Shown here: positions 1-32,000 of the stretch, piece by piece
Numbering within the stretch: position 1 is the stretch's first letter
How the letters are laid out: every line of letters starts with the position of its first letter
NCBI GenBank assembly: GCA_035400625.1
Contig: DAOMZT010000001.1
Location: forward strand, 350,004-382,003
Length of the DNA: 32,000 nt
Source: an archaeon
GTDB taxonomy: Archaea > Iainarchaeota > Iainarchaeia > Iainarchaeales > CSSED10-239
Reading direction: 5' to 3'
Notes under the pieces: generated by a model
What the model saw: the letters and a program-made list of their open reading frames with translations, nothing else
What the model was told of the DNA's origin: nothing
Databases searched by the model: none
Translations under genes and position numbers: made by a program

Positions 1-1
1 A

Positions 2-949
2 TTACAGATTATAGGCTACGATATAATTTCTGACCAACAACTTTATTTGACATCAGAACATTTAAAATCTGGAGAATATAAAAACATCACTTTCAAAGAG
101 TTTGATGTTGCTACTTTGCCTTTACCAAAAGAGCAGGGCAGAATAAATCCATTAAGACAAGTAATCTATCAGATAAGAGAACTTTTTTTACAAATGGGCT
201 TTAAAGAAATGCAAGGGCCATATGTTGAAAGCTGTTTTTGGAATATGGATTCTATGTTTATTTCTCAAAATCACCCTGCAAGAGATATTCAAGATACTTT
301 CTATCTGGATATATCTGGGGATTTGCCTACAGGAAACCTAACCTCGCAGATTGCAGAGATCCACAATAATGGCTGGAAAACCGGCTCTAAGGGCTATCAA
401 TATGAATGGGATAGTGAGGAATCTAAAAAACTAATATTAAGAACACACACTACAGCAACAACCTATAGAACTTTCTTTAATTTAACTCCAGAAGAAAAAG
501 ACAACTCAAAATATTTCTGTATTGATAAGGTTTTTAGAAATGAAACAATTGATTTTACTCACCTTCCAGAGTTCCATCAAGCAGAGGGATTTATTATAGG
601 AGATGATCTTTCTTTATCTGATCTTTTAGCATTTATTAAGGAGTTCTTTTCAAGGCTAGGCATACAAAAAGTGAAATTTAAGCCAACTTATAATCCATAT
701 ACAGAGCCAAGTGTTGAGGCAAGTGGTTATCAAGAAAGCACTGGCAAATGGATTGAGTTAATTAATGCGGGTGTATTTAGACCAGAGTCTTTAGCACCAT
801 ATGGCATAGAAAAAACAGTTATTGCTTGGGGTCTTGGCGTTGAAAGACTAGCAATGTTATTGTATCAAAAGCCAATAAAAGAAATTCATGGTGATGAAGA
901 AAACATTGATTGGCTAAAAACATACATAATACCAAAAAGAGAACTATAA
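2..949 (+). CDS. pheS: Phenylalanine--tRNA ligase alpha subunit (archaeal/eukaryotic type), 5' end cut by the window edge
   Basis: The frame is open from nt 2, with no stop before the TTG at 47 chosen by the ORF track, so the gene continues off the left edge. Class II aaRS motif 2 'FRNETIDFTHLPEFHQAEGF' and motif 3 'GLGVERLAMLLY' are visible. It sits directly upstream of the beta subunit gene. Confidence 0.9.
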   Translation, partial: LQIIGYDIISDQQLYLTSEHLKSGEYKNITFKEFDVATLPLPKEQGRINPLRQVIYQIRELFLQMGFKEMQGPYVESCFWNMDSMFISQNHPARDIQDTFYLDISGDLPTGNLTSQIAEIHNNGWKTGSKGYQYEWDSEESKKLILRTHTTATTYRTFFNLTPEEKDNSKYFCIDKVFRNETIDFTHLPEFHQAEGFIIGDDLSLSDLLAFIKEFFSRLGIQKVKFKPTYNPYTEPSVEASGYQESTGKWIELINAGVFRPESLAPYGIEKTVIAWGLGVERLAMLLYQKPIKEIHGDEENIDWLKTYIIPKREL

Positions 950-951
950 AT

Positions 952-2625
952 ATGGCAACAATTGAATTAAATTTTTCTGACATAAAAAAAGAATTTAATA
1001 AAGATATCTCTGTTGAAGATTTTGAAGAACTGCTATTTAACTATGGTTTTGAAATTGATAGTTATAACAAAGCCACAGAAGAACTAAGAATAGAAGTGAC
1101 TGCTGAAAGAACAGATGTTCTTTCAAAAGAAGGGTTATTAAGAGTTTTAAAGGTGTTTGGTGGCTATGGCAAACCTTTGAACTATTCTGCAAAAAAGCCC
1201 ACACACTCTCTTTTTATTGACAATTCAGTTAAGGCCGTTAGGCCTTATAGTGTTTGTGCAATAATCAAAAATCTAAATCTTACAGAAGACAGATTAAAAC
1301 AAATTATTGCTGTTCAAGAAAAGCTCCACCTTACAATTTTTAGAAAAAGAACTCTTGGGGCTCTTGGAGTTTATCCACTTGACAAGATAGAATTTCCAAT
1401 AACTTTTTGTGCAAGGTCGCCTAAGGATATTAAGTTTGTGCCTCTTGGCGAAGACAAAGAAATGAGTGGAGAAGAAATTTTAAAAAATACAGAAACTGGC
1501 AAAGAATTTGCGCATCTTTTAATAGGCAAAGACAAATATCCAATATTTGTAGATAATTCTGGCAAGATACTTTCCATGCCACCAATCATTAATTCAGATG
1601 TTACTGGAAAAGTTACTGAGAACACAAAGGACATTTTTATTGAGTGTTCTGGTTTTAATTTAGTAAGACTAAACCAAGTTCTAAATATCATGTGTTGTAT
1701 GTTTAGTGATTTTGGTGGAGAGCTTCATTCAATTGAAATAAATCTTGGTAATGCCTACTTAGAAAAGCACATGATTACTCCAAACCTAAATGAGGAAAAA
1801 AGATTAGTGACATTATCAAATGTTAATTCTTTGATTGGTTTAAATCTTGATATTGATGAGGTTTGCCATCTTCTTGAAAAGATGTGCTACAAAACAAAGA
1901 AGTATGGTAAGGACAAAATAGAAGTTTCCATTCCCCCTTACAGAACAGACATATTACATGAAGTTGATATTATTGATGACGTAGCTAGGGCATATGGCTT
2001 TAACAACATTCCATTAAAGATGCCTAAAGTATTTACTGTTGGTGAAAGATTAAAGGATTCAATAAAGCAAGACAACATCATACAGATATTGGTGCAATGT
2101 GGTTTAATAGAAGTGAGCCCATTGTCCCTTTCAAGTAAAAAAGAATCTTTTGAAAACTTTAATATCCCTTATTCCAAAGACAAGGCGATAGAGCTGGGTT
2201 ATTCCAAAGACAAGTCTTTAGACATTGTTAGTCCTTGGCTTTTGCCAAAGCTATTAAAGATTTTAACGAATAACCAGCACATGAGTTATCCTCAAAAGAT
2301 ATTTAGTTGTGAAAAAGTTGTTATTCCTGACAAGCAAAAAGATGTCAAATCAAAAACAGTTCTTCATACTGCAATTGCTATAGCAAATTCAAAAGTTAGT
2401 TTTACAGAGAGTGCAAGTATTCTTGTAACTTTATGCAATACTCTTGGTTATAGTTTAGAATTAGAAAAAAAGGATTATCCATTTTACATTTCTGGAAGAT
2501 CAGCAACAGTAATTATAAACAATAAAGATGTTGGACATATTGGAGAAATTAATCCAGAAGTTTTAAAGAGCTTTGATTATAATGTTCCAGTTGTGGCTTT
2601 TGAGATAGATGTTAATGATTTATAG
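952..2625 (+). CDS. pheT: Phenylalanine--tRNA ligase beta subunit (archaeal type), 557 aa
   Basis: ATG 952 lies 2 nt after the pheS stop (947-949). The ORF-track start at 910 would overlap pheS by 40 nt and only adds a Lys-rich extension. PheT-like stretches are recognisable by eye: 'PPIINSDVTGKVTENTKDIFIECSG' and 'IPPYRTDILHEVDIIDDVARAYGFNNIP'. Length and position next to pheS fit. Confidence 0.85.
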   Translation: MATIELNFSDIKKEFNKDISVEDFEELLFNYGFEIDSYNKATEELRIEVTAERTDVLSKEGLLRVLKVFGGYGKPLNYSAKKPTHSLFIDNSVKAVRPYSVCAIIKNLNLTEDRLKQIIAVQEKLHLTIFRKRTLGALGVYPLDKIEFPITFCARSPKDIKFVPLGEDKEMSGEEILKNTETGKEFAHLLIGKDKYPIFVDNSGKILSMPPIINSDVTGKVTENTKDIFIECSGFNLVRLNQVLNIMCCMFSDFGGELHSIEINLGNAYLEKHMITPNLNEEKRLVTLSNVNSLIGLNLDIDEVCHLLEKMCYKTKKYGKDKIEVSIPPYRTDILHEVDIIDDVARAYGFNNIPLKMPKVFTVGERLKDSIKQDNIIQILVQCGLIEVSPLSLSSKKESFENFNIPYSKDKAIELGYSKDKSLDIVSPWLLPKLLKILTNNQHMSYPQKIFSCEKVVIPDKQKDVKSKTVLHTAIAIANSKVSFTESASILVTLCNTLGYSLELEKKDYPFYISGRSATVIINNKDVGHIGEINPEVLKSFDYNVPVVAFEIDVNDL

Positions 2626-3325
2626 AAGAAATGATCTTTAACATTTCTTTTTCTGCAGTCGCATATCTTTTTTCTAGATTTTTCATATGTTTGTTCCTTA
2701 GATTTTTATCTGGGTTAAGTAGTTTCTTAAGATCGACTGGTTTTTTATAAAATAAGATTGCTAAAAAATCTAAATAGGATTTTTCTTTTTTCAAATATTT
2801 TTTGTGAATAATTCTTTTTTGTATCTCTTTTAAAAATAGATAATATGCCAGTAATTTGATTTTAGTAACATGTGACTTTTTGGATTTTATATTTTTGTAA
2901 TATTTTTTAAGAGTCTTTTCTATTATACCATCAGGATAAAGAACAGGAGAAACTCTTATATTTTTAAATTTACAATCATAATAAAATTCAAGAATTAAAT
3001 GTTTTTCTGCAGATAATTTGTGTTTATAAAAATAATTATGAAAGTGCTTGTCTAGGACATTGTGGCTAATAAAGCCAATGGCAAAGGATTTTTCCTCTTT
3101 TGTCTTTGCTAAAGCATACATTCTTTTTCCAAAGGTTATGCCTTTTTGATTCCTGATCTCATGAAAAAGTTCTGGTTTAAATTTTGTTTGTATTCTGTAA
3201 AAGCCATAATAATCAGGAAACAAAGAACCAGAGAGAAGATATCTCATATCTAGGTTTTTAAAAAAAGCTTTCTTTTTTTTCGCAATTTTTTCAACAAACC
3301 CGATATGTGTAAGAACAGTAGGCAT
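2612..3325 (-). CDS. Hypothetical protein; possible zinc-dependent phospholipase C / P1-nuclease-like metal-binding fold
   Basis: 237-aa ORF convergent with pheT (14-nt tail overlap). The His/Asp pattern 'LTHIGF', 'SGSLFPD', 'ISHNVLDKHFHNYF' resembles metal ligands of the Zn-dependent PLC fold. The functional call is weak. Confidence 0.45.
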   Translation of the reverse strand: MPTVLTHIGFVEKIAKKKKAFFKNLDMRYLLSGSLFPDYYGFYRIQTKFKPELFHEIRNQKGITFGKRMYALAKTKEEKSFAIGFISHNVLDKHFHNYFYKHKLSAEKHLILEFYYDCKFKNIRVSPVLYPDGIIEKTLKKYYKNIKSKKSHVTKIKLLAYYLFLKEIQKRIIHKKYLKKEKSYLDFLAILFYKKPVDLKKLLNPDKNLRNKHMKNLEKRYATAEKEMLKIISSINH

Positions 3326-3352
3326 TAATCAAAACCATTTAGAAAGAAACCC

Positions 3353-3760
3353 TTATTTTTTTCTTGATATTTTTATCATAGATCCTGCTTTTAAGTATTC
3401 TATCTCATTACCTGCAACAAGATCAGTAAACTCGTCCTTATCCACTTCATAAGTTTGATAGTTTGCTGTATCCATTACTTGATATTTGTTTCCAAGGTCT
3501 GCTATAACTTGTGCATTCCCTTTATCAAGTATTGGCACCTCAATATCATCAGAGCTTGGCTTTAATAGGTTCATTTTTTGTCCAGTAAAAACAGCAGTTG
3601 CTGTTAGTCTAACCTTTGCAGCTCCGTGCTTTCCTGGCTTTGATTTAGTGATTGTGTCAACTTTACAAATCACATTGTCAATTAAGATGAACTGCTTTTC
3701 TTTAACTTGTCCAAGTCCCATAAATTTAATATCATAATCTCTTGCCATTGATTTCACCAT
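3353..3760 (-). CDS. eif5a: Translation initiation factor 5A (aIF5A)
   Basis: 135 aa with the hypusination loop 'SKPGKHGAAKVRL', followed by an OB-fold-like C-terminal half. Size is typical of archaeal aIF5A. The antisense ORF 3486-3737 is a shadow. Confidence 0.9.
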   Translation of the reverse strand: MVKSMARDYDIKFMGLGQVKEKQFILIDNVICKVDTITKSKPGKHGAAKVRLTATAVFTGQKMNLLKPSSDDIEVPILDKGNAQVIADLGNKYQVMDTANYQTYEVDKDEFTDLVAGNEIEYLKAGSMIKISRKK

Positions 3761-3876
3761 TTTTCTATTTTAAAAAAAGTGTTTTTATATATTAAACTAT
3801 ATAATTAAGTATAAATATATTTTAAATATGTTTTGTTTAACAAATACTATATCATAACTATGTATTTTCTAAAAAG

Positions 3877-4344
3877 ATGATTATAATGCTTAAGATATTT
3901 AAAAAAATGTTTAAAAAAGTACCAAAAGAGAATACCAGAAACAATCTTGCTGTTTTTGTTGATGGCCCAAATATGCTAAGAAAAGAGTTTAATATAGATT
4001 TATCAAAAATTAAATCTCAGTTACTAAAAGAAGGGTCATTAAAGATTGCAAGGGTTTATCTTGATCAGTATGCAACAGATAAATTGATTGAAGCAGTAGT
4101 AAATCTTGGTTTTGAAAGCATAATCACAGTTGGAGATGTTGATGTTGCAATGTCTGTGGATGCCACAGAAGCTGCATTCAATCATGAGATTGACACAATT
4201 GTTTTTATTACTAGAGATTCTGATTATTTGCCAGCAATTTTAAAAGCAAAAAGACAAGGTAAAAAGACTGTAGTATATCTTGTAGAGGAAGGCTCTGCAG
4301 TTGCATTAAAAAACACTGTTGATAGGGTAGTTTTTATAAAGTAG
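3877..4344 (+). CDS. NYN-domain (LabA/DUF88-like) putative ribonuclease
   Basis: 'LAVFVDGPNM' near the N-terminus, with 'VGDVDVAMSVDA' and 'FITRDSDYLPAILKAKRQGKKTVV', matches the acidic-residue pattern of LabA-like NYN domains. The true start may be an internal ATG (3886 or later). Confidence 0.7.
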   Translation: MIIMLKIFKKMFKKVPKENTRNNLAVFVDGPNMLRKEFNIDLSKIKSQLLKEGSLKIARVYLDQYATDKLIEAVVNLGFESIITVGDVDVAMSVDATEAAFNHEIDTIVFITRDSDYLPAILKAKRQGKKTVVYLVEEGSAVALKNTVDRVVFIK

Positions 4345-4352
4345 GTTAAAAA

Positions 4353-4853
4353 ATGAATTTGCCAGTAACAAATCCAATTGTAAAGAATGCTCCATTAGAT
4401 AAGATTATTCCTGATAAGCTATTCTTAGATTTGTTGGATAAAAAATTTACTGGCTATGTTTATTTAATAATTGAGGGTAAATATAGTTTTGAAGAATCAA
4501 TATTAATCTTAAATGCTGGCAAAATAGAAGGTGCGATATATATAATAGATGGATATGATACTGAAATGTTTGGCAAAGAGGCAATTGACTATTGTTTAAA
4601 TTGTTATGGCGCAACAAACGGAAGATTAAATATTTTTGCATTAACTTCTGATCAAATAAAATTAATATTGTTATTTAACGACAAGATAAAATATGCTTGG
4701 CCAATCAAAAAAAGCAAAGACCTTTTAATATTTAGAAACATAAAATATAACGAAGCATTAATCTATAATTTATTAAAAGAAAAAATAGTAAAAAACAAAA
4801 CATCAAAAGATGTATTAAGTGATTTTAATTTAGATGATTTATTAAAAGAATAA
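4353..4853 (+). CDS. Hypothetical protein with PATAN/DUF4388-like pattern
   Basis: 166 aa. 'LFLDLLDKKFTGYVYLII...ILILNAGKIEGAIY...FGKEAIDYCLNCYGATNGRLNIFAL' follows the PATAN consensus layout (l..ll....tG.l.....iy...G.i..A....G.eA......G.f.f). The start lies 9 nt after the NYN gene stop. Confidence 0.45.
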   Translation: MNLPVTNPIVKNAPLDKIIPDKLFLDLLDKKFTGYVYLIIEGKYSFEESILILNAGKIEGAIYIIDGYDTEMFGKEAIDYCLNCYGATNGRLNIFALTSDQIKLILLFNDKIKYAWPIKKSKDLLIFRNIKYNEALIYNLLKEKIVKNKTSKDVLSDFNLDDLLKE

Positions 4854-4855
4854 AA

Positions 4856-5302
4856 ATGAGAAATATGGGTTCATTATCAAAATTATTTGCAAAGTTTTCA
4901 ACAAAAATACTAAATCTAGAAGATAAGCAAGGAGAAAATCCAATAGCTACATTATTAGTATACAAGCCAATATTTATACATTCTTCTGATTTGACTGATT
5001 TTTTACAAAAGTTAAGATTAAAACACCTTATCAATGACATTATTATCACAGATACTGATGGAATTGTCATAGGTAGTACAAACAAAGATATTAAAGAGGG
5101 ATTTAAAAGCGCAGCATTATACAATTATATTAACTCGGAAATAAAAGACCTCTCAATCATTTTAATAGAAGCAAATGGCTGGCAGATAATTTTTAAAAAT
5201 GAAGAAAAGGTTTATTTCATAAAAGCAAATGATGAATTGTCTAGACTAGAGGTTTTAACAATAGTTAAAGAAATAGAGAATTTTATAAAATGTATTGTTT
5301 AA
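4856..5302 (+). CDS. Hypothetical protein, possible Roadblock/LC7 (MglB-like) fold
   Basis: 148 aa, starting 3 nt after the previous stop. 'INDIIITDTDGIVIGSTNKDIKEGFKSAALYNYI' resembles the core Roadblock motif (v.d.dG..ia......e..aa). The assignment is weak. Confidence 0.35.
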   Translation: MRNMGSLSKLFAKFSTKILNLEDKQGENPIATLLVYKPIFIHSSDLTDFLQKLRLKHLINDIIITDTDGIVIGSTNKDIKEGFKSAALYNYINSEIKDLSIILIEANGWQIIFKNEEKVYFIKANDELSRLEVLTIVKEIENFIKCIV

Positions 5303-5343
5303 GATTATATTGTGTTTTTTAATATATTAAGAGAGTGAAAAGA

Positions 5344-6144
5344 ATGGGAGAAGTTTTTGCAATAGTTTCTGGCAAAGGGGGGGTTGGTAAAACCACCCTG
5401 ACTGGAAATTTAGGAATTGCATTAGCAGAGTTAGGATATTCTGTATTGTTAATTGATGCAGATCTAGCGATGGCAAATTTAAGTTTGTTAATGGGGCTTA
5501 AAACACCACCAATAACAATACATGACGTGTTGTTAGGTTCTGCGCCAGCCACAGATGCAATTTATGATGGCCCAAAAGGCACGAAAATATTGCCAGCAGG
5601 TCTTTCTCTTTCTTTTTATACAAGAGTAGATATTGAAAGGTTAGTTGCAGTAACAAATGAATTAAAATCCAAATTCGATTATATATTGATTGATTCTCCA
5701 GCAGGGATAGAAAAGAATGTTATTGCTGCTATGTCTGCATCTACTCAAATTATTTTAATCACTGAGCCAACAGCTCCATCTGTTGCAGATGCATTTAAAG
5801 CAAAGATTGTTGCTCAAAGACTTAATCAAAGAGTTTTTGGAGTAATTATAAATAAATATAGTAATACTAAAGGAGAAATTTCAGAAAACGAAATCATGAA
5901 AATGCTAGAGTTGCCATCATATGGCAAAATACCACATTCTGATGAAATTAGACAATCCTTCTTGTTAAAGAAGATAAAGCCACTTCTAGTACACAACCCT
6001 AATTGTTCTGCTGCAAATTCATTTAGAGCAATTGCAAGAAAGATAACAGGTAAAGAAACAGATGTTGTAAAAACAGAAAAAAAGAAAGGGCTGTTTTCTG
6101 GACTTTTCAAATCTTTAGGAAACATGTTTAAAAAGAAAAAATAA
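5344..6144 (+). CDS. minD: MinD/ParA-family P-loop ATPase with C-terminal amphipathic tail
   Basis: Deviant Walker A 'SGKGGVGKTTLTGNLG', 'LLIDADL' and 'ILIDSPAG'. The C-terminus 'KKKGLFSGLFKSLGNMFKKKK' looks like a membrane-targeting amphipathic helix. ATG 5344 is preferred over the GTG at 5335 used in the ORF track. Confidence 0.85.
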   Translation: MGEVFAIVSGKGGVGKTTLTGNLGIALAELGYSVLLIDADLAMANLSLLMGLKTPPITIHDVLLGSAPATDAIYDGPKGTKILPAGLSLSFYTRVDIERLVAVTNELKSKFDYILIDSPAGIEKNVIAAMSASTQIILITEPTAPSVADAFKAKIVAQRLNQRVFGVIINKYSNTKGEISENEIMKMLELPSYGKIPHSDEIRQSFLLKKIKPLLVHNPNCSAANSFRAIARKITGKETDVVKTEKKKGLFSGLFKSLGNMFKKKK

Positions 6145-6196
6145 AAAAGAAAAAAGGACAAAAAGAAAATTGTTTTAATATATAAAGGAGAAAAAA

Positions 6197-6427
6197 ATGA
6201 GCGAAACAAAAATATCACGACCATTTGACATGCTAAACAATTCCTTGAATAAACAAGTTTTAATAAATTTAAAAGGAAATGTGACTGTCAGAGGAAAATT
6301 AAAAGCATTTGATGTGCATCTAAACATAGTGTTAGAAGATGCAGAAGAAATAGAAAATGGAAAACCAAAAGCAAAATATATTGAAGTTTTCTTAAGAGGA
6401 GATAATGTTATATTAGTAACAGTATAA
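6197..6427 (+). CDS. Sm-like archaeal protein (LSm/SmAP)
   Basis: 76 aa with Sm1-like 'VLINLKGNVTVRGKLKAFDVHLNIVLEDAEE' and Sm2-like 'VFLRGDNVILV'. A Shine-Dalgarno-like 'aaggag' sits at 6185-6190. Confidence 0.85.
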   Translation: MSETKISRPFDMLNNSLNKQVLINLKGNVTVRGKLKAFDVHLNIVLEDAEEIENGKPKAKYIEVFLRGDNVILVTV

Positions 6428-6475
6428 ATTTCTTCTTAATTCCTTTTTTCTTTTTTAACATTAGATGTAAAAAAT

Positions 6476-7600
6476 ATGAACAAGATAATTTTAGCTTTAT
6501 ATTTTGGTAGTAATTTAGCAGAGAACGTTGCGTCTGATTCTAAACTCTCTAGTATTTTTACTTATAACAATCTAATTATTATGTTAATTGTTATGCTTGT
6601 TATATTGATTATATCCTTATTGGTATTTTTAATTATTCCAAAAATAAACAAAACTCCAAAAAAATATTATCAAAGATATTTAATAGTAAGAAAAGAATTA
6701 GATAAGATAGATGAATTATATGCAAGACGAAAACTTTCTTTTGAAAACTATGCGTTTACTCAATTTCATTATGCTAAAGAGTACGAACACTTGATTGAAT
6801 ATCTTTCTCAATTCCCTGAGTACAAAGATAAATTAAAGTCATATAAATTAAACTATTTAAGAACACAAGAACAACCAGACAAAAATTTATCAGAAGAAGA
6901 AAAAAAGAATGCAGAAATTATTAATTATTTTATAAGAGTTTTAGGTCCAGTTGCCCCTTACTATAGAAAGAATGAGGTTTATCAAGCGATATTAGATGAA
7001 AAATTTTCTAAAGTCATAGCTGAAGGAATAATAAAAGGATTAGAAAAAATTGGTGTTAAATTTAATAGTAAAGAGATATCTGAGAATCGTAAGGGTATTG
7101 AGCTGGTTGACAAATTATTATTAGATAAGCAAGATAAAATTAGACAAAAAGAACAAGAAAAACCAAAGAAATACACGATGCCAGATGTAATAGATAAATC
7201 AATATATTTATCTAGAAAAGCTGCACAAGAGAAAGAGAAACAAGAGAAAGAGAAAATTGTTAAACCAGTAGAACCAGAAAAACCAAATGAAGTTTCTAAG
7301 ATAGAGAATTTTGAGCCACAGATAGAAATCCGAGACGATTTTTTTGAATCAACTACAGATTCTATAAAAGTTTCTGAGCCAACAACTATATCATTAAAAG
7401 ATTTGATAAAGAAAGAATCCCAAAAACCAATGTTTGAAAAAATAACAACTGTTTCTAAATATCCAGAGGAGAGTAGTAAGCCCGCAACTAAAAAGGGGCT
7501 ATTTAAGTCTATAAAAAATATCTTTAAACCTAAAAGAAAATATCATTCCGTTTCTGAGATTAATGATATTTTTGAAAATATTGAAAAGAAATTAAGATAA
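6476..7600 (+). CDS. Hypothetical membrane-anchored Lys/Glu-rich protein
   Basis: 374 aa. It has one clear TM segment, 'LIIMLIVMLVILIISLLVFLII', then a charged, probably helical region. An amphipathic 'KKGLFKSIKNIFKPKRK' lies near the C-terminus. Confidence 0.6.
   Translation: MNKIILALYFGSNLAENVASDSKLSSIFTYNNLIIMLIVMLVILIISLLVFLIIPKINKTPKKYYQRYLIVRKELDKIDELYARRKLSFENYAFTQFHYAKEYEHLIEYLSQFPEYKDKLKSYKLNYLRTQEQPDKNLSEEEKKNAEIINYFIRVLGPVAPYYRKNEVYQAILDEKFSKVIAEGIIKGLEKIGVKFNSKEISENRKGIELVDKLLLDKQDKIRQKEQEKPKKYTMPDVIDKSIYLSRKAAQEKEKQEKEKIVKPVEPEKPNEVSKIENFEPQIEIRDDFFESTTDSIKVSEPTTISLKDLIKKESQKPMFEKITTVSKYPEESSKPATKKGLFKSIKNIFKPKRKYHSVSEINDIFENIEKKLR
7226..7255 (+). repeat. Perfect 2 x 15-nt tandem duplication inside a CDS
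   Basis: 'caagagaaagagaaa' occurs at 7226-7240 and again at 7241-7255, encoding QEKEK-QEKEK. Confidence 0.9.
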
Positions 7601-7607
7601 TGTTTTA

Positions 7608-7757
7608 TTATTTTGATTTCATTAAAAGTATTAGTCCAATAACTATTAATATTAATCCTAGATACAAATTAAAACCAGCAAGAAAACCAGGAAGTGAAGG
7701 AACATATAGTCCTATTCCAATACCTATTAATATACCGCCTACAAGACTTTGACTCAT
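7608..7757 (-). CDS. Small (49 aa) two-helix membrane protein, absent from the ORF track
   Basis: Hand translation of the minus strand from ATG (7755-7757) gives 'MSQSLVGGILIGIGIGLYVPSLPGFLAGFNLYLGLILIVIGLILLMKSK', ending at TAA (7608-7610). It has two Gly-rich hydrophobic segments joined by a 'PSLPG' turn and fills an otherwise empty 239-nt gap. Confidence 0.45.
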   Translation of the reverse strand: MSQSLVGGILIGIGIGLYVPSLPGFLAGFNLYLGLILIVIGLILLMKSK

Positions 7758-7839
7758 ATTATCACCAATTTAATTATTATAAATACAATAAATATATATT
7801 AGTTTGTTTTTAAATATATATACTATAATCTGATTAATA

Positions 7840-8532
7840 ATGAAAACAAAAATATGCTTTGGGCTTTTAGATGTTTTAGTGAAAGGCAAATTAAATAAAA
7901 AACCAGATACTTCTTTTATGAGTGAGCTAGTAGATTATTCGAAAGAAAACAAAAAAAAACTTTTTTTAATTACTGGCCTTGATGCAGACAAAGGCGAAGA
8001 AATAATTAAAAAAAATGGAATAGATGCTTATTTTTCAAAAGAAAACATTTGTCATATTTCTGAAAAATATTATGATACATTGTCAGAAATAGATAAGGAA
8101 TTAAAAGAGCAGGCAAAGCAAAACGATCTAAATTATTGTGATGAATATTACAAGGTCTATTTTTTTAATGCAATTTACAAACACAAAAAAGAAGAAACGT
8201 TATTCATTGGACACGATATTTGGACAGATGCATATTATTTATCTAAATATGCAGGAATAGACACTATATTGTTAAAAGACACATTAACAAATAATTCTGC
8301 GCCAAATATAATAGAAATCAAGGATGTGCATATTGTTGGTTCTAATTTTGAAATAATAAAAAGCTATCTTGAGGAAGAAAAACAATTTAATTATGAACCA
8401 CTCCATAAATATGCAGAAAAATTACTATATAAGGAAATGGTTGGAGGCAGTTTATTTAATACAAAACAAAAGGTCGGTAGTTTTTGGAACAGACAAAAAG
8501 ACAAGAAATCGTTTGTAAGAGGGGAAGATTAA
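7840..8532 (+). CDS. Hypothetical protein, HAD-like fold with degenerate motif I
   Basis: 230 aa. 'LFLITGLD' (motif II-like) and 'FIGHDIWTDAYY' (motif IV-like GxDxxxD) suggest HAD. The N-terminal 'CFGLLDVLV' lacks the canonical DxD nucleophile pair. The stop abuts the enolase start. Confidence 0.45.
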   Translation: MKTKICFGLLDVLVKGKLNKKPDTSFMSELVDYSKENKKKLFLITGLDADKGEEIIKKNGIDAYFSKENICHISEKYYDTLSEIDKELKEQAKQNDLNYCDEYYKVYFFNAIYKHKKEETLFIGHDIWTDAYYLSKYAGIDTILLKDTLTNNSAPNIIEIKDVHIVGSNFEIIKSYLEEEKQFNYEPLHKYAEKLLYKEMVGGSLFNTKQKVGSFWNRQKDKKSFVRGED

Positions 8533-9765
8533 ATGAATATTAAAAAAATTAAGGCGATAAGAATAATTGATTCTAGGGGTGTGCCAACAATTAGAACTTT
8601 TGTGTTTACTGATAATGCTGTTGGCGTTGCAAGTGTTCCGTCAGGAACCAGCAGTGGCAAAAGAGAAGCCTTAGAGTTAAGAGATGGTGGCAAGGCTTTT
8701 GGTGGAAAAGACGTAACAAAAGCCATCAATAATGTTAATTCAAAGATTTCAAAAAAATTAATTGGCGAGTTTATTCTTGACCAGAAAAGAATAGATGAAT
8801 TAATGTTAGAACTTGACAATACAGAAAATAAATCAAATCTTGGGGCAAATGCTATTCTTTCTGTAAGTCTTGCTTGTGCAAAGGCTGCATCTTTAGAGCT
8901 TGATGTTCCATTACACAATTACATTTCTAAACTAAATTACAAAAAAGGAAAAAACAAAATGCCAATTCCTTTTTTAAACATAATAAATGGCGGTGCACAT
9001 GCTGGAACTGAGCTAGCTTTTCAAGAGTTCCAAATAGTTCCACATAAAAAAACTTTTTCTGAGAATATAAGAGTTTCTTGCGAAATCTACCATACACTAA
9101 AAGACATAATTTCAAGAAAATATGGTGCTGGTTCAACAAATGTAGGTTTAGAAGGGGGGTTTGCACCAAATATCAATGATCCTAAAGATGCCTTAGATCT
9201 TATGGAAGATGCAATTATAAAAGCAGGCAATAAAAAAGAAATAACTATTGGCCTTGATGTTGCTGCTAGTGAAATCTATAATAATAAAAAATATCTTGTA
9301 AATTCTAAAAAATATTCTTCAGAAGAAATGATGGATTATTATTCTTCTCTTCTTAAATCTTATAACATTACATCAATAGAAGACCCGTTGTCAGAAGATG
9401 ATAAATTATCTTGGCCAATCTTTACAAAAAAGTTTGGAAATAAGATTGCAGTAATTGGAGATGATCTTTTAGTAACAAACCCAAAATTGATAAAAGAAGC
9501 AATAAAAAAGAAACAATGTAACTCTCTTCTTTTAAAGGTAAACCAGATTGGAACATTAACAGAAAGTGTTGAGGCCTTTAATTTGGCAAAAAAAGCTAAT
9601 TGGAAAGTTGTTGTTTCACACAGGTCAGGAGAGACAGAAGATAGTTTTATTGCTGACTTGTCTTATGGACTTGGTTCGGACTTTATTAAGTTTGGTTCTC
9701 CAGTAAGAAGTGAGAGAACAGCAAAATATAACAGGTTATTAGAAATTGAAGGGAATATCATGTAA
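8533..9765 (+). CDS. eno: Enolase (2-phosphoglycerate dehydratase)
   Basis: 410 aa, collinear with enolases: 'IIDSRGVPTIRT', 'SGTSSGKREALELRDG', 'LLKVNQIGTLTE', and the signature 'VSHRSGETEDSFIADL'. Confidence 0.95.
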   Translation: MNIKKIKAIRIIDSRGVPTIRTFVFTDNAVGVASVPSGTSSGKREALELRDGGKAFGGKDVTKAINNVNSKISKKLIGEFILDQKRIDELMLELDNTENKSNLGANAILSVSLACAKAASLELDVPLHNYISKLNYKKGKNKMPIPFLNIINGGAHAGTELAFQEFQIVPHKKTFSENIRVSCEIYHTLKDIISRKYGAGSTNVGLEGGFAPNINDPKDALDLMEDAIIKAGNKKEITIGLDVAASEIYNNKKYLVNSKKYSSEEMMDYYSSLLKSYNITSIEDPLSEDDKLSWPIFTKKFGNKIAVIGDDLLVTNPKLIKEAIKKKQCNSLLLKVNQIGTLTESVEAFNLAKKANWKVVVSHRSGETEDSFIADLSYGLGSDFIKFGSPVRSERTAKYNRLLEIEGNIM

Positions 9766-9858
9766 TTTGTTAAAGTTAAGAATTTACGAAACCTTTAAAA
9801 ACAATTATTATATAAACTTATTTATAATATATATATTAAATTAAAAAGTGATTTATTT

Positions 9859-10704
9859 ATGGCAAAAGATTTAGGAGACGATTTCGGTTCTGATTTTGAT
9901 ATGGGAGGATCTAAAAAAGTATTTGGTGGATCAAAGATCAAATGGGAGACTTTGTTACCAATAATTATAATCATTGTAGTTATTTTGTTAATTGTTTTTA
10001 GAACTAATATATTGGCTACAGGGTTAAATATCTTTGGTGCCAAGCAAGGTGCTAAGATTTTGATACTTGGAGCGCCATCTCCAGAGTTTAGGGCAATATT
10101 AACAGATCAAGAAAATAAAGATATTATCAAAGAAGCTAGATTTATGACTTTGGATAGTATTTCTCACAATCCTGAAGAAAGAATAAAAAATTATGATATA
10201 ATTATTCTAGATCAATCAATGCAAGCTGATAAGACAGTAACCAGAAGGACTGGCGAAGCAATAACTAATTATGTTAGAAAAGGTGGAAGGCTTATTGTTG
10301 TTTTAAATTCAGGAATTAAAAGACCTGATGATCCTTCAGTTCTTGGCTGGCAAGCAAACTTTGGTGGAATTGTCCCAGTAAATTGTTATAATTCTGGTGG
10401 GACACCATCATGTTTAAGTCAAAGAGATCTTCAAGGAACTTTATATGTAATAAAAGAAGATCATCCAGTTGTTAAAGGAATAACACAAGTTCCAGCTGTT
10501 GAGACATCAGGAAGTATAAGAACCCAAACATTTGATGTTTCAATAGATGGAACAGAGATTGCTTATTTAGAGGATTCTAGAACAAAGAAGACCTATACCG
10601 GAATTGTTGAAGAGCCATTATTAATGGGCAAAGTTATTTATTTCAATTTCAATCCAGCAATAAGCAAAGCAATCGTAATTAAAACAATACAATATATGAG
10701 TTAA
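9859..10704 (+). CDS. Hypothetical membrane-anchored protein
   Basis: 281 aa with an N-terminal TM 'LLPIIIIIVVILLIVF'. The ectodomain has 'YDIIILDQS...NYVRKGGRLIVV', loosely like a class I glutamine-amidotransferase-like (ThuA/DUF4159-type) fold. Function is unassigned. Confidence 0.55.
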   Translation: MAKDLGDDFGSDFDMGGSKKVFGGSKIKWETLLPIIIIIVVILLIVFRTNILATGLNIFGAKQGAKILILGAPSPEFRAILTDQENKDIIKEARFMTLDSISHNPEERIKNYDIIILDQSMQADKTVTRRTGEAITNYVRKGGRLIVVLNSGIKRPDDPSVLGWQANFGGIVPVNCYNSGGTPSCLSQRDLQGTLYVIKEDHPVVKGITQVPAVETSGSIRTQTFDVSIDGTEIAYLEDSRTKKTYTGIVEEPLLMGKVIYFNFNPAISKAIVIKTIQYMS

Positions 10705-10742
10705 GTAAAATAACTTAACTTTTCTTTTTTTATTTTTAAAAT

Positions 10743-10753
10743 ACATTTATAAA
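10743..10753 (+). promoter_or_regulatory. Candidate TATA box for the uL1-P0-P1 operon
   Basis: 'acatttataaa' lies about 70-80 nt upstream of the TTG start at 10824. The same 'catttataa' core recurs upstream of two other genes (12631, 14229). In AT-rich DNA such matches can arise by chance. Confidence 0.3.
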
Positions 10754-10823
10754 TTGTATTATTCATAAATTATATATTATATTTTCCCGTTAATACTGCT
10801 TTAAGGCAGGAGGTGCTAAGATT

Positions 10824-11495
10824 TTGGATAAAAGTATAACAGAAAAACATGTAATTGAAAAGGCATTAAACGAATTAATGTCTATTTCAAAACAAAGAAA
10901 CTTTGATGAAGCAATAGAAATGATTGTAACATTAAAGAACATAAATGTTAAAAACAAAGATCAAAGAATAGAATATTCAGTCAATCTGCCTCATCCTTAT
11001 TTAGATAATGTCAAATCTTTAGTTTTTGTAAAGGATAAAAACCTTGCTCTAGAACTAAAAGATGTTGTTGATAAAGTTATTATGGATGATGAAATTGCAA
11101 AGATTTCTAAGAAAGATGCAAAGAAAATGGCAGAGGAATATAAGGTTTTCTTGGCTGAAGGACCAGTTATGCTAACCGTTGGTAAGCACTTAGGACAGGT
11201 TCTTAGTCCTAGAGGAAAGATGCCTTTAGTTGCTCCACCAAATGTCAATGCAATAAAAACTTTAATTACTACGACAATTTCACAACAAAAAATTTCTAAT
11301 AAAAAAAGTAAATCATCTGTGGCTTTGCAAATAAAAATCGGGAAAAAGAGCCAAGGTGTTAAAGATTTAACAGATAATTTTTTAGTTGTAATTAAATCAT
11401 TGATTGATAGATTGCCTGCAGGTTTACAAAACCTAAATCACATCTATATCAAGTCAACAATGAGTAAAAGCATAAAAATGGGTGATGACGAATGA
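10824..11495 (+). CDS. rpl1: 50S ribosomal protein uL1
   Basis: 223 aa. It has a TTG start preceded by 'ggagg' (10809-10813). The layout is uL1-like ('NFDEAIEMIVTLKNIN', 'VFLAEGPVMLTVGKHLGQVLSPRGKMP'). It is first gene of the conserved archaeal L1-L10-L12 order. Confidence 0.9.
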   Translation: MDKSITEKHVIEKALNELMSISKQRNFDEAIEMIVTLKNINVKNKDQRIEYSVNLPHPYLDNVKSLVFVKDKNLALELKDVVDKVIMDDEIAKISKKDAKKMAEEYKVFLAEGPVMLTVGKHLGQVLSPRGKMPLVAPPNVNAIKTLITTTISQQKISNKKSKSSVALQIKIGKKSQGVKDLTDNFLVVIKSLIDRLPAGLQNLNHIYIKSTMSKSIKMGDDE

Positions 11496-12247
11496 ATCAC
11501 ACAAAAACTTGGAGACTTGCACAATATGATGAGATTAGTAAGTTAATTTCACAATTTAAAATTATTGGCATTGCAGATCTTAAAGACTTTCCATCTAATC
11601 TTTTACAAAAGGTTAAGAAAAATATTGATGATGCAACTTTTAAAGTAACATCAAAGAATGTTTTAAAGAAAGTTTTGGAAAGCAAAGGCCATAAAGATAT
11701 TGTTGAAAAATTACCAAATCAACCAATATTAATCTTAACAAATAAAAATGCTTTTGAATTGTATGGTGCAATAAAGAAAAGTAAAGCTCGTTCAAAAGCA
11801 AAGATTGGAATGATATCTCCAATTGATATTGTTGTTCCAGCAGGAGACACAGGTCTTCCACCAGGTCCAGCATTATCTGATTTGAAAAAGGTAGGTATCA
11901 AGGCCCAAGTAAGAGGTGCAACAATTTTTGTTCCTGATGATACCGTCATAGTTAAGGCTGGTGGTGTTATTAATGGCGATGTTGTTAGCACTTTGTCTAA
12001 GCTTGATATTAAGCCTGTTGAACTTATTCTAGATGTTGTTCTAGTTAAGGAAGACGGAATGATTTATTCCAAGGATGTGCTTGATATTGATGCGGATACT
12101 ATTATCTTGCAGATTGCAACAGCTGCTCGTCAAGCAGTAGGTCTTGGTGTTGAGATTGGTTACATCTGTAAAGATACAGTTGAGCCAATGATAGCAAAAG
12201 CAGAAAGAGAGGCTAAAGCACTTGATGCTTTAGTCAATAAAGCATAA
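11492..12247 (+). CDS. rplP0: Ribosomal stalk protein P0 (uL10), short form (251 aa)
   Basis: ATGA overlap with the uL1 stop. 'FPSNLLQKVKKNI', 'GDTGLPPGPALSDLKKVGIKAQV' and 'GATIFVPDDTVIVKAGGVI' are typical of archaeal P0. It ends at '...KAEREAKALDALVNKA' without the usual long C-terminal extension. Confidence 0.85.
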   Translation: MNHTKTWRLAQYDEISKLISQFKIIGIADLKDFPSNLLQKVKKNIDDATFKVTSKNVLKKVLESKGHKDIVEKLPNQPILILTNKNAFELYGAIKKSKARSKAKIGMISPIDIVVPAGDTGLPPGPALSDLKKVGIKAQVRGATIFVPDDTVIVKAGGVINGDVVSTLSKLDIKPVELILDVVLVKEDGMIYSKDVLDIDADTIILQIATAARQAVGLGVEIGYICKDTVEPMIAKAEREAKALDALVNKA

Positions 12248-12265
12248 TTAAATGAGGTGTGAAAT

Positions 12266-12556
12266 ATGGATTATATATATGCAGTTTTGTTATTACACAA
12301 AGCTAACAAAGAAATAAATGAGGCTAACATAAAATCAGTATTAACTTCAGCAGGAGTTTCAGCTGATGATGCAAAGATAAAAGGTCTTGTTGCAACATTA
12401 AAGGACATAAACATTGAAGATGCAATTGCAAAGGCATCAGTTGTAGCAGCAGCTCCAGCAGCAACAGCAACTAGCGAGACAAAGAAAGAAGTCAAAGAAG
12501 AGCATGTTGTTACTGAAGAAGCAGCAGCAGAAGGCCTTAGTGCATTATTTGGTTAA
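12266..12556 (+). CDS. rpl12: Ribosomal stalk protein P1 (archaeal L12)
   Basis: 96 aa: 'MDYIYAVLLLH', an Ala-rich hinge 'AAAPAATAT', an acidic stretch, and the conserved tail 'EGLSALFG'. Confidence 0.9.
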   Translation: MDYIYAVLLLHKANKEINEANIKSVLTSAGVSADDAKIKGLVATLKDINIEDAIAKASVVAAAPAATATSETKKEVKEEHVVTEEAAAEGLSALFG

Positions 12557-12570
12557 TTTTAACCAAATAT

Positions 12571-12587
12571 TTTCTTTTTCTTTTTTT
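12571..12587 (+). terminator. Oligo-T tract after rpl12 (archaeal intrinsic terminator candidate)
   Basis: 'tttctttttcttttttt' begins 15 nt after the rpl12 stop. Archaeal RNA polymerase terminates at oligo-T runs. Confidence 0.4.
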
Positions 12588-12630
12588 AAATTTCAAGAAA
12601 AACACATTTTATACTTTTTGATTAACAAAA

Positions 12631-12641
12631 CCATTTATAAA
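12631..12641 (+). promoter_or_regulatory. Candidate TATA box for the Hef helicase gene
   Basis: 'ccatttataaa' lies about 30-35 nt upstream of ATG 12669, which would give a leaderless or very short-leader mRNA. Confidence 0.3.
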
Positions 12642-12668
12642 CTATTTTTTTAATTTATATTATAGTTT

Positions 12669-14225
12669 ATGTCAGATTTTGTAGAACACAGATTTGTTAA
12701 GAAAGAAACAATTCAAAAAAGACTTTATCAAGAGCTTTTAACAGCACAAGCAATTAAGCAAAGCACTCTTGTTGTTGCCCCAACTGGTTTAGGTAAAACA
12801 ATCATTGCTGTTCTGTTGATTGCTTATACCTACAACCCAAAGAAATCAGTAATTCTCTTATCACCTACTAAGCCATTAATATCTCAACATAAAAAAAGCA
12901 TTATAAAATTCTTGGAGATTCCAGAAGATAAAATTATTCTTTTGACTGGCGAAACTTCCCAAGAGAAAAGAAAAGATTTCTATGATGGACAAGGCCTAAT
13001 TATTTGTGCAACACCCCAAACTATACAACATGACTTGGAAAAAAAACTTCTTGACCCCAAAAACTTTAATCTTATTATATTTGATGAGGCACATAGAGCA
13101 GTTGGCAATTACTCATATACTTTTATTTCTCAGTATTTTTCAGATGATGTTAAAAGATTAGGATTAACTGCCTCTCCTGGGGCTAGCAAAGCAAAGATTC
13201 AAGAGGTTGCAGACAACCTTGGCATTTCACATATAGAGATAAGAACAGAGCAAGACCTTGATGTTAAAGATTATGTTAACGATATTGAAGTTGATATAAA
13301 GTTTTTGGAGCTTGACCCTATCTCAAAAGAAATATCTAAAACCATTGATTCTTATATTTTGCAAAAGATAAATCTTTTGCGTAAGCTTGGCTGTCCAATA
13401 CCAACCAATTATTCCAAAAAACAAATAATTGCTATTCAAGCTGGTCTTTTTGAGAGAGTAAAGAAGGTAAAGAATAATACTGGTTTTATTGCAATTTCAA
13501 CAATCGCCTCTGTTCTTAAGTTTCTTCATGCCAAAGAACTAATTGAAACTCAGGGTTTTTTTGCAACAGAAACTTATCTTTTAAAATTAAAAACAGATAA
13601 TCTTGAAAAGAAATCAAAAGCACTATCTGCAATTATTAATTCATCTGAGTTTTTAGAGGTACTTAAGCTTCTTGAAAAAGCAAAGACAAAGAGATGTGCT
13701 AAAGAAACGGCTCTTCTAGAAATGGTTTCAAGCTTTCTGAAGGAAAACCCAAACTCGCGAATTCTTGTTTTTAACAACTATAGGGATAATGCAAACCATC
13801 TTGTAGAGGTGCTTAATCAAACAAGTGGTATAAAAAGCTCACGATTTGTTGGACAGGCAACCAAAAGCCTCTCCGATAAAGGATTATCTCAAAAAGATCA
13901 ATCAAAAATCATTTCTGATTTTCGTGAAGGCATCTATAATGTTTTGGTGTGTACTTCTGTTGGCGAAGAGGGTCTTGATATCCCATCAGTTGATTTAGTA
14001 GTATTTTACGACGCTGTTGCCTCTGAGATAAGAAATATCCAGAGGCGTGGAAGAACCGGCCGTTTTAATGTTGGCAAAGTTATATTGCTTCTTAACAAAG
14101 ACACCATTGACGAAAAATATTATTTTGTTTCCCAAAACAAAGAAAAGAAAATGAAATCAATTCTTAAAAATTTCTATAAGCCAGAAAGGAAAAAAAGGGT
14201 GCAAAAAAAGCTAAGTGATTATTAA
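12669..14225 (+). CDS. hef: Hef/FANCM/Mph1-type SF2 helicase (ERCC4-related helicase), helicase part only
   Basis: 518 aa. Motif I 'APTGLGKT', motif II 'FDEAHRAVGNYSY' (DEAH), 'LTASPG', 'VLVCTSVGEEGLDIP', and motif VI 'QRRGRTGR'. An inserted helical domain lies between the two RecA lobes, as in Hef. There is no nuclease domain on this polypeptide. Confidence 0.85.
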   Translation: MSDFVEHRFVKKETIQKRLYQELLTAQAIKQSTLVVAPTGLGKTIIAVLLIAYTYNPKKSVILLSPTKPLISQHKKSIIKFLEIPEDKIILLTGETSQEKRKDFYDGQGLIICATPQTIQHDLEKKLLDPKNFNLIIFDEAHRAVGNYSYTFISQYFSDDVKRLGLTASPGASKAKIQEVADNLGISHIEIRTEQDLDVKDYVNDIEVDIKFLELDPISKEISKTIDSYILQKINLLRKLGCPIPTNYSKKQIIAIQAGLFERVKKVKNNTGFIAISTIASVLKFLHAKELIETQGFFATETYLLKLKTDNLEKKSKALSAIINSSEFLEVLKLLEKAKTKRCAKETALLEMVSSFLKENPNSRILVFNNYRDNANHLVEVLNQTSGIKSSRFVGQATKSLSDKGLSQKDQSKIISDFREGIYNVLVCTSVGEEGLDIPSVDLVVFYDAVASEIRNIQRRGRTGRFNVGKVILLLNKDTIDEKYYFVSQNKEKKMKSILKNFYKPERKKRVQKKLSDY

Positions 14226-14227
14226 AT

Positions 14228-14238
14228 CCATTTATAAG
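14228..14238 (+). promoter_or_regulatory. Candidate TATA box for the toxin-antitoxin pair
   Basis: 'ccatttataag' starts 3 nt after the helicase stop. 'aggtgagg' (14277-14284) precedes ATG 14287. Confidence 0.3.
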
Positions 14239-14286
14239 CTTAACTTATCTGGTATTATTTAACATAAGTTTAAATAAGGTGAGGAA

Positions 14287-14556
14287 ATGTTAGAAAAAAC
14301 AGTAAATGTAAATCTCAAAATATCTGACTATTCTAATAGAGTGTTAGGAGTAGTAAAAGAGAAATATGGCTTTAAGGACAAATCTCAGGCTCTCGATAAA
14401 ATAATGGATATGTATGGGGAAGAGTTTGTAGAAAAAGAGGTTAGAGAAGATGTTATTTTAGAAGTGATTGCAGAAGTTGAAAAAATGAAAATGCAAAAAC
14501 AAAAGCCAATGTCTAAAAGTGAATTAAATAAGTTTTTTGAAAATGCTAAAAAGTAA
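14287..14556 (+). CDS. Putative type II antitoxin (DUF2683-like)
   Basis: 89 aa. 'NLKISDYSNRVLGVVKEKYGFKDKSQALDKIMDMY' resembles the archaeal DUF2683 antitoxin pattern (N..l..vK.KYg.kDKS.A). It ends 9 nt before a RelE-like ORF. Confidence 0.5.
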   Translation: MLEKTVNVNLKISDYSNRVLGVVKEKYGFKDKSQALDKIMDMYGEEFVEKEVREDVILEVIAEVEKMKMQKQKPMSKSELNKFFENAKK

Positions 14557-14565
14557 TGTGGTAAA

Positions 14566-14844
14566 ATGACATTTGCTTCTAATCTATCTAATGAATTAAA
14601 AGAAACAATTAAGAAATTGTATTCTAAAGACAAAAAACTTTTTTTAGAATTACAAAAAAAGATAAATCTAATTATCTCTTGTGATAAAGAAACTATCAAT
14701 CATTATAAAAATTTAAGATACGGTCTTTCAGATTACAAAAGAGTGCATGTTGGAAAATCTATTGTTCTTTTATTTTCAGTAGATGTGCAGAATAATACAG
14801 TCTATTTTGTAAAATTTGATCATCACGATAAAATTTATAAGTGA
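14566..14844 (+). CDS. RelE/ParE-superfamily toxin
   Basis: 92 aa. 'YKNLRYGLSDYKRVHVGKSIVLLFSVDVQNNTVYFVKFDHHDKIYK' follows the RelE/ParE C-terminal pattern (l.g....yR.rvG.yr.iy.vd.....v....hr...Y). The size and pairing with a small upstream ORF fit a type II TA module. Confidence 0.6.
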   Translation: MTFASNLSNELKETIKKLYSKDKKLFLELQKKINLIISCDKETINHYKNLRYGLSDYKRVHVGKSIVLLFSVDVQNNTVYFVKFDHHDKIYK

Positions 14845-14850
14845 TTATTA

Positions 14851-15519
14851 ATGACTCAAAAAATAAAAATTATTTGTGACACTCGTGAAAGAGTTAGTCA
14901 AATTTATCAAGAGCTAAAAGCTCTAACAAACGATTCCTTTGAAGTAGAGGTTGTTGTAGAACAGTTATCTCTTGGCGACTACCAGCTAAGCGATCAGGTC
15001 TTGATTGAAAGAAAAACAATAGCTGATCTTGAAAGTTCAATTATTGATGGCAGGATTTTCTCACAGCTTGATAATCTTTCAAGCAAGGTAAATAAGCCAG
15101 GCCTAATTATTGAAGGGGTTATTAATTTTTCAGAAAGTAACACTCGAATCAACAACAAGTCCTTGATTGGCCTTATCACTGCAATTGGTCTTAACTATCG
15201 TGTCCCGATCTTTTTTACAAGGAACCAAAAAGAAACCGCTCTTTTTCTTTATGTGATTGCAAAGCGTGAGCAGTTTGGTGTCAAGACAGAAATCAAACAT
15301 CGCTTCAGCAAGAGCAGGATGTCCTTTTCTGATCAGCAATTATTTATCTTGGAGTCTTTTCCAGATATTGGCCCAACACTTGCTAAAGCTCTTCTTAAAA
15401 AATTTAAAAATATCAGAAACATCGCCAATGCTACAGTTAAGGAGCTTCAAGAAGTGGAGCAGATGGGTCCAAAGAAAGCAGAAAAGATGCATTATCTTTT
15501 CTTAAGAGATTTTATTTAG
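14851..15519 (+). CDS. XPF/ERCC4-type structure-specific nuclease with C-terminal (HhH)2 domain (Hef nuclease part)
   Basis: 222 aa. It has the ERCC4 motif 'IICDTRE...LSLGDYQLSDQVLIERKTIADLESSIIDGRIFSQ' (GDxn-ERKx3D). The helix-hairpin-helix pair is 'FPDIGPTLAKALLKKF...VKELQEVEQMGPKKAEKM'. It starts 6 nt after the toxin stop. Confidence 0.85.
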   Translation: MTQKIKIICDTRERVSQIYQELKALTNDSFEVEVVVEQLSLGDYQLSDQVLIERKTIADLESSIIDGRIFSQLDNLSSKVNKPGLIIEGVINFSESNTRINNKSLIGLITAIGLNYRVPIFFTRNQKETALFLYVIAKREQFGVKTEIKHRFSKSRMSFSDQQLFILESFPDIGPTLAKALLKKFKNIRNIANATVKELQEVEQMGPKKAEKMHYLFLRDFI

Positions 15520-15575
15520 TTTTTGCTATACTTATTTAAATAATTGCAATTATATGATTTTTGAGGTTTTCATAC

Positions 15576-16157
15576 ATGAATAAAATGAAATCAATAATGT
15601 TAATATCTTGTTTTATATTATTTATTATCGCTCCTGTTTATGCATCAGCAATGCGTGGTGAAGCAATAAATAATCAAACTAAAGAGTGTGCCACTTATTT
15701 TCAAGGTGATGAATGCATGGACTGTGCGTTATCAGATCCCTGGATTGAACGAAAACACGGAGAACCTTGCCCAGAAGGATACAGAGAAATTAAAGATATG
15801 CAAGCACCTTCTATTTGTACGCCTATTCAAAATCAGTTTTGCTGTGAGGAATATCATTCTGGGGCAAGTGGCAATTGTACAAATCTTGTTATAAACAATA
15901 TTACAAAAGAATGTGCATTTGTTTTGGACATTAATAGTTGTGAGAAATTGCCAAAAAATTGGTTGCCAGTAGCATCTACTGAATATAAAAATTGTCCAAT
16001 AAGTTTAGAATATAAATGGTTAGATGATGTGTTAGTGTGTGATACCAAATCTACAAATTACAATAAATTCTATATGTTTGTTGTGATTGCAATTATAATA
16101 ATCTTAATAATGGGAGTTTGTCTTAAAAAATATAAAAAGGTTTTATGTCGTCAATAA
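15576..16157 (+). CDS. Cys-rich secreted protein with C-terminal TM anchor
   Basis: ATG 15576 is preferred over TTG 15561. It has a signal peptide 'MNKMKSIMLISCFILFIIAPVYASA', an ectodomain with 15 Cys by my count, a C-terminal TM 'FYMFVVIAIIIILIMGV', and a basic tail 'KKYKK'. Confidence 0.6.
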   Translation: MNKMKSIMLISCFILFIIAPVYASAMRGEAINNQTKECATYFQGDECMDCALSDPWIERKHGEPCPEGYREIKDMQAPSICTPIQNQFCCEEYHSGASGNCTNLVINNITKECAFVLDINSCEKLPKNWLPVASTEYKNCPISLEYKWLDDVLVCDTKSTNYNKFYMFVVIAIIIILIMGVCLKKYKKVLCRQ

Positions 16158-16202
16158 GCAAATAAGATTTTATCTTTTCTTAAGAGATTTTACTTAGTTT
16201 TT

Positions 16203-16556
16203 TTAAATGCAATTTTTAATCTTTAAAAAGGTTATTTCTGGCTTATATGTTTTTTTTTGTTTTCCTGTCCTTTGTAATGGTGTTCCTTTTATTTGAACTT
16301 TTCCTCTTGCTGCCATGATGTTATACTCTAAAATAAGATCTCTAAGATGTTTTTTTGCTTTGCTCATTTCTTTTGTAGTGATTTGATATTTGTTTTCTAA
16401 TTTTTCTAGTTTTTTTACAAGTTCAAATTGTCTTTCAATGTTAAGTATTCTATCTATATTAGTTTGTTTTCTTATTAGCCTTTTGGTTACATCTTTTGTC
16501 TGTTTTCTTGCAATTCCGCTTTTACCAATTCTTCTTTTTACATTATATTTAGGCAT
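16203..16556 (-). CDS. Hypothetical highly basic protein
   Basis: 117 aa, Lys/Arg-rich ('MPKYNVKRRIGKSGIARKQTK...'), with a coiled-coil-like middle. The opposite-strand ORF 16390-16584 is a hydrophobic shadow. No family recognised. Confidence 0.5.
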   Translation of the reverse strand: MPKYNVKRRIGKSGIARKQTKDVTKRLIRKQTNIDRILNIERQFELVKKLEKLENKYQITTKEMSKAKKHLRDLILEYNIMAARGKVQIKGTPLQRTGKQKKTYKPEITFLKIKNCI

Positions 16557-16659
16557 ATATTTCTTGTTAGTATGTTCTTTTTAAATAGTTTTCTATATCA
16601 TTAATATATAAGACATATATTTATAATATATTTCTAATTATTAAAAATGTGAATAAAAT

Positions 16660-17055
16660 ATGGTTGAATGGAAAAGAGTATCAAGAAGAAAAGCAACAGG
16701 CGGAGTAAATAATGCTGTTAATGCTAAAACAAAATCCTTAAGTGATAAGGGCGGTAAATTCTCAAAGACAACAATTGCAAAAGCAGATAAGAGATTCAAG
16801 ACCAGAGCTGTTGGTGGCAATAAAAAAACAAAGATTTCTCATGCTCAGTATGTCTTGGTTTCTGAAGGTAACAAGACAATAAAAGCAAAAGTTATAGATG
16901 TTACAGAGAATCCAGCAAACAAGCACTTTGTAAGACAAAAGATAATCACAAAAGGTGCAATCCTTAAAGTAGATGTAGATGGCAAAGATGCAAAAGTAAA
17001 AGTAACATCAAGACCTGGTCAATCAGGCCAAGTAACTGGTGTTTTTGTTAAATGA
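16660..17055 (+). CDS. rps8e: 30S ribosomal protein eS8
   Basis: 131 aa. The N-terminus 'WKRVSRRKATGG' and the C-terminal 'GQVTGV' region fit archaeal S8e, as does the size. Confidence 0.85.
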   Translation: MVEWKRVSRRKATGGVNNAVNAKTKSLSDKGGKFSKTTIAKADKRFKTRAVGGNKKTKISHAQYVLVSEGNKTIKAKVIDVTENPANKHFVRQKIITKGAILKVDVDGKDAKVKVTSRPGQSGQVTGVFVK

Positions 17056-17606
17056 AATCCAATTCTTTTGTTAAGAGATTTAAAAAAGATTTAAAAAATA
17101 AGAATGAGCACAAAAAAGCTCTTCTTTTCTTGTTCTTGTTTATTTTTGTATTTTCGCTTTCTTATTTGTTGTTTGCCAAGTCTCCAATTTCGGGATATAT
17201 AAATTATTTTTTTGGTTTTTCATCTAGTGTAGTATTGTCTGTTTTTGGCGTAAGCAATAATTTTGTTTTTGATTCATTGACAAAGACCTCCACAATTGTT
17301 GTGTCCAATCTTAAAGAACCAATAGTGATTTCTTTTCTTTGTTCAGGCATCCTAGAATTTTGCCTTTTAATTTCTGCTATTCTTTCTTCAGTAGGTGTTT
17401 CTCTAAATAAAAGGATAGTTGGCGCTCTTCTTGCAATTCCAATCATATTTTTCTTTAATCTCACAAGGATAGTTGTTACTTCTCTAATAATAATAAATAG
17501 CAATCTTTCTTTTGCAAATTTTGTACATGGTTTCCTTTTTAGGCTTTTCCTTATAATTATTGTTATTGGAACCTATTATGTTTGGTTTAGAACTAACACT
17601 GAGTGA
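17052..17606 (+). CDS. Exosortase/archaeosortase-family membrane protein (short form)
   Basis: 184 aa, polytopic. The family's Cys/Arg/His signature appears in the expected order and context: 'ISFLCSGILEF' (Cys at 17340-17342), 'FFFNLTRIVV' (Arg at 17466-17468) and 'FANFVHGFLFRL' (His). ATG 17052 overlaps the eS8 TGA (ATGA). Confidence 0.6.
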   Translation: MKSNSFVKRFKKDLKNKNEHKKALLFLFLFIFVFSLSYLLFAKSPISGYINYFFGFSSSVVLSVFGVSNNFVFDSLTKTSTIVVSNLKEPIVISFLCSGILEFCLLISAILSSVGVSLNKRIVGALLAIPIIFFFNLTRIVVTSLIIINSNLSFANFVHGFLFRLFLIIIVIGTYYVWFRTNTE

Positions 17607-17612
17607 AGAGAA

Positions 17613-18227
17613 ATGCCAAAATCAAGAAGAATAAAAACACACACAAAAGGAAATCCAATAACTCCTTTGCCTGAAAAGAACCGCTATATCTTTACAGACC
17701 TAATCCCAAAATTAAAAGAATTACAAAGGTCAAAAAGCAAGATTGAAACCAAAGAAAAATATTTGAAATTAAATTCTGCAAAATCAGAAATTAAAGGTCA
17801 TGCAAAAGAGATCTATAACAATCTAATGGCAAGGAAAACATCTGATGGGAAATGTGTGCTTGATGGTCTAACTCCAAAAGTTAAGAAGCAAGTTTTTGAG
17901 TTTATAGAGTCTAAACTTTCTGCAACATATTTTGAAGGCATAACAAATTATAAAAAAATGATTATTCAACAAGAAGCAAGTGGATTAATTTCTGCGATTA
18001 AAAATCATAAAGAAAAATCAATGGTAAAAAAAGAAATAATTTCAAAAATCAAATACTATGAGGATCTAAAGAAAAAAGACAGAGACAAAATAAACGAAAT
18101 AATAAACTATAACTTATCATTAATAACCAACAAACCTTACTTGACTGCCAAACAATCAGCAGAACTTAATAGAACAATTTCTAAATATCTAGCAGAGATG
18201 GGTTTTCCAAGAATAATTTTTAAGTGA
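17613..18227 (+). CDS. Hypothetical Lys-rich protein
   Basis: 204 aa, starting 7 nt after the previous stop, beginning 'MPKSRRIKTHTKGNPITPL...'. No family recognised. Confidence 0.5.
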   Translation: MPKSRRIKTHTKGNPITPLPEKNRYIFTDLIPKLKELQRSKSKIETKEKYLKLNSAKSEIKGHAKEIYNNLMARKTSDGKCVLDGLTPKVKKQVFEFIESKLSATYFEGITNYKKMIIQQEASGLISAIKNHKEKSMVKKEIISKIKYYEDLKKKDRDKINEIINYNLSLITNKPYLTAKQSAELNRTISKYLAEMGFPRIIFK

Positions 18228-18233
18228 TACAAT

Positions 18234-18662
18234 ATGGGTAGCAGAAAAAATAATAGAAAAACAGTTATTAGAAAGAAGAAGCCACAAGAACAAATTACAG
18301 AAAAGCTCGAAAAGAAAAAATTAGATGTTCAAAAAATTCCTTTGCTTAAACAAAAAGATGTTTCTTTTATAACGGATTATATTCAGCAAGGCATAAACAG
18401 AAATTCTCGTGGGCTAAATATAGGCAAGATTGAAAAAAAACACAAAATGAAAATATATTTGTTGTTTGAAGAATTAAGAACAGACCCCAGAAATCAAAGA
18501 GCTCTTGCAAGAACTAACAAGTTAGATTTAGAAATTGCAGATGTGCTTATTGACTACATTAAAGCAAGGAACAAACCAATTAATGAAATATTAAATGAAT
18601 TATCTAAAAAAGAAATTGACATAATAAATAAACTGATTTTTAAAAAATTGTTTTTTGACTAA
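18234..18662 (+). CDS. Hypothetical basic protein, possible helix-turn-helix
   Basis: 142 aa with a basic N-terminus 'GSRKNNRKTVIRKKKPQ'. 'NQRALARTNKLDLEIADVLIDYIKA' is HTH-like by eye only. Confidence 0.45.
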   Translation: MGSRKNNRKTVIRKKKPQEQITEKLEKKKLDVQKIPLLKQKDVSFITDYIQQGINRNSRGLNIGKIEKKHKMKIYLLFEELRTDPRNQRALARTNKLDLEIADVLIDYIKARNKPINEILNELSKKEIDIINKLIFKKLFFD

Positions 18663-18663
18663 G

Positions 18664-19050
18664 CTATTTATTTTCTTTGATTAGTTTCTTTACTTGCTCA
18701 ACTGTCGTGTATTCTAATGGATTAATATTGTCTACAATATATTTCATTTCCTTTAAGTCTTCAGCCTTAGCATATCTTCTAGAGATCATCTCAAGAGTTG
18801 ATTCTATTGCCTTAATCTTTGTCTTAAGTTCTTTAATGTCTGCTTGTAGTTCCTTAAACTGTTCATTTGTAGCCGCATTTATTCCAGTATGGCCTCCGCC
18901 TTTGGCTGCTACTTTTTTATTTAAAACAAGTATGTTTCTACTAAGTATCTTTTCATTATGCACAAGATATTTTATCTTCTCAGACAATACCAATATGCTT
19001 GATTGTAATGCCTTAATATCCTGAGAAGTCTTAGAGCTTTCTTCAACCAT
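18664..19050 (-). CDS. Hypothetical coiled-coil protein
   Basis: 128 aa with heptad-like charged helices separated by a 'AAKGGGHTGINAAT' linker. It is preferred over the plus-strand ORF 18677-19024, which has the hydrophobic Ser/Phe/Leu composition typical of an antisense shadow. Confidence 0.55.
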   Translation of the reverse strand: MVEESSKTSQDIKALQSSILVLSEKIKYLVHNEKILSRNILVLNKKVAAKGGGHTGINAATNEQFKELQADIKELKTKIKAIESTLEMISRRYAKAEDLKEMKYIVDNINPLEYTTVEQVKKLIKENK

Positions 19051-19195
19051 GATAGTTACCTTAAAATTATAGCTTAAATATATTTATTAGATACTTGAAA
19101 TATTTAAAAAGCAATGTTTTTCTTAATTCATAAGCTTTTTAAAACTTTTGCCTCAATAGATATTTATTAATTAGAAAGAGTTAATCCCCCAACCT

Positions 19196-19222
19196 GAAAA
19201 AAGGAACACCTTTCCTTTTTTC
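19196..19222. repeat. Perfect 11-bp inverted repeat with 5-nt loop (stem-loop or palindromic operator)
   Basis: 'gaaaaaaggaa' (19196-19206), loop 'cacct', then 'ttccttttttc' (19212-19222). It ends 33 nt upstream of ATG 19255, in the divergent intergenic region. Confidence 0.8.
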
Positions 19223-19254
19223 TATTATAATTTCTAAATTATGGAGAAAATATT

Positions 19255-21909
19255 ATGAGAAAAGAATATTTGGTTAGTTTGTTATTTTTAGTTGCAATAG
19301 TTATTTCTGGAGTTTCTGCCGACCCTTTTGCAATTAATTATTATGTAAATACTGATAGTTCCCAAGAGTATCTTAATCTTCAATATGGAAACTATTATGA
19401 TAATGTTAGTTTAAGATTATGGCTACAAGCAACAGATGGCTATTCTAATGTGCCAGTTTATGTTTCTCCAAAGATTTATGGTCTTGATTCTTATGGCAAC
19501 CTTACTTACCTCTATTCTGTCCCTACTCAAACATATTATGCTTATTCAACACCTTATGAGTATGTCTATCCAAATGTCTTCTATCTAACTCCTGACTATT
19601 ATGGCTATGTGGTTAAGGTTTATGCAGAGGCAACAGGCTTTTACTATAACACTTACAGCTATGCTTATGTTTATCCAATAAATAATGCTCCTTATTATTA
19701 CTTTATAGAAGATACTCCTGCACACAATGATTTTGATTTTCCACAAAGCACAACTCCAAGTTGTTCAGACATTGTCCTTTCTGGTTCTCAAAATATCTAT
19801 CTAGATGAAGGAGAAAAGATGACTTATAGCCTTTATATTGAAAACGGAGCAAACGAAGATTTAGAGGTTGTTGATGTATATACAAGCAATCCAACAAAAC
19901 TAGATGTTGATGATATTGATTATCCTGATACTGTTCCTGACCTTTCAGTAAGAACAGTAAGAATCTATCTAGAAGCTGACTCAGTAAATGGAGATTATGA
20001 TTCTTCTTTTACTGTTACTGTTAAAGCAAGATATCCAGGTTCTTCAATATGTACAAAAACTTACAAAGTAAACTATAACATAAGTGAAGAAGATGAGGAT
20101 TATGAGGATGTTAGTTGTTCAGACCTAGATTTCTCCAACACAAGCTTTACAATTAATGATGACGAGACAAGCACAAGAAAAGTAAAACTAAAGAACAACT
20201 CATATGATTATGATTTTGAAATTGATGATATAACAATAAACAATAGAGATGGCTTAGATGCATATATAGAAGATGCACCAAGAGTTATTGATTATAGAGA
20301 TTATGAATATGTGGAAATAGAATTTGATGCTGATGACTTTGATTACGATATTACAAAATACTTGACTTTAAATGTAAAAGGTGCTTTTGTTGATGGCTCA
20401 CACGAGGTAAAAGAATGTACAAGAAAAGCAACAATAACTGTAAAGATTGAAGATGATGGCGATAACGATTCTGGTAACAATGAAACAAGCTGTAATGATA
20501 TTTCTCTTTACACAAGAGACATTAGCCAAGCAGAGAACAGCACAAATTATTTTTCTGAAAATAATGGTTTCTATATTTTAAATAATTCAAATAGGACCTT
20601 TACAATAACAAGCCTAAGTTTAAATGATAATTCTAGCTTTGTAGATATAAGCAATCTTAAATATTCCAAAACAATATCTTCAGGAAACACCAGCTCCTTA
20701 AATTTTACTTTAAAAACAAAAAATGTAAACACAACAGAATATGCAAGAGGCACATTATCTGTTGCAGGTAAATTTTCTGATGGCACAACCTGCAGTTCTT
20801 CAAAGATAGGTGTAAAATATTTTGATATAGTTGTAAACGATTCAACAGGAACAACCCAAACAACCCCTACAAACAACACCTCAAACTTTTCTGGAACAAG
20901 CTGTAATCTTGATATTGTTGCTCCATCTACTGTTTCAGTAAACAACAGACAAGAATCAATAAATGTTTATTTCAAGAACTATACAAGTAGGAACGGAAGA
21001 GTTGAAATAATCTCTAATGGCTTAACAACAAACCCAAGTGTTATTTTCCTAAGCGGTTATGATGATTTCTCACAAAACATTGCTCTTTCAAATTTCAATA
21101 ACCCAACAAGCATTACATATGTTGCTTATCTAAATGGCTGTTCTTCAAAATCTACCTTTACTAACATCATTAATAAAATTTCTGAATCTGACAGGATAAC
21201 TTTGGTTTCCTATCCAACTTTTATTAGTCCATTATCTGGCAATGCAAAGATTTCAGTAAATGTGAATAACAGCTTTACTGTTCCTAAAGAAGTAACTATA
21301 AAGTTTGCAGGTCTTCCAAGCACTTTTAGTTCCTCTCCCAAGTCAGTTACTATTTCATCACATGAGACCAAGCAAGTAGATTTGGAACTATCAATTCCAA
21401 AGAATGCTCAAAAAATTGATTATCAAGCATATATTGAGTTATATTCTGGCAATCTTTTAGTTAATAAATATCCAATAACAATTAGCCTATCTCCTGCAAT
21501 ATCGGAGATAACAATAGTTTCTAGTTCCAAGCAATCAGCATCTCAAGATAGAACATACACAATTACTTTAACAATAAAGAACAACACAAATAATATTCAA
21601 GAAGGAGTAGTTGATTTTGGCTTGCCTGACACTTATGTGATTGATGGTGAGAAAAACATCTCTCTTCTTCCAAACGAAGAGGTTACAAAAACCTACAAGA
21701 TTGTTTCTCCAACAAGATTAAGAGAAGACAAGGAAATAGACATAAAGATAAAAAATAAGGCAACAGGCAAAGAGCTAGCAAATGAAAAGATAACCTTAGA
21801 TTCAGGCAGAGCTCCATTAAGTGCTTTCTTTTCTTTAAGAAACACAAGCTTTATTCTTTTAGGTGTTGTTGCACTTATTGTTTTATTTTTAATTTTTAGA
21901 AAGAGATGA
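19255..21909 (+). CDS. Large cell-surface protein: signal peptide, Tyr-rich region, repeated beta-sandwich-like domains, C-terminal TM anchor
   Basis: 884 aa. It has 'ggag' at 19243-19246 and the signal peptide 'MRKEYLVSLLFLVAIVISGVSA'. Many N-x-S/T sequons are present. Four roughly 80-100-aa units are each bracketed by a Cys pair. The C-terminus is 'FILLGVVALIVLFLIFRKR'. Confidence 0.8.
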   Translation: MRKEYLVSLLFLVAIVISGVSADPFAINYYVNTDSSQEYLNLQYGNYYDNVSLRLWLQATDGYSNVPVYVSPKIYGLDSYGNLTYLYSVPTQTYYAYSTPYEYVYPNVFYLTPDYYGYVVKVYAEATGFYYNTYSYAYVYPINNAPYYYFIEDTPAHNDFDFPQSTTPSCSDIVLSGSQNIYLDEGEKMTYSLYIENGANEDLEVVDVYTSNPTKLDVDDIDYPDTVPDLSVRTVRIYLEADSVNGDYDSSFTVTVKARYPGSSICTKTYKVNYNISEEDEDYEDVSCSDLDFSNTSFTINDDETSTRKVKLKNNSYDYDFEIDDITINNRDGLDAYIEDAPRVIDYRDYEYVEIEFDADDFDYDITKYLTLNVKGAFVDGSHEVKECTRKATITVKIEDDGDNDSGNNETSCNDISLYTRDISQAENSTNYFSENNGFYILNNSNRTFTITSLSLNDNSSFVDISNLKYSKTISSGNTSSLNFTLKTKNVNTTEYARGTLSVAGKFSDGTTCSSSKIGVKYFDIVVNDSTGTTQTTPTNNTSNFSGTSCNLDIVAPSTVSVNNRQESINVYFKNYTSRNGRVEIISNGLTTNPSVIFLSGYDDFSQNIALSNFNNPTSITYVAYLNGCSSKSTFTNIINKISESDRITLVSYPTFISPLSGNAKISVNVNNSFTVPKEVTIKFAGLPSTFSSSPKSVTISSHETKQVDLELSIPKNAQKIDYQAYIELYSGNLLVNKYPITISLSPAISEITIVSSSKQSASQDRTYTITLTIKNNTNNIQEGVVDFGLPDTYVIDGEKNISLLPNEEVTKTYKIVSPTRLREDKEIDIKIKNKATGKELANEKITLDSGRAPLSAFFSLRNTSFILLGVVALIVLFLIFRKR

Positions 21910-21938
21910 TTTTCTCTTTTTTTCTTTACTGTTTTTTT
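21910..21938 (+). terminator. Oligo-T tracts after the 884-aa gene
   Basis: 'ttttctctttttttctttactgttttttt' follows directly after the TGA at 21907-21909. Confidence 0.35.
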
Positions 21939-22007
21939 AAAAAAAGAAGCATATAAAAAAGTATTGCCTAAATATATTTGTAGTTTTAAAATAGGGTGAG
22001 TGTAGCT

Positions 22008-23642
22008 ATGAGTAAGAAAGGGCAAGTTGCAATAGAAGTGTTGGTGTTAGTTGGCATAATAGTTATTGGAATGGTTATTTTTGGATTATTTTATATAGGC
22101 AAACACCCTGATCAAATTTCTGAAATAGATGAAGTAACAGAAGCTGGTATGGCAAGGTCTGTTATTAATTATTCTGATGTAACAACTCCATCTAGGATAG
22201 TTTGTGGAAATCAAATTTGCGAATCAGGAGAAACCCCTGCCAATTGCCCACAAGATTGTCAACCATCTTCAGGAAATCAAACTAATTGTGGAAATGAAAC
22301 CATAGATTCTGGAGAAGAATGTGATGGCCTAGATTTAAATGGCCAAACATGTATTACTCAAGGTTTTGATGGTGGTAATTTATCTTGTACTTCTAATTGT
22401 GATTTTAATACTAGTGCTTGTTATAATCTACCGCCATCTGAGTGTGGCAACGGTATTAGAGAAGGCACAGAGGAATGTGATAGGGATGATTTAAACAAAG
22501 AAACATGTGAAAGCAAAGGTTATCAATTTGGTACATTGTCTTGTTCTCGAGAATGTGAGTTTGATTATTCAAATTGTGGTTATGAGGGTGATAGTAATTG
22601 TTCAGTATTTAGTAGCAAGGGCTGGAGACCATACGATACCAATAATCCTACCTGGTATGTAAGTGGGCGAATGTCTACTTGGCCAGATAAAAATGCACTT
22701 TGGCTTTGCCCAAAAGATGATTGTACTCATATAACTGATTATTATTTTTTGTATAATTCTTTTAAGCTTTTTAAAGACACAAATGTAACAATATCTGCTC
22801 TTGGTGATGATGAGACAAAAGTATGGGTGTGGCCTGATAGAAATATCTCACGAGAAGAAGTAGTTATTCCAAAGCATGTTTGGACAAATGGTTGGACTTC
22901 TGGATCAATAATGTTAGAAGGCAGTGAAAGTGGAACTGAACATGCAATAGTTCAATTAATTTACGACACAAAACAAGTAGCAACAGGTGCTATTCTATCT
23001 GTTAGAGAATCAGATACTGACGAAGTTATCTTAAATACAATTTTAACTTCTGGCTGGCGTTATTTTAGCACAATGACACAACTAGAAGAAGAGAGATACT
23101 CTTCTGATAATGCTTGTTCAATAGTATATTCTGATCAAAAATGTGGAAATAACAAAATTGAAGGAAGCGAGCAATGTGATGGCACTGAATTAGGAGAATA
23201 TGGTGCACAAACCTGTAGTGATTATGATTCTTCATATTATGATGGAGAATTAAAATGTCATGAAAAATATTGTTATATTGACACCAGAAATTGTAAATCC
23301 AAAATAAAATTAACAGTCGCTCCTGCGTCAGGAACAACAAGAAGAAACAAAGACTTTTCAACAACTGTTTCTGTAACTGGGAAAAATGATGATGAATTTG
23401 GTTTGGTTGCTTCCATTTATTTGAAAAACACAACTACAGGAGAATATGAGCCAACAATAAATTGCAAGTATGTTTCAACAGGTGAATATAACGATACATT
23501 TGATTTAGGCGGATTTAAAATTCCAATAAACCGCAGTTATAGTTTTAATTGTAATAAAGCAGGAGAATATAAGCTTACTTTTACAGGGACAAACCAAGAA
23601 GATGTTGTTTCTGAAGCATCATCTATAAGAAAAATAACATGA
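22008..23642 (+). CDS. Giant pilin-like protein (class III signal peptide) with Cys-rich repeats and Ig-like C-terminal domain
   Basis: 544 aa from ATG 22008, with 'gggtgag' 8 nt upstream; the ORF track starts at GTG 21996. The N-terminus 'MSKKG|QVAIEVLVLVGIIVIGMVIFGLFY' fits the archaeal prepilin pattern. Three 'CGNxxIExGEECD' repeats and one short Cys knot follow. Confidence 0.75.
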   Translation: MSKKGQVAIEVLVLVGIIVIGMVIFGLFYIGKHPDQISEIDEVTEAGMARSVINYSDVTTPSRIVCGNQICESGETPANCPQDCQPSSGNQTNCGNETIDSGEECDGLDLNGQTCITQGFDGGNLSCTSNCDFNTSACYNLPPSECGNGIREGTEECDRDDLNKETCESKGYQFGTLSCSRECEFDYSNCGYEGDSNCSVFSSKGWRPYDTNNPTWYVSGRMSTWPDKNALWLCPKDDCTHITDYYFLYNSFKLFKDTNVTISALGDDETKVWVWPDRNISREEVVIPKHVWTNGWTSGSIMLEGSESGTEHAIVQLIYDTKQVATGAILSVRESDTDEVILNTILTSGWRYFSTMTQLEEERYSSDNACSIVYSDQKCGNNKIEGSEQCDGTELGEYGAQTCSDYDSSYYDGELKCHEKYCYIDTRNCKSKIKLTVAPASGTTRRNKDFSTTVSVTGKNDDEFGLVASIYLKNTTTGEYEPTINCKYVSTGEYNDTFDLGGFKIPINRSYSFNCNKAGEYKLTFTGTNQEDVVSEASSIRKIT

Positions 23643-23772
23643 ATAAAAAGTAACAAAAGTAAAGAATATCTTTTCAATTTCAAGAAAATTACCAATAACA
23701 AGCAAAGACAAGTAATCTTCTCTGTTTTTAAACATTTCTTTAATATTATATTTTAATTATTTTGGTGATTGA

Positions 23773-26403
23773 ATGATGGTTAAAAAAAAGAAAGCTCAGG
23801 TTGCTTTAGAAATATTGGTTATTTTTGGAATTCTTGTTATCGGTGCTGTTATTTTTGCATTGTTTTATTCAACTAATATTAGAAGCAAAGTAGACATTTC
23901 TTCAAATGTTCAGGGTAGCTATTCAGATATTGAAAAAAATTTACTAAGCGAAGATCCACAACAGCCAATAGAAATTTGTGGTAATGGTCGTTGTGGTCCA
24001 GGAGAAAACAGCGCAAATTGTCCTGATGATTGTGGTTATCCAAATTCACTTTGTCCAACAACCCCATTAAACATATCTGTTAAAATGATACCAAATGAAG
24101 GTGTACCAGCAGGTGCTCCTGGTCATAATACTTTTGATTTAAAAGTAAGTGCTATTAGACAACCAGGATATGATGATAAAGAAATAATTGTTAAAAAATT
24201 AAGAATAAAAAATACAATGGCCACTAATGCGATTTATTACAATAACAACAATTTACCATTAGATGGTGTTGAAATTGATAGCGAAATGAATATAAGCGCA
24301 GAAAATTATTTTAATTATACAATTTCTAATCTTTCAAGTACCCGTTCTGGAAGCTATCCATTTGAAGTTTTAGTTGAAGTTCCTGGTTGTGAGGGATTAG
24401 ATACAATTGGTTCAACAGTTGTTGATATAAAAGGTTTATCTGCAAGATTAAGCTTATATCCTGATGGGGGAAATTATCAAGATGAAAATTTTGGAGTTAA
24501 TGTAGACGTATTTGGTTATAATTCAGGTAGTAACATAAGTATTACAAATATATTTGTAGCAGATGCGCTAGGCAATTTACTTAATAACGTTTGTTCTTAT
24601 AAAAAAGAGAGAATACCTATTTCTGGTAAAAGTGTAGATTTATTACTTGATAAAAGAAATAATAATTATAATTATTTATTTACTAATAATTTTGCTTGTT
24701 ATCAACCAGGCGAATATAAGTTTATATTTACTTTACATGATAATGATGAAAACACAGATTATGATTATAATGCTACAATTTTTAAAAGTATAAAAGATCG
24801 TTGTTTATATTTAAGAAATGCAGGAGAAGGAACAAAATCAAATCCATATATAATTTCTACTCCTGGTGATTTAGATTGTATAAGATACAATCTAAGTAAA
24901 TATTTTAGATTAGGGGCAGATATAGATTTAAATCACGAACTTTTATCTGACAATTCAGAGTATTATTGGTATGATGATATATATGGTTGGAATCCGATAG
25001 GCACAATGGATGCGCCATTTACTGGTTCATTTGATGGTGCAGGCTATACAATACGAAATTTATATACCAGAAGAAACAATGTAGACCCAGTTAATGGGGT
25101 AATAACTCCTATATTATTTACAGGAGATATTTACAATTCTTTATTTTTAAATGTAAGTGATGCTAACTTTAATAATTTAAATTTATCTGGTGTAGATTTA
25201 AATGGTTGGCAATCAGGATCATTAGCTTATTATTCAACCAATTCTAATTTTAAAGACATACATGTTAATGGAGATGTAGTAAGTTATTATTTTGGTGGCG
25301 GAATAGTATCATATGCGCAAGATTCTAATTTTAGTGGTTGTTCATTTGATGGTAATTTAAATATAAAAGGTATGGGTGGCGGATTAATAGGAGAAGCAAA
25401 AAATATTATAATAAATAAGTCTACAGCAAACGCCAACATAATTGGCAAATATATGATTGGTGGGCTAGTTGGTGTGATTAGAGATTTTGATAATCTATCT
25501 TTGATTAAAGAATCATCTAGTTCTGGAATTATTAGTTATGGATCAGGGAGTATAGGGTGTATAGGTGGTTTGTGTGGTTCTTGTGCAAGTGTTATTGTAA
25601 ATAGTCATTCTGATGTTGATATATCAAAAGGCTATTTAAGTATAGGTGGTTTGTGTGGTTCTTGTGTATCAATAATAAACAGTTATGCTACAGGAGATAT
25701 AAATTCGTTAGAAATAACAAGTGGTATTTATGCGAGTGGACATTTACCTAATTATATAGGTGGTTTAGCAGGTGAAGTTTCAGGAGATGTAAAAAATAGT
25801 TATGCTACAGGAAATATAAATCTAATTTCACAACCAAATAACAATGCATTCCGTATTGGAGGATTAATTGGTGCAACTTCTGGTTTTTCTACAACTCCAC
25901 TAAGTGTTAGTAATTCTTATGCCAGAGGCAATATAACAATAAATGGAGTAGCAGAAGAGATTGGGGGGTTAATAGGTCATCCAATGGGATCGTTAAAGCC
26001 TCAAATTCTTAATTGTTATAGTACAGGAAATATAGCAATTTCAGGAGAAAATAGCTTAGTAGGCGGATTAATTGGTGGTAATAATGACGCAAATACAACT
26101 TCAAGTTATTGGGATACTCAAACTTCTGGCCAATCTACAAGCTACGGTGGTTTAGGCAGAACAACAGAAGATATGACTTATCCAGAATACCCAGAAACCT
26201 ATGAAGGTTGGGATTTTAAAAATATTTGGATAAACGATATGAAAAAAACAAATGATGGCTATCCGTATCTTAAGTTAAATATTGTAGGTCTGGAAAGAGG
26301 CAGGGATTTAATCCCTGATTCAGAGGATATTATTGCTTCTTTCCCATATATTTATATTTCAGAAGATGGAGAAACAATAGATCCTGATTTGATTAATAAC
26401 TAG
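23773..26403 (+). CDS. Giant pilin-like protein (class III signal peptide) with Ig-like domains and GLUG-motif beta-helix
   Basis: 876 aa, with 'ggtga' at 23764-23768. The N-terminus is 'MMVKKKKA|QVALEILVIFGILVIGAVIFALFY'. Nine 'GG(G/L)xG' GLUG-type motifs occur at about 27-35-aa spacing, for example 'IGGLVGV', 'IGGLCGSC', 'IGGLAGEV' and 'VGGLIGGN'. The terminal 'SYWDTQTSGQSTS' and 'NDGYPYLK' are typical of GLUG-repeat proteins. Confidence 0.8.
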   Translation: MMVKKKKAQVALEILVIFGILVIGAVIFALFYSTNIRSKVDISSNVQGSYSDIEKNLLSEDPQQPIEICGNGRCGPGENSANCPDDCGYPNSLCPTTPLNISVKMIPNEGVPAGAPGHNTFDLKVSAIRQPGYDDKEIIVKKLRIKNTMATNAIYYNNNNLPLDGVEIDSEMNISAENYFNYTISNLSSTRSGSYPFEVLVEVPGCEGLDTIGSTVVDIKGLSARLSLYPDGGNYQDENFGVNVDVFGYNSGSNISITNIFVADALGNLLNNVCSYKKERIPISGKSVDLLLDKRNNNYNYLFTNNFACYQPGEYKFIFTLHDNDENTDYDYNATIFKSIKDRCLYLRNAGEGTKSNPYIISTPGDLDCIRYNLSKYFRLGADIDLNHELLSDNSEYYWYDDIYGWNPIGTMDAPFTGSFDGAGYTIRNLYTRRNNVDPVNGVITPILFTGDIYNSLFLNVSDANFNNLNLSGVDLNGWQSGSLAYYSTNSNFKDIHVNGDVVSYYFGGGIVSYAQDSNFSGCSFDGNLNIKGMGGGLIGEAKNIIINKSTANANIIGKYMIGGLVGVIRDFDNLSLIKESSSSGIISYGSGSIGCIGGLCGSCASVIVNSHSDVDISKGYLSIGGLCGSCVSIINSYATGDINSLEITSGIYASGHLPNYIGGLAGEVSGDVKNSYATGNINLISQPNNNAFRIGGLIGATSGFSTTPLSVSNSYARGNITINGVAEEIGGLIGHPMGSLKPQILNCYSTGNIAISGENSLVGGLIGGNNDANTTSSYWDTQTSGQSTSYGGLGRTTEDMTYPEYPETYEGWDFKNIWINDMKKTNDGYPYLKLNIVGLERGRDLIPDSEDIIASFPYIYISEDGETIDPDLINN
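25560..25666 (+). repeat. 81-nt-period internal duplication with a 26-nt identical core
   Basis: 'tataggtggtttgtgtggttcttgtg' occurs at 25560-25585 and 25641-25666, exactly 81 nt (27 codons) apart. Both copies encode 'IGGLCGSC'. Confidence 0.9.
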
Positions 26404-26479
26404 TTTATTAATCTCTTTCTTTTTTATTATCTTAATTATTGAGATCATCTATTTCTGATTTTTTAATCATATATTTATT

Positions 26480-26495
26480 TACTAAATATTTAGTA
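26480..26495. repeat. Perfect 16-nt palindrome
   Basis: 'tactaaatatttagta' is self-complementary. It lies in the 322-nt spacer between the 876-aa gene and the GAPDH-like gene. Confidence 0.8.
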
Positions 26496-26725
26496 AGTGA
26501 ATAGTTATTGGTTTTGTAGAAATCCTTTTTTAGTAAATTAATCTAGCAAATCAAAAATTTCTCGCAATTTCATTAATTAGTCCATTTCTCTGCGATTTTT
26601 GATAATATGCATTTACATCATGGTAATTTTATCGATGCGGGGTTTTCATAATAATGTGTGCAGTAAAAAACTCATGCATTTATAAATGGTTTTTTAAATA
26701 TATATATAATTTAGTAGGTGTAATA

Positions 26726-27679
26726 ATGAAAATTGGGATGTGTGGATTTGGAAGAATAGGTAGGCAAATATTTGAAGCACTGTTAAAAGAAAAATGTATC
26801 GATACCATATTTATATATGACCCCCAATTGTCTAAATCTAACTACGATTATTTATTACAATCTGAGTTGGGTCAAGATTATAATAAATTTAAATTTAAAA
26901 TCAACAAAGTAAAAATAATAAGCATAGAAAATAAATTTTATAATCAGATAAGGGATATAAATATATTAATCGAGTGCTCGGAAAAAATAGATCTGAAAAA
27001 AATATTACATTATAATTCTAAATTAAAAATAATTACAACTTATTTTTATAAAGACTCTGATGTAAAAGTAGCATTAGGTTACAATAACATAAAAAAAGAC
27101 GCGCAAATTATTTCGGGATTGACTTGCGATACAATTGCTATTTTGCCAGTGTTGAAAACATTTTTAGAGTTTGATATTCTTTTTTTATCCATTGCATCAA
27201 TTCATCCGGTCTTGTCTTATCAAAAACCGCTAGATAATTTGTATTTTGTTAATAAATCAATAGATTTAGCTAAAATAAGAGGTTTTGTAAATTGTGCAAT
27301 CCCAAGAGATACATCAATAGCTAACATTATTGAAATTGTTTGTCCGAATTTAAAAGGGAAGGTTTTTTCGTATCAATTGAGGATACCAACTACTGAAGTC
27401 ACATCTGCATTTATAACATTATCTACAAAGAAAAAAATAAATATTAATACTGTTAAATCAAAAATAAAAAAAAATAAATACTTGTGTTTTAATAAAGATT
27501 TGAAAATATCTAGCGATTTCGTAAAAGTTTCATTTTCTGCAGTAATTGATTTAAGGTTTTTTAAAGTTCATGAAAATAATTGTGCATTTTTAATGTGGTA
27601 TGATAACGAATATGGGTATTCTCAAAGAATTATAGATGTTGTTAAAGAAATTGGCGATGGTAGTGAATTTAATAAATAA
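26726..27679 (+). CDS. Divergent class I (bacterial/eukaryotic-type) glyceraldehyde-3-phosphate dehydrogenase family protein
   Basis: 317 aa from ATG 26726, with 'gtaggtg' upstream; the ORF-track start 26654 adds an implausible Cys/Phe/Tyr-rich leader. It has 'MKIGMCGFGRIGRQIF' (the NAD-binding GxGRIGR). 'IISGLTCDTIAILPVLK' aligns with 'SNASCTTNCLAP', keeping the Cys at 27125-27127. 'SIHPVLSYQKPLD' keeps the His at 27203-27205. The C-terminal 'WYDNEYGYSQRIIDV' also matches. Confidence 0.7.
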   Translation: MKIGMCGFGRIGRQIFEALLKEKCIDTIFIYDPQLSKSNYDYLLQSELGQDYNKFKFKINKVKIISIENKFYNQIRDINILIECSEKIDLKKILHYNSKLKIITTYFYKDSDVKVALGYNNIKKDAQIISGLTCDTIAILPVLKTFLEFDILFLSIASIHPVLSYQKPLDNLYFVNKSIDLAKIRGFVNCAIPRDTSIANIIEIVCPNLKGKVFSYQLRIPTTEVTSAFITLSTKKKININTVKSKIKKNKYLCFNKDLKISSDFVKVSFSAVIDLRFFKVHENNCAFLMWYDNEYGYSQRIIDVVKEIGDGSEFNK

Positions 27680-28436
27680 ACACAAATCTCAGTGTTTAAA
27701 AATTATAGATGTTTTAAAACGGGATTTAAAAAAAATAAAAGATATAAAATTAGCATTTGTAATAGGTTCCTATAACAAAAAATATTTTTCTATATGTAGC
27801 GATTTGGACATAATAATTATATTAGATGAAGAAAAATTAGATACAATTATTAAATTAAAAACAATGAGAACCAAATTAAAACAAGCATACAAAGTATCAA
27901 TTGATTTTATGATAAATAATATTAGAGAATTAAATATTAATTACCCAATGGGCGAACTAAATAATTTTGTAATAACAAATTTCAACCAAAACAAATATAC
28001 TGTTTTGGTAAATAATTTGTCAGAAAAACACATTTGTAATAAACCCCCTCTTGAATCTATAATTTTAGATAGCAGATATTATTTTAATAAATTACGGTTC
28101 ATATTATTGAATGAATCTTTTTTTATTAGAGATGTACAAAAAAAGGTAGTTGGATATGAAAAAACCAAAATATCTGTGTCTACATTATTTAATTTGGTGC
28201 GAAGGTATATTTTGTTAAAATGTAATTTGTATGTTGAAGAATATGAAGATGTAATAAACATAATTAAAAAAGAATCCTTGCAAGATTCAAAACAACTAGA
28301 GTTGTTTTGGAAATTAAAAATTAACAAACAAGAAATATCTAATGCACAGTTTAAAAAATTATATGACCTATCAAAAAAAATCTATTTTGAAATATTGCAA
28401 CGAAATTTAGGAGAATCAAGATGTCAGAAAAAATGA
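27657..28436 (+). CDS. Pol-beta-superfamily nucleotidyltransferase with helical C-terminal domain
   Basis: 259 aa from ATG 27657, overlapping the upstream gene by 23 nt. 'FVIGSYNKKYFSICSDLDIIIIL' (27765-27809) matches the minimal NTase motif G-S-x(9-13)-D-x-D. The size and two-domain layout resemble kanamycin-NTase-like proteins. Confidence 0.6.
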   Translation: MVVNLINKHKSQCLKIIDVLKRDLKKIKDIKLAFVIGSYNKKYFSICSDLDIIIILDEEKLDTIIKLKTMRTKLKQAYKVSIDFMINNIRELNINYPMGELNNFVITNFNQNKYTVLVNNLSEKHICNKPPLESIILDSRYYFNKLRFILLNESFFIRDVQKKVVGYEKTKISVSTLFNLVRRYILLKCNLYVEEYEDVINIIKKESLQDSKQLELFWKLKINKQEISNAQFKKLYDLSKKIYFEILQRNLGESRCQKK

Positions 28437-28981
28437 TTGTTTTTATAAATGGACCAACTGCTGTTGGTAAAACCACCGTTTCTAGAATTTTAAAAGAACA
28501 ACACGGGGCGACAATGGTAAGCATAAGTACCATTTTACGAGAGGAAGGCAAAAAAGTTGGTGCAAAAACAGCTGCAGATTTTGTTGAAAAAAACCTTAAG
28601 GGATCAATAGAAAAAAAATTGGCGTGTATTATAAATAATTTAAAACCAATTGTTGCAAAAAATAATCTTATATGTATTGAGAGTGCATATAATCAAATAG
28701 AAATTGATGCAATAAAAAAATATTTTGGGAAGAAAGGTTCTGTTGAATTTAAAGCCGTTTATTTAACTGCCGATTTAAATAAAAGAATAAATAGATTAAT
28801 GCGTAGAGAGAATATAAAAGATAGGCGGTGTGCTTTAATTCGCACATTATTAGTAAATGCCATTAGATCAAAAATGGGAATGACAAATATAAAATATGAT
28901 ATAGTTCATAAAAACAATTCAAAAAAAGCACCCAAAAAGTTAGTTAAAAAAATAATTAAGCCAACAAGGAGGAGGTTATAA
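28421..28981 (+). CDS. P-loop kinase-like NTPase (small nucleotide/metabolite kinase fold)
   Basis: 186 aa. The Walker A 'INGPTAVGKTTVSR' (28451-28477) sits right at the N-terminus, as in adenylate/shikimate/cytidylate-type kinases. It has a basic tail 'KKAPKKLVKKIIKPTRRRL' and overlaps the upstream gene by 16 nt. Confidence 0.6.
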   Translation: MSEKMIVFINGPTAVGKTTVSRILKEQHGATMVSISTILREEGKKVGAKTAADFVEKNLKGSIEKKLACIINNLKPIVAKNNLICIESAYNQIEIDAIKKYFGKKGSVEFKAVYLTADLNKRINRLMRRENIKDRRCALIRTLLVNAIRSKMGMTNIKYDIVHKNNSKKAPKKLVKKIIKPTRRRL

Positions 28982-28982
28982 T

Positions 28983-30440
28983 ATGAGAATATTATTTATT
29001 TACCCCTACATGCCTGCGGGAATGAATGTTCATTCAAAGAATGTGATGTCTGCTATAAATAAACACTACACAGATATGATTCTTACAAAATGGGAATATA
29101 AAGAATTTACAAATATTGATGATTATAATTTTGAGAATAAATCTTTAATTGATTTTATAATAAATAACAAAATAGATTTAGCACACATAGAATTTGACTT
29201 TGGATATTATGGATTTGATTTTGGTTGTGTTCCTTTTGTAGATTTAATTAACTTGTTTAAACAAAACAATATAGAGTACACATTATCGATACACAACCCA
29301 CCAGAAACATTTATACAATCTATGAAGGTTTTAAATAAAGATGTGAAAAAATTTAGTGAAGTTATTGATTATTTAAATAAAGAGCCAGATATACGAAAAA
29401 TAGTTCACAACCCACTATTTTTAGGGCATTTTGCACCTTTATTGCCTGTGAAAGAAAATTTTTACCAGGTTAGAGATTTAGATTTTAAAAATAAAGAAAA
29501 AATAATTATAGGCATTGTGGGATTTTTACATAAAGCAAAAGGATATGAAGATTTATTTAAATTTGCTAAAAAATACAAAGATTTATTTGTAAATCAAAAT
29601 ATATTAATTAAAGCTCTATTTTTTATGAGAGGAGATAGAAAAACACCTGACAGATTAGAATATAAAAAATTTATAGAAGGATTTAATGATAGTCATATAA
29701 GCATTCAAATTATTGATGAAAATTTAGATGCGTATTGTTCTTTTTTTAATGAAATAGATGTCGGATTTTCTACTCATTGTACATTAACCGAAAGTGCAAC
29801 AATAACTGATTATGTTTATTATGGGCTACCTGTTATTGCAAAAGAGCATTTTAATTTATTGTATTTAGATTTTATATTGATGTATAATAATTGGGACACA
29901 TTATATGGGTATATATCTAATATTAGAAAAACATTAATGGAATATGATTTTAATAAGCAACGTTCTTTTTGTAATATATTCAATTCAGAGTATGTTGCAA
30001 CTAAATATCGTTTAGCATTTATTAAAAATGGCATCTGTTCTTTTAAACATAGACCAGTTGTTGGTTGTCTGTGTTATTATAATGGAAAACAAATTTTATT
30101 TAAAAAAAATAACGTCCCTTTTTTTGATATAATGCACGGAGGTATTGAAAAAAATGAAACTGATAAAAAAGCTTTAGAAAGGGAAATTTTTGAAGAGTTG
30201 GGATTAACTTCAGATCAAATAATTATTAAAGAAAAAATTTGCTCTTTTGAATACTCAAAGCCAATCAAATTACAAATTAAAGTATCAAACAAAGGATCAA
30301 AAATGAATATATATTATGTTGAATTAAAAGAGTTACCTAAATTACCTACTATCGAGATAGAATCTTATAGTGTTTATTTTAAAGACTTATTAATTTACGA
30401 GAGTACAAGAGCTTTATTAAACACTATCTCTAAAACATAA
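28983..30440 (+). CDS. Fusion protein: GT-B (GT4-like) glycosyltransferase N-terminal region plus C-terminal Nudix hydrolase domain
   Basis: 485 aa, starting 1 nt after the kinase stop. The GT-B-like features are 'MRILFIYPY', 'IIGIVGFLHKAKGYEDLFKFAKK' and 'ESATITDYVYYGLPVIA'. A textbook Nudix box 'GGIEKNETDKKALEREIFEELGL' (GX5EX7REUXEEXGU) lies at 30138-30206. Confidence 0.7.
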   Translation: MRILFIYPYMPAGMNVHSKNVMSAINKHYTDMILTKWEYKEFTNIDDYNFENKSLIDFIINNKIDLAHIEFDFGYYGFDFGCVPFVDLINLFKQNNIEYTLSIHNPPETFIQSMKVLNKDVKKFSEVIDYLNKEPDIRKIVHNPLFLGHFAPLLPVKENFYQVRDLDFKNKEKIIIGIVGFLHKAKGYEDLFKFAKKYKDLFVNQNILIKALFFMRGDRKTPDRLEYKKFIEGFNDSHISIQIIDENLDAYCSFFNEIDVGFSTHCTLTESATITDYVYYGLPVIAKEHFNLLYLDFILMYNNWDTLYGYISNIRKTLMEYDFNKQRSFCNIFNSEYVATKYRLAFIKNGICSFKHRPVVGCLCYYNGKQILFKKNNVPFFDIMHGGIEKNETDKKALEREIFEELGLTSDQIIIKEKICSFEYSKPIKLQIKVSNKGSKMNIYYVELKELPKLPTIEIESYSVYFKDLLIYESTRALLNTISKT

Positions 30441-30592
30441 TACAAGCAATATTCCAAGACCCACTAATCCAAAAATCACAGAAATTATTATTGTTGAGTG
30501 CTTTGTTAGTAGAAAATTATATTTTTATACAAAAATTAACCAACCACATTAGCGCACATAACTTCGTAATTCTATTTAGTTAATAGTTTTCA

Positions 30593-30605
30593 AAACCTTT
30601 AAAAA
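30593..30605 (+). promoter_or_regulatory. Candidate BRE/TATA for the M6 protease gene
   Basis: 'aaaacctttaaaaa' has its TATA-like core about 23-30 nt upstream of ATG 30628, implying a leaderless mRNA. A near-identical 'gaaacctttaaaaac' occurs at 9788-9802. Confidence 0.35.
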
Positions 30606-30627
30606 CTTATTCTACCTTAATATATTT

Positions 30628-32000
30628 ATGAGAGCAAGAGAATATTTTGTTATATCTATAATTCTATTATTATTCATATCTAGTAGTGTTTACTCTGAAG
30701 AAATTTTTGCAAAAAAAACAAGTTTAGAAATTAATGATAAAGAAATAAAACTAGAAGAAAATATTCAAGAAAAATATCAAGAAGATGTTTTCTTTCCACC
30801 AGAAGAATATCTTCTAAAGCAAGGAATGACTCTTGAAAGTTACAAGCAATCATTGATAGACAATGCACCAAAAAACCGAAACTCAAGTGTTAATAACATT
30901 GATGGCACATCGCCATTAACAGGTAACATCCACATTCCTGTTTTACTTGTTGAGTTTACAGATAAGCCACACACTTTATCTTTAACAGACATCAATGCTG
31001 CATTTAACAGTCCTAATTATTTAAATGGCCAAGGAATAAGTGTAAGCAAATACTACGCTAAGCAATCTTATGGAGCATTAAATGTTACTTTTGATGTTTT
31101 TGGCTGGCAGACAGCTCCTCATACCTATTCATATTATAGTCAAAACAACAACACAAATTTTCAAATGGAATTAGATACAATTAATCTTTTTAATTCCACT
31201 ATAGATTATAGTCAATATGATAATGATGGCAGTGGAAGAATAGATGGCTTTGTAATAATTTATGCTGGAAAAGCAGGCGTTGCACCAAATGCCGTTTGGC
31301 CACATGCAAGAATCGTGCGAAACTATACTGGCAATCCAGTAGATGGCAAATACCTTGGTAATATTGCTGTAGTTCCTGAGCTTGGTCATTTTGGTAATCA
31401 ATTTGAGATTCCTGTAACAACACACGAGTTTGCACATGTTCTTGGCTTAATGGATCTTTATAGCATAGGTCCAAACGGTTCAGGAAGTGGCCCAATAAAA
31501 AATTTTACCATGATGATTTTTGATGATGATTATTGTCTTAATAAGCCAATCAATCTTGATGTTTGGTCAAGATATTTCCTTGGCTGGATAGACCCTATTG
31601 TTCTGACAACGGATAGCCAAAAAGAAATAAGTCTAAGAAGTGTAAATGATTACCCAGATGCAGTAATTCTAAAAAACAACAACATGACGGCAAGAGAATT
31701 TTTCATAATCGAAAACAGACACAGAAATGCAAGCGACCCAAACAATCTAGATAACTGTATGTTTAGTAATTCATCATCTACAAGAGGAGGTTTTGCAATC
31801 TATCATGTTGATGAGAATAAGATAGAGGCACATTATCCTAATAATTGGGTAAACTGGGATCCTGATGGTAACTATTTTGATGACACAATAAGCCATCCAG
31901 GAATAATGTACGAAAAAAACTATATAAGTAATTATAATGGAGGGGGTCATGGCACAGTAGACATGTATTTTAATGCAACAGTGGAGGGTTGCGATTCTTT
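30628..32000 (+). CDS. Secreted M6-family (immune inhibitor A / InhA-like) zinc metalloprotease, 3' end cut by the window edge
   Basis: Absent from the ORF track because there is no in-window stop. Hand translation from ATG 30628 is open to nt 32000. It has the signal peptide 'MRAREYFVISIILLLFISSSVYS'. 'IHIPVLLVEFTD', 'GRIDGFVIIYAG' and the zinc motif 'THEFAHVLGLMDLY' (HExxH...DLY) are hallmarks of M6 peptidases. Confidence 0.8.
   Translation, partial: MRAREYFVISIILLLFISSSVYSEEIFAKKTSLEINDKEIKLEENIQEKYQEDVFFPPEEYLLKQGMTLESYKQSLIDNAPKNRNSSVNNIDGTSPLTGNIHIPVLLVEFTDKPHTLSLTDINAAFNSPNYLNGQGISVSKYYAKQSYGALNVTFDVFGWQTAPHTYSYYSQNNNTNFQMELDTINLFNSTIDYSQYDNDGSGRIDGFVIIYAGKAGVAPNAVWPHARIVRNYTGNPVDGKYLGNIAVVPELGHFGNQFEIPVTTHEFAHVLGLMDLYSIGPNGSGSGPIKNFTMMIFDDDYCLNKPINLDVWSRYFLGWIDPIVLTTDSQKEISLRSVNDYPDAVILKNNNMTAREFFIIENRHRNASDPNNLDNCMFSNSSSTRGGFAIYHVDENKIEAHYPNNWVNWDPDGNYFDDTISHPGIMYEKNYISNYNGGGHGTVDMYFNATVEGCDS

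Follow-up and report, generated by a model that had tools for sequence, protein, structure and literature searches.

A compact 184-aa protein, encoded immediately behind the ribosomal protein gene eS8, is almost certainly a member of the exosortase/archaeosortase family with an intact active site. It is best described as the representative of a subfamily that is new and unnamed but belongs to a known kind of system, namely an archaeosortase combined with a C-terminal tripartite signal, and this subfamily was, as far as seen, confined to the DPANN phylum Iainarchaeota (Diapherotrites). An 884-aa secreted surface protein encoded downstream of the sortase carries a signal of this type with a conserved juxtamembrane motif. 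The full explanation proposed here, including the pairing of the sortase with the 884-aa protein as its dedicated substrate, is the one that we favor, with some caution.

Gene order around eS8

The analyzed window was a stretch of 32,000 nucleotides with approximately 30% G+C, which contained the archaeal housekeeping genes for PheRS, enolase, L1/L10/L12, a Hef-type helicase with ERCC4 nuclease, and eS8, as well as an IF5A-like gene (Table 1). The eS8 gene, the product of which also reached 76 bits with the model TIGR00307 (cutoff 78.25), was the first of four tightly packed genes, and the two small proteins encoded behind the sortase were assigned to no family by Pfam and NCBIfam searches. 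The ATGA overlap between the eS8 stop codon and the sortase ATG, which had been claimed in an earlier sequence-only reading of this DNA, could be read directly in the sequence. A word-indexed search for homologues of the sortase open reading frame returned 29 clusters with 43–97% identity and a length of 180–190 aa. Since these 29 clusters exist and the synteny was kept in 20 further loci, the reading frame represents a genuine gene rather than a chance frame.

Table 1. Positions of the genes, codons, and sequence elements discussed in the text (positions refer to the window)
Feature	Position	Strand	Remarks
Cys-rich protein, 193 aa (198 aa from upstream TTG start)	15576-16157		C-terminus ...FYMFVVIAIIIILIMGVCLKKYKKVLCRQ
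eS8 ribosomal protein gene	16660..17055	+	Pfam Ribosomal_S8e (S8e) 75.9 bits, cutoff 30.2
ATGA start/stop overlap, eS8/sortase	17052..17055	+	4 nt; eS8 end GTT AAA TGA, read from sequence
Archaeosortase-family gene, 184 aa, compact	17052..17606	+	Unnamed Iainarchaeota subfamily; TIGR04178 36.7 bits
Cys97 codon, predicted catalytic nucleophile	17340..17342	+	Cys in 113/114 aligned relatives
Asn136 codon	17457-17459	+	Asn in 114/114 aligned relatives
Arg139 codon	17466..17468	+	Arg in 114/114 aligned relatives
HGFLFR segment, His159 and Arg164	17526..17543	+	His159 in 114/114
Small, basic, soluble proteins of 204 and 142 aa	17613..18662	+	Third and fourth genes of the run; 6-nt gaps
128-aa coiled-coil protein	18664..19050	-	Divergent from 884-aa gene; weak coiled-coil Pfam matches only
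884-aa secreted surface protein, candidate substrate	19255..21909	+	Signal peptide residues 1-22; C-terminus ...GRAPLSAFFSLRNTSFILLGVVALIVLFLIFRKR
LSAFFSL juxtamembrane motif, residues 855-861	21817..21837	+	Pattern [LI][ST][GA]F[FL][ST][LF]
TM helix at the C-terminus (residues 865-881), basic tail RKR	21847..21906	+	Hydropathy; AF2 helix 864-883

When one genome of each GTDB species was scanned, 16 loci with the sortase subfamily were detected, all of them in DPANN archaeal MAGs. The loci with a lineage name belonged to Candidatus Iainarchaeum, ainarchaeum, Diapherotrites, and Candidatus Forterrea multitransposorum (phylum Iainarchaeota). Together with locus L022 and the metagenome loci L028, L029, and L034, a set of 20 related loci was obtained, and the sortase gene was located immediately after eS8 in 20 of 20. 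The spacing between the two genes was −4 nt (ATGA) in the window and in L001, L002, L003, and L034, 5–10 nt in ten loci, and 20–46 nt in three. The co-translation with eS8 proposed in the earlier reading was thus borne out in part: the tight linkage held, while the ATGA overlap was restricted to the window and four close relatives. Immediate adjacency is the invariant trait, overlap-based translational coupling is a trait of the closest relatives, and the sortase is probably co-transcribed with rps8e. The more distant short sortases P0056, P0058, and P0059 were not encoded beside eS8, and the upstream side of P0057 was cut by a contig end.

In the loci of sufficient length, the gene order was eS8, the sortase, sometimes the genes for the 204-aa and 142-aa proteins, the gene for the 128-aa protein on the opposite strand, and the orthologue of the 884-aa gene. 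The 204-aa protein followed the sortase in some loci only, with 30–41% identity. Among the 16 genome loci, 15 contained the 128-aa gene, with 59–92% identity (the 16th, L006, stops just past the sortase). The gene was also present in L022, L028, L029, and L034, and it lay between the sortase and the 884-aa gene wherever it was found. Wherever a locus reached far enough, it contained an orthologue of the 884-aa gene 620–1844 nt downstream of the sortase; in the window, this distance is 1.6 kb. The synteny comprised a 15-kb region across the genomes, running from enolase via L1/L10/L12, the Hef helicase and nuclease, and eS8 through the 884-aa gene. Since this whole region is syntenic, adjacency alone is weak evidence that the sortase and the 884-aa protein are functionally linked. 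No PssA/PssD-like lipid-attachment genes were found near the sortase, which counts against the explanation proposed here.

Family membership of the sortase

The NCBIfam signature model TIGR04178 matched residues 93–180 of the 184-aa protein above its cutoff of 23 bits (Table 1), in agreement with the archaeosortase-like identity that had been claimed for it. The same model matched 29 of 29 subfamily homologues and also all 114 wider relatives. The Pfam model PF09721 (Exosortase_EpsH) remained below its threshold on the window protein (14.4 vs. 25.7 bits) and is on record for nine of its homologues. Some homologues have already been named "exosortase/archaeosortase family protein" by NCBI or JGI.

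None of the named subfamily models came near its cutoff for the window sortase or any of the 29 homologues. The scores on the 184-aa protein were 25.6 bits for XrtM (cutoff 125), 24 bits for XrtG (102.75), 23.8 bits for XrtH (86), 21.3 bits for the ArtA model TIGR04125 (75), 17.9 bits for the ArtD model TIGR04175 (125), and 16 bits for the pacearchaeosortase model NF033505 (80), the best value of which across the subfamily was E = 4.3e-5. Because every named model missed, the HMM-based assignment led to an unnamed subfamily. In an exhaustive profile search, which covered 1.84 billion representatives and returned 439 proteins at E ≤ 1e-3, the subfamily was represented by two sequences with 274 and 148 bits. 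The next match had at most 114 bits, and a continuum of other short sortase-like proteins of 160–220 aa extended downward from there. This gap in the scores indicates that the subfamily is discrete.

Catalytic residues and predicted structure

An alignment of 114 sequences was drawn from the 439 relatives. The Cys, Arg, and His that the earlier reading had picked out in the segments FLCSGILEF, NLTRIVV, and FVHGFLFR are C97, R139, and H159, and all three proved to be conserved (Table 1). Position 164 was occupied by Arg in 102 sequences and by Lys in another 10 (Arg or Lys in 112/114), while C97, E102, N136, R139, H159, and R164 were invariant within the 29 subfamily homologues. In ArtA of Haloferax, Cys173, Arg214, and Arg253 are critical for activity (PMC9263693). 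The distance from Cys to Arg is 42 residues here (C97–R139) and 41 residues in ArtA (C173–R214; numbering from PMC9263693). A residue-for-residue match between the sortase and ArtA is presumed.

The sortase is polytopic, with four to five long hydrophobic helices according to hydropathy and the AF2 model (pLDDT 86). The model comprises an amphipathic N-terminal helix, helices 17–42 and 46–64, a small three-stranded beta sheet at 69–93, and helices 100–111, 118–149, and 152–183, with the conserved residues carried by the last three helices. No solved structure with a meaningful resemblance to the sortase was found by PDB sequence search and Foldseek. Based on the positive-inside rule, the basic N-terminus and the Lys/Arg loop 115–121 are predicted to face the inside, Cys97 should be located at the outer end of its helix, and R139, H159, and R164 should lie in the outer leaflet. 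This predicted topology would bring the active site to the membrane position expected for a juxtamembrane substrate motif.

The 884-aa surface protein and its C-terminal motif

In the AF2 model of the 884-aa protein (pLDDT 78), about seven beta-sandwich domains are joined by low-confidence linkers and followed by a disordered segment (853–866) and the terminal helix. Foldseek returned only generic Ig-like arrays with low TM-scores (ciliary ASH-domain proteins and alpha-2-macroglobulins), so that an identity as S-layer protein is not established by the fold. The mature protein is acidic (pI 4.4), has a high content of Ser, Thr, Asn, and Tyr, and contains 23 N-x-S/T sequons compared with 15.9 expected from its composition. 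Its 23 database homologues are all unnamed. From these properties, which fit such a role and do not prove it, the protein is probably an S-layer or major surface (glyco)protein.

The motif was found by aligning 13 locus-derived orthologues of the 884-aa protein, in which it formed a block just ahead of the TM helix, with variants such as ITGFLTL, LSGFFTL, LTGFLVF, and similar sequences. It is usually followed by x-N-x-G, then the helix, then a Lys/Arg cluster. In a tabulation anchored by a regular expression, the motif, TM helix, and basic cluster were present in 34 of 34 distinct orthologue tails; position 3 was Gly or Ala in all 34, and position 4 was Phe in 30 and Leu in the other four. The same columns were obtained in an unanchored MAFFT alignment of 22 full-length sequences. 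In the latter alignment, the motif had a mean information of 3.21 bits, whereas the linker in front of it had 2.36, the helix 2.86, and the protein as a whole 2.83, and the motif ranked 163rd among the 878 seven-residue windows of the 884-aa protein. Conservation thus peaks locally at the motif within a variable stretch close to the membrane, while other parts of the protein are more strongly conserved. The AF2 model places it in a flexible, low-confidence segment directly before the TM helix.

No CTERM model scored above its cutoff on the tails; the best values were 16.4 vs. 19.9 bits for Loki-CTERM, 14.3 vs. 15.9 for LPXTG, and 13.2 vs. 23 for PEF-CTERM, and these three matches aligned to the helix and basic part only. 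The PGF-CTERM model gave no match on the tails even at E ≤ 10, and NF033506 ("PACE-CTERM-PROT putative S-layer protein") reached 6.9 bits against 110 on one tail only. The tripartite C-terminus that had been described for the 884-aa protein therefore stands, and so does the statement that a known signature is absent before its helix; the refinement is a conserved motif that becomes visible after alignment of the orthologues.

In the distant orthologues L008, L011, and L013–L015, the helix is followed by a Lys/Glu-rich tail of 60–80 residues with a conserved ITLGELD-like ending. A long tail behind the helix is unusual for a sortase signal. This long cytoplasmic tail suggests that the anchor may be retained in these orthologues. 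Processing is nevertheless not excluded by the long tails, because ArtA processes a tripartite signal that is not located at the extreme C-terminus (PMC6098224).

Search for further carriers of the motif

Among the open reading frames of the window and the 16 loci, the motif was combined with a C-terminal helix only in orthologues of the 884-aa protein. With a profile of 12 tails, a query too short and hydrophobic to discriminate well, only one orthologue fragment and one chance match were retrieved from 5.8 billion proteins (E ≤ 10). A degenerate DNA pattern, which specified the motif, a helix fixed at 17 residues, and a basic tail and was hence narrow, detected 23 stretches in metagenome contigs, of which 18 were chance matches and five came from orthologues of the 884-aa protein. 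The organism's own genome was viewed over approximately 52 kb, that is, the window plus about 10 kb on each side. The flanks encoded other secreted proteins without a C-terminal anchor and one anchored 268-aa protein (L050) without the motif. Together with the Cys-rich protein of the window, this 268-aa protein makes two further secreted, C-terminally anchored proteins in the 52 kb that lack the motif, which is therefore not generic to anchored proteins. A second, non-orthologous protein family with the motif was not found in the window, its flanks, the loci, or the profile and metagenome-pattern searches. A sorting signal is typically recognized as a single tag shared by a number of unrelated proteins, a hallmark that the present motif lacks.

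The Cys-rich protein had been put forward as another possible substrate in the sequence-only reading. It possesses a signal peptide, and the C-termini described for it and for the 884-aa protein, each consisting of a TM helix and a basic tail, are present in the sequence. Its tail (..NYNKFYMF-TM) contains no [ST][GA]F[FL] motif and gave no match to a CTERM model. The gene had no homologue in the 16 related loci and was absent from L029, a strain with flanking genes 97–100% identical to those of the window. On these three grounds the protein was rejected as a substrate, and its gene is a strain-variable insertion outside the conserved system. No motif was common to the two proteins; the new recognition motif that had been anticipated is plausible for the 884-aa protein and wrong for the Cys-rich protein.

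Proposed mechanism and alternative explanations

In the proposed mechanism, the 884-aa protein would be translocated via Sec and remain in the membrane through its C-terminal helix. The sortase would then recognize the juxtamembrane motif [LI]-[ST]-[GA]-F-[FL]-[ST]-[LF] at the outer membrane face, and Cys97, helped by Arg139 and His159/Arg164, would cut away the helix and basic tail. By analogy with ArtA, the new C-terminus may be passed to a membrane lipid. Synteny and tail architecture are the two observations that point to this enzyme–substrate pair. A system of one enzyme and one substrate fits the data, which equally allow the real substrates to be encoded elsewhere in the genome. The most extensive version of this reading, according to which the Iainarchaeota have their own minimal archaeosortase subfamily, hard-wired in the eS8 unit, with a single S-layer substrate, an undescribed "[LI][ST][GA]FF[ST]L-CTERM" signal, and a membrane-tethered fragment in some genera, appears to us evenly balanced between right and wrong. 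In the genera with long tails, cleavage would in that case free a separate membrane-tethered fragment.

It is also conceivable, if rather unlikely, that the sortase is genuine and the 884-aa protein is not its substrate but stays TM-anchored like SlaB of Sulfolobus, with the true substrates encoded elsewhere. The motif would then serve in anchoring or packing, and the adjacency of the genes would reflect a phylum-wide gene order around ribosomal-protein genes. The extent of the synteny, which reaches well beyond the sortase and the 884-aa gene, agrees with such a view, as does the motif conservation, which is only moderate relative to the whole protein. Within the 52 kb and the 20 loci, the 884-aa protein is nevertheless the only one that unites all four elements, namely a signal peptide, the motif, a TM helix, and a basic tail. 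Furthermore, both families apparently occur in one and the same lineage only, on common contigs. The long conserved cytoplasmic tails of the distant orthologues would suit a permanently anchored protein, and against them stands the cleavage of a non-terminal signal by ArtA (PMC6098224). No obvious substrate was adjacent to P0056, P0057, P0058, or P0059, whose flanks were short or cut by contig ends, and the substrates of a sortase need not be its neighbors.

We attach very little probability to the idea that the 184-aa protein is a membrane protein descended from a sortase but devoid of protease function, and that it owes its position behind eS8 to a role in the ribosome or membrane translation. 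The adjacency to eS8, invariant in 20 loci with the genes overlapping or a few nucleotides apart, would be explained in this way, and the protein is far shorter than ArtA and below the threshold of Exosortase_EpsH. However, all the expected catalytic residues are invariant in the subfamily and its relatives, which would be unexpected after a loss of activity, and the short XrtG, XrtH, XrtM, ArtD, and pacearchaeosortase are established NCBIfam subfamilies. Furthermore, genes in reduced genomes are commonly packed tightly against housekeeping genes to which they bear no relation. That both the 884-aa and the Cys-rich protein are substrates via a common new motif is similarly improbable; both proteins possess a signal peptide and end in a TM helix with a basic tail, but the lack of the motif in the Cys-rich tail and the absence of the gene from the 16 loci and L029 largely refute this possibility. 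The pairing of the sortase with the 884-aa protein alone thus remains our preferred reading.

Comparison with known systems

The system resembles ArtA/PGF-CTERM of Haloferax volcanii in its superfamily signature, its conserved Cys and Arg, and its large, secreted, glycoprotein-like surface protein with a short motif, TM helix, and basic tail. The S-layer glycoprotein of Haloferax is processed by ArtA (PMC6098224). As in PGF-CTERM, the motif has a small residue followed by Phe ("GF" or "AF"), whereas Ser/Thr is present where PGF has Pro, and the motif lies approximately 4–7 residues further from the helix. The sortase of about 184 aa is also much shorter than the ArtA model of 271 positions, on which it scored far below the cutoff, and one candidate substrate was found here compared with 1–52 in ArtA genomes.

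The pacearchaeosortase (NF033505) is likewise a short sortase (model length 167) of a DPANN lineage, and like NF033505 and NF033506, the present system apparently pairs one sortase with one large putative S-layer protein, an arrangement that is implied by NCBIfam for NF033505. It differs by its occurrence in the phylum Iainarchaeota, by the score of the sortase (16 vs. 80 bits), by an 884-aa protein that has no NF033506 match above the cutoff, and by the eS8 linkage, which was seen for the Iainarchaeota subfamily only. A literature search found no papers on pacearchaeosortase, PACE-CTERM, Loki-CTERM, or Heimdall-CTERM.

XrtG, XrtH, XrtM, and ArtD are similar in length (150–190 aa) and gave the best pairwise HMM similarity, albeit with only 18–26 bits against cutoffs of 86–125. 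ArtD (PIP-CTERM) is associated with class III (pilin-like) signal-peptide proteins, and such proteins are encoded directly after the 884-aa gene. In contrast to the ArtD system, however, these pilin-like neighbors match TIGR04205 in the signal-peptide segment only (12 vs. 65 bits), and no PIP motif is present.

Significance

The family name of the sortase was already available through automated annotation. The subfamily, candidate substrate, motif, and fixed eS8 linkage are new details and not a new principle. For annotation, the gain consists of a subfamily model and a C-terminal domain model, both of which are absent from the current libraries. We know of no solved structure for this sortase family, and a 184-aa sortase with a single clear candidate substrate is a convenient minimal system for work on structure and mechanism. 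To our knowledge, cell-surface biogenesis in DPANN archaea has hardly been studied, and most of their S-layer proteins have yet to be identified. If the pairing is true, the archaeosortase catalogue would gain a new sortase subfamily together with a new sorting signal, and a candidate S-layer protein of the Iainarchaeota would be named along with the enzyme that would anchor it.

Genes flanking the sortase

The genes directly 3′ of the gene for the 884-aa secreted surface protein, a candidate substrate of the sortase, encode large proteins with archaeal class III signal peptides, in which the signal-peptide segments read KKGQVAIEVLV.. and KKAQVALEILV.., and one of these proteins carries GLUG repeats. 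The same order, an 884-aa orthologue followed by similar pilin-like genes, was found in the loci L001, L002, L004, L028, L029, L034, L045, and L047. Further downstream, the Hint protein adjoins a 972-aa protein built of CHB_HEX_C and Fn3_assoc repeats, whose gene starts at ~30628 in the window and continues past its end. Neither the Hint protein nor the repeat protein had a C-terminal anchor.

Coordinates of the flanking genes and of the variant sortase frames (L049, the window's own genome reaching beyond its right end; L007 and L012, relatives carrying the sortase)
Feature	Sequence	Position	Strand	Remark
Small ORF	window	14287-14556	+	
Small ORF	window	14566-14844	+	
Cys-rich secreted protein	window	15576-16157	+	C-terminal anchor
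128-aa coiled-coil protein	window	18664-19050	-	no family assignment
Large protein, class III (type IV pilin-like) signal peptide	window	22008-23642	+	
Large protein, class III (type IV pilin-like) signal peptide	window	23773-26403	+	
Large protein, class III (type IV pilin-like) signal peptide	L049	14661-16094		
656-aa secreted protein, Hint/PT-HINT (intein-like) domain	L049	16163-18133		~5 kb past window's right end
Sortase reading frame	L007	1856-2434		no usual start
Sortase reading frame	L012	9995-10573		no usual start

The coiled-coil gene invariably separated the sortase run from the 884-aa gene, from which it is divergently transcribed, and its product was more conserved than the sortase itself, with 59-92% identity in every locus extending that far. 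In the more distant genera (L008, L011, L013, L014, and L015), the TM helix of the 884-aa orthologues is followed by a Lys/Glu-rich cytoplasmic tail of 60-80 residues that terminates with a conserved motif (ITLGELD or VTLKELE-like); the 884-aa protein of the window's clade has no such tail.

Upstream of eS8, the two small ORFs separate the gene for the Hef-type helicase from that for its ERCC4 nuclease partner, and their occurrence was limited to some of the related loci: L002 and L012, and in part L007 and L010. The second gave a full-length but sub-threshold match to ParE toxin (20.4 bits vs. 23). Together, the two ORFs have the appearance of an inserted toxin-antitoxin pair. The Cys-rich gene, between the nuclease gene and eS8, is a strain-variable insertion, which was found neither in the near-identical strain L029 nor in any of the 16 species-level relatives.

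Unusual sortase sequences

The 1102-aa protein P0103, obtained in the profile search with the sortase subfamily, has a complete short sortase domain at its N-terminal end (residues 6-182), followed by a Ser/Gly/Ala-rich region of ~900 residues whose end is Cys-rich. This architecture reflects either natural fusion between a sortase and a large protein or gene calls that were merged.

In L007 and L012, the sortase frame opens 12 nt past the eS8 stop and is intact, with conservation from the first residues onward. Since no ATG, GTG, or TTG was found near the N-terminus in either locus, the intact frame suggests that translation would begin at a noncanonical start codon or by re-initiation after eS8.

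Follow-up and report, generated by a model that had tools for sequence, protein, structure and literature searches.

Two adjacent genes in the window (the whole 32,000-nucleotide stretch analysed here), together with a third just beyond it, encode the proteins P1, P2 and P3, which we read, with somewhat better than even confidence, as lineage-restricted archaeal 'modular pilins' that carry a class III signal and helix on interchangeable adhesin-type heads. Their architecture would consist of an EppA/DUF361-type signal and alpha-1 helix, a variable linker of about 35 residues, often with a 4-Cys knot, and then an ectodomain. The coordinates are compiled in Table 1. An earlier reading made from the sequence alone had reported both open reading frames of the window with the correct sequences and sizes, but its start for P1, a GTG at 21996 assigned mechanically, falls within the ribosome-binding site of the ATG at 22008, which has GGTGA ahead of it and is the start. 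P1 is present as a 544-aa gene call on the source contig and has six full-length orthologues of 50–100% identity. P2 is listed at NCBI as HPV66221.1, 'GLUG motif-containing protein', and in the L007 gene call its second ATG was chosen (875 aa).

Table 1. Coordinates of the P1 and P2 genes, their predicted parts and associated features
Feature	Position	Strand	Remarks
Archaeosortase/exosortase-family gene, 184 aa	17052..17606	+	TIGR04178, 36.7 bits (cut-off 23)
884-aa protein gene	19255..21909	+	Sec-type signal; C-terminus ...SAFFSLRNTSFILLGVVALIVLFLIFRKR (motif, TM helix, basic tail)
GGTGA Shine-Dalgarno-like motif	21995..21999	+	8 nt 5' of P1 ATG; sequence reading
P1 gene	22008..23642	+	544 aa; class III-signal modular surface protein
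P1 leader MSKKG, 5 aa	22008..22022	+	Predicted prepilin-peptidase cut after G5, KG|QV
P1 alpha-1 helix, mature residues 1–27	22023..22103	+	QVAIEVLVLVGIIVIGMVIFGLFYIGK; +1 Q, +5 E
P1 4-Cys mini-module, residues 66–84	22203..22259	+	CGNQICESGETPANCPQDC
P1 two DUF4215-type units, residues 92–140 and 145–190	22281..22577	+	'Myxococcus cysteine-rich repeat'
P1 beta-rich domain, residues 195–372	22590..23123	+	Clade-specific
P1 third DUF4215-type repeat, residues 378–429	23139..23294	+	Local profile match 2.3e-08
P1 C-terminal beta-sandwich (Ig-like), residues 430–544	23295..23639	+	
GGTGA Shine-Dalgarno-like motif	23764..23768	+	5' of both candidate P2 ATGs (23773, 23776)
P2 gene	23773..26403	+	876 aa; class III-signal modular surface protein
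P2 leader MMVKKKKA, 8 aa (7 from second ATG)	23773..23796	+	Predicted cut KA|QV
P2 alpha-1 helix	23797..23877	+	QVALEILVIFGILVIGAVIFALFYSTN; +1 Q, +5 E
P2 4-Cys mini-module, residues 69–87	23977..24033	+	CGNGRCGPGENSANCPDDC
P2 two presumed Ig-like beta domains, residues ~95–340	24055..24792	+	Boundaries approximate
P2 GLUG-repeat / M26_N-like region, ~residues 345–790	24805..26142	+	Presumed beta-helix
P3 gene, 477 aa	~7 kb 3' of P2, just beyond window		Third family member

A FlaFind-style rule ([KRDE][GA][ALIFQMVED][ILMVTAS]x3, then a hydrophobic stretch), applied to every possible start in six frames, selects P1 (KKG|QVAIE) and P2 (KKA|QVALE) alone in the window, in agreement with the class III signals that had been proposed for these two genes. 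The stricter motif [KR][GA]Q...E is present at these two N-termini and nowhere else in the 63,996 residues of the six frames. Both signals comprise a K-rich leader of 5–8 residues with G or A at -1, Q at +1 and E at +5, and run into a hydrophobic helix of about 25 residues with a mean Kyte-Doolittle value of 2.6. By published criteria, EppA-type (DUF361) class III signals have a leader of 5–13 aa whose last residue is G, a Q at +1 and an E at +5 (PMC3875500), and the +1 Q is required by EppA (PMC4371748). Processed Epd pilins of Methanococcus have the experimental sites KG|QV, KG|QL, KG|QI and RA|QI (PMC4371748); the predicted sites of P1 and P2 (KG|QV and KA|QV) match these pilins in KG|QV, +1 Q and +5 E, and that of P1 is the site of EpdB/EpdC (PMC4371748, Table 1). 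As read from the sequence, the two N-termini carry every published feature of EppA-type class III signals. The expectation that signal predictors would recognise them was borne out by the FlaFind-style rule but not by Pfam, where Class_IIIsignal (PF04021) aligns to P1 residues 3–26 with 15.7 bits and to P2 residues 6–29 with 11.7 bits, both under its gathering threshold of 23.7 bits. PF04021 is nevertheless the sole Pfam match at the P1 N-terminus, and no other Pfam model aligns to the signal and helix in P2 or in P3 (18.4 bits); two other family members exceed the cut-off, with 26.5 and 30.8 bits. All NCBIfam matches at the N-termini are sub-threshold.

P1 and P2 have in common an N-terminal cassette of 85 aa made up of leader, helix, linker and 4-Cys module, and their similarity by BLASTP is confined to these 85 residues (44% identity, E 2e-13). 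The Cys module is found in both genes exactly where it had been reported, and in alignment A1 its residues C66, G67, C71, E75, C80, P81, D83 and C84 (P1 numbering) are invariant. A Kyte-Doolittle scan identifies the alpha-1 helix as the sole hydrophobic segment of P1, and no second TM segment was found in P1, P2 or P3. The pilin-like N-terminal helix that had been anticipated appears at residues 3–32 in the single-sequence AF2 model of P1 (block pLDDT 80–93); remodelled with the ortholog alignment, the helix has a pLDDT of 52–72. Behind the helix, the AF2 models show no globular pilin domain. The proteins contain 28 (P1), 17 (P2) and 10 (P3) Cys residues and 11, 14 and 12 N-glycosylation sequons, respectively, and this richness, with one TM segment, predicts that all three are clearly extracytoplasmic in character.

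The head of P1, described beforehand as Cys-rich repeats plus a beta-rich domain, is built from three DUF4215-type repeats, a beta domain specific to the clade and, at the C-terminus, a beta-sandwich. The first two repeats gave local profile matches of 3.7e-28 and 1.6e-15, and PF13948 is present in P1 homologues. The beta-rich domain is confined to P1 orthologues and has no match among PDB sequences; its model, with a pLDDT of 51–69 at residues 241–320 and lower values in the flanks, may possibly represent a jelly-roll or carbohydrate-binding-like fold, and Foldseek returned generic GH2 sugar-binding/Ig-type matches only (TM ~0.15). The C-terminal beta-sandwich is modelled with a pLDDT of 74–86 over residues ~450–530, is homologous to the Ig-like domain of an L014 protein resembling P2 (E 5.9e-09) and shows marginal homology to P2 residues 304–327 (E 0.011). 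For P2, the GLUG assignment of the earlier reading stands (PF07581 Glug, E 7.4e-14, in three stretches), accompanied by a weak match to PF05342 M26_N (E 0.0069) and a match of residues 455–529 to NCBIfam ZmpA (E 3.4e-04). Its Ig-like domains are plausible, the single piece of evidence being a motif that weakly matches the C-terminal sandwich of P1, and residues ~95–340 have no match in Pfam. Since the head models are poor (mean pLDDT 35 and 47), any binding function is read from domain names alone.

An exhaustive search of 1.84 billion representatives with a 34-column profile of this N-terminus gave 102 clusters, each matching at its extreme N-terminus. The sequence-only reading had staked its claim on homologues retaining G/A-Q...E, and the pattern is kept in 102/102 clusters, with G (63/102) or A (39/102) at -1, as well as in all orthologues. 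Among 60 large members, mostly 20–39% identical to the first sequence and in two cases 14%, no column other than Q(+1) and E(+5) is invariant; the family helix also conserves G+11, G+16, F+20 and Y+24, and leader lengths cluster at 5–11 residues. The 4-Cys module is found in 36 of 101 family representatives. Lengths extend from helix-only proteins of 54–85 aa, via single-domain proteins of 145–175 aa, up to 1279 aa, and 62 of 101 clusters exceed 300 aa. The shortest, which we term mini-pilins, are complete, have the same helix and an acidic tail without a head, and resemble the 74-aa Methanococcus major pilin. Heads of the 60 large members include GLUG (24), CHB_HEX_C/Fn3_assoc (18), M26_N (10) and DUF285 (7), and further PKD, Big_7, RCC1, Laminin_G_3 and DUF4215; by their domain assignments the family heads are adhesin-type modules. 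The contrast in size once drawn with characterised archaeal pilins of 130–200 aa was overstated: characterised Methanococcus pilins measure 67–156 aa, the known DUF361 proteins include some of 200–299 aa (PMC3875500), and class III signals are established on far larger proteins, namely the Sulfolobus bindosome subunits and the Haloferax 'relatively large pilins' (PMC4371748).

The class III-signal genes form tandem arrays of 2–5 genes at one syntenic site, and array composition varies among relatives, with two genes here, four in L012, four plus one in L030, and a 153-aa and a 68-aa gene in L018. The arrays contain at least four head architectures, in line with the earlier suggestion of a conserved cassette on different heads. 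Directly 5' of the array in all relatives lies the gene for the 884-aa protein (~900 aa in relatives), likely a sortase substrate or S-layer-like protein, which has no match among the curated C-terminal sorting models. The archaeosortase, whose placement with respect to the array recurs in L003, L012, L018 and L030, belongs to the syntenic context of the array. Because the arrays adjoin this C-terminally anchored envelope protein and the archaeosortase, their neighbourhood is one of envelope proteins. The window, where an absence of machinery had already been noted, the ±10 kb around it on the source contig and the surroundings of the arrays in relatives yielded no T2SSE/VirB11-type ATPase, TadC/FlaJ platform or A24 peptidase. 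In Methanococcus, pilin genes occupy at least four loci apart from the machinery (PMC3875500). For DPANN, system 1/Epd TFF loci that have their own dedicated peptidase are on record (bioRxiv 10.64898/2026.04.22.720090), and DPANN genomes carrying Tad-like clusters have been described with 'no pilins annotated' (PMC9563170). The organism studied here is a tiny-genome, DPANN-type archaeon.

In the modular-pilin reading, the basic leader and hydrophobic helix would put the protein into the membrane with its head outside, and a Q(+1)-specific prepilin peptidase would cleave after the G or A at -1. The freed helix, with its +5 E, would then be the handle for a type IV pilus-like (Epd/Tad-type, 'system 1') machinery that displays the head, either as a low-abundance or tip subunit on a filament of helix-only mini-pilins or as part of a short pseudopilus. 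The GLUG beta-helix, DUF4215 Cys repeats and beta-sandwiches would bind surfaces, glycans or partner cells; the archaeon itself may be host-dependent, as had been proposed. Heads of 450–800 residues cannot pack along a filament body, so they could at best take a tip or rare position, and the prevalence of clusters above 300 aa implies many heads for one tip, which a membrane-tether role fits at least as well. It is accordingly a serious, if on balance doubtful, possibility that the signal is cut without polymerisation and that the helix is an N-terminal membrane anchor or part of a bindosome-like envelope layer, with no filament. In Sulfolobus, class III signals serve this purpose on sugar-binding proteins at least four times pilin size (PMC4371748), binding proteins that bear an SPIII occur widely (bioRxiv 10.64898/2026.04.22.720090), and the large size of most clusters, the helix with no globular pilin domain behind it, the absence of machinery near every array examined and the envelope-protein neighbourhood all agree with it. 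The headless mini-pilins, however, suit filament subunits rather than anchors, conservation of the +5 E and of the four further helix positions goes far past the needs of a simple anchor, and the bindosome itself needs a dedicated PilB/PilC pair (PMC4371748).

That P1 and P2 are ordinary uncleaved signal anchors (type II membrane proteins), with G/A-Q...E retained through helix packing or lineage history, we consider improbable. The invariance of the -1, +1 and +5 positions despite divergence elsewhere argues against it, as do leader lengths like those of proven EppA substrates (PMC3875500), the conserved acidic residue at the fifth position of a membrane helix, which is unusual for anchors and a type IV pilin hallmark (PMC4371748), and the two family members that pass the curated class III model; on its side are the sub-threshold PF04021 scores of P1 and P2, the lack of a peptidase gene in the window ±10 kb, and an N-terminus whose one TM helix, flanked by basic residues, also obeys the positive-inside rule for signal anchors. 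Removal of a Sec (class I) signal peptide by signal peptidase I, giving soluble secreted proteins, would accord with the extracytoplasmic character of P1 and P2 and with the classical Sec-type signals of the neighbouring proteins of 884, 972 and 656 aa, but is very improbable given a hydrophobic stretch that exceeds the length of a class I h-region, includes a conserved charged E, follows the conserved G/A-Q and has no small-x-small cleavage motif behind it.

P1 and P2, large adhesin-like surface proteins that open with the signal and helix of very small pilus subunits, look in this reading like the modular pilins of bacteria. Modular pilins and class III-signal surface proteins being already known, they offer a useful lead and no new principle; what would be new is the archaeal version.

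The window is a low-GC (~30%) segment of an archaeal chromosome whose genes include those for PheRS, aIF5A, MinD, enolase, the ribosomal proteins L1/L10/P1, Hef/ERCC4 and S8e, and its sequence recurs unchanged within a 598,880-bp contig of GCA_029563035.1. Close relatives, with proteins >90% identical, originate from metagenomes of activated sludge and digesters and carry the labels 'archaeon' or 'Candidatus Diapherotrites archaeon'. The two giant genes described in the sequence-only reading lie in tandem as claimed, on the plus strand, encoding the surface proteins referred to here as P1 and P2, and the mini Cys module attributed to both proteins was found exactly where it had been placed. 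Position 21996 is a mechanical GTG ORF start only; the ATG of P1 and the two candidate ATGs of P2 are each preceded by the sequence GGTGA. [quoted passage not shown] Coordinates of all features are compiled in the table.

Coordinates of the class III genes, their neighbours and the segments of P1. Positions are nucleotides of the window unless a locus (L) or residues are named.
Feature	Position	Length	Description
Two small genes and MinD	4353-6144 (+)	166 and 148 aa (small genes)	Small genes uncharacterised, directly upstream of archaeal MinD (TIGR01969, 260 bits)
TM and coiled-coil protein	6476-7600	374 aa	After MinD
Cys-rich protein	15561-16157 (+)	198 aa	Just upstream of sortase region; N-terminal signal, C-terminal TM and basic tail
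Archaeosortase/exosortase-family protein	17052-17606 (+)	184 aa	TIGR04178, 36.7 bits
Sec-signal protein	19255-21909 (+)	884 aa	Ends SAFFSL...TM...RKR
GGTGA before P1	21995-21999		
P1	22008-23642 (+)	544 aa	ATG at 22008
GGTGA before P2	23764-23768		
P2	23773-26403 (+)	876 aa	Candidate ATGs at 23773/23776
Four-gene block	26654-30440		GAPDH-like, nucleotidyltransferase, AAA_18 kinase-like, NUDIX fusion; GC 0.24-0.27 versus 0.30-0.36
P3	L006 14661-16094 (~33643-35076 of window)	477 aa	Ig-like domains
Giant neighbours of divergent cassette gene	L014 40-7135	>679 and 1550 aa	GLUG protein; protein with N-terminal TM, RCC1 repeats and CHB_HEX_C-like domains
Short pilin gene and KaiC-type ATPase	L015 748-1975; L021 3111-4373; L022 273-1530	pilin 84, 145 or 147 aa; ATPase 236 aa	Divergently adjoining; ATPase PF06745
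P1 signal and helix	residues 1-32		
P1 linker	residues 33-65		
P1 4-Cys module	residues 66-84		
P1 two DUF4215-type repeats	residues 92-190		
P1 clade-specific beta domain	residues 195-372		
P1 third DUF4215 repeat	residues 378-429		
P1 beta-sandwich	residues 430-544		AF2 pLDDT >80

Pilins processed by EppA (DUF361) have a leader of 5-13 residues ending in G and a conserved Q at +1 and E at +5 (PMC3875500); the +1 Q is required by EppA, and the characterised Epd sites are KG↓QV, KG↓QL, KG↓QI and RA↓QI, with the arrow marking cleavage (PMC4371748). All published EppA/DUF361 features (leader length, G/A at -1, Q at +1 and E at +5) are present in P1, in P2 and in P3, the product of a third class III gene just outside the window. 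The leader of P1 is MSKKG (5 aa; predicted site KG↓QV) and that of P2 is MMVKKKKA (8 or 7 aa; predicted site KA↓QV), while the predicted site of P3, KA↓QVSVE, lies within KKKA↓QVSVEALILVG and follows the canonical QxSxE pattern. When all potential starts in the six frames of the window were screened with a FlaFind-type rule, the P1 and P2 ORFs alone were selected, and the pattern [KR][GA]Q...E occurs twice in the 63,996 six-frame residues, both times at the P1 and P2 N-termini. The H-domain begins right after the cleavage site, with a mean Kyte-Doolittle value of 2.6 over 22 residues, and this N-terminal helix is the sole hydrophobic segment of P1 and of P2. AF2 on P1 was confident for helix residues 3-32 alone (block pLDDT 80-93). 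P1 contains 28 Cys and 11 N-glycosylation sequons, and P2 contains 17 Cys and 14 sequons.

The Pfam model PF04021 (Class_IIIsignal) is the sole Pfam match at the P1 N-terminus, and in P2 and P3 no other Pfam model aligns with the signal and helix; P1, P2 and P3 score 15.7, 11.7 and 18.4 bits, respectively, against a gathering threshold of 23.7. Among the relatives described below, two exceed that threshold, with 26.5 and 30.8 bits, while 11 of the 60 large ones match at E <= 0.01. Bacterial pilin N-terminal models of Pfam and NCBIfam did not match P1 or P2. The earlier claim of class III signals is thus borne out by the FlaFind-type rule and by the +1 Q and +5 E, whereas P1 and P2 fall short of the Pfam threshold. 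We consider the assignment of both as predicted class III signals well supported by sequence, because the G/A, Q and E positions are kept across orthologues and across 102 protein clusters. These N-termini are unlikely to be uncleaved signal anchors or Sec signals, because the invariant G/A-Q...E precedes a helix of 25 residues.

The 102 clusters were obtained when a 34-column profile of leader and helix was run exhaustively (HMMER) against 1.84 billion representative proteins. In every one of them the match sits at the extreme N-terminus and contains [GA]Q...E, mostly behind a leader of 5-11 residues. Residue -1 is G in 63 clusters and A in 39, and other frequent residues are K at -2 (91 clusters), S/A at +3 (97), L at +7 (96), G at +16 (93) and Y at +24 (89). 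Six P1 orthologues of 50-100% identity all keep the G, Q and E. In the set of 60 large members, most of which have 20-39% identity to the first sequence and two of which have 14%, no columns other than Q(+1) and E(+5) are invariant. Such proteins can be searched for with the rule K-K-[GA]↓Q-x-[SA]-x-E-x-L...G...G...F...Y. Lengths in this family form a continuum up to 1279 aa, with 20 clusters of up to 120 aa, 19 of 121-300 aa, 35 of 301-600 aa and 27 above 600 aa. The small members include complete genes of 54-85 aa from related organisms that encode the helix and a short acidic tail, a design also seen in the 74-aa Methanococcus major pilin and in Flp pilins. Members of 145-175 aa have a single CHB_HEX_C-like or PKD/Ig-like domain beyond the linker, and a 145-aa member shares a MAG with a P1 orthologue (L004/L021).

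P1 and P2 have only their first 85 residues in common (44% identity, E 2e-13). This cassette consists of the leader, a helix of ~27 residues, a variable linker of ~35 residues and a 19-residue 4-Cys module, and an 86-aa profile built from it scored ~140 bits on its own members in a local hmmsearch. The Cys module was ruled out as a family-defining trait, being present in 36 of 101 representatives and absent from P3. Neither the sequence nor the AF2 model contains a pilin-like globular domain after the helix, the variable linker and the Cys module being found there instead. Beyond the cassette the two proteins carry different ectodomains, or heads. P1 itself has no Pfam match to PF13948 (DUF4215 / Myxococcus cysteine-rich repeat) at E <= 1; its repeats retrieve more than 100 proteins annotated with PF13948, at up to 1e-92, and the orthologue P0005 carries a precomputed PF13948 match. 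In P2 the cassette is followed by ~250 residues presumed to be Ig-like and by a long GLUG / M26_N-like region that matches PF07581 (GLUG) in three stretches with 51.6 bits (E 7.4e-14), above the gathering threshold of 20.5 bits. The heads of the 60 large members include GLUG in 24, CHB_HEX_C / Fn3_assoc in 18, M26_N in 10 and DUF285 in 7, with PKD, Big_7, Flg_new, RCC1, Laminin_G_3 and DUF4215 in smaller numbers. Solute-binding protein families were not found in P1, P2 or these 60 relatives using Pfam, nor in P1 and P2 using NCBIfam. The mean pLDDT of the AF2 model of P1 was 35 from the single sequence and 47 with an alignment of six orthologues, and the Foldseek matches were generic (beta-sandwich, GH2 sugar-binding; TM ~0.15) and are not taken to indicate a function. 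Profile and sequence searches against PDB sequences gave no useful match.

The full cassette (helix, linker and Cys module) is rare, with only three loci in 185,579 species genomes and four loci in a metagenome scan, in every case at the same syntenic site, where the order is L10/P1 (ribosomal), Hef, ERCC4, S8e, an archaeosortase-family gene, a ~900-aa Sec-signal protein and the class III array. The content of the array differs between relatives. In the window P1 and P2 are followed 7 kb further on by P3. L012 has four class III genes in tandem (a P1 orthologue, two CHB_HEX_C plus GLUG genes and a P2 orthologue), and L030 has four in tandem plus a fifth beyond two metalloprotease genes. The distant relative L018 has a 153-aa class III plus CHB_HEX_C gene and a 68-aa mini-pilin, and L014 has a divergent cassette on an Ig plus GLUG head. 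These differences support the head swapping proposed in the sequence-only reading, understood as the gain and loss of genes together with the shuffling of domains at a hot spot. The idea of a mobile element or provirus was rejected, as the array is embedded in housekeeping synteny kept in four lineages. The order of sortase, big protein and class III array is likewise kept in four lineages.

The archaeosortase-family protein of the window gives only weak matches to ArtA, ArtD and 'pacearchaeosortase' (for ArtD, 17.9 bits against a cut-off of 125). The ~900-aa neighbours of the arrays end in FFSL/FFTL, a TM segment and RKR; curated CTERM models did not match the 884-aa protein, whose C-terminus looks like an undescribed C-terminal sorting signal (FFSL/FFTL-CTERM). 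The sole NCBIfam model consistently matching the family N-termini is TIGR04205, which describes the class III protein of the archaeosortase D / PIP-CTERM system, with scores of 12-28 bits that are far below its 65-bit cut-off. That system resembles the present one in having a class III-signal gene in an archaeosortase neighbourhood, but here the sortase is not ArtD and the neighbouring protein ends in FFSL/FFTL-TM-RKR rather than PIP-CTERM.

Further genes around the arrays may be described here. P3 is flanked by an M6-like metalloprotease (972 aa, with CHB_HEX_C repeats) and a Hint-domain protein (656 aa), and the surface-protein island therefore reaches beyond the window. The four-gene block downstream of P2 is missing from L011, a 96%-identical strain in which P2 lies directly before the metalloprotease and P3; within the island, strains differ by the insertion or deletion of this block. 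The two giant neighbours of the divergent cassette gene in L014 are further evidence that such arrays gather giant surface proteins. The 198-aa Cys-rich protein has no family match and is predicted to be another uncharacterised envelope protein. The MinD region is a possible module for cell division or positioning.

No T2SSE/VirB11 ATPase, TadC/FlaJ or A24 peptidase gene was found in the window or in both 10-kb flanks (~52 kb), nor beside five related arrays or pilin loci. Little can be made of this local absence, since the pilin genes of Methanococcus are likewise located at several loci apart from the machinery (PMC3875500). In three relatives a short class III pilin gene divergently adjoins the gene of a conserved KaiC-type ATPase. 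The literature links archaeal type IV pili with KaiC-like ATPases. In another lineage the same ATPase lacks a pilin neighbour (L023-L029), and a homologue search for the corresponding locus yielded none assignable to the present genome; the best candidate, P0286, was rejected since it comes from a different lineage and lacks a pilin beside it.

The best-supported reading of P1 and P2 is that they are archaeal modular pilins, in which the prepilin signal and alpha-1 helix would act as the carrier of adhesin heads, a Q(+1)-specific peptidase would process the protein and an Epd/Tad-like ('system 1') machinery would present it. System 1 has been reported in DPANN, and the Epd major pilin and Tad/Flp pilins likewise have no globular beta-sheet domain (bioRxiv 10.64898/2026.04.22.720090). 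Several DPANN lineages possess Tad-like pilus clusters for which 'no pilins were annotated' (PMC9563170). In the main rival reading, processing takes place but the proteins are only tethered to the membrane, or are bindosome-like (PMC4371748), which would suit the predominance of large members and the lack of a globular pilin module. In favour of polymerisation are the helix-only members and how strongly the helix is conserved. The Sulfolobus bindosome and other SPIII-bearing binding proteins do resemble P1 and P2 in placing large non-pilin ectodomains on a class III signal, and bindosome subunits need PibD together with a PilB/PilC pair for their localisation at the surface (PMC4371748). However, bindosome subunits have substrate-binding heads and a PibD-type signal, whereas the present family has no SBP domain and is of the Q+1/E+5 EppA type.

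Taken as modular pilins, P1 and P2 are closest in signal to the EppA-processed DUF361 pilins of M. maripaludis (EpdA-E, MMP1685; PF04021), with which they share a basic leader up to G/A, +1 Q, +5 E, the hydrophobic alpha-1 helix and, in P1, the site string KG↓QV; both groups also include helix-only mini-pilins and have pilin genes scattered from the machinery. The Methanococcus proteins are 67-299 aa long and belong to a methanogen with the processing characterised, whereas P1 and P2 are from a DPANN archaeon (labelled Diapherotrites), score below the Pfam gathering threshold, have predicted processing only, and belong to a family that reaches 1279 aa with multi-domain heads. In architecture they resemble the bacterial modular type IV pilins, such as S. 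sanguinis PilB/PilC, in which a linker connects the carrier, a class III signal and helix, with effector modules of adhesin or lectin type (PMC8179133). Raynaud et al. 2021 described many such architectures, including an 860-aa example in a candidate-phyla bacterium, and proposed a position at the filament tip (PMC8179133); the arrangement of signal, helix, linker and at least one non-pilus domain is that of P1 and P2. The bacterial proteins keep a complete globular module and an N-methylation motif (IPR012902), both lacking in P1 and P2, which are helix-only in the manner of Flp/Epd, and unlike the bacterial proteins the present family would have archaeal (+1 Q) peptidase specificity. The survey of Raynaud et al. 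2021 contains no archaeal family of this kind (PMC8179133). Adhesin-like proteins of archaeal TFF loci (DUF2341/PilY-like of system 1; Ig-rich arCOG05616) are also large and beta- or Ig-rich, some carry SPIII, and they have been proposed as the source of filament adhesive specificity (PMC4858521; Sivabalasarma & Albers 2026). They lie inside machinery loci and have other domains, whereas the P1/P2 family occupies separate variable arrays near an archaeosortase and has GLUG, DUF4215 and CHB_HEX_C heads.

That class III signals occur on large non-pilin proteins is already known from bindosome subunits and large Haloferax FlaFind positives (PMC4371748), and our finding reveals no new mechanism. 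In the literature we found no account of an archaeal family whose helix-only (Flp/Epd-type) pilin module bears dozens of distinct heads, multi-domain and reaching ~1300 aa, of an arrangement of these genes in variable arrays next to an archaeosortase, or of a FlaFind-type analysis of DPANN. A more far-reaching proposal, which we consider rather improbable, is that one Epd/Tad-like filament of 54-85 aa mini-pilins serves as a universal scaffold displaying a library of interchangeable giant heads, all with the Q(+1)/E(+5) helix and encoded in fast-evolving arrays beside an archaeosortase/S-layer module, so that head turnover would set the surfaces or partner cells to which the organism can attach. 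If true, this would be an archaeal, pilus-based counterpart of phase-variable adhesin repertoires. On the modular-pilin reading, the concept of modular pilins, which has been documented in bacteria until now, is extended to archaea in a stripped-down form in which the helix alone is the carrier, and the family supplies candidate pilins (54-85 aa, helix-only) for DPANN with Tad-like clusters. DPANN archaea are regarded as dependent on contact with other cells. The same predicted polymerisation helix stands on at least 60 different large adhesin-type proteins, which are therefore concrete candidates for attachment molecules.

Follow-up and report, generated by a model that had tools for sequence, protein, structure and literature searches.

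Several known systems resemble parts of the gene set described here. Glycoside pathways that combine a GT-B synthase (GT4/GT20) with a HAD phosphatase include sucrose-phosphate synthase/phosphatase, OtsA/OtsB, MshA/MshA2 and BshA, and the GpgS/GpgP glucosylglycerate route is organised alike. A nucleotidyltransferase (NTase) and a P-loop kinase form donor-making pairs in PPAT/dephospho-CoA kinase (fused in COASY) and ATP sulfurylase/APS kinase (fused in PAPSS), and Campylobacter Cj1416/Cj1415 is an NTase and kinase pair for a phosphoramidate donor. GDP-mannose mannosyl hydrolase (WcaH/Gmm) is a Nudix enzyme of the colanic-acid cluster. We know of no characterised pathway with the four-part composition analysed here, and the earlier note's statement that the combination is not a recognisable described pathway or defence system agrees with our comparisons, in which no match was found.

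The genes lie at positions 26,726-30,440 of the window (the whole 32,000-nt stretch of archaeal DNA that was analysed) and encode a GAPDH-like dehydrogenase (g1), an NTase (g2), a P-loop kinase (g3) and a glycosyltransferase-Nudix fusion (g4); these domain assignments had all been proposed in the earlier note and were verified. As in the glycoside pathways, g4 has a GT-B fold; its nearest structural counterparts (BshA, TreT, OtsA and GlgM) add sugars to small acceptors that are phosphorylated or acids. GpgS and MpgS, by contrast, are GT-A enzymes. A HAD gene adjoins the cassette in sister lineages, and a C3/C4 acid acceptor could come from the dehydrogenase. Those pathways, however, have no Pol-beta NTase, NMP-kinase-like kinase, fused Nudix domain or prenyl synthase, and the window has no HAD. 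As in PPAT/dephospho-CoA kinase-type pairs, NTase and P-loop kinase go together: the kinase gene comes directly after the NTase gene, distant relatives have both enzymes in one fusion protein, and the Nudix domain could cleave the pyrophosphate-linked compound that such a pair would produce. The NTase is Pol-beta/KNTase-like, whereas theirs have HIGH-motif or sulfurylase folds, and homology of g2 or g3 to PPAT-, sulfurylase- or APS-kinase-type enzymes was not detected. As in WcaH/Gmm, NadM-Nudix and RppH, a canonical Nudix box lies beside, or is fused to, an enzyme that uses nucleotide sugars; in both sequence and structure this domain comes closest to RppH and MutT-type proteins.

Gene layout and base composition

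In this genome, which is small and AT-rich, the four genes form one real operon, conserved yet dispensable. All are on the forward strand, overlap or abut, and are bounded by large spacers. The g1 reading frame (26,726-27,679; 317 aa) has an alternative in-frame ATG at 26,654; the start at 26,726 was preferred because of orthologue gene calls and an AGGTG 7 nt upstream. The start of g2 (27,657-28,436; 259-266 aa) is ambiguous from 27,636 to 27,657, with 27,636 and 27,645 as the other possible starts, so that its overlap with g1 is 23-44 nt. g3 (28,421-28,981; 186 aa) overlaps g2 by 16 nt and is separated by 1 nt from g4 (28,983-30,440). The junctions given previously (23-nt overlap, 16-nt overlap, 1-nt spacer) agree with these coordinates.

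The upstream spacer (26,404-26,725; 322 nt) holds an A/T-rich TATA-like stretch and, just before g1, the AGGTG ribosome-binding-like motif; no Rfam family or tRNA was found in it, and it shows no sign of a riboswitch, since its sequence is not conserved against an 80%-identity lineage. The downstream spacer (30,441-30,627; 187 nt) precedes a gene starting at 30,628 for an M6-peptidase-like surface protein (Pfam Peptidase_M6; full product 972 aa, with CHB_HEX_C and Fn3_assoc repeats). The two had been described as among the longest spacers, which is roughly right: they rank third and sixth, the window's longest being 340 and 331 nt. The cassette thus lies between surface-protein genes, near ribosomal-protein operons.

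GC in the operon is genuinely, though only moderately, low (0.25 versus 0.30): its 25.0%, against 29.6 +/- 1.9% in equal-sized windows, is the minimum for segments of this length in the window. The earlier note's spot values of 10-20% GC exaggerate the difference, 1-kb windows within the operon giving 23-27%. GC at third codon positions is barely lower than in other genes (0.17-0.20 versus 0.21 +/- 0.04, p = 0.07), that at first positions is clearly below them (p = 0.008), and the operon proteins are richer in F/Y/N/I/K residues (0.43 versus 0.36). As most of the shift falls on the first two codon positions, low GC reflects amino-acid composition and is no evidence of acquisition; the suggestion of a compositionally distinct, possibly acquired segment is therefore unsupported, dS (~0.74) also being equal in all four genes.

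Domains and catalytic motifs of the four proteins

g1 is a divergent NAD-dependent dehydrogenase of the type-I GAPDH family (Pfam Gp_dh_C, 43.9 bits; Gp_dh_N, 29.4 bits). It matches type-I GAPDH and its neofunctionalised paralogues Epd (erythrose-4-phosphate dehydrogenase) and ArsJ-associated GAPDH over its full length, with the motifs kept. Alignment to PDB GAPDHs and within the family showed that it retains GFGRIGR (GxGxxG), Asp32, the catalytic Cys149 (GLTCDT, 27,116-27,133) and His176 (SIHPVLSYQ, 27,197-27,223), R231 (QLRIPT) and WYDNEYGYS. Unlike type-I GAPDH, it scores 121 bits against the 367-bit cut-off of TIGR01534 (one third of that cut-off), its S-loop is shortened, and its phosphate sites are altered: every member of the g1 family has D for T150 and L for T179, and R195 is not conserved. 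These altered sites argue against ordinary glycolytic oxidation of GAP. We also rejected a housekeeping enzyme that has simply drifted, given that an enolase in the same window reaches 360 bits while g1 falls far under the GAPDH cut-off and is deleted in a close relative.

g2 is a two-domain NTase of the Pol-beta superfamily with an aminoglycoside-adenylyltransferase-like shape (Pfam Polbeta, NTP_transf_2). It carries the catalytic GS...DLD motif (GS..DxD; 27,765-27,809) and a third carboxylate, the Asp of IDFM (27,900-27,920), and in its AlphaFold2 (AF2) model (pLDDT 75) a helical C-terminal domain gives a kanamycin/streptomycin-NTase-like architecture. Confidence in the structure models is moderate (pLDDT 73-75); the alignments behind them had only 5-6 sequences. 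Over the full length, the top Foldseek hits are AAD(9), AadA/ANT(3'')(9), ANT(4')/KNTase and LinB, which share the N-terminal Pol-beta and C-terminal helical domains. TM-scores to these aminoglycoside and lincosamide NTases are only 0.25-0.30, however, at 9-13% identity; at the sequence level PDB NTases gave nothing beyond MntA (E = 0.4), and the genomic context of g2 is biosynthetic, not of resistance type. The family comprises only 5 clusters in 5.8 billion proteins.

g3 is an NMP-kinase-like P-loop kinase (Pfam AAA_18, AAA_17) with a P-loop (GPTAVGKTT, 28,451-28,477), a LID-like RLMRRE (28,793-28,810) and a conserved basic C-terminal tail (28,934-28,978). Its family profile matches UMP-CMP kinase 1tev (E = 1.3e-6, residues 4-134).

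g4 begins with a GT-B, GT4-like glycosyltransferase domain (residues 1 to ~351; 28,983-30,035), assigned by Foldseek from its AF2 model, which matches glycogen synthase, TreT, BshA, OtsA, GlgM and UDP-GlcNAc 2-epimerases. This domain has no Pfam match and reached no glycosyltransferase model of Pfam or NCBIfam; BLASTP linked it (E = 1e-8) to a protein of the distant locus L029 that Pfam confirms as Glycos_transf_1, and HIEFDFGYYG (29,184-29,213) and GFLHKAKGY (29,520-29,546) are invariant in it. The C-terminal Nudix hydrolase domain (30,036-30,440; Pfam NUDIX 26.2 bits, cut-off 21.1) has a complete Nudix box, GX5EX7REUXEEXGU (residues 386-408; 30,138-30,206), and an FEY that is invariant in the family, with its Tyr 16 residues past the box. 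It weakly matches RppH and MutT and is 37% identical to the free-standing Nudix protein of L029. Fusions of this type form only 6 clusters among 5.8 billion proteins, and no published description of any GT4-Nudix fusion was found. None of the four genes attains an equivalog score, in keeping with the earlier expectation of no clear standard-pathway orthologue.

Synteny, loss and distant versions

The idea of a self-contained cassette is borne out by other genomes, where the four genes are found in the same order. The cassette is syntenic in at least 5 related lineages, of which 3 add a divergent prenyl-diphosphate synthase (PPS) and 2 a HAD phosphatase. An 86%-identity lineage has g1-g2-g3-g4; two at ~50% have g1-PPS-g2-g3-g4 together with a divergent HAD; one at 41% has PPS-g2-g3-g4; and a fragment from another lineage (L027) has PPS-g2-g3. 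Gene order and overlaps are kept down to 41% identity, and the PPS proteins have both DDxxD motifs. All four genes are under purifying selection (dN/dS 0.10-0.15; dS of ~0.74 against the sister lineage). In the close relative L021, g1-PPS-g2-g3 has gone as a single block, and in L007, another close relative, g1-g3 are pseudogenes; g4 is intact in both, so the GT-Nudix protein can work without g1-g3.

Distant versions of the parts list were collected through exhaustive profile search. Two distant proteins are fusions of an NTase to a P-loop kinase. L029 encodes an NTase, a 2PGK-like kinase, a HAD, a GT4, a free Nudix protein and a g3-like kinase, all BLAST-detectable homologues of cassette genes; g3 itself is homologous to the g3-like kinase, not to the 2PGK-like one. 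L026 holds a Nudix protein, a prenyl synthase, CTP synthase, an NTase-kinase fusion, an HD protein and a GT2; in L028 an ALDH lies directly upstream of an NTase-kinase fusion; and L031 combines an NTase, malic enzyme and a cytidylate-kinase-like kinase. Among very distant relatives, GT2 thus replaces GT4, HD replaces HAD, ALDH or malic enzyme replaces the GAPDH-like gene, and GT4 and Nudix occur as unfused genes.

Possible functions of the operon

We favour, at a probability of roughly 40%, an accessory, lineage-restricted pathway in which a nucleotide-activated small molecule is made and then used in glycosyl transfer; its step order, substrate and cellular role we infer as follows. By thioacyl-enzyme chemistry, g1 would oxidise a small aldehyde, probably of C3 type, and so yield an acid or an acyl-phosphate. 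g2 and g3 would act as a coupled pair: one of them would attach an NMP to the intermediate, while its partner would phosphorylate the nucleotide-bearing intermediate or provide the NTP, which may be a pyrimidine. In g4, the GT4-like domain would attach a sugar to the acceptor and the Nudix domain would remove nucleotide or phosphate or police the donor pool, with help from the HAD phosphatase in sister lineages. The earlier note's proposal of sugar or sugar-acid activation and transfer was likewise put forward as inference and fits best, given the HAD, PPS, GT, Nudix and dehydrogenase genes found near the NTase-kinase pair in close or distant relatives. Against this reading, Pol-beta NTases are not usual NDP-sugar synthases, nor are P-loop NMP-kinase-like enzymes usual sugar kinases.

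A conflict or anti-virus module, the other proposal of the earlier note (centred on NAD or a nucleotide), appears unlikely. NTase, kinase and Nudix would make, modify or deplete a nucleotide, serving as signal, chain terminator or control on the NTP pool, and the GT would modify nucleic acid or nucleotide, the cassette being a defence-island gene set. Its extremely narrow families, patchy distribution and recent deletion and pseudogenisation would suit such a module, as would the presence of AbiE, AAA_14/DUF4143 and NB-ARC-like genes beside the loci of L007 and L023. The g2 fold corresponds to MNT plus a HEPN-like helical domain, with weak matches to MntA and Hailong HalB, and the g3-like kinase of L029 resembles the kinase-like domain of an anti-phage dCTP deaminase (27-33 bits). 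PADLOC nevertheless gave weak, generic, single-domain matches and no whole or convincing known system, the CBASS cyclase model reached 13.9 bits against a cut-off of 200, and no relatives were found in IMG/VR or phage genomes. GAPDH/ALDH/malic enzyme, prenyl synthase, HAD and GT4/GT2 typify biosynthesis, not known defence, and the window's cassette has surface-protein genes and ribosomal-protein operons for neighbours.

Salvage or housecleaning of NAD or nucleotides is similarly doubtful. On the pattern of NadM-Nudix and of NadR, in which NMNAT is joined to ribosylnicotinamide kinase, nucleoside, NMP and dinucleotide would be converted into one another by the kinase, NTase and Nudix together with a HAD nucleotidase, the cofactor being used by adjoining NAD-dependent dehydrogenases, which are present in the window, L028 and L031. 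The NTase-kinase fusions mirror NadR and the NTase-Nudix logic mirrors NadM-Nudix, whose structure 2qjo is the top Foldseek E-value for g4, but with a TM-score of only 0.17-0.25 driven by the Nudix and a generic Rossmann-like domain; the g2 fold also differs from NMNAT. g3 resembles UMP-CMP, uridine and cytidylate kinases, the HAD of relatives resembles pyrimidine 5'-nucleotidases, and CTP synthase adjoins in L026. Salvage leaves the conserved GT (GT4 or GT2) and the prenyl synthase unexplained, and would predict widespread occurrence in auxotrophic archaea, yet the families are nearly unique.

Handling of isoprenoid phosphates seems improbable. In such a lipid-carrier route, serving a lipid-auxotrophic archaeon for salvage or as an alternative supply, a g3-type kinase would phosphorylate a prenyl- or mevalonate-type monophosphate, as do animal phosphomevalonate kinase and mevalonate-3-phosphate 5-kinase (M3P5K), the synthase would elongate, the Nudix would trim prenyl diphosphates and the GT would make a prenyl glycoside. 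Prenyl synthases sit in the operon of three lineages and the L027 fragment, with another nearby in the distant L026, and are mutually homologous (E = 1e-14); the window has none. Distant NTases have a kinase of the 2-phosphoglycerate kinase (2PGK)/M3P5K family fused to them or as a neighbour, but g3 matched no 2PGK/M3P5K model, its homologue being the other L029 kinase. The conserved basic tail of g3 could bind membranes; the Nudix box is of canonical hydrolase type, closest to RppH and ApnA, and the NTase is left without a role.

The remaining view is that four unrelated housekeeping genes (GAPDH of glycolysis, generic NTase, nucleotide kinase, GT) share no function and stand side by side only through the dense packing of a compact genome; this is very improbable. 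Genes are dense across the whole window, its enolase implies lower glycolysis, and g4 outlives g1-g3 in two lineages, but order and overlaps persist to 41% identity, NTase-kinase fusions act as Rosetta stones, distant genomes rebuild the same functional set with non-homologous replacements, g1-PPS-g2-g3 was lost as one block, and g1 is far under GAPDH equivalog scores with altered phosphate sites.

For the favoured nucleotide-activated pathway, the earlier note had named the neighbouring surface proteins as a possible target. Large or giant surface proteins do recur beside the cassette in several lineages; this adjacency is circumstantial and may be chance, the genomes being rich in such genes. 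Because prenyl synthase and HAD are absent from this window, the isoprenoid link is an analogy with sister lineages. Judged from the PPS inside the operon of three of these, together with the recurrent giant surface-protein neighbours, the product would most likely be an isoprenoid-linked or envelope-associated glycoconjugate.

Gene order and surroundings of the cassette

The ORF listing shows four co-directional genes, broadly as the earlier note had called them: g1 (GAPDH-like dehydrogenase, 26726-27679), g2 (Pol-beta nucleotidyltransferase, NTase, 27657-28436), g3 (P-loop kinase, 28421-28981) and g4 (glycosyltransferase-Nudix fusion, 28983-30440). An alternative in-frame ATG lies upstream of g1 at 26654, and is the less likely start because most gene calls on identical or related contigs give 317 aa and AGGTG stands just before 26726. 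Earlier starts are also possible for g2 (27636 and 27645), and the g1/g2 overlap is 23-44 nt depending on the g2 start; g2 and g3 overlap by 16 nt, and g3 and g4 are separated by 1 nt. Upstream of the cassette lies a 322-nt spacer, which ranks third by length in the window, and downstream one of 187 nt, which ranks sixth. No tRNA and no Rfam family was found in the window, and the 322-nt leader had no tRNA and no Rfam match at gathering or E ≤ 1 thresholds; as this spacer is also unconserved in comparison with the related loci L017 and L018, a riboswitch or other RNA element was dropped.

The window sequence is that of the metagenome-assembled genome GCA_029563035.1 (contig JAKQTP010000138.1, 599 kb), and several metagenome assemblies hold identical copies. 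The cassette surroundings are archaeal and include PheRS alpha and beta, enolase, a MinD/ParA-like ATPase, a Hef-type helicase, a separate ERCC4 nuclease and S8e, with an L3-L4-L23-L2-S19 operon further downstream; the source is taken to be an archaeon because of Hef, S8e, the ribosomal protein order and PheRS. Hef in the window is split into two ORFs and is not one polypeptide: the Hef-like helicase (12669-14225; 518 aa) and the ERCC4/HhH2 nuclease (14851-15519; 222 aa) have between them a 340-nt gap, the longest spacer of the window, and a 92-aa ORF (14566-14844). Elsewhere in the window, 2612-3325 on the minus strand encodes a zinc-dependent phospholipase C-like protein (Pfam Zn_dep_PLPC, E = 1e-8), which in a small archaeal genome could serve host-lipid harvesting. 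Further long spacers (6145-6475, 331 nt; 7601-7839, 239 nt) surround an unannotated 374-aa ORF (6476-7600) in another low-GC patch of about 25%, where no RNA families were found.

A Glug-domain protein is encoded upstream of the cassette and an M6/CHB_HEX_C protein downstream. In the related loci L014 and L021 a CHB_HEX_C/RCC1 protein lies beside the cassette or g4, and in L007 S_layer_C and Ig-like proteins do. These recurring giant surface-protein neighbours, together with the prenyl-diphosphate synthase (PPS) that sister lineages carry within the cassette, suggest an isoprenoid- or envelope-linked product. Window positions 19255-26403 are taken up by three large ORFs in a row (884, 548 and 876 aa), whose sole Pfam match is a single GLUG motif in the third; their lengths vary between otherwise identical contigs (916/582/875 aa in L002), and they presumably encode hypervariable surface proteins. 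About 5 kb past the window end (L001:16163-18133), the interval from the surface-protein genes to the L3-L4-L23-L2 ribosomal operon holds a gene for a 656-aa protein that has PT-HINT and intein-splicing domains.

Inheritance, loss and composition

A lack of synteny in other genomes was among the refuting outcomes named in the earlier note, and the four genes are in fact syntenic in several. The closest locus, L017 (g4 86% identical to that of the window), has the order g1-g2-g3-g4; L008-L012 (g4 50% identical) and L014 (51%) have g1-PPS-g2-g3-g4 with a divergently transcribed HAD phosphatase. L023 (41%) encodes LeuRS, AAA_14/DUF4143, a 131-aa ORF and PPS-g2-g3-g4 with no g1, and L027 and L013, from one sample (40%), carry PPS-g2-g3 and a GT-B-only protein adjoining RuBisCO. 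This GT-B-only version of g4 (L013:136-2406; 362 aa) has no Nudix domain and lies tail-to-tail with the RuBisCO large-subunit gene. PPS is a very divergent prenyl-diphosphate synthase in which both DDxxD motifs are kept; neither PPS nor HAD was found by tblastn in the window or in L001. A search across GTDB representatives returned one other genome only.

Two of the related loci record losses. In L021, which lies on a 977-kb contig and shares 93% identity with L014 in g4, the genes upstream of g4 are lost. The 90% DNA identity between the two starts 47 nt upstream of g4, within the 3' end of the L014 g3, which shows a clean and precise deletion of g1-PPS-g2-g3; the last ~47 nt of g3, including the g4 ribosome-binding site, are retained (L021:6954-7000 against L014:5645-5691). 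L021 and the near-identical L014 genome thus form a natural presence/absence polymorphism for these four genes. In L007 (CAYXAY010000003.1), cassette remnants lie upstream of an intact g4 orthologue (L007:4160-5039): ~33 codons from the g1 N-terminus run straight into ~81 from the g2 C-terminus, a frameshifted g3 comes next, and the copy is one that has decayed recently. Given the synteny in relatives and the losses in L021 and L007, the cassette is ancestral in the clade, has been inherited vertically and has been lost repeatedly.

The cassette is the lowest-GC segment of its length in the window (25.0% versus 29.6 ± 1.9% for windows of equal length). In 1-kb windows its GC is 23-27%, so that the spot values of 10-20% in the earlier note were too low. 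GC3 is 0.17-0.20, compared with 0.21 ± 0.04 for other genes (p = 0.07), GC1 is clearly below that of other genes (p = 0.008), and the share of F/Y/N/I/K residues is 0.43 in the cassette versus 0.36 elsewhere; the GC shift is therefore mostly one of amino-acid composition. It is as expected of weakly constrained lineage-specific proteins in an AT-rich genome, with no foreign codon signature. Against L017 (80-86% identical), dS is 0.73-0.74 and dN/dS 0.10-0.15 for all four genes, which evolved together under purifying selection. The suggestion of an acquired segment in that note found no backing, and horizontal acquisition was ruled out as a reading of the composition, since GC3 is close to that of the window, dS is the same throughout the four genes and it is GC1, GC2 and amino-acid usage that shift.

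The four protein families and their distant counterparts

The g1 protein matched the type-I GAPDH equivalog TIGR01534 over its full length with 121 bits (cut-off 367.2) and scored far under the cut-offs of all other GAPDH and E4PDH equivalogs. Aligned to PDB GAPDHs, it retains GFGRIGR, IYDP, GLTCDT, SIHP and WYDNEYGYS, all invariant within the family, and with them the GAPDH signature (the Cys149/His176 dyad, GxGxxG and Asp32 for NAD, and WYDNE). The phosphate-site residues (T150, T179, R195, T208, R231) are not kept as a set: D replaces T150 and L replaces T179 throughout the family, R195 has become K in the window and is absent from L008 and L014, T208 and R231 are retained, and the S-loop is shortened. 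The substituted positions belong to the binding sites for substrate phosphate and inorganic phosphate. The enolase of the same window scores 360 bits, and the divergence of g1 is therefore not general drift.

In g2 the Pol-beta catalytic motif (hG[GS]x9-13Dh[DE]h and a third carboxylate) is present with the spacing GS-x11-DLD plus a third Asp, and GSYNKKYFSICSDLD and IDFM are invariant across 5 lineages. The AF2 model (pLDDT 75) shows a Pol-beta domain followed by a helical domain; its best full-length Foldseek matches were AAD(9), AadA, ANT(4'), LinB and KNTase (TM 0.25-0.30; rmsd about 14 Å), and neither by sequence nor by close structural superposition does g2 belong with KNTase/ANT. A profile search for PDB NTases returned none except MntA (E = 0.4), and the CBASS/CD-NTase oligonucleotide cyclase model NF041117 gave 13.9 bits against a cut-off of 200. 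The g2 family comprises 5 clusters among 5.8 billion proteins, and its profile had 19 matches at E < 1e-3 among 1.84 billion representatives.

The g3 protein carries a P-loop, RLMRRE and a basic, conserved C-terminal tail. Its profile matched the UMP-CMP kinase 1tev over residues 4-134 (E = 1.3e-6); scores against all NCBIfam kinase models were far under the cut-offs, and the NMP-kinase GFPR arginine is unconserved. Membership of the 2-phosphoglycerate kinase/mevalonate-3-phosphate 5-kinase (2PGK/M3P5K) family was unsupported, with no match to PRK04220 or PRK12339 and an hhalign alignment to the fused kinase of distant loci that covered the P-loop only (79% probability). The GPTAVGKT P-loop and the PPS neighbour in relatives had raised the idea of a tRNA isopentenyltransferase-like prenyl transferase, which was dropped because the MiaA alignment also covered the P-loop only (E = 0.04-0.95) and the Asp of the DS motif was not found in g3.

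Residues 1-350 of g4 matched no Pfam or NCBIfam glycosyltransferase model, including Glycos_transf_1. The AF2 model (pLDDT 73) gives this region a GT-B fold of two Rossmann-like domains, and Foldseek returned many GT-B enzymes (probability 1.0; target TM 0.44-0.54), with UDP-GlcNAc 2-epimerases of the same fold scoring alike; the nearest structures include BshA, TreT, OtsA, GlgM and glycogen synthase. The sole sequence link to Glycos_transf_1 is transitive, through an L029 protein that is related to g4 (BLASTP E = 1e-8 to 1e-11) and itself matches that model. At the position of the EX7E donor-binding motif the window has TESATITDY (E...D), of which TIT is invariant in the family and the first Glu is Gln in three members. 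The Nudix box (GX5EX7REUXEEXGU) is complete at residues 386-408, GGIEKNETDKKALEREIFEELGL, and the domain scored 26.2 bits against Pfam NUDIX PF00293 (cut-off 21.1); the best RppH model gave 25.8 bits (cut-offs 116-259), which places g4 outside the RppH equivalog. A Tyr 16 residues past the box is invariant in the g4 family, which is no more than a lead to RppH/ApnA hydrolases. Only six clusters with the GT-Nudix fusion exist.

Distant versions of this parts list were collected as the contexts of remote g2 homologues from an exhaustive g2 profile search. P0020 (L026:5570-6913) and P0023 (L028:1399-2706) each unite a g2-like NTase and a P-loop kinase of the 2PGK/M3P5K family in one protein, and the kinases fused or adjacent to distant NTases match that family at 99-123 bits. 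L029 encodes an NTase, a 2PGK-like kinase, HAD, GT4, a free-standing Nudix and a g3-like kinase, all except the 2PGK-like kinase being detectable homologues of cassette proteins. In L026 the NTase-kinase fusion lies among genes for Nudix, a prenyl synthase that is a homologue of the cassette PPS, a radical SAM enzyme, CTP synthase, an HD phosphohydrolase and GT2; in L028 a gene for a full aldehyde dehydrogenase stands immediately upstream of the fusion, and L031 holds an MFS transporter, an NTase, malic enzyme and a cytidylate-kinase-like kinase. Partners are thus swapped for non-homologous ones: GT4 gives way to GT2, HAD to HD and the GAPDH-like gene to ALDH or malic enzyme. This swapping, the recurrence of the NTase-kinase pair and its fusion in places argue for one pathway and against chance packing. 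The radical-SAM genes near L007 and L026 were considered for a role like that of viperin, which was rejected, as the L026 enzyme matches SPASM and AhbD-type proteins and does not match viperin.

A candidate pathway and its rivals

We favour, at a probability of about 40%, an accessory pathway, and the order of its steps and its substrate are our proposal. The activation and transfer of a sugar or sugar-acid put forward in the earlier note holds broadly, in that NTase-kinase, glycosyltransferase, Nudix and phosphatase parts recur; its step order and substrate stay conjectural. The NAD-dependent dehydrogenase would yield a small acid or acyl-phosphate, the NTase-kinase pair would handle a nucleotide-linked intermediate, the glycosyltransferase would perform the transfer step, and Nudix and phosphatase would trim or police nucleotide and phosphate groups. 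Several hints point to pyrimidines in the intermediate, namely the UMP/CMP-kinase resemblance of g3, the likeness of HAD to pyrimidine nucleotidases and the CTP synthase neighbour in L026.

The composition of the cassette matches no described pathway or defence system, and two of its four protein families are almost unique to it; a literature search for the gene combination in DPANN and for VakA found nothing useful. A defence or conflict module is unlikely. The patchy loss of the cassette would fit it, as would the neighbouring AbiE/AAA_14 genes of L007 and L023 and the g2 fold, which is MNT/HEPN-like, but PADLOC-DB v2 gave no significant component matches to the models of one system, only weak, generic single-domain matches (NTase to PDC-S09 and PDC-M05A; kinase to VakA, 23.8 bits; Nudix to PDC-S07) and no match for g1 or the glycosyltransferase. 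The dehydrogenase, prenyl synthase, glycosyltransferase and HAD partners look biosynthetic, and viral relatives were not found (g4 and g2 in IMG/VR; g4 in INPHARED), so that a viral or phage origin was also rejected. Nucleotide or NAD salvage, similarly improbable, accounts for NTase, kinase, Nudix and HAD but leaves the glycosyltransferase and PPS unaccounted for. Isoprenoid-phosphate handling is a poor candidate: PPS and the 2PGK/M3P5K-type kinases of the distant loci are explained, whereas g3 falls outside that kinase family and the window has no PPS. Chance co-location of the four genes is very improbable, being contradicted by synteny, the NTase-kinase fusions and the block deletion.

A more specific form of the accessory pathway, offered as a speculation with slim odds, takes in the distant analogues: the NTase-kinase pair, an NAD-dependent C3/C4 dehydrogenase, glycosyltransferase, Nudix, phosphatase and prenyl-diphosphate synthase might make up an undescribed route, via a nucleotide-activated (phospho)hydroxy-acid intermediate, to an isoprenoid-anchored glycolipid or glycan carrier, as an envelope glycoconjugate that lipid-auxotrophic DPANN-type archaea make for themselves. 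The linkage so formed would be akin to the moenomycin phosphoglycerate-lipid or to the phospholactyl bridge found in F420.

Activation by a nucleotide, transfer of a glycosyl group and trimming of phosphates, which the accessory pathway implies, are all familiar chemistry, and should the pathway prove an ordinary glycosylation module, its value would lie mainly in improved annotation of a few rare families. The GT4-Nudix fusion and the Pol-beta NTase with its partner P-loop kinase, a pair that some lineages fuse, are concrete assay targets, and near-identical genomes that differ in having or lacking cassette genes serve as natural knock-outs for comparison. Archaea with small genomes of this kind are generally considered host-dependent and short of most biosynthetic routes. 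A conserved, selected and self-contained operon whose enzymes are all far from characterised families points to a metabolic capability that present annotation has missed, probably one concerning the cell envelope or nucleotide-linked metabolites.
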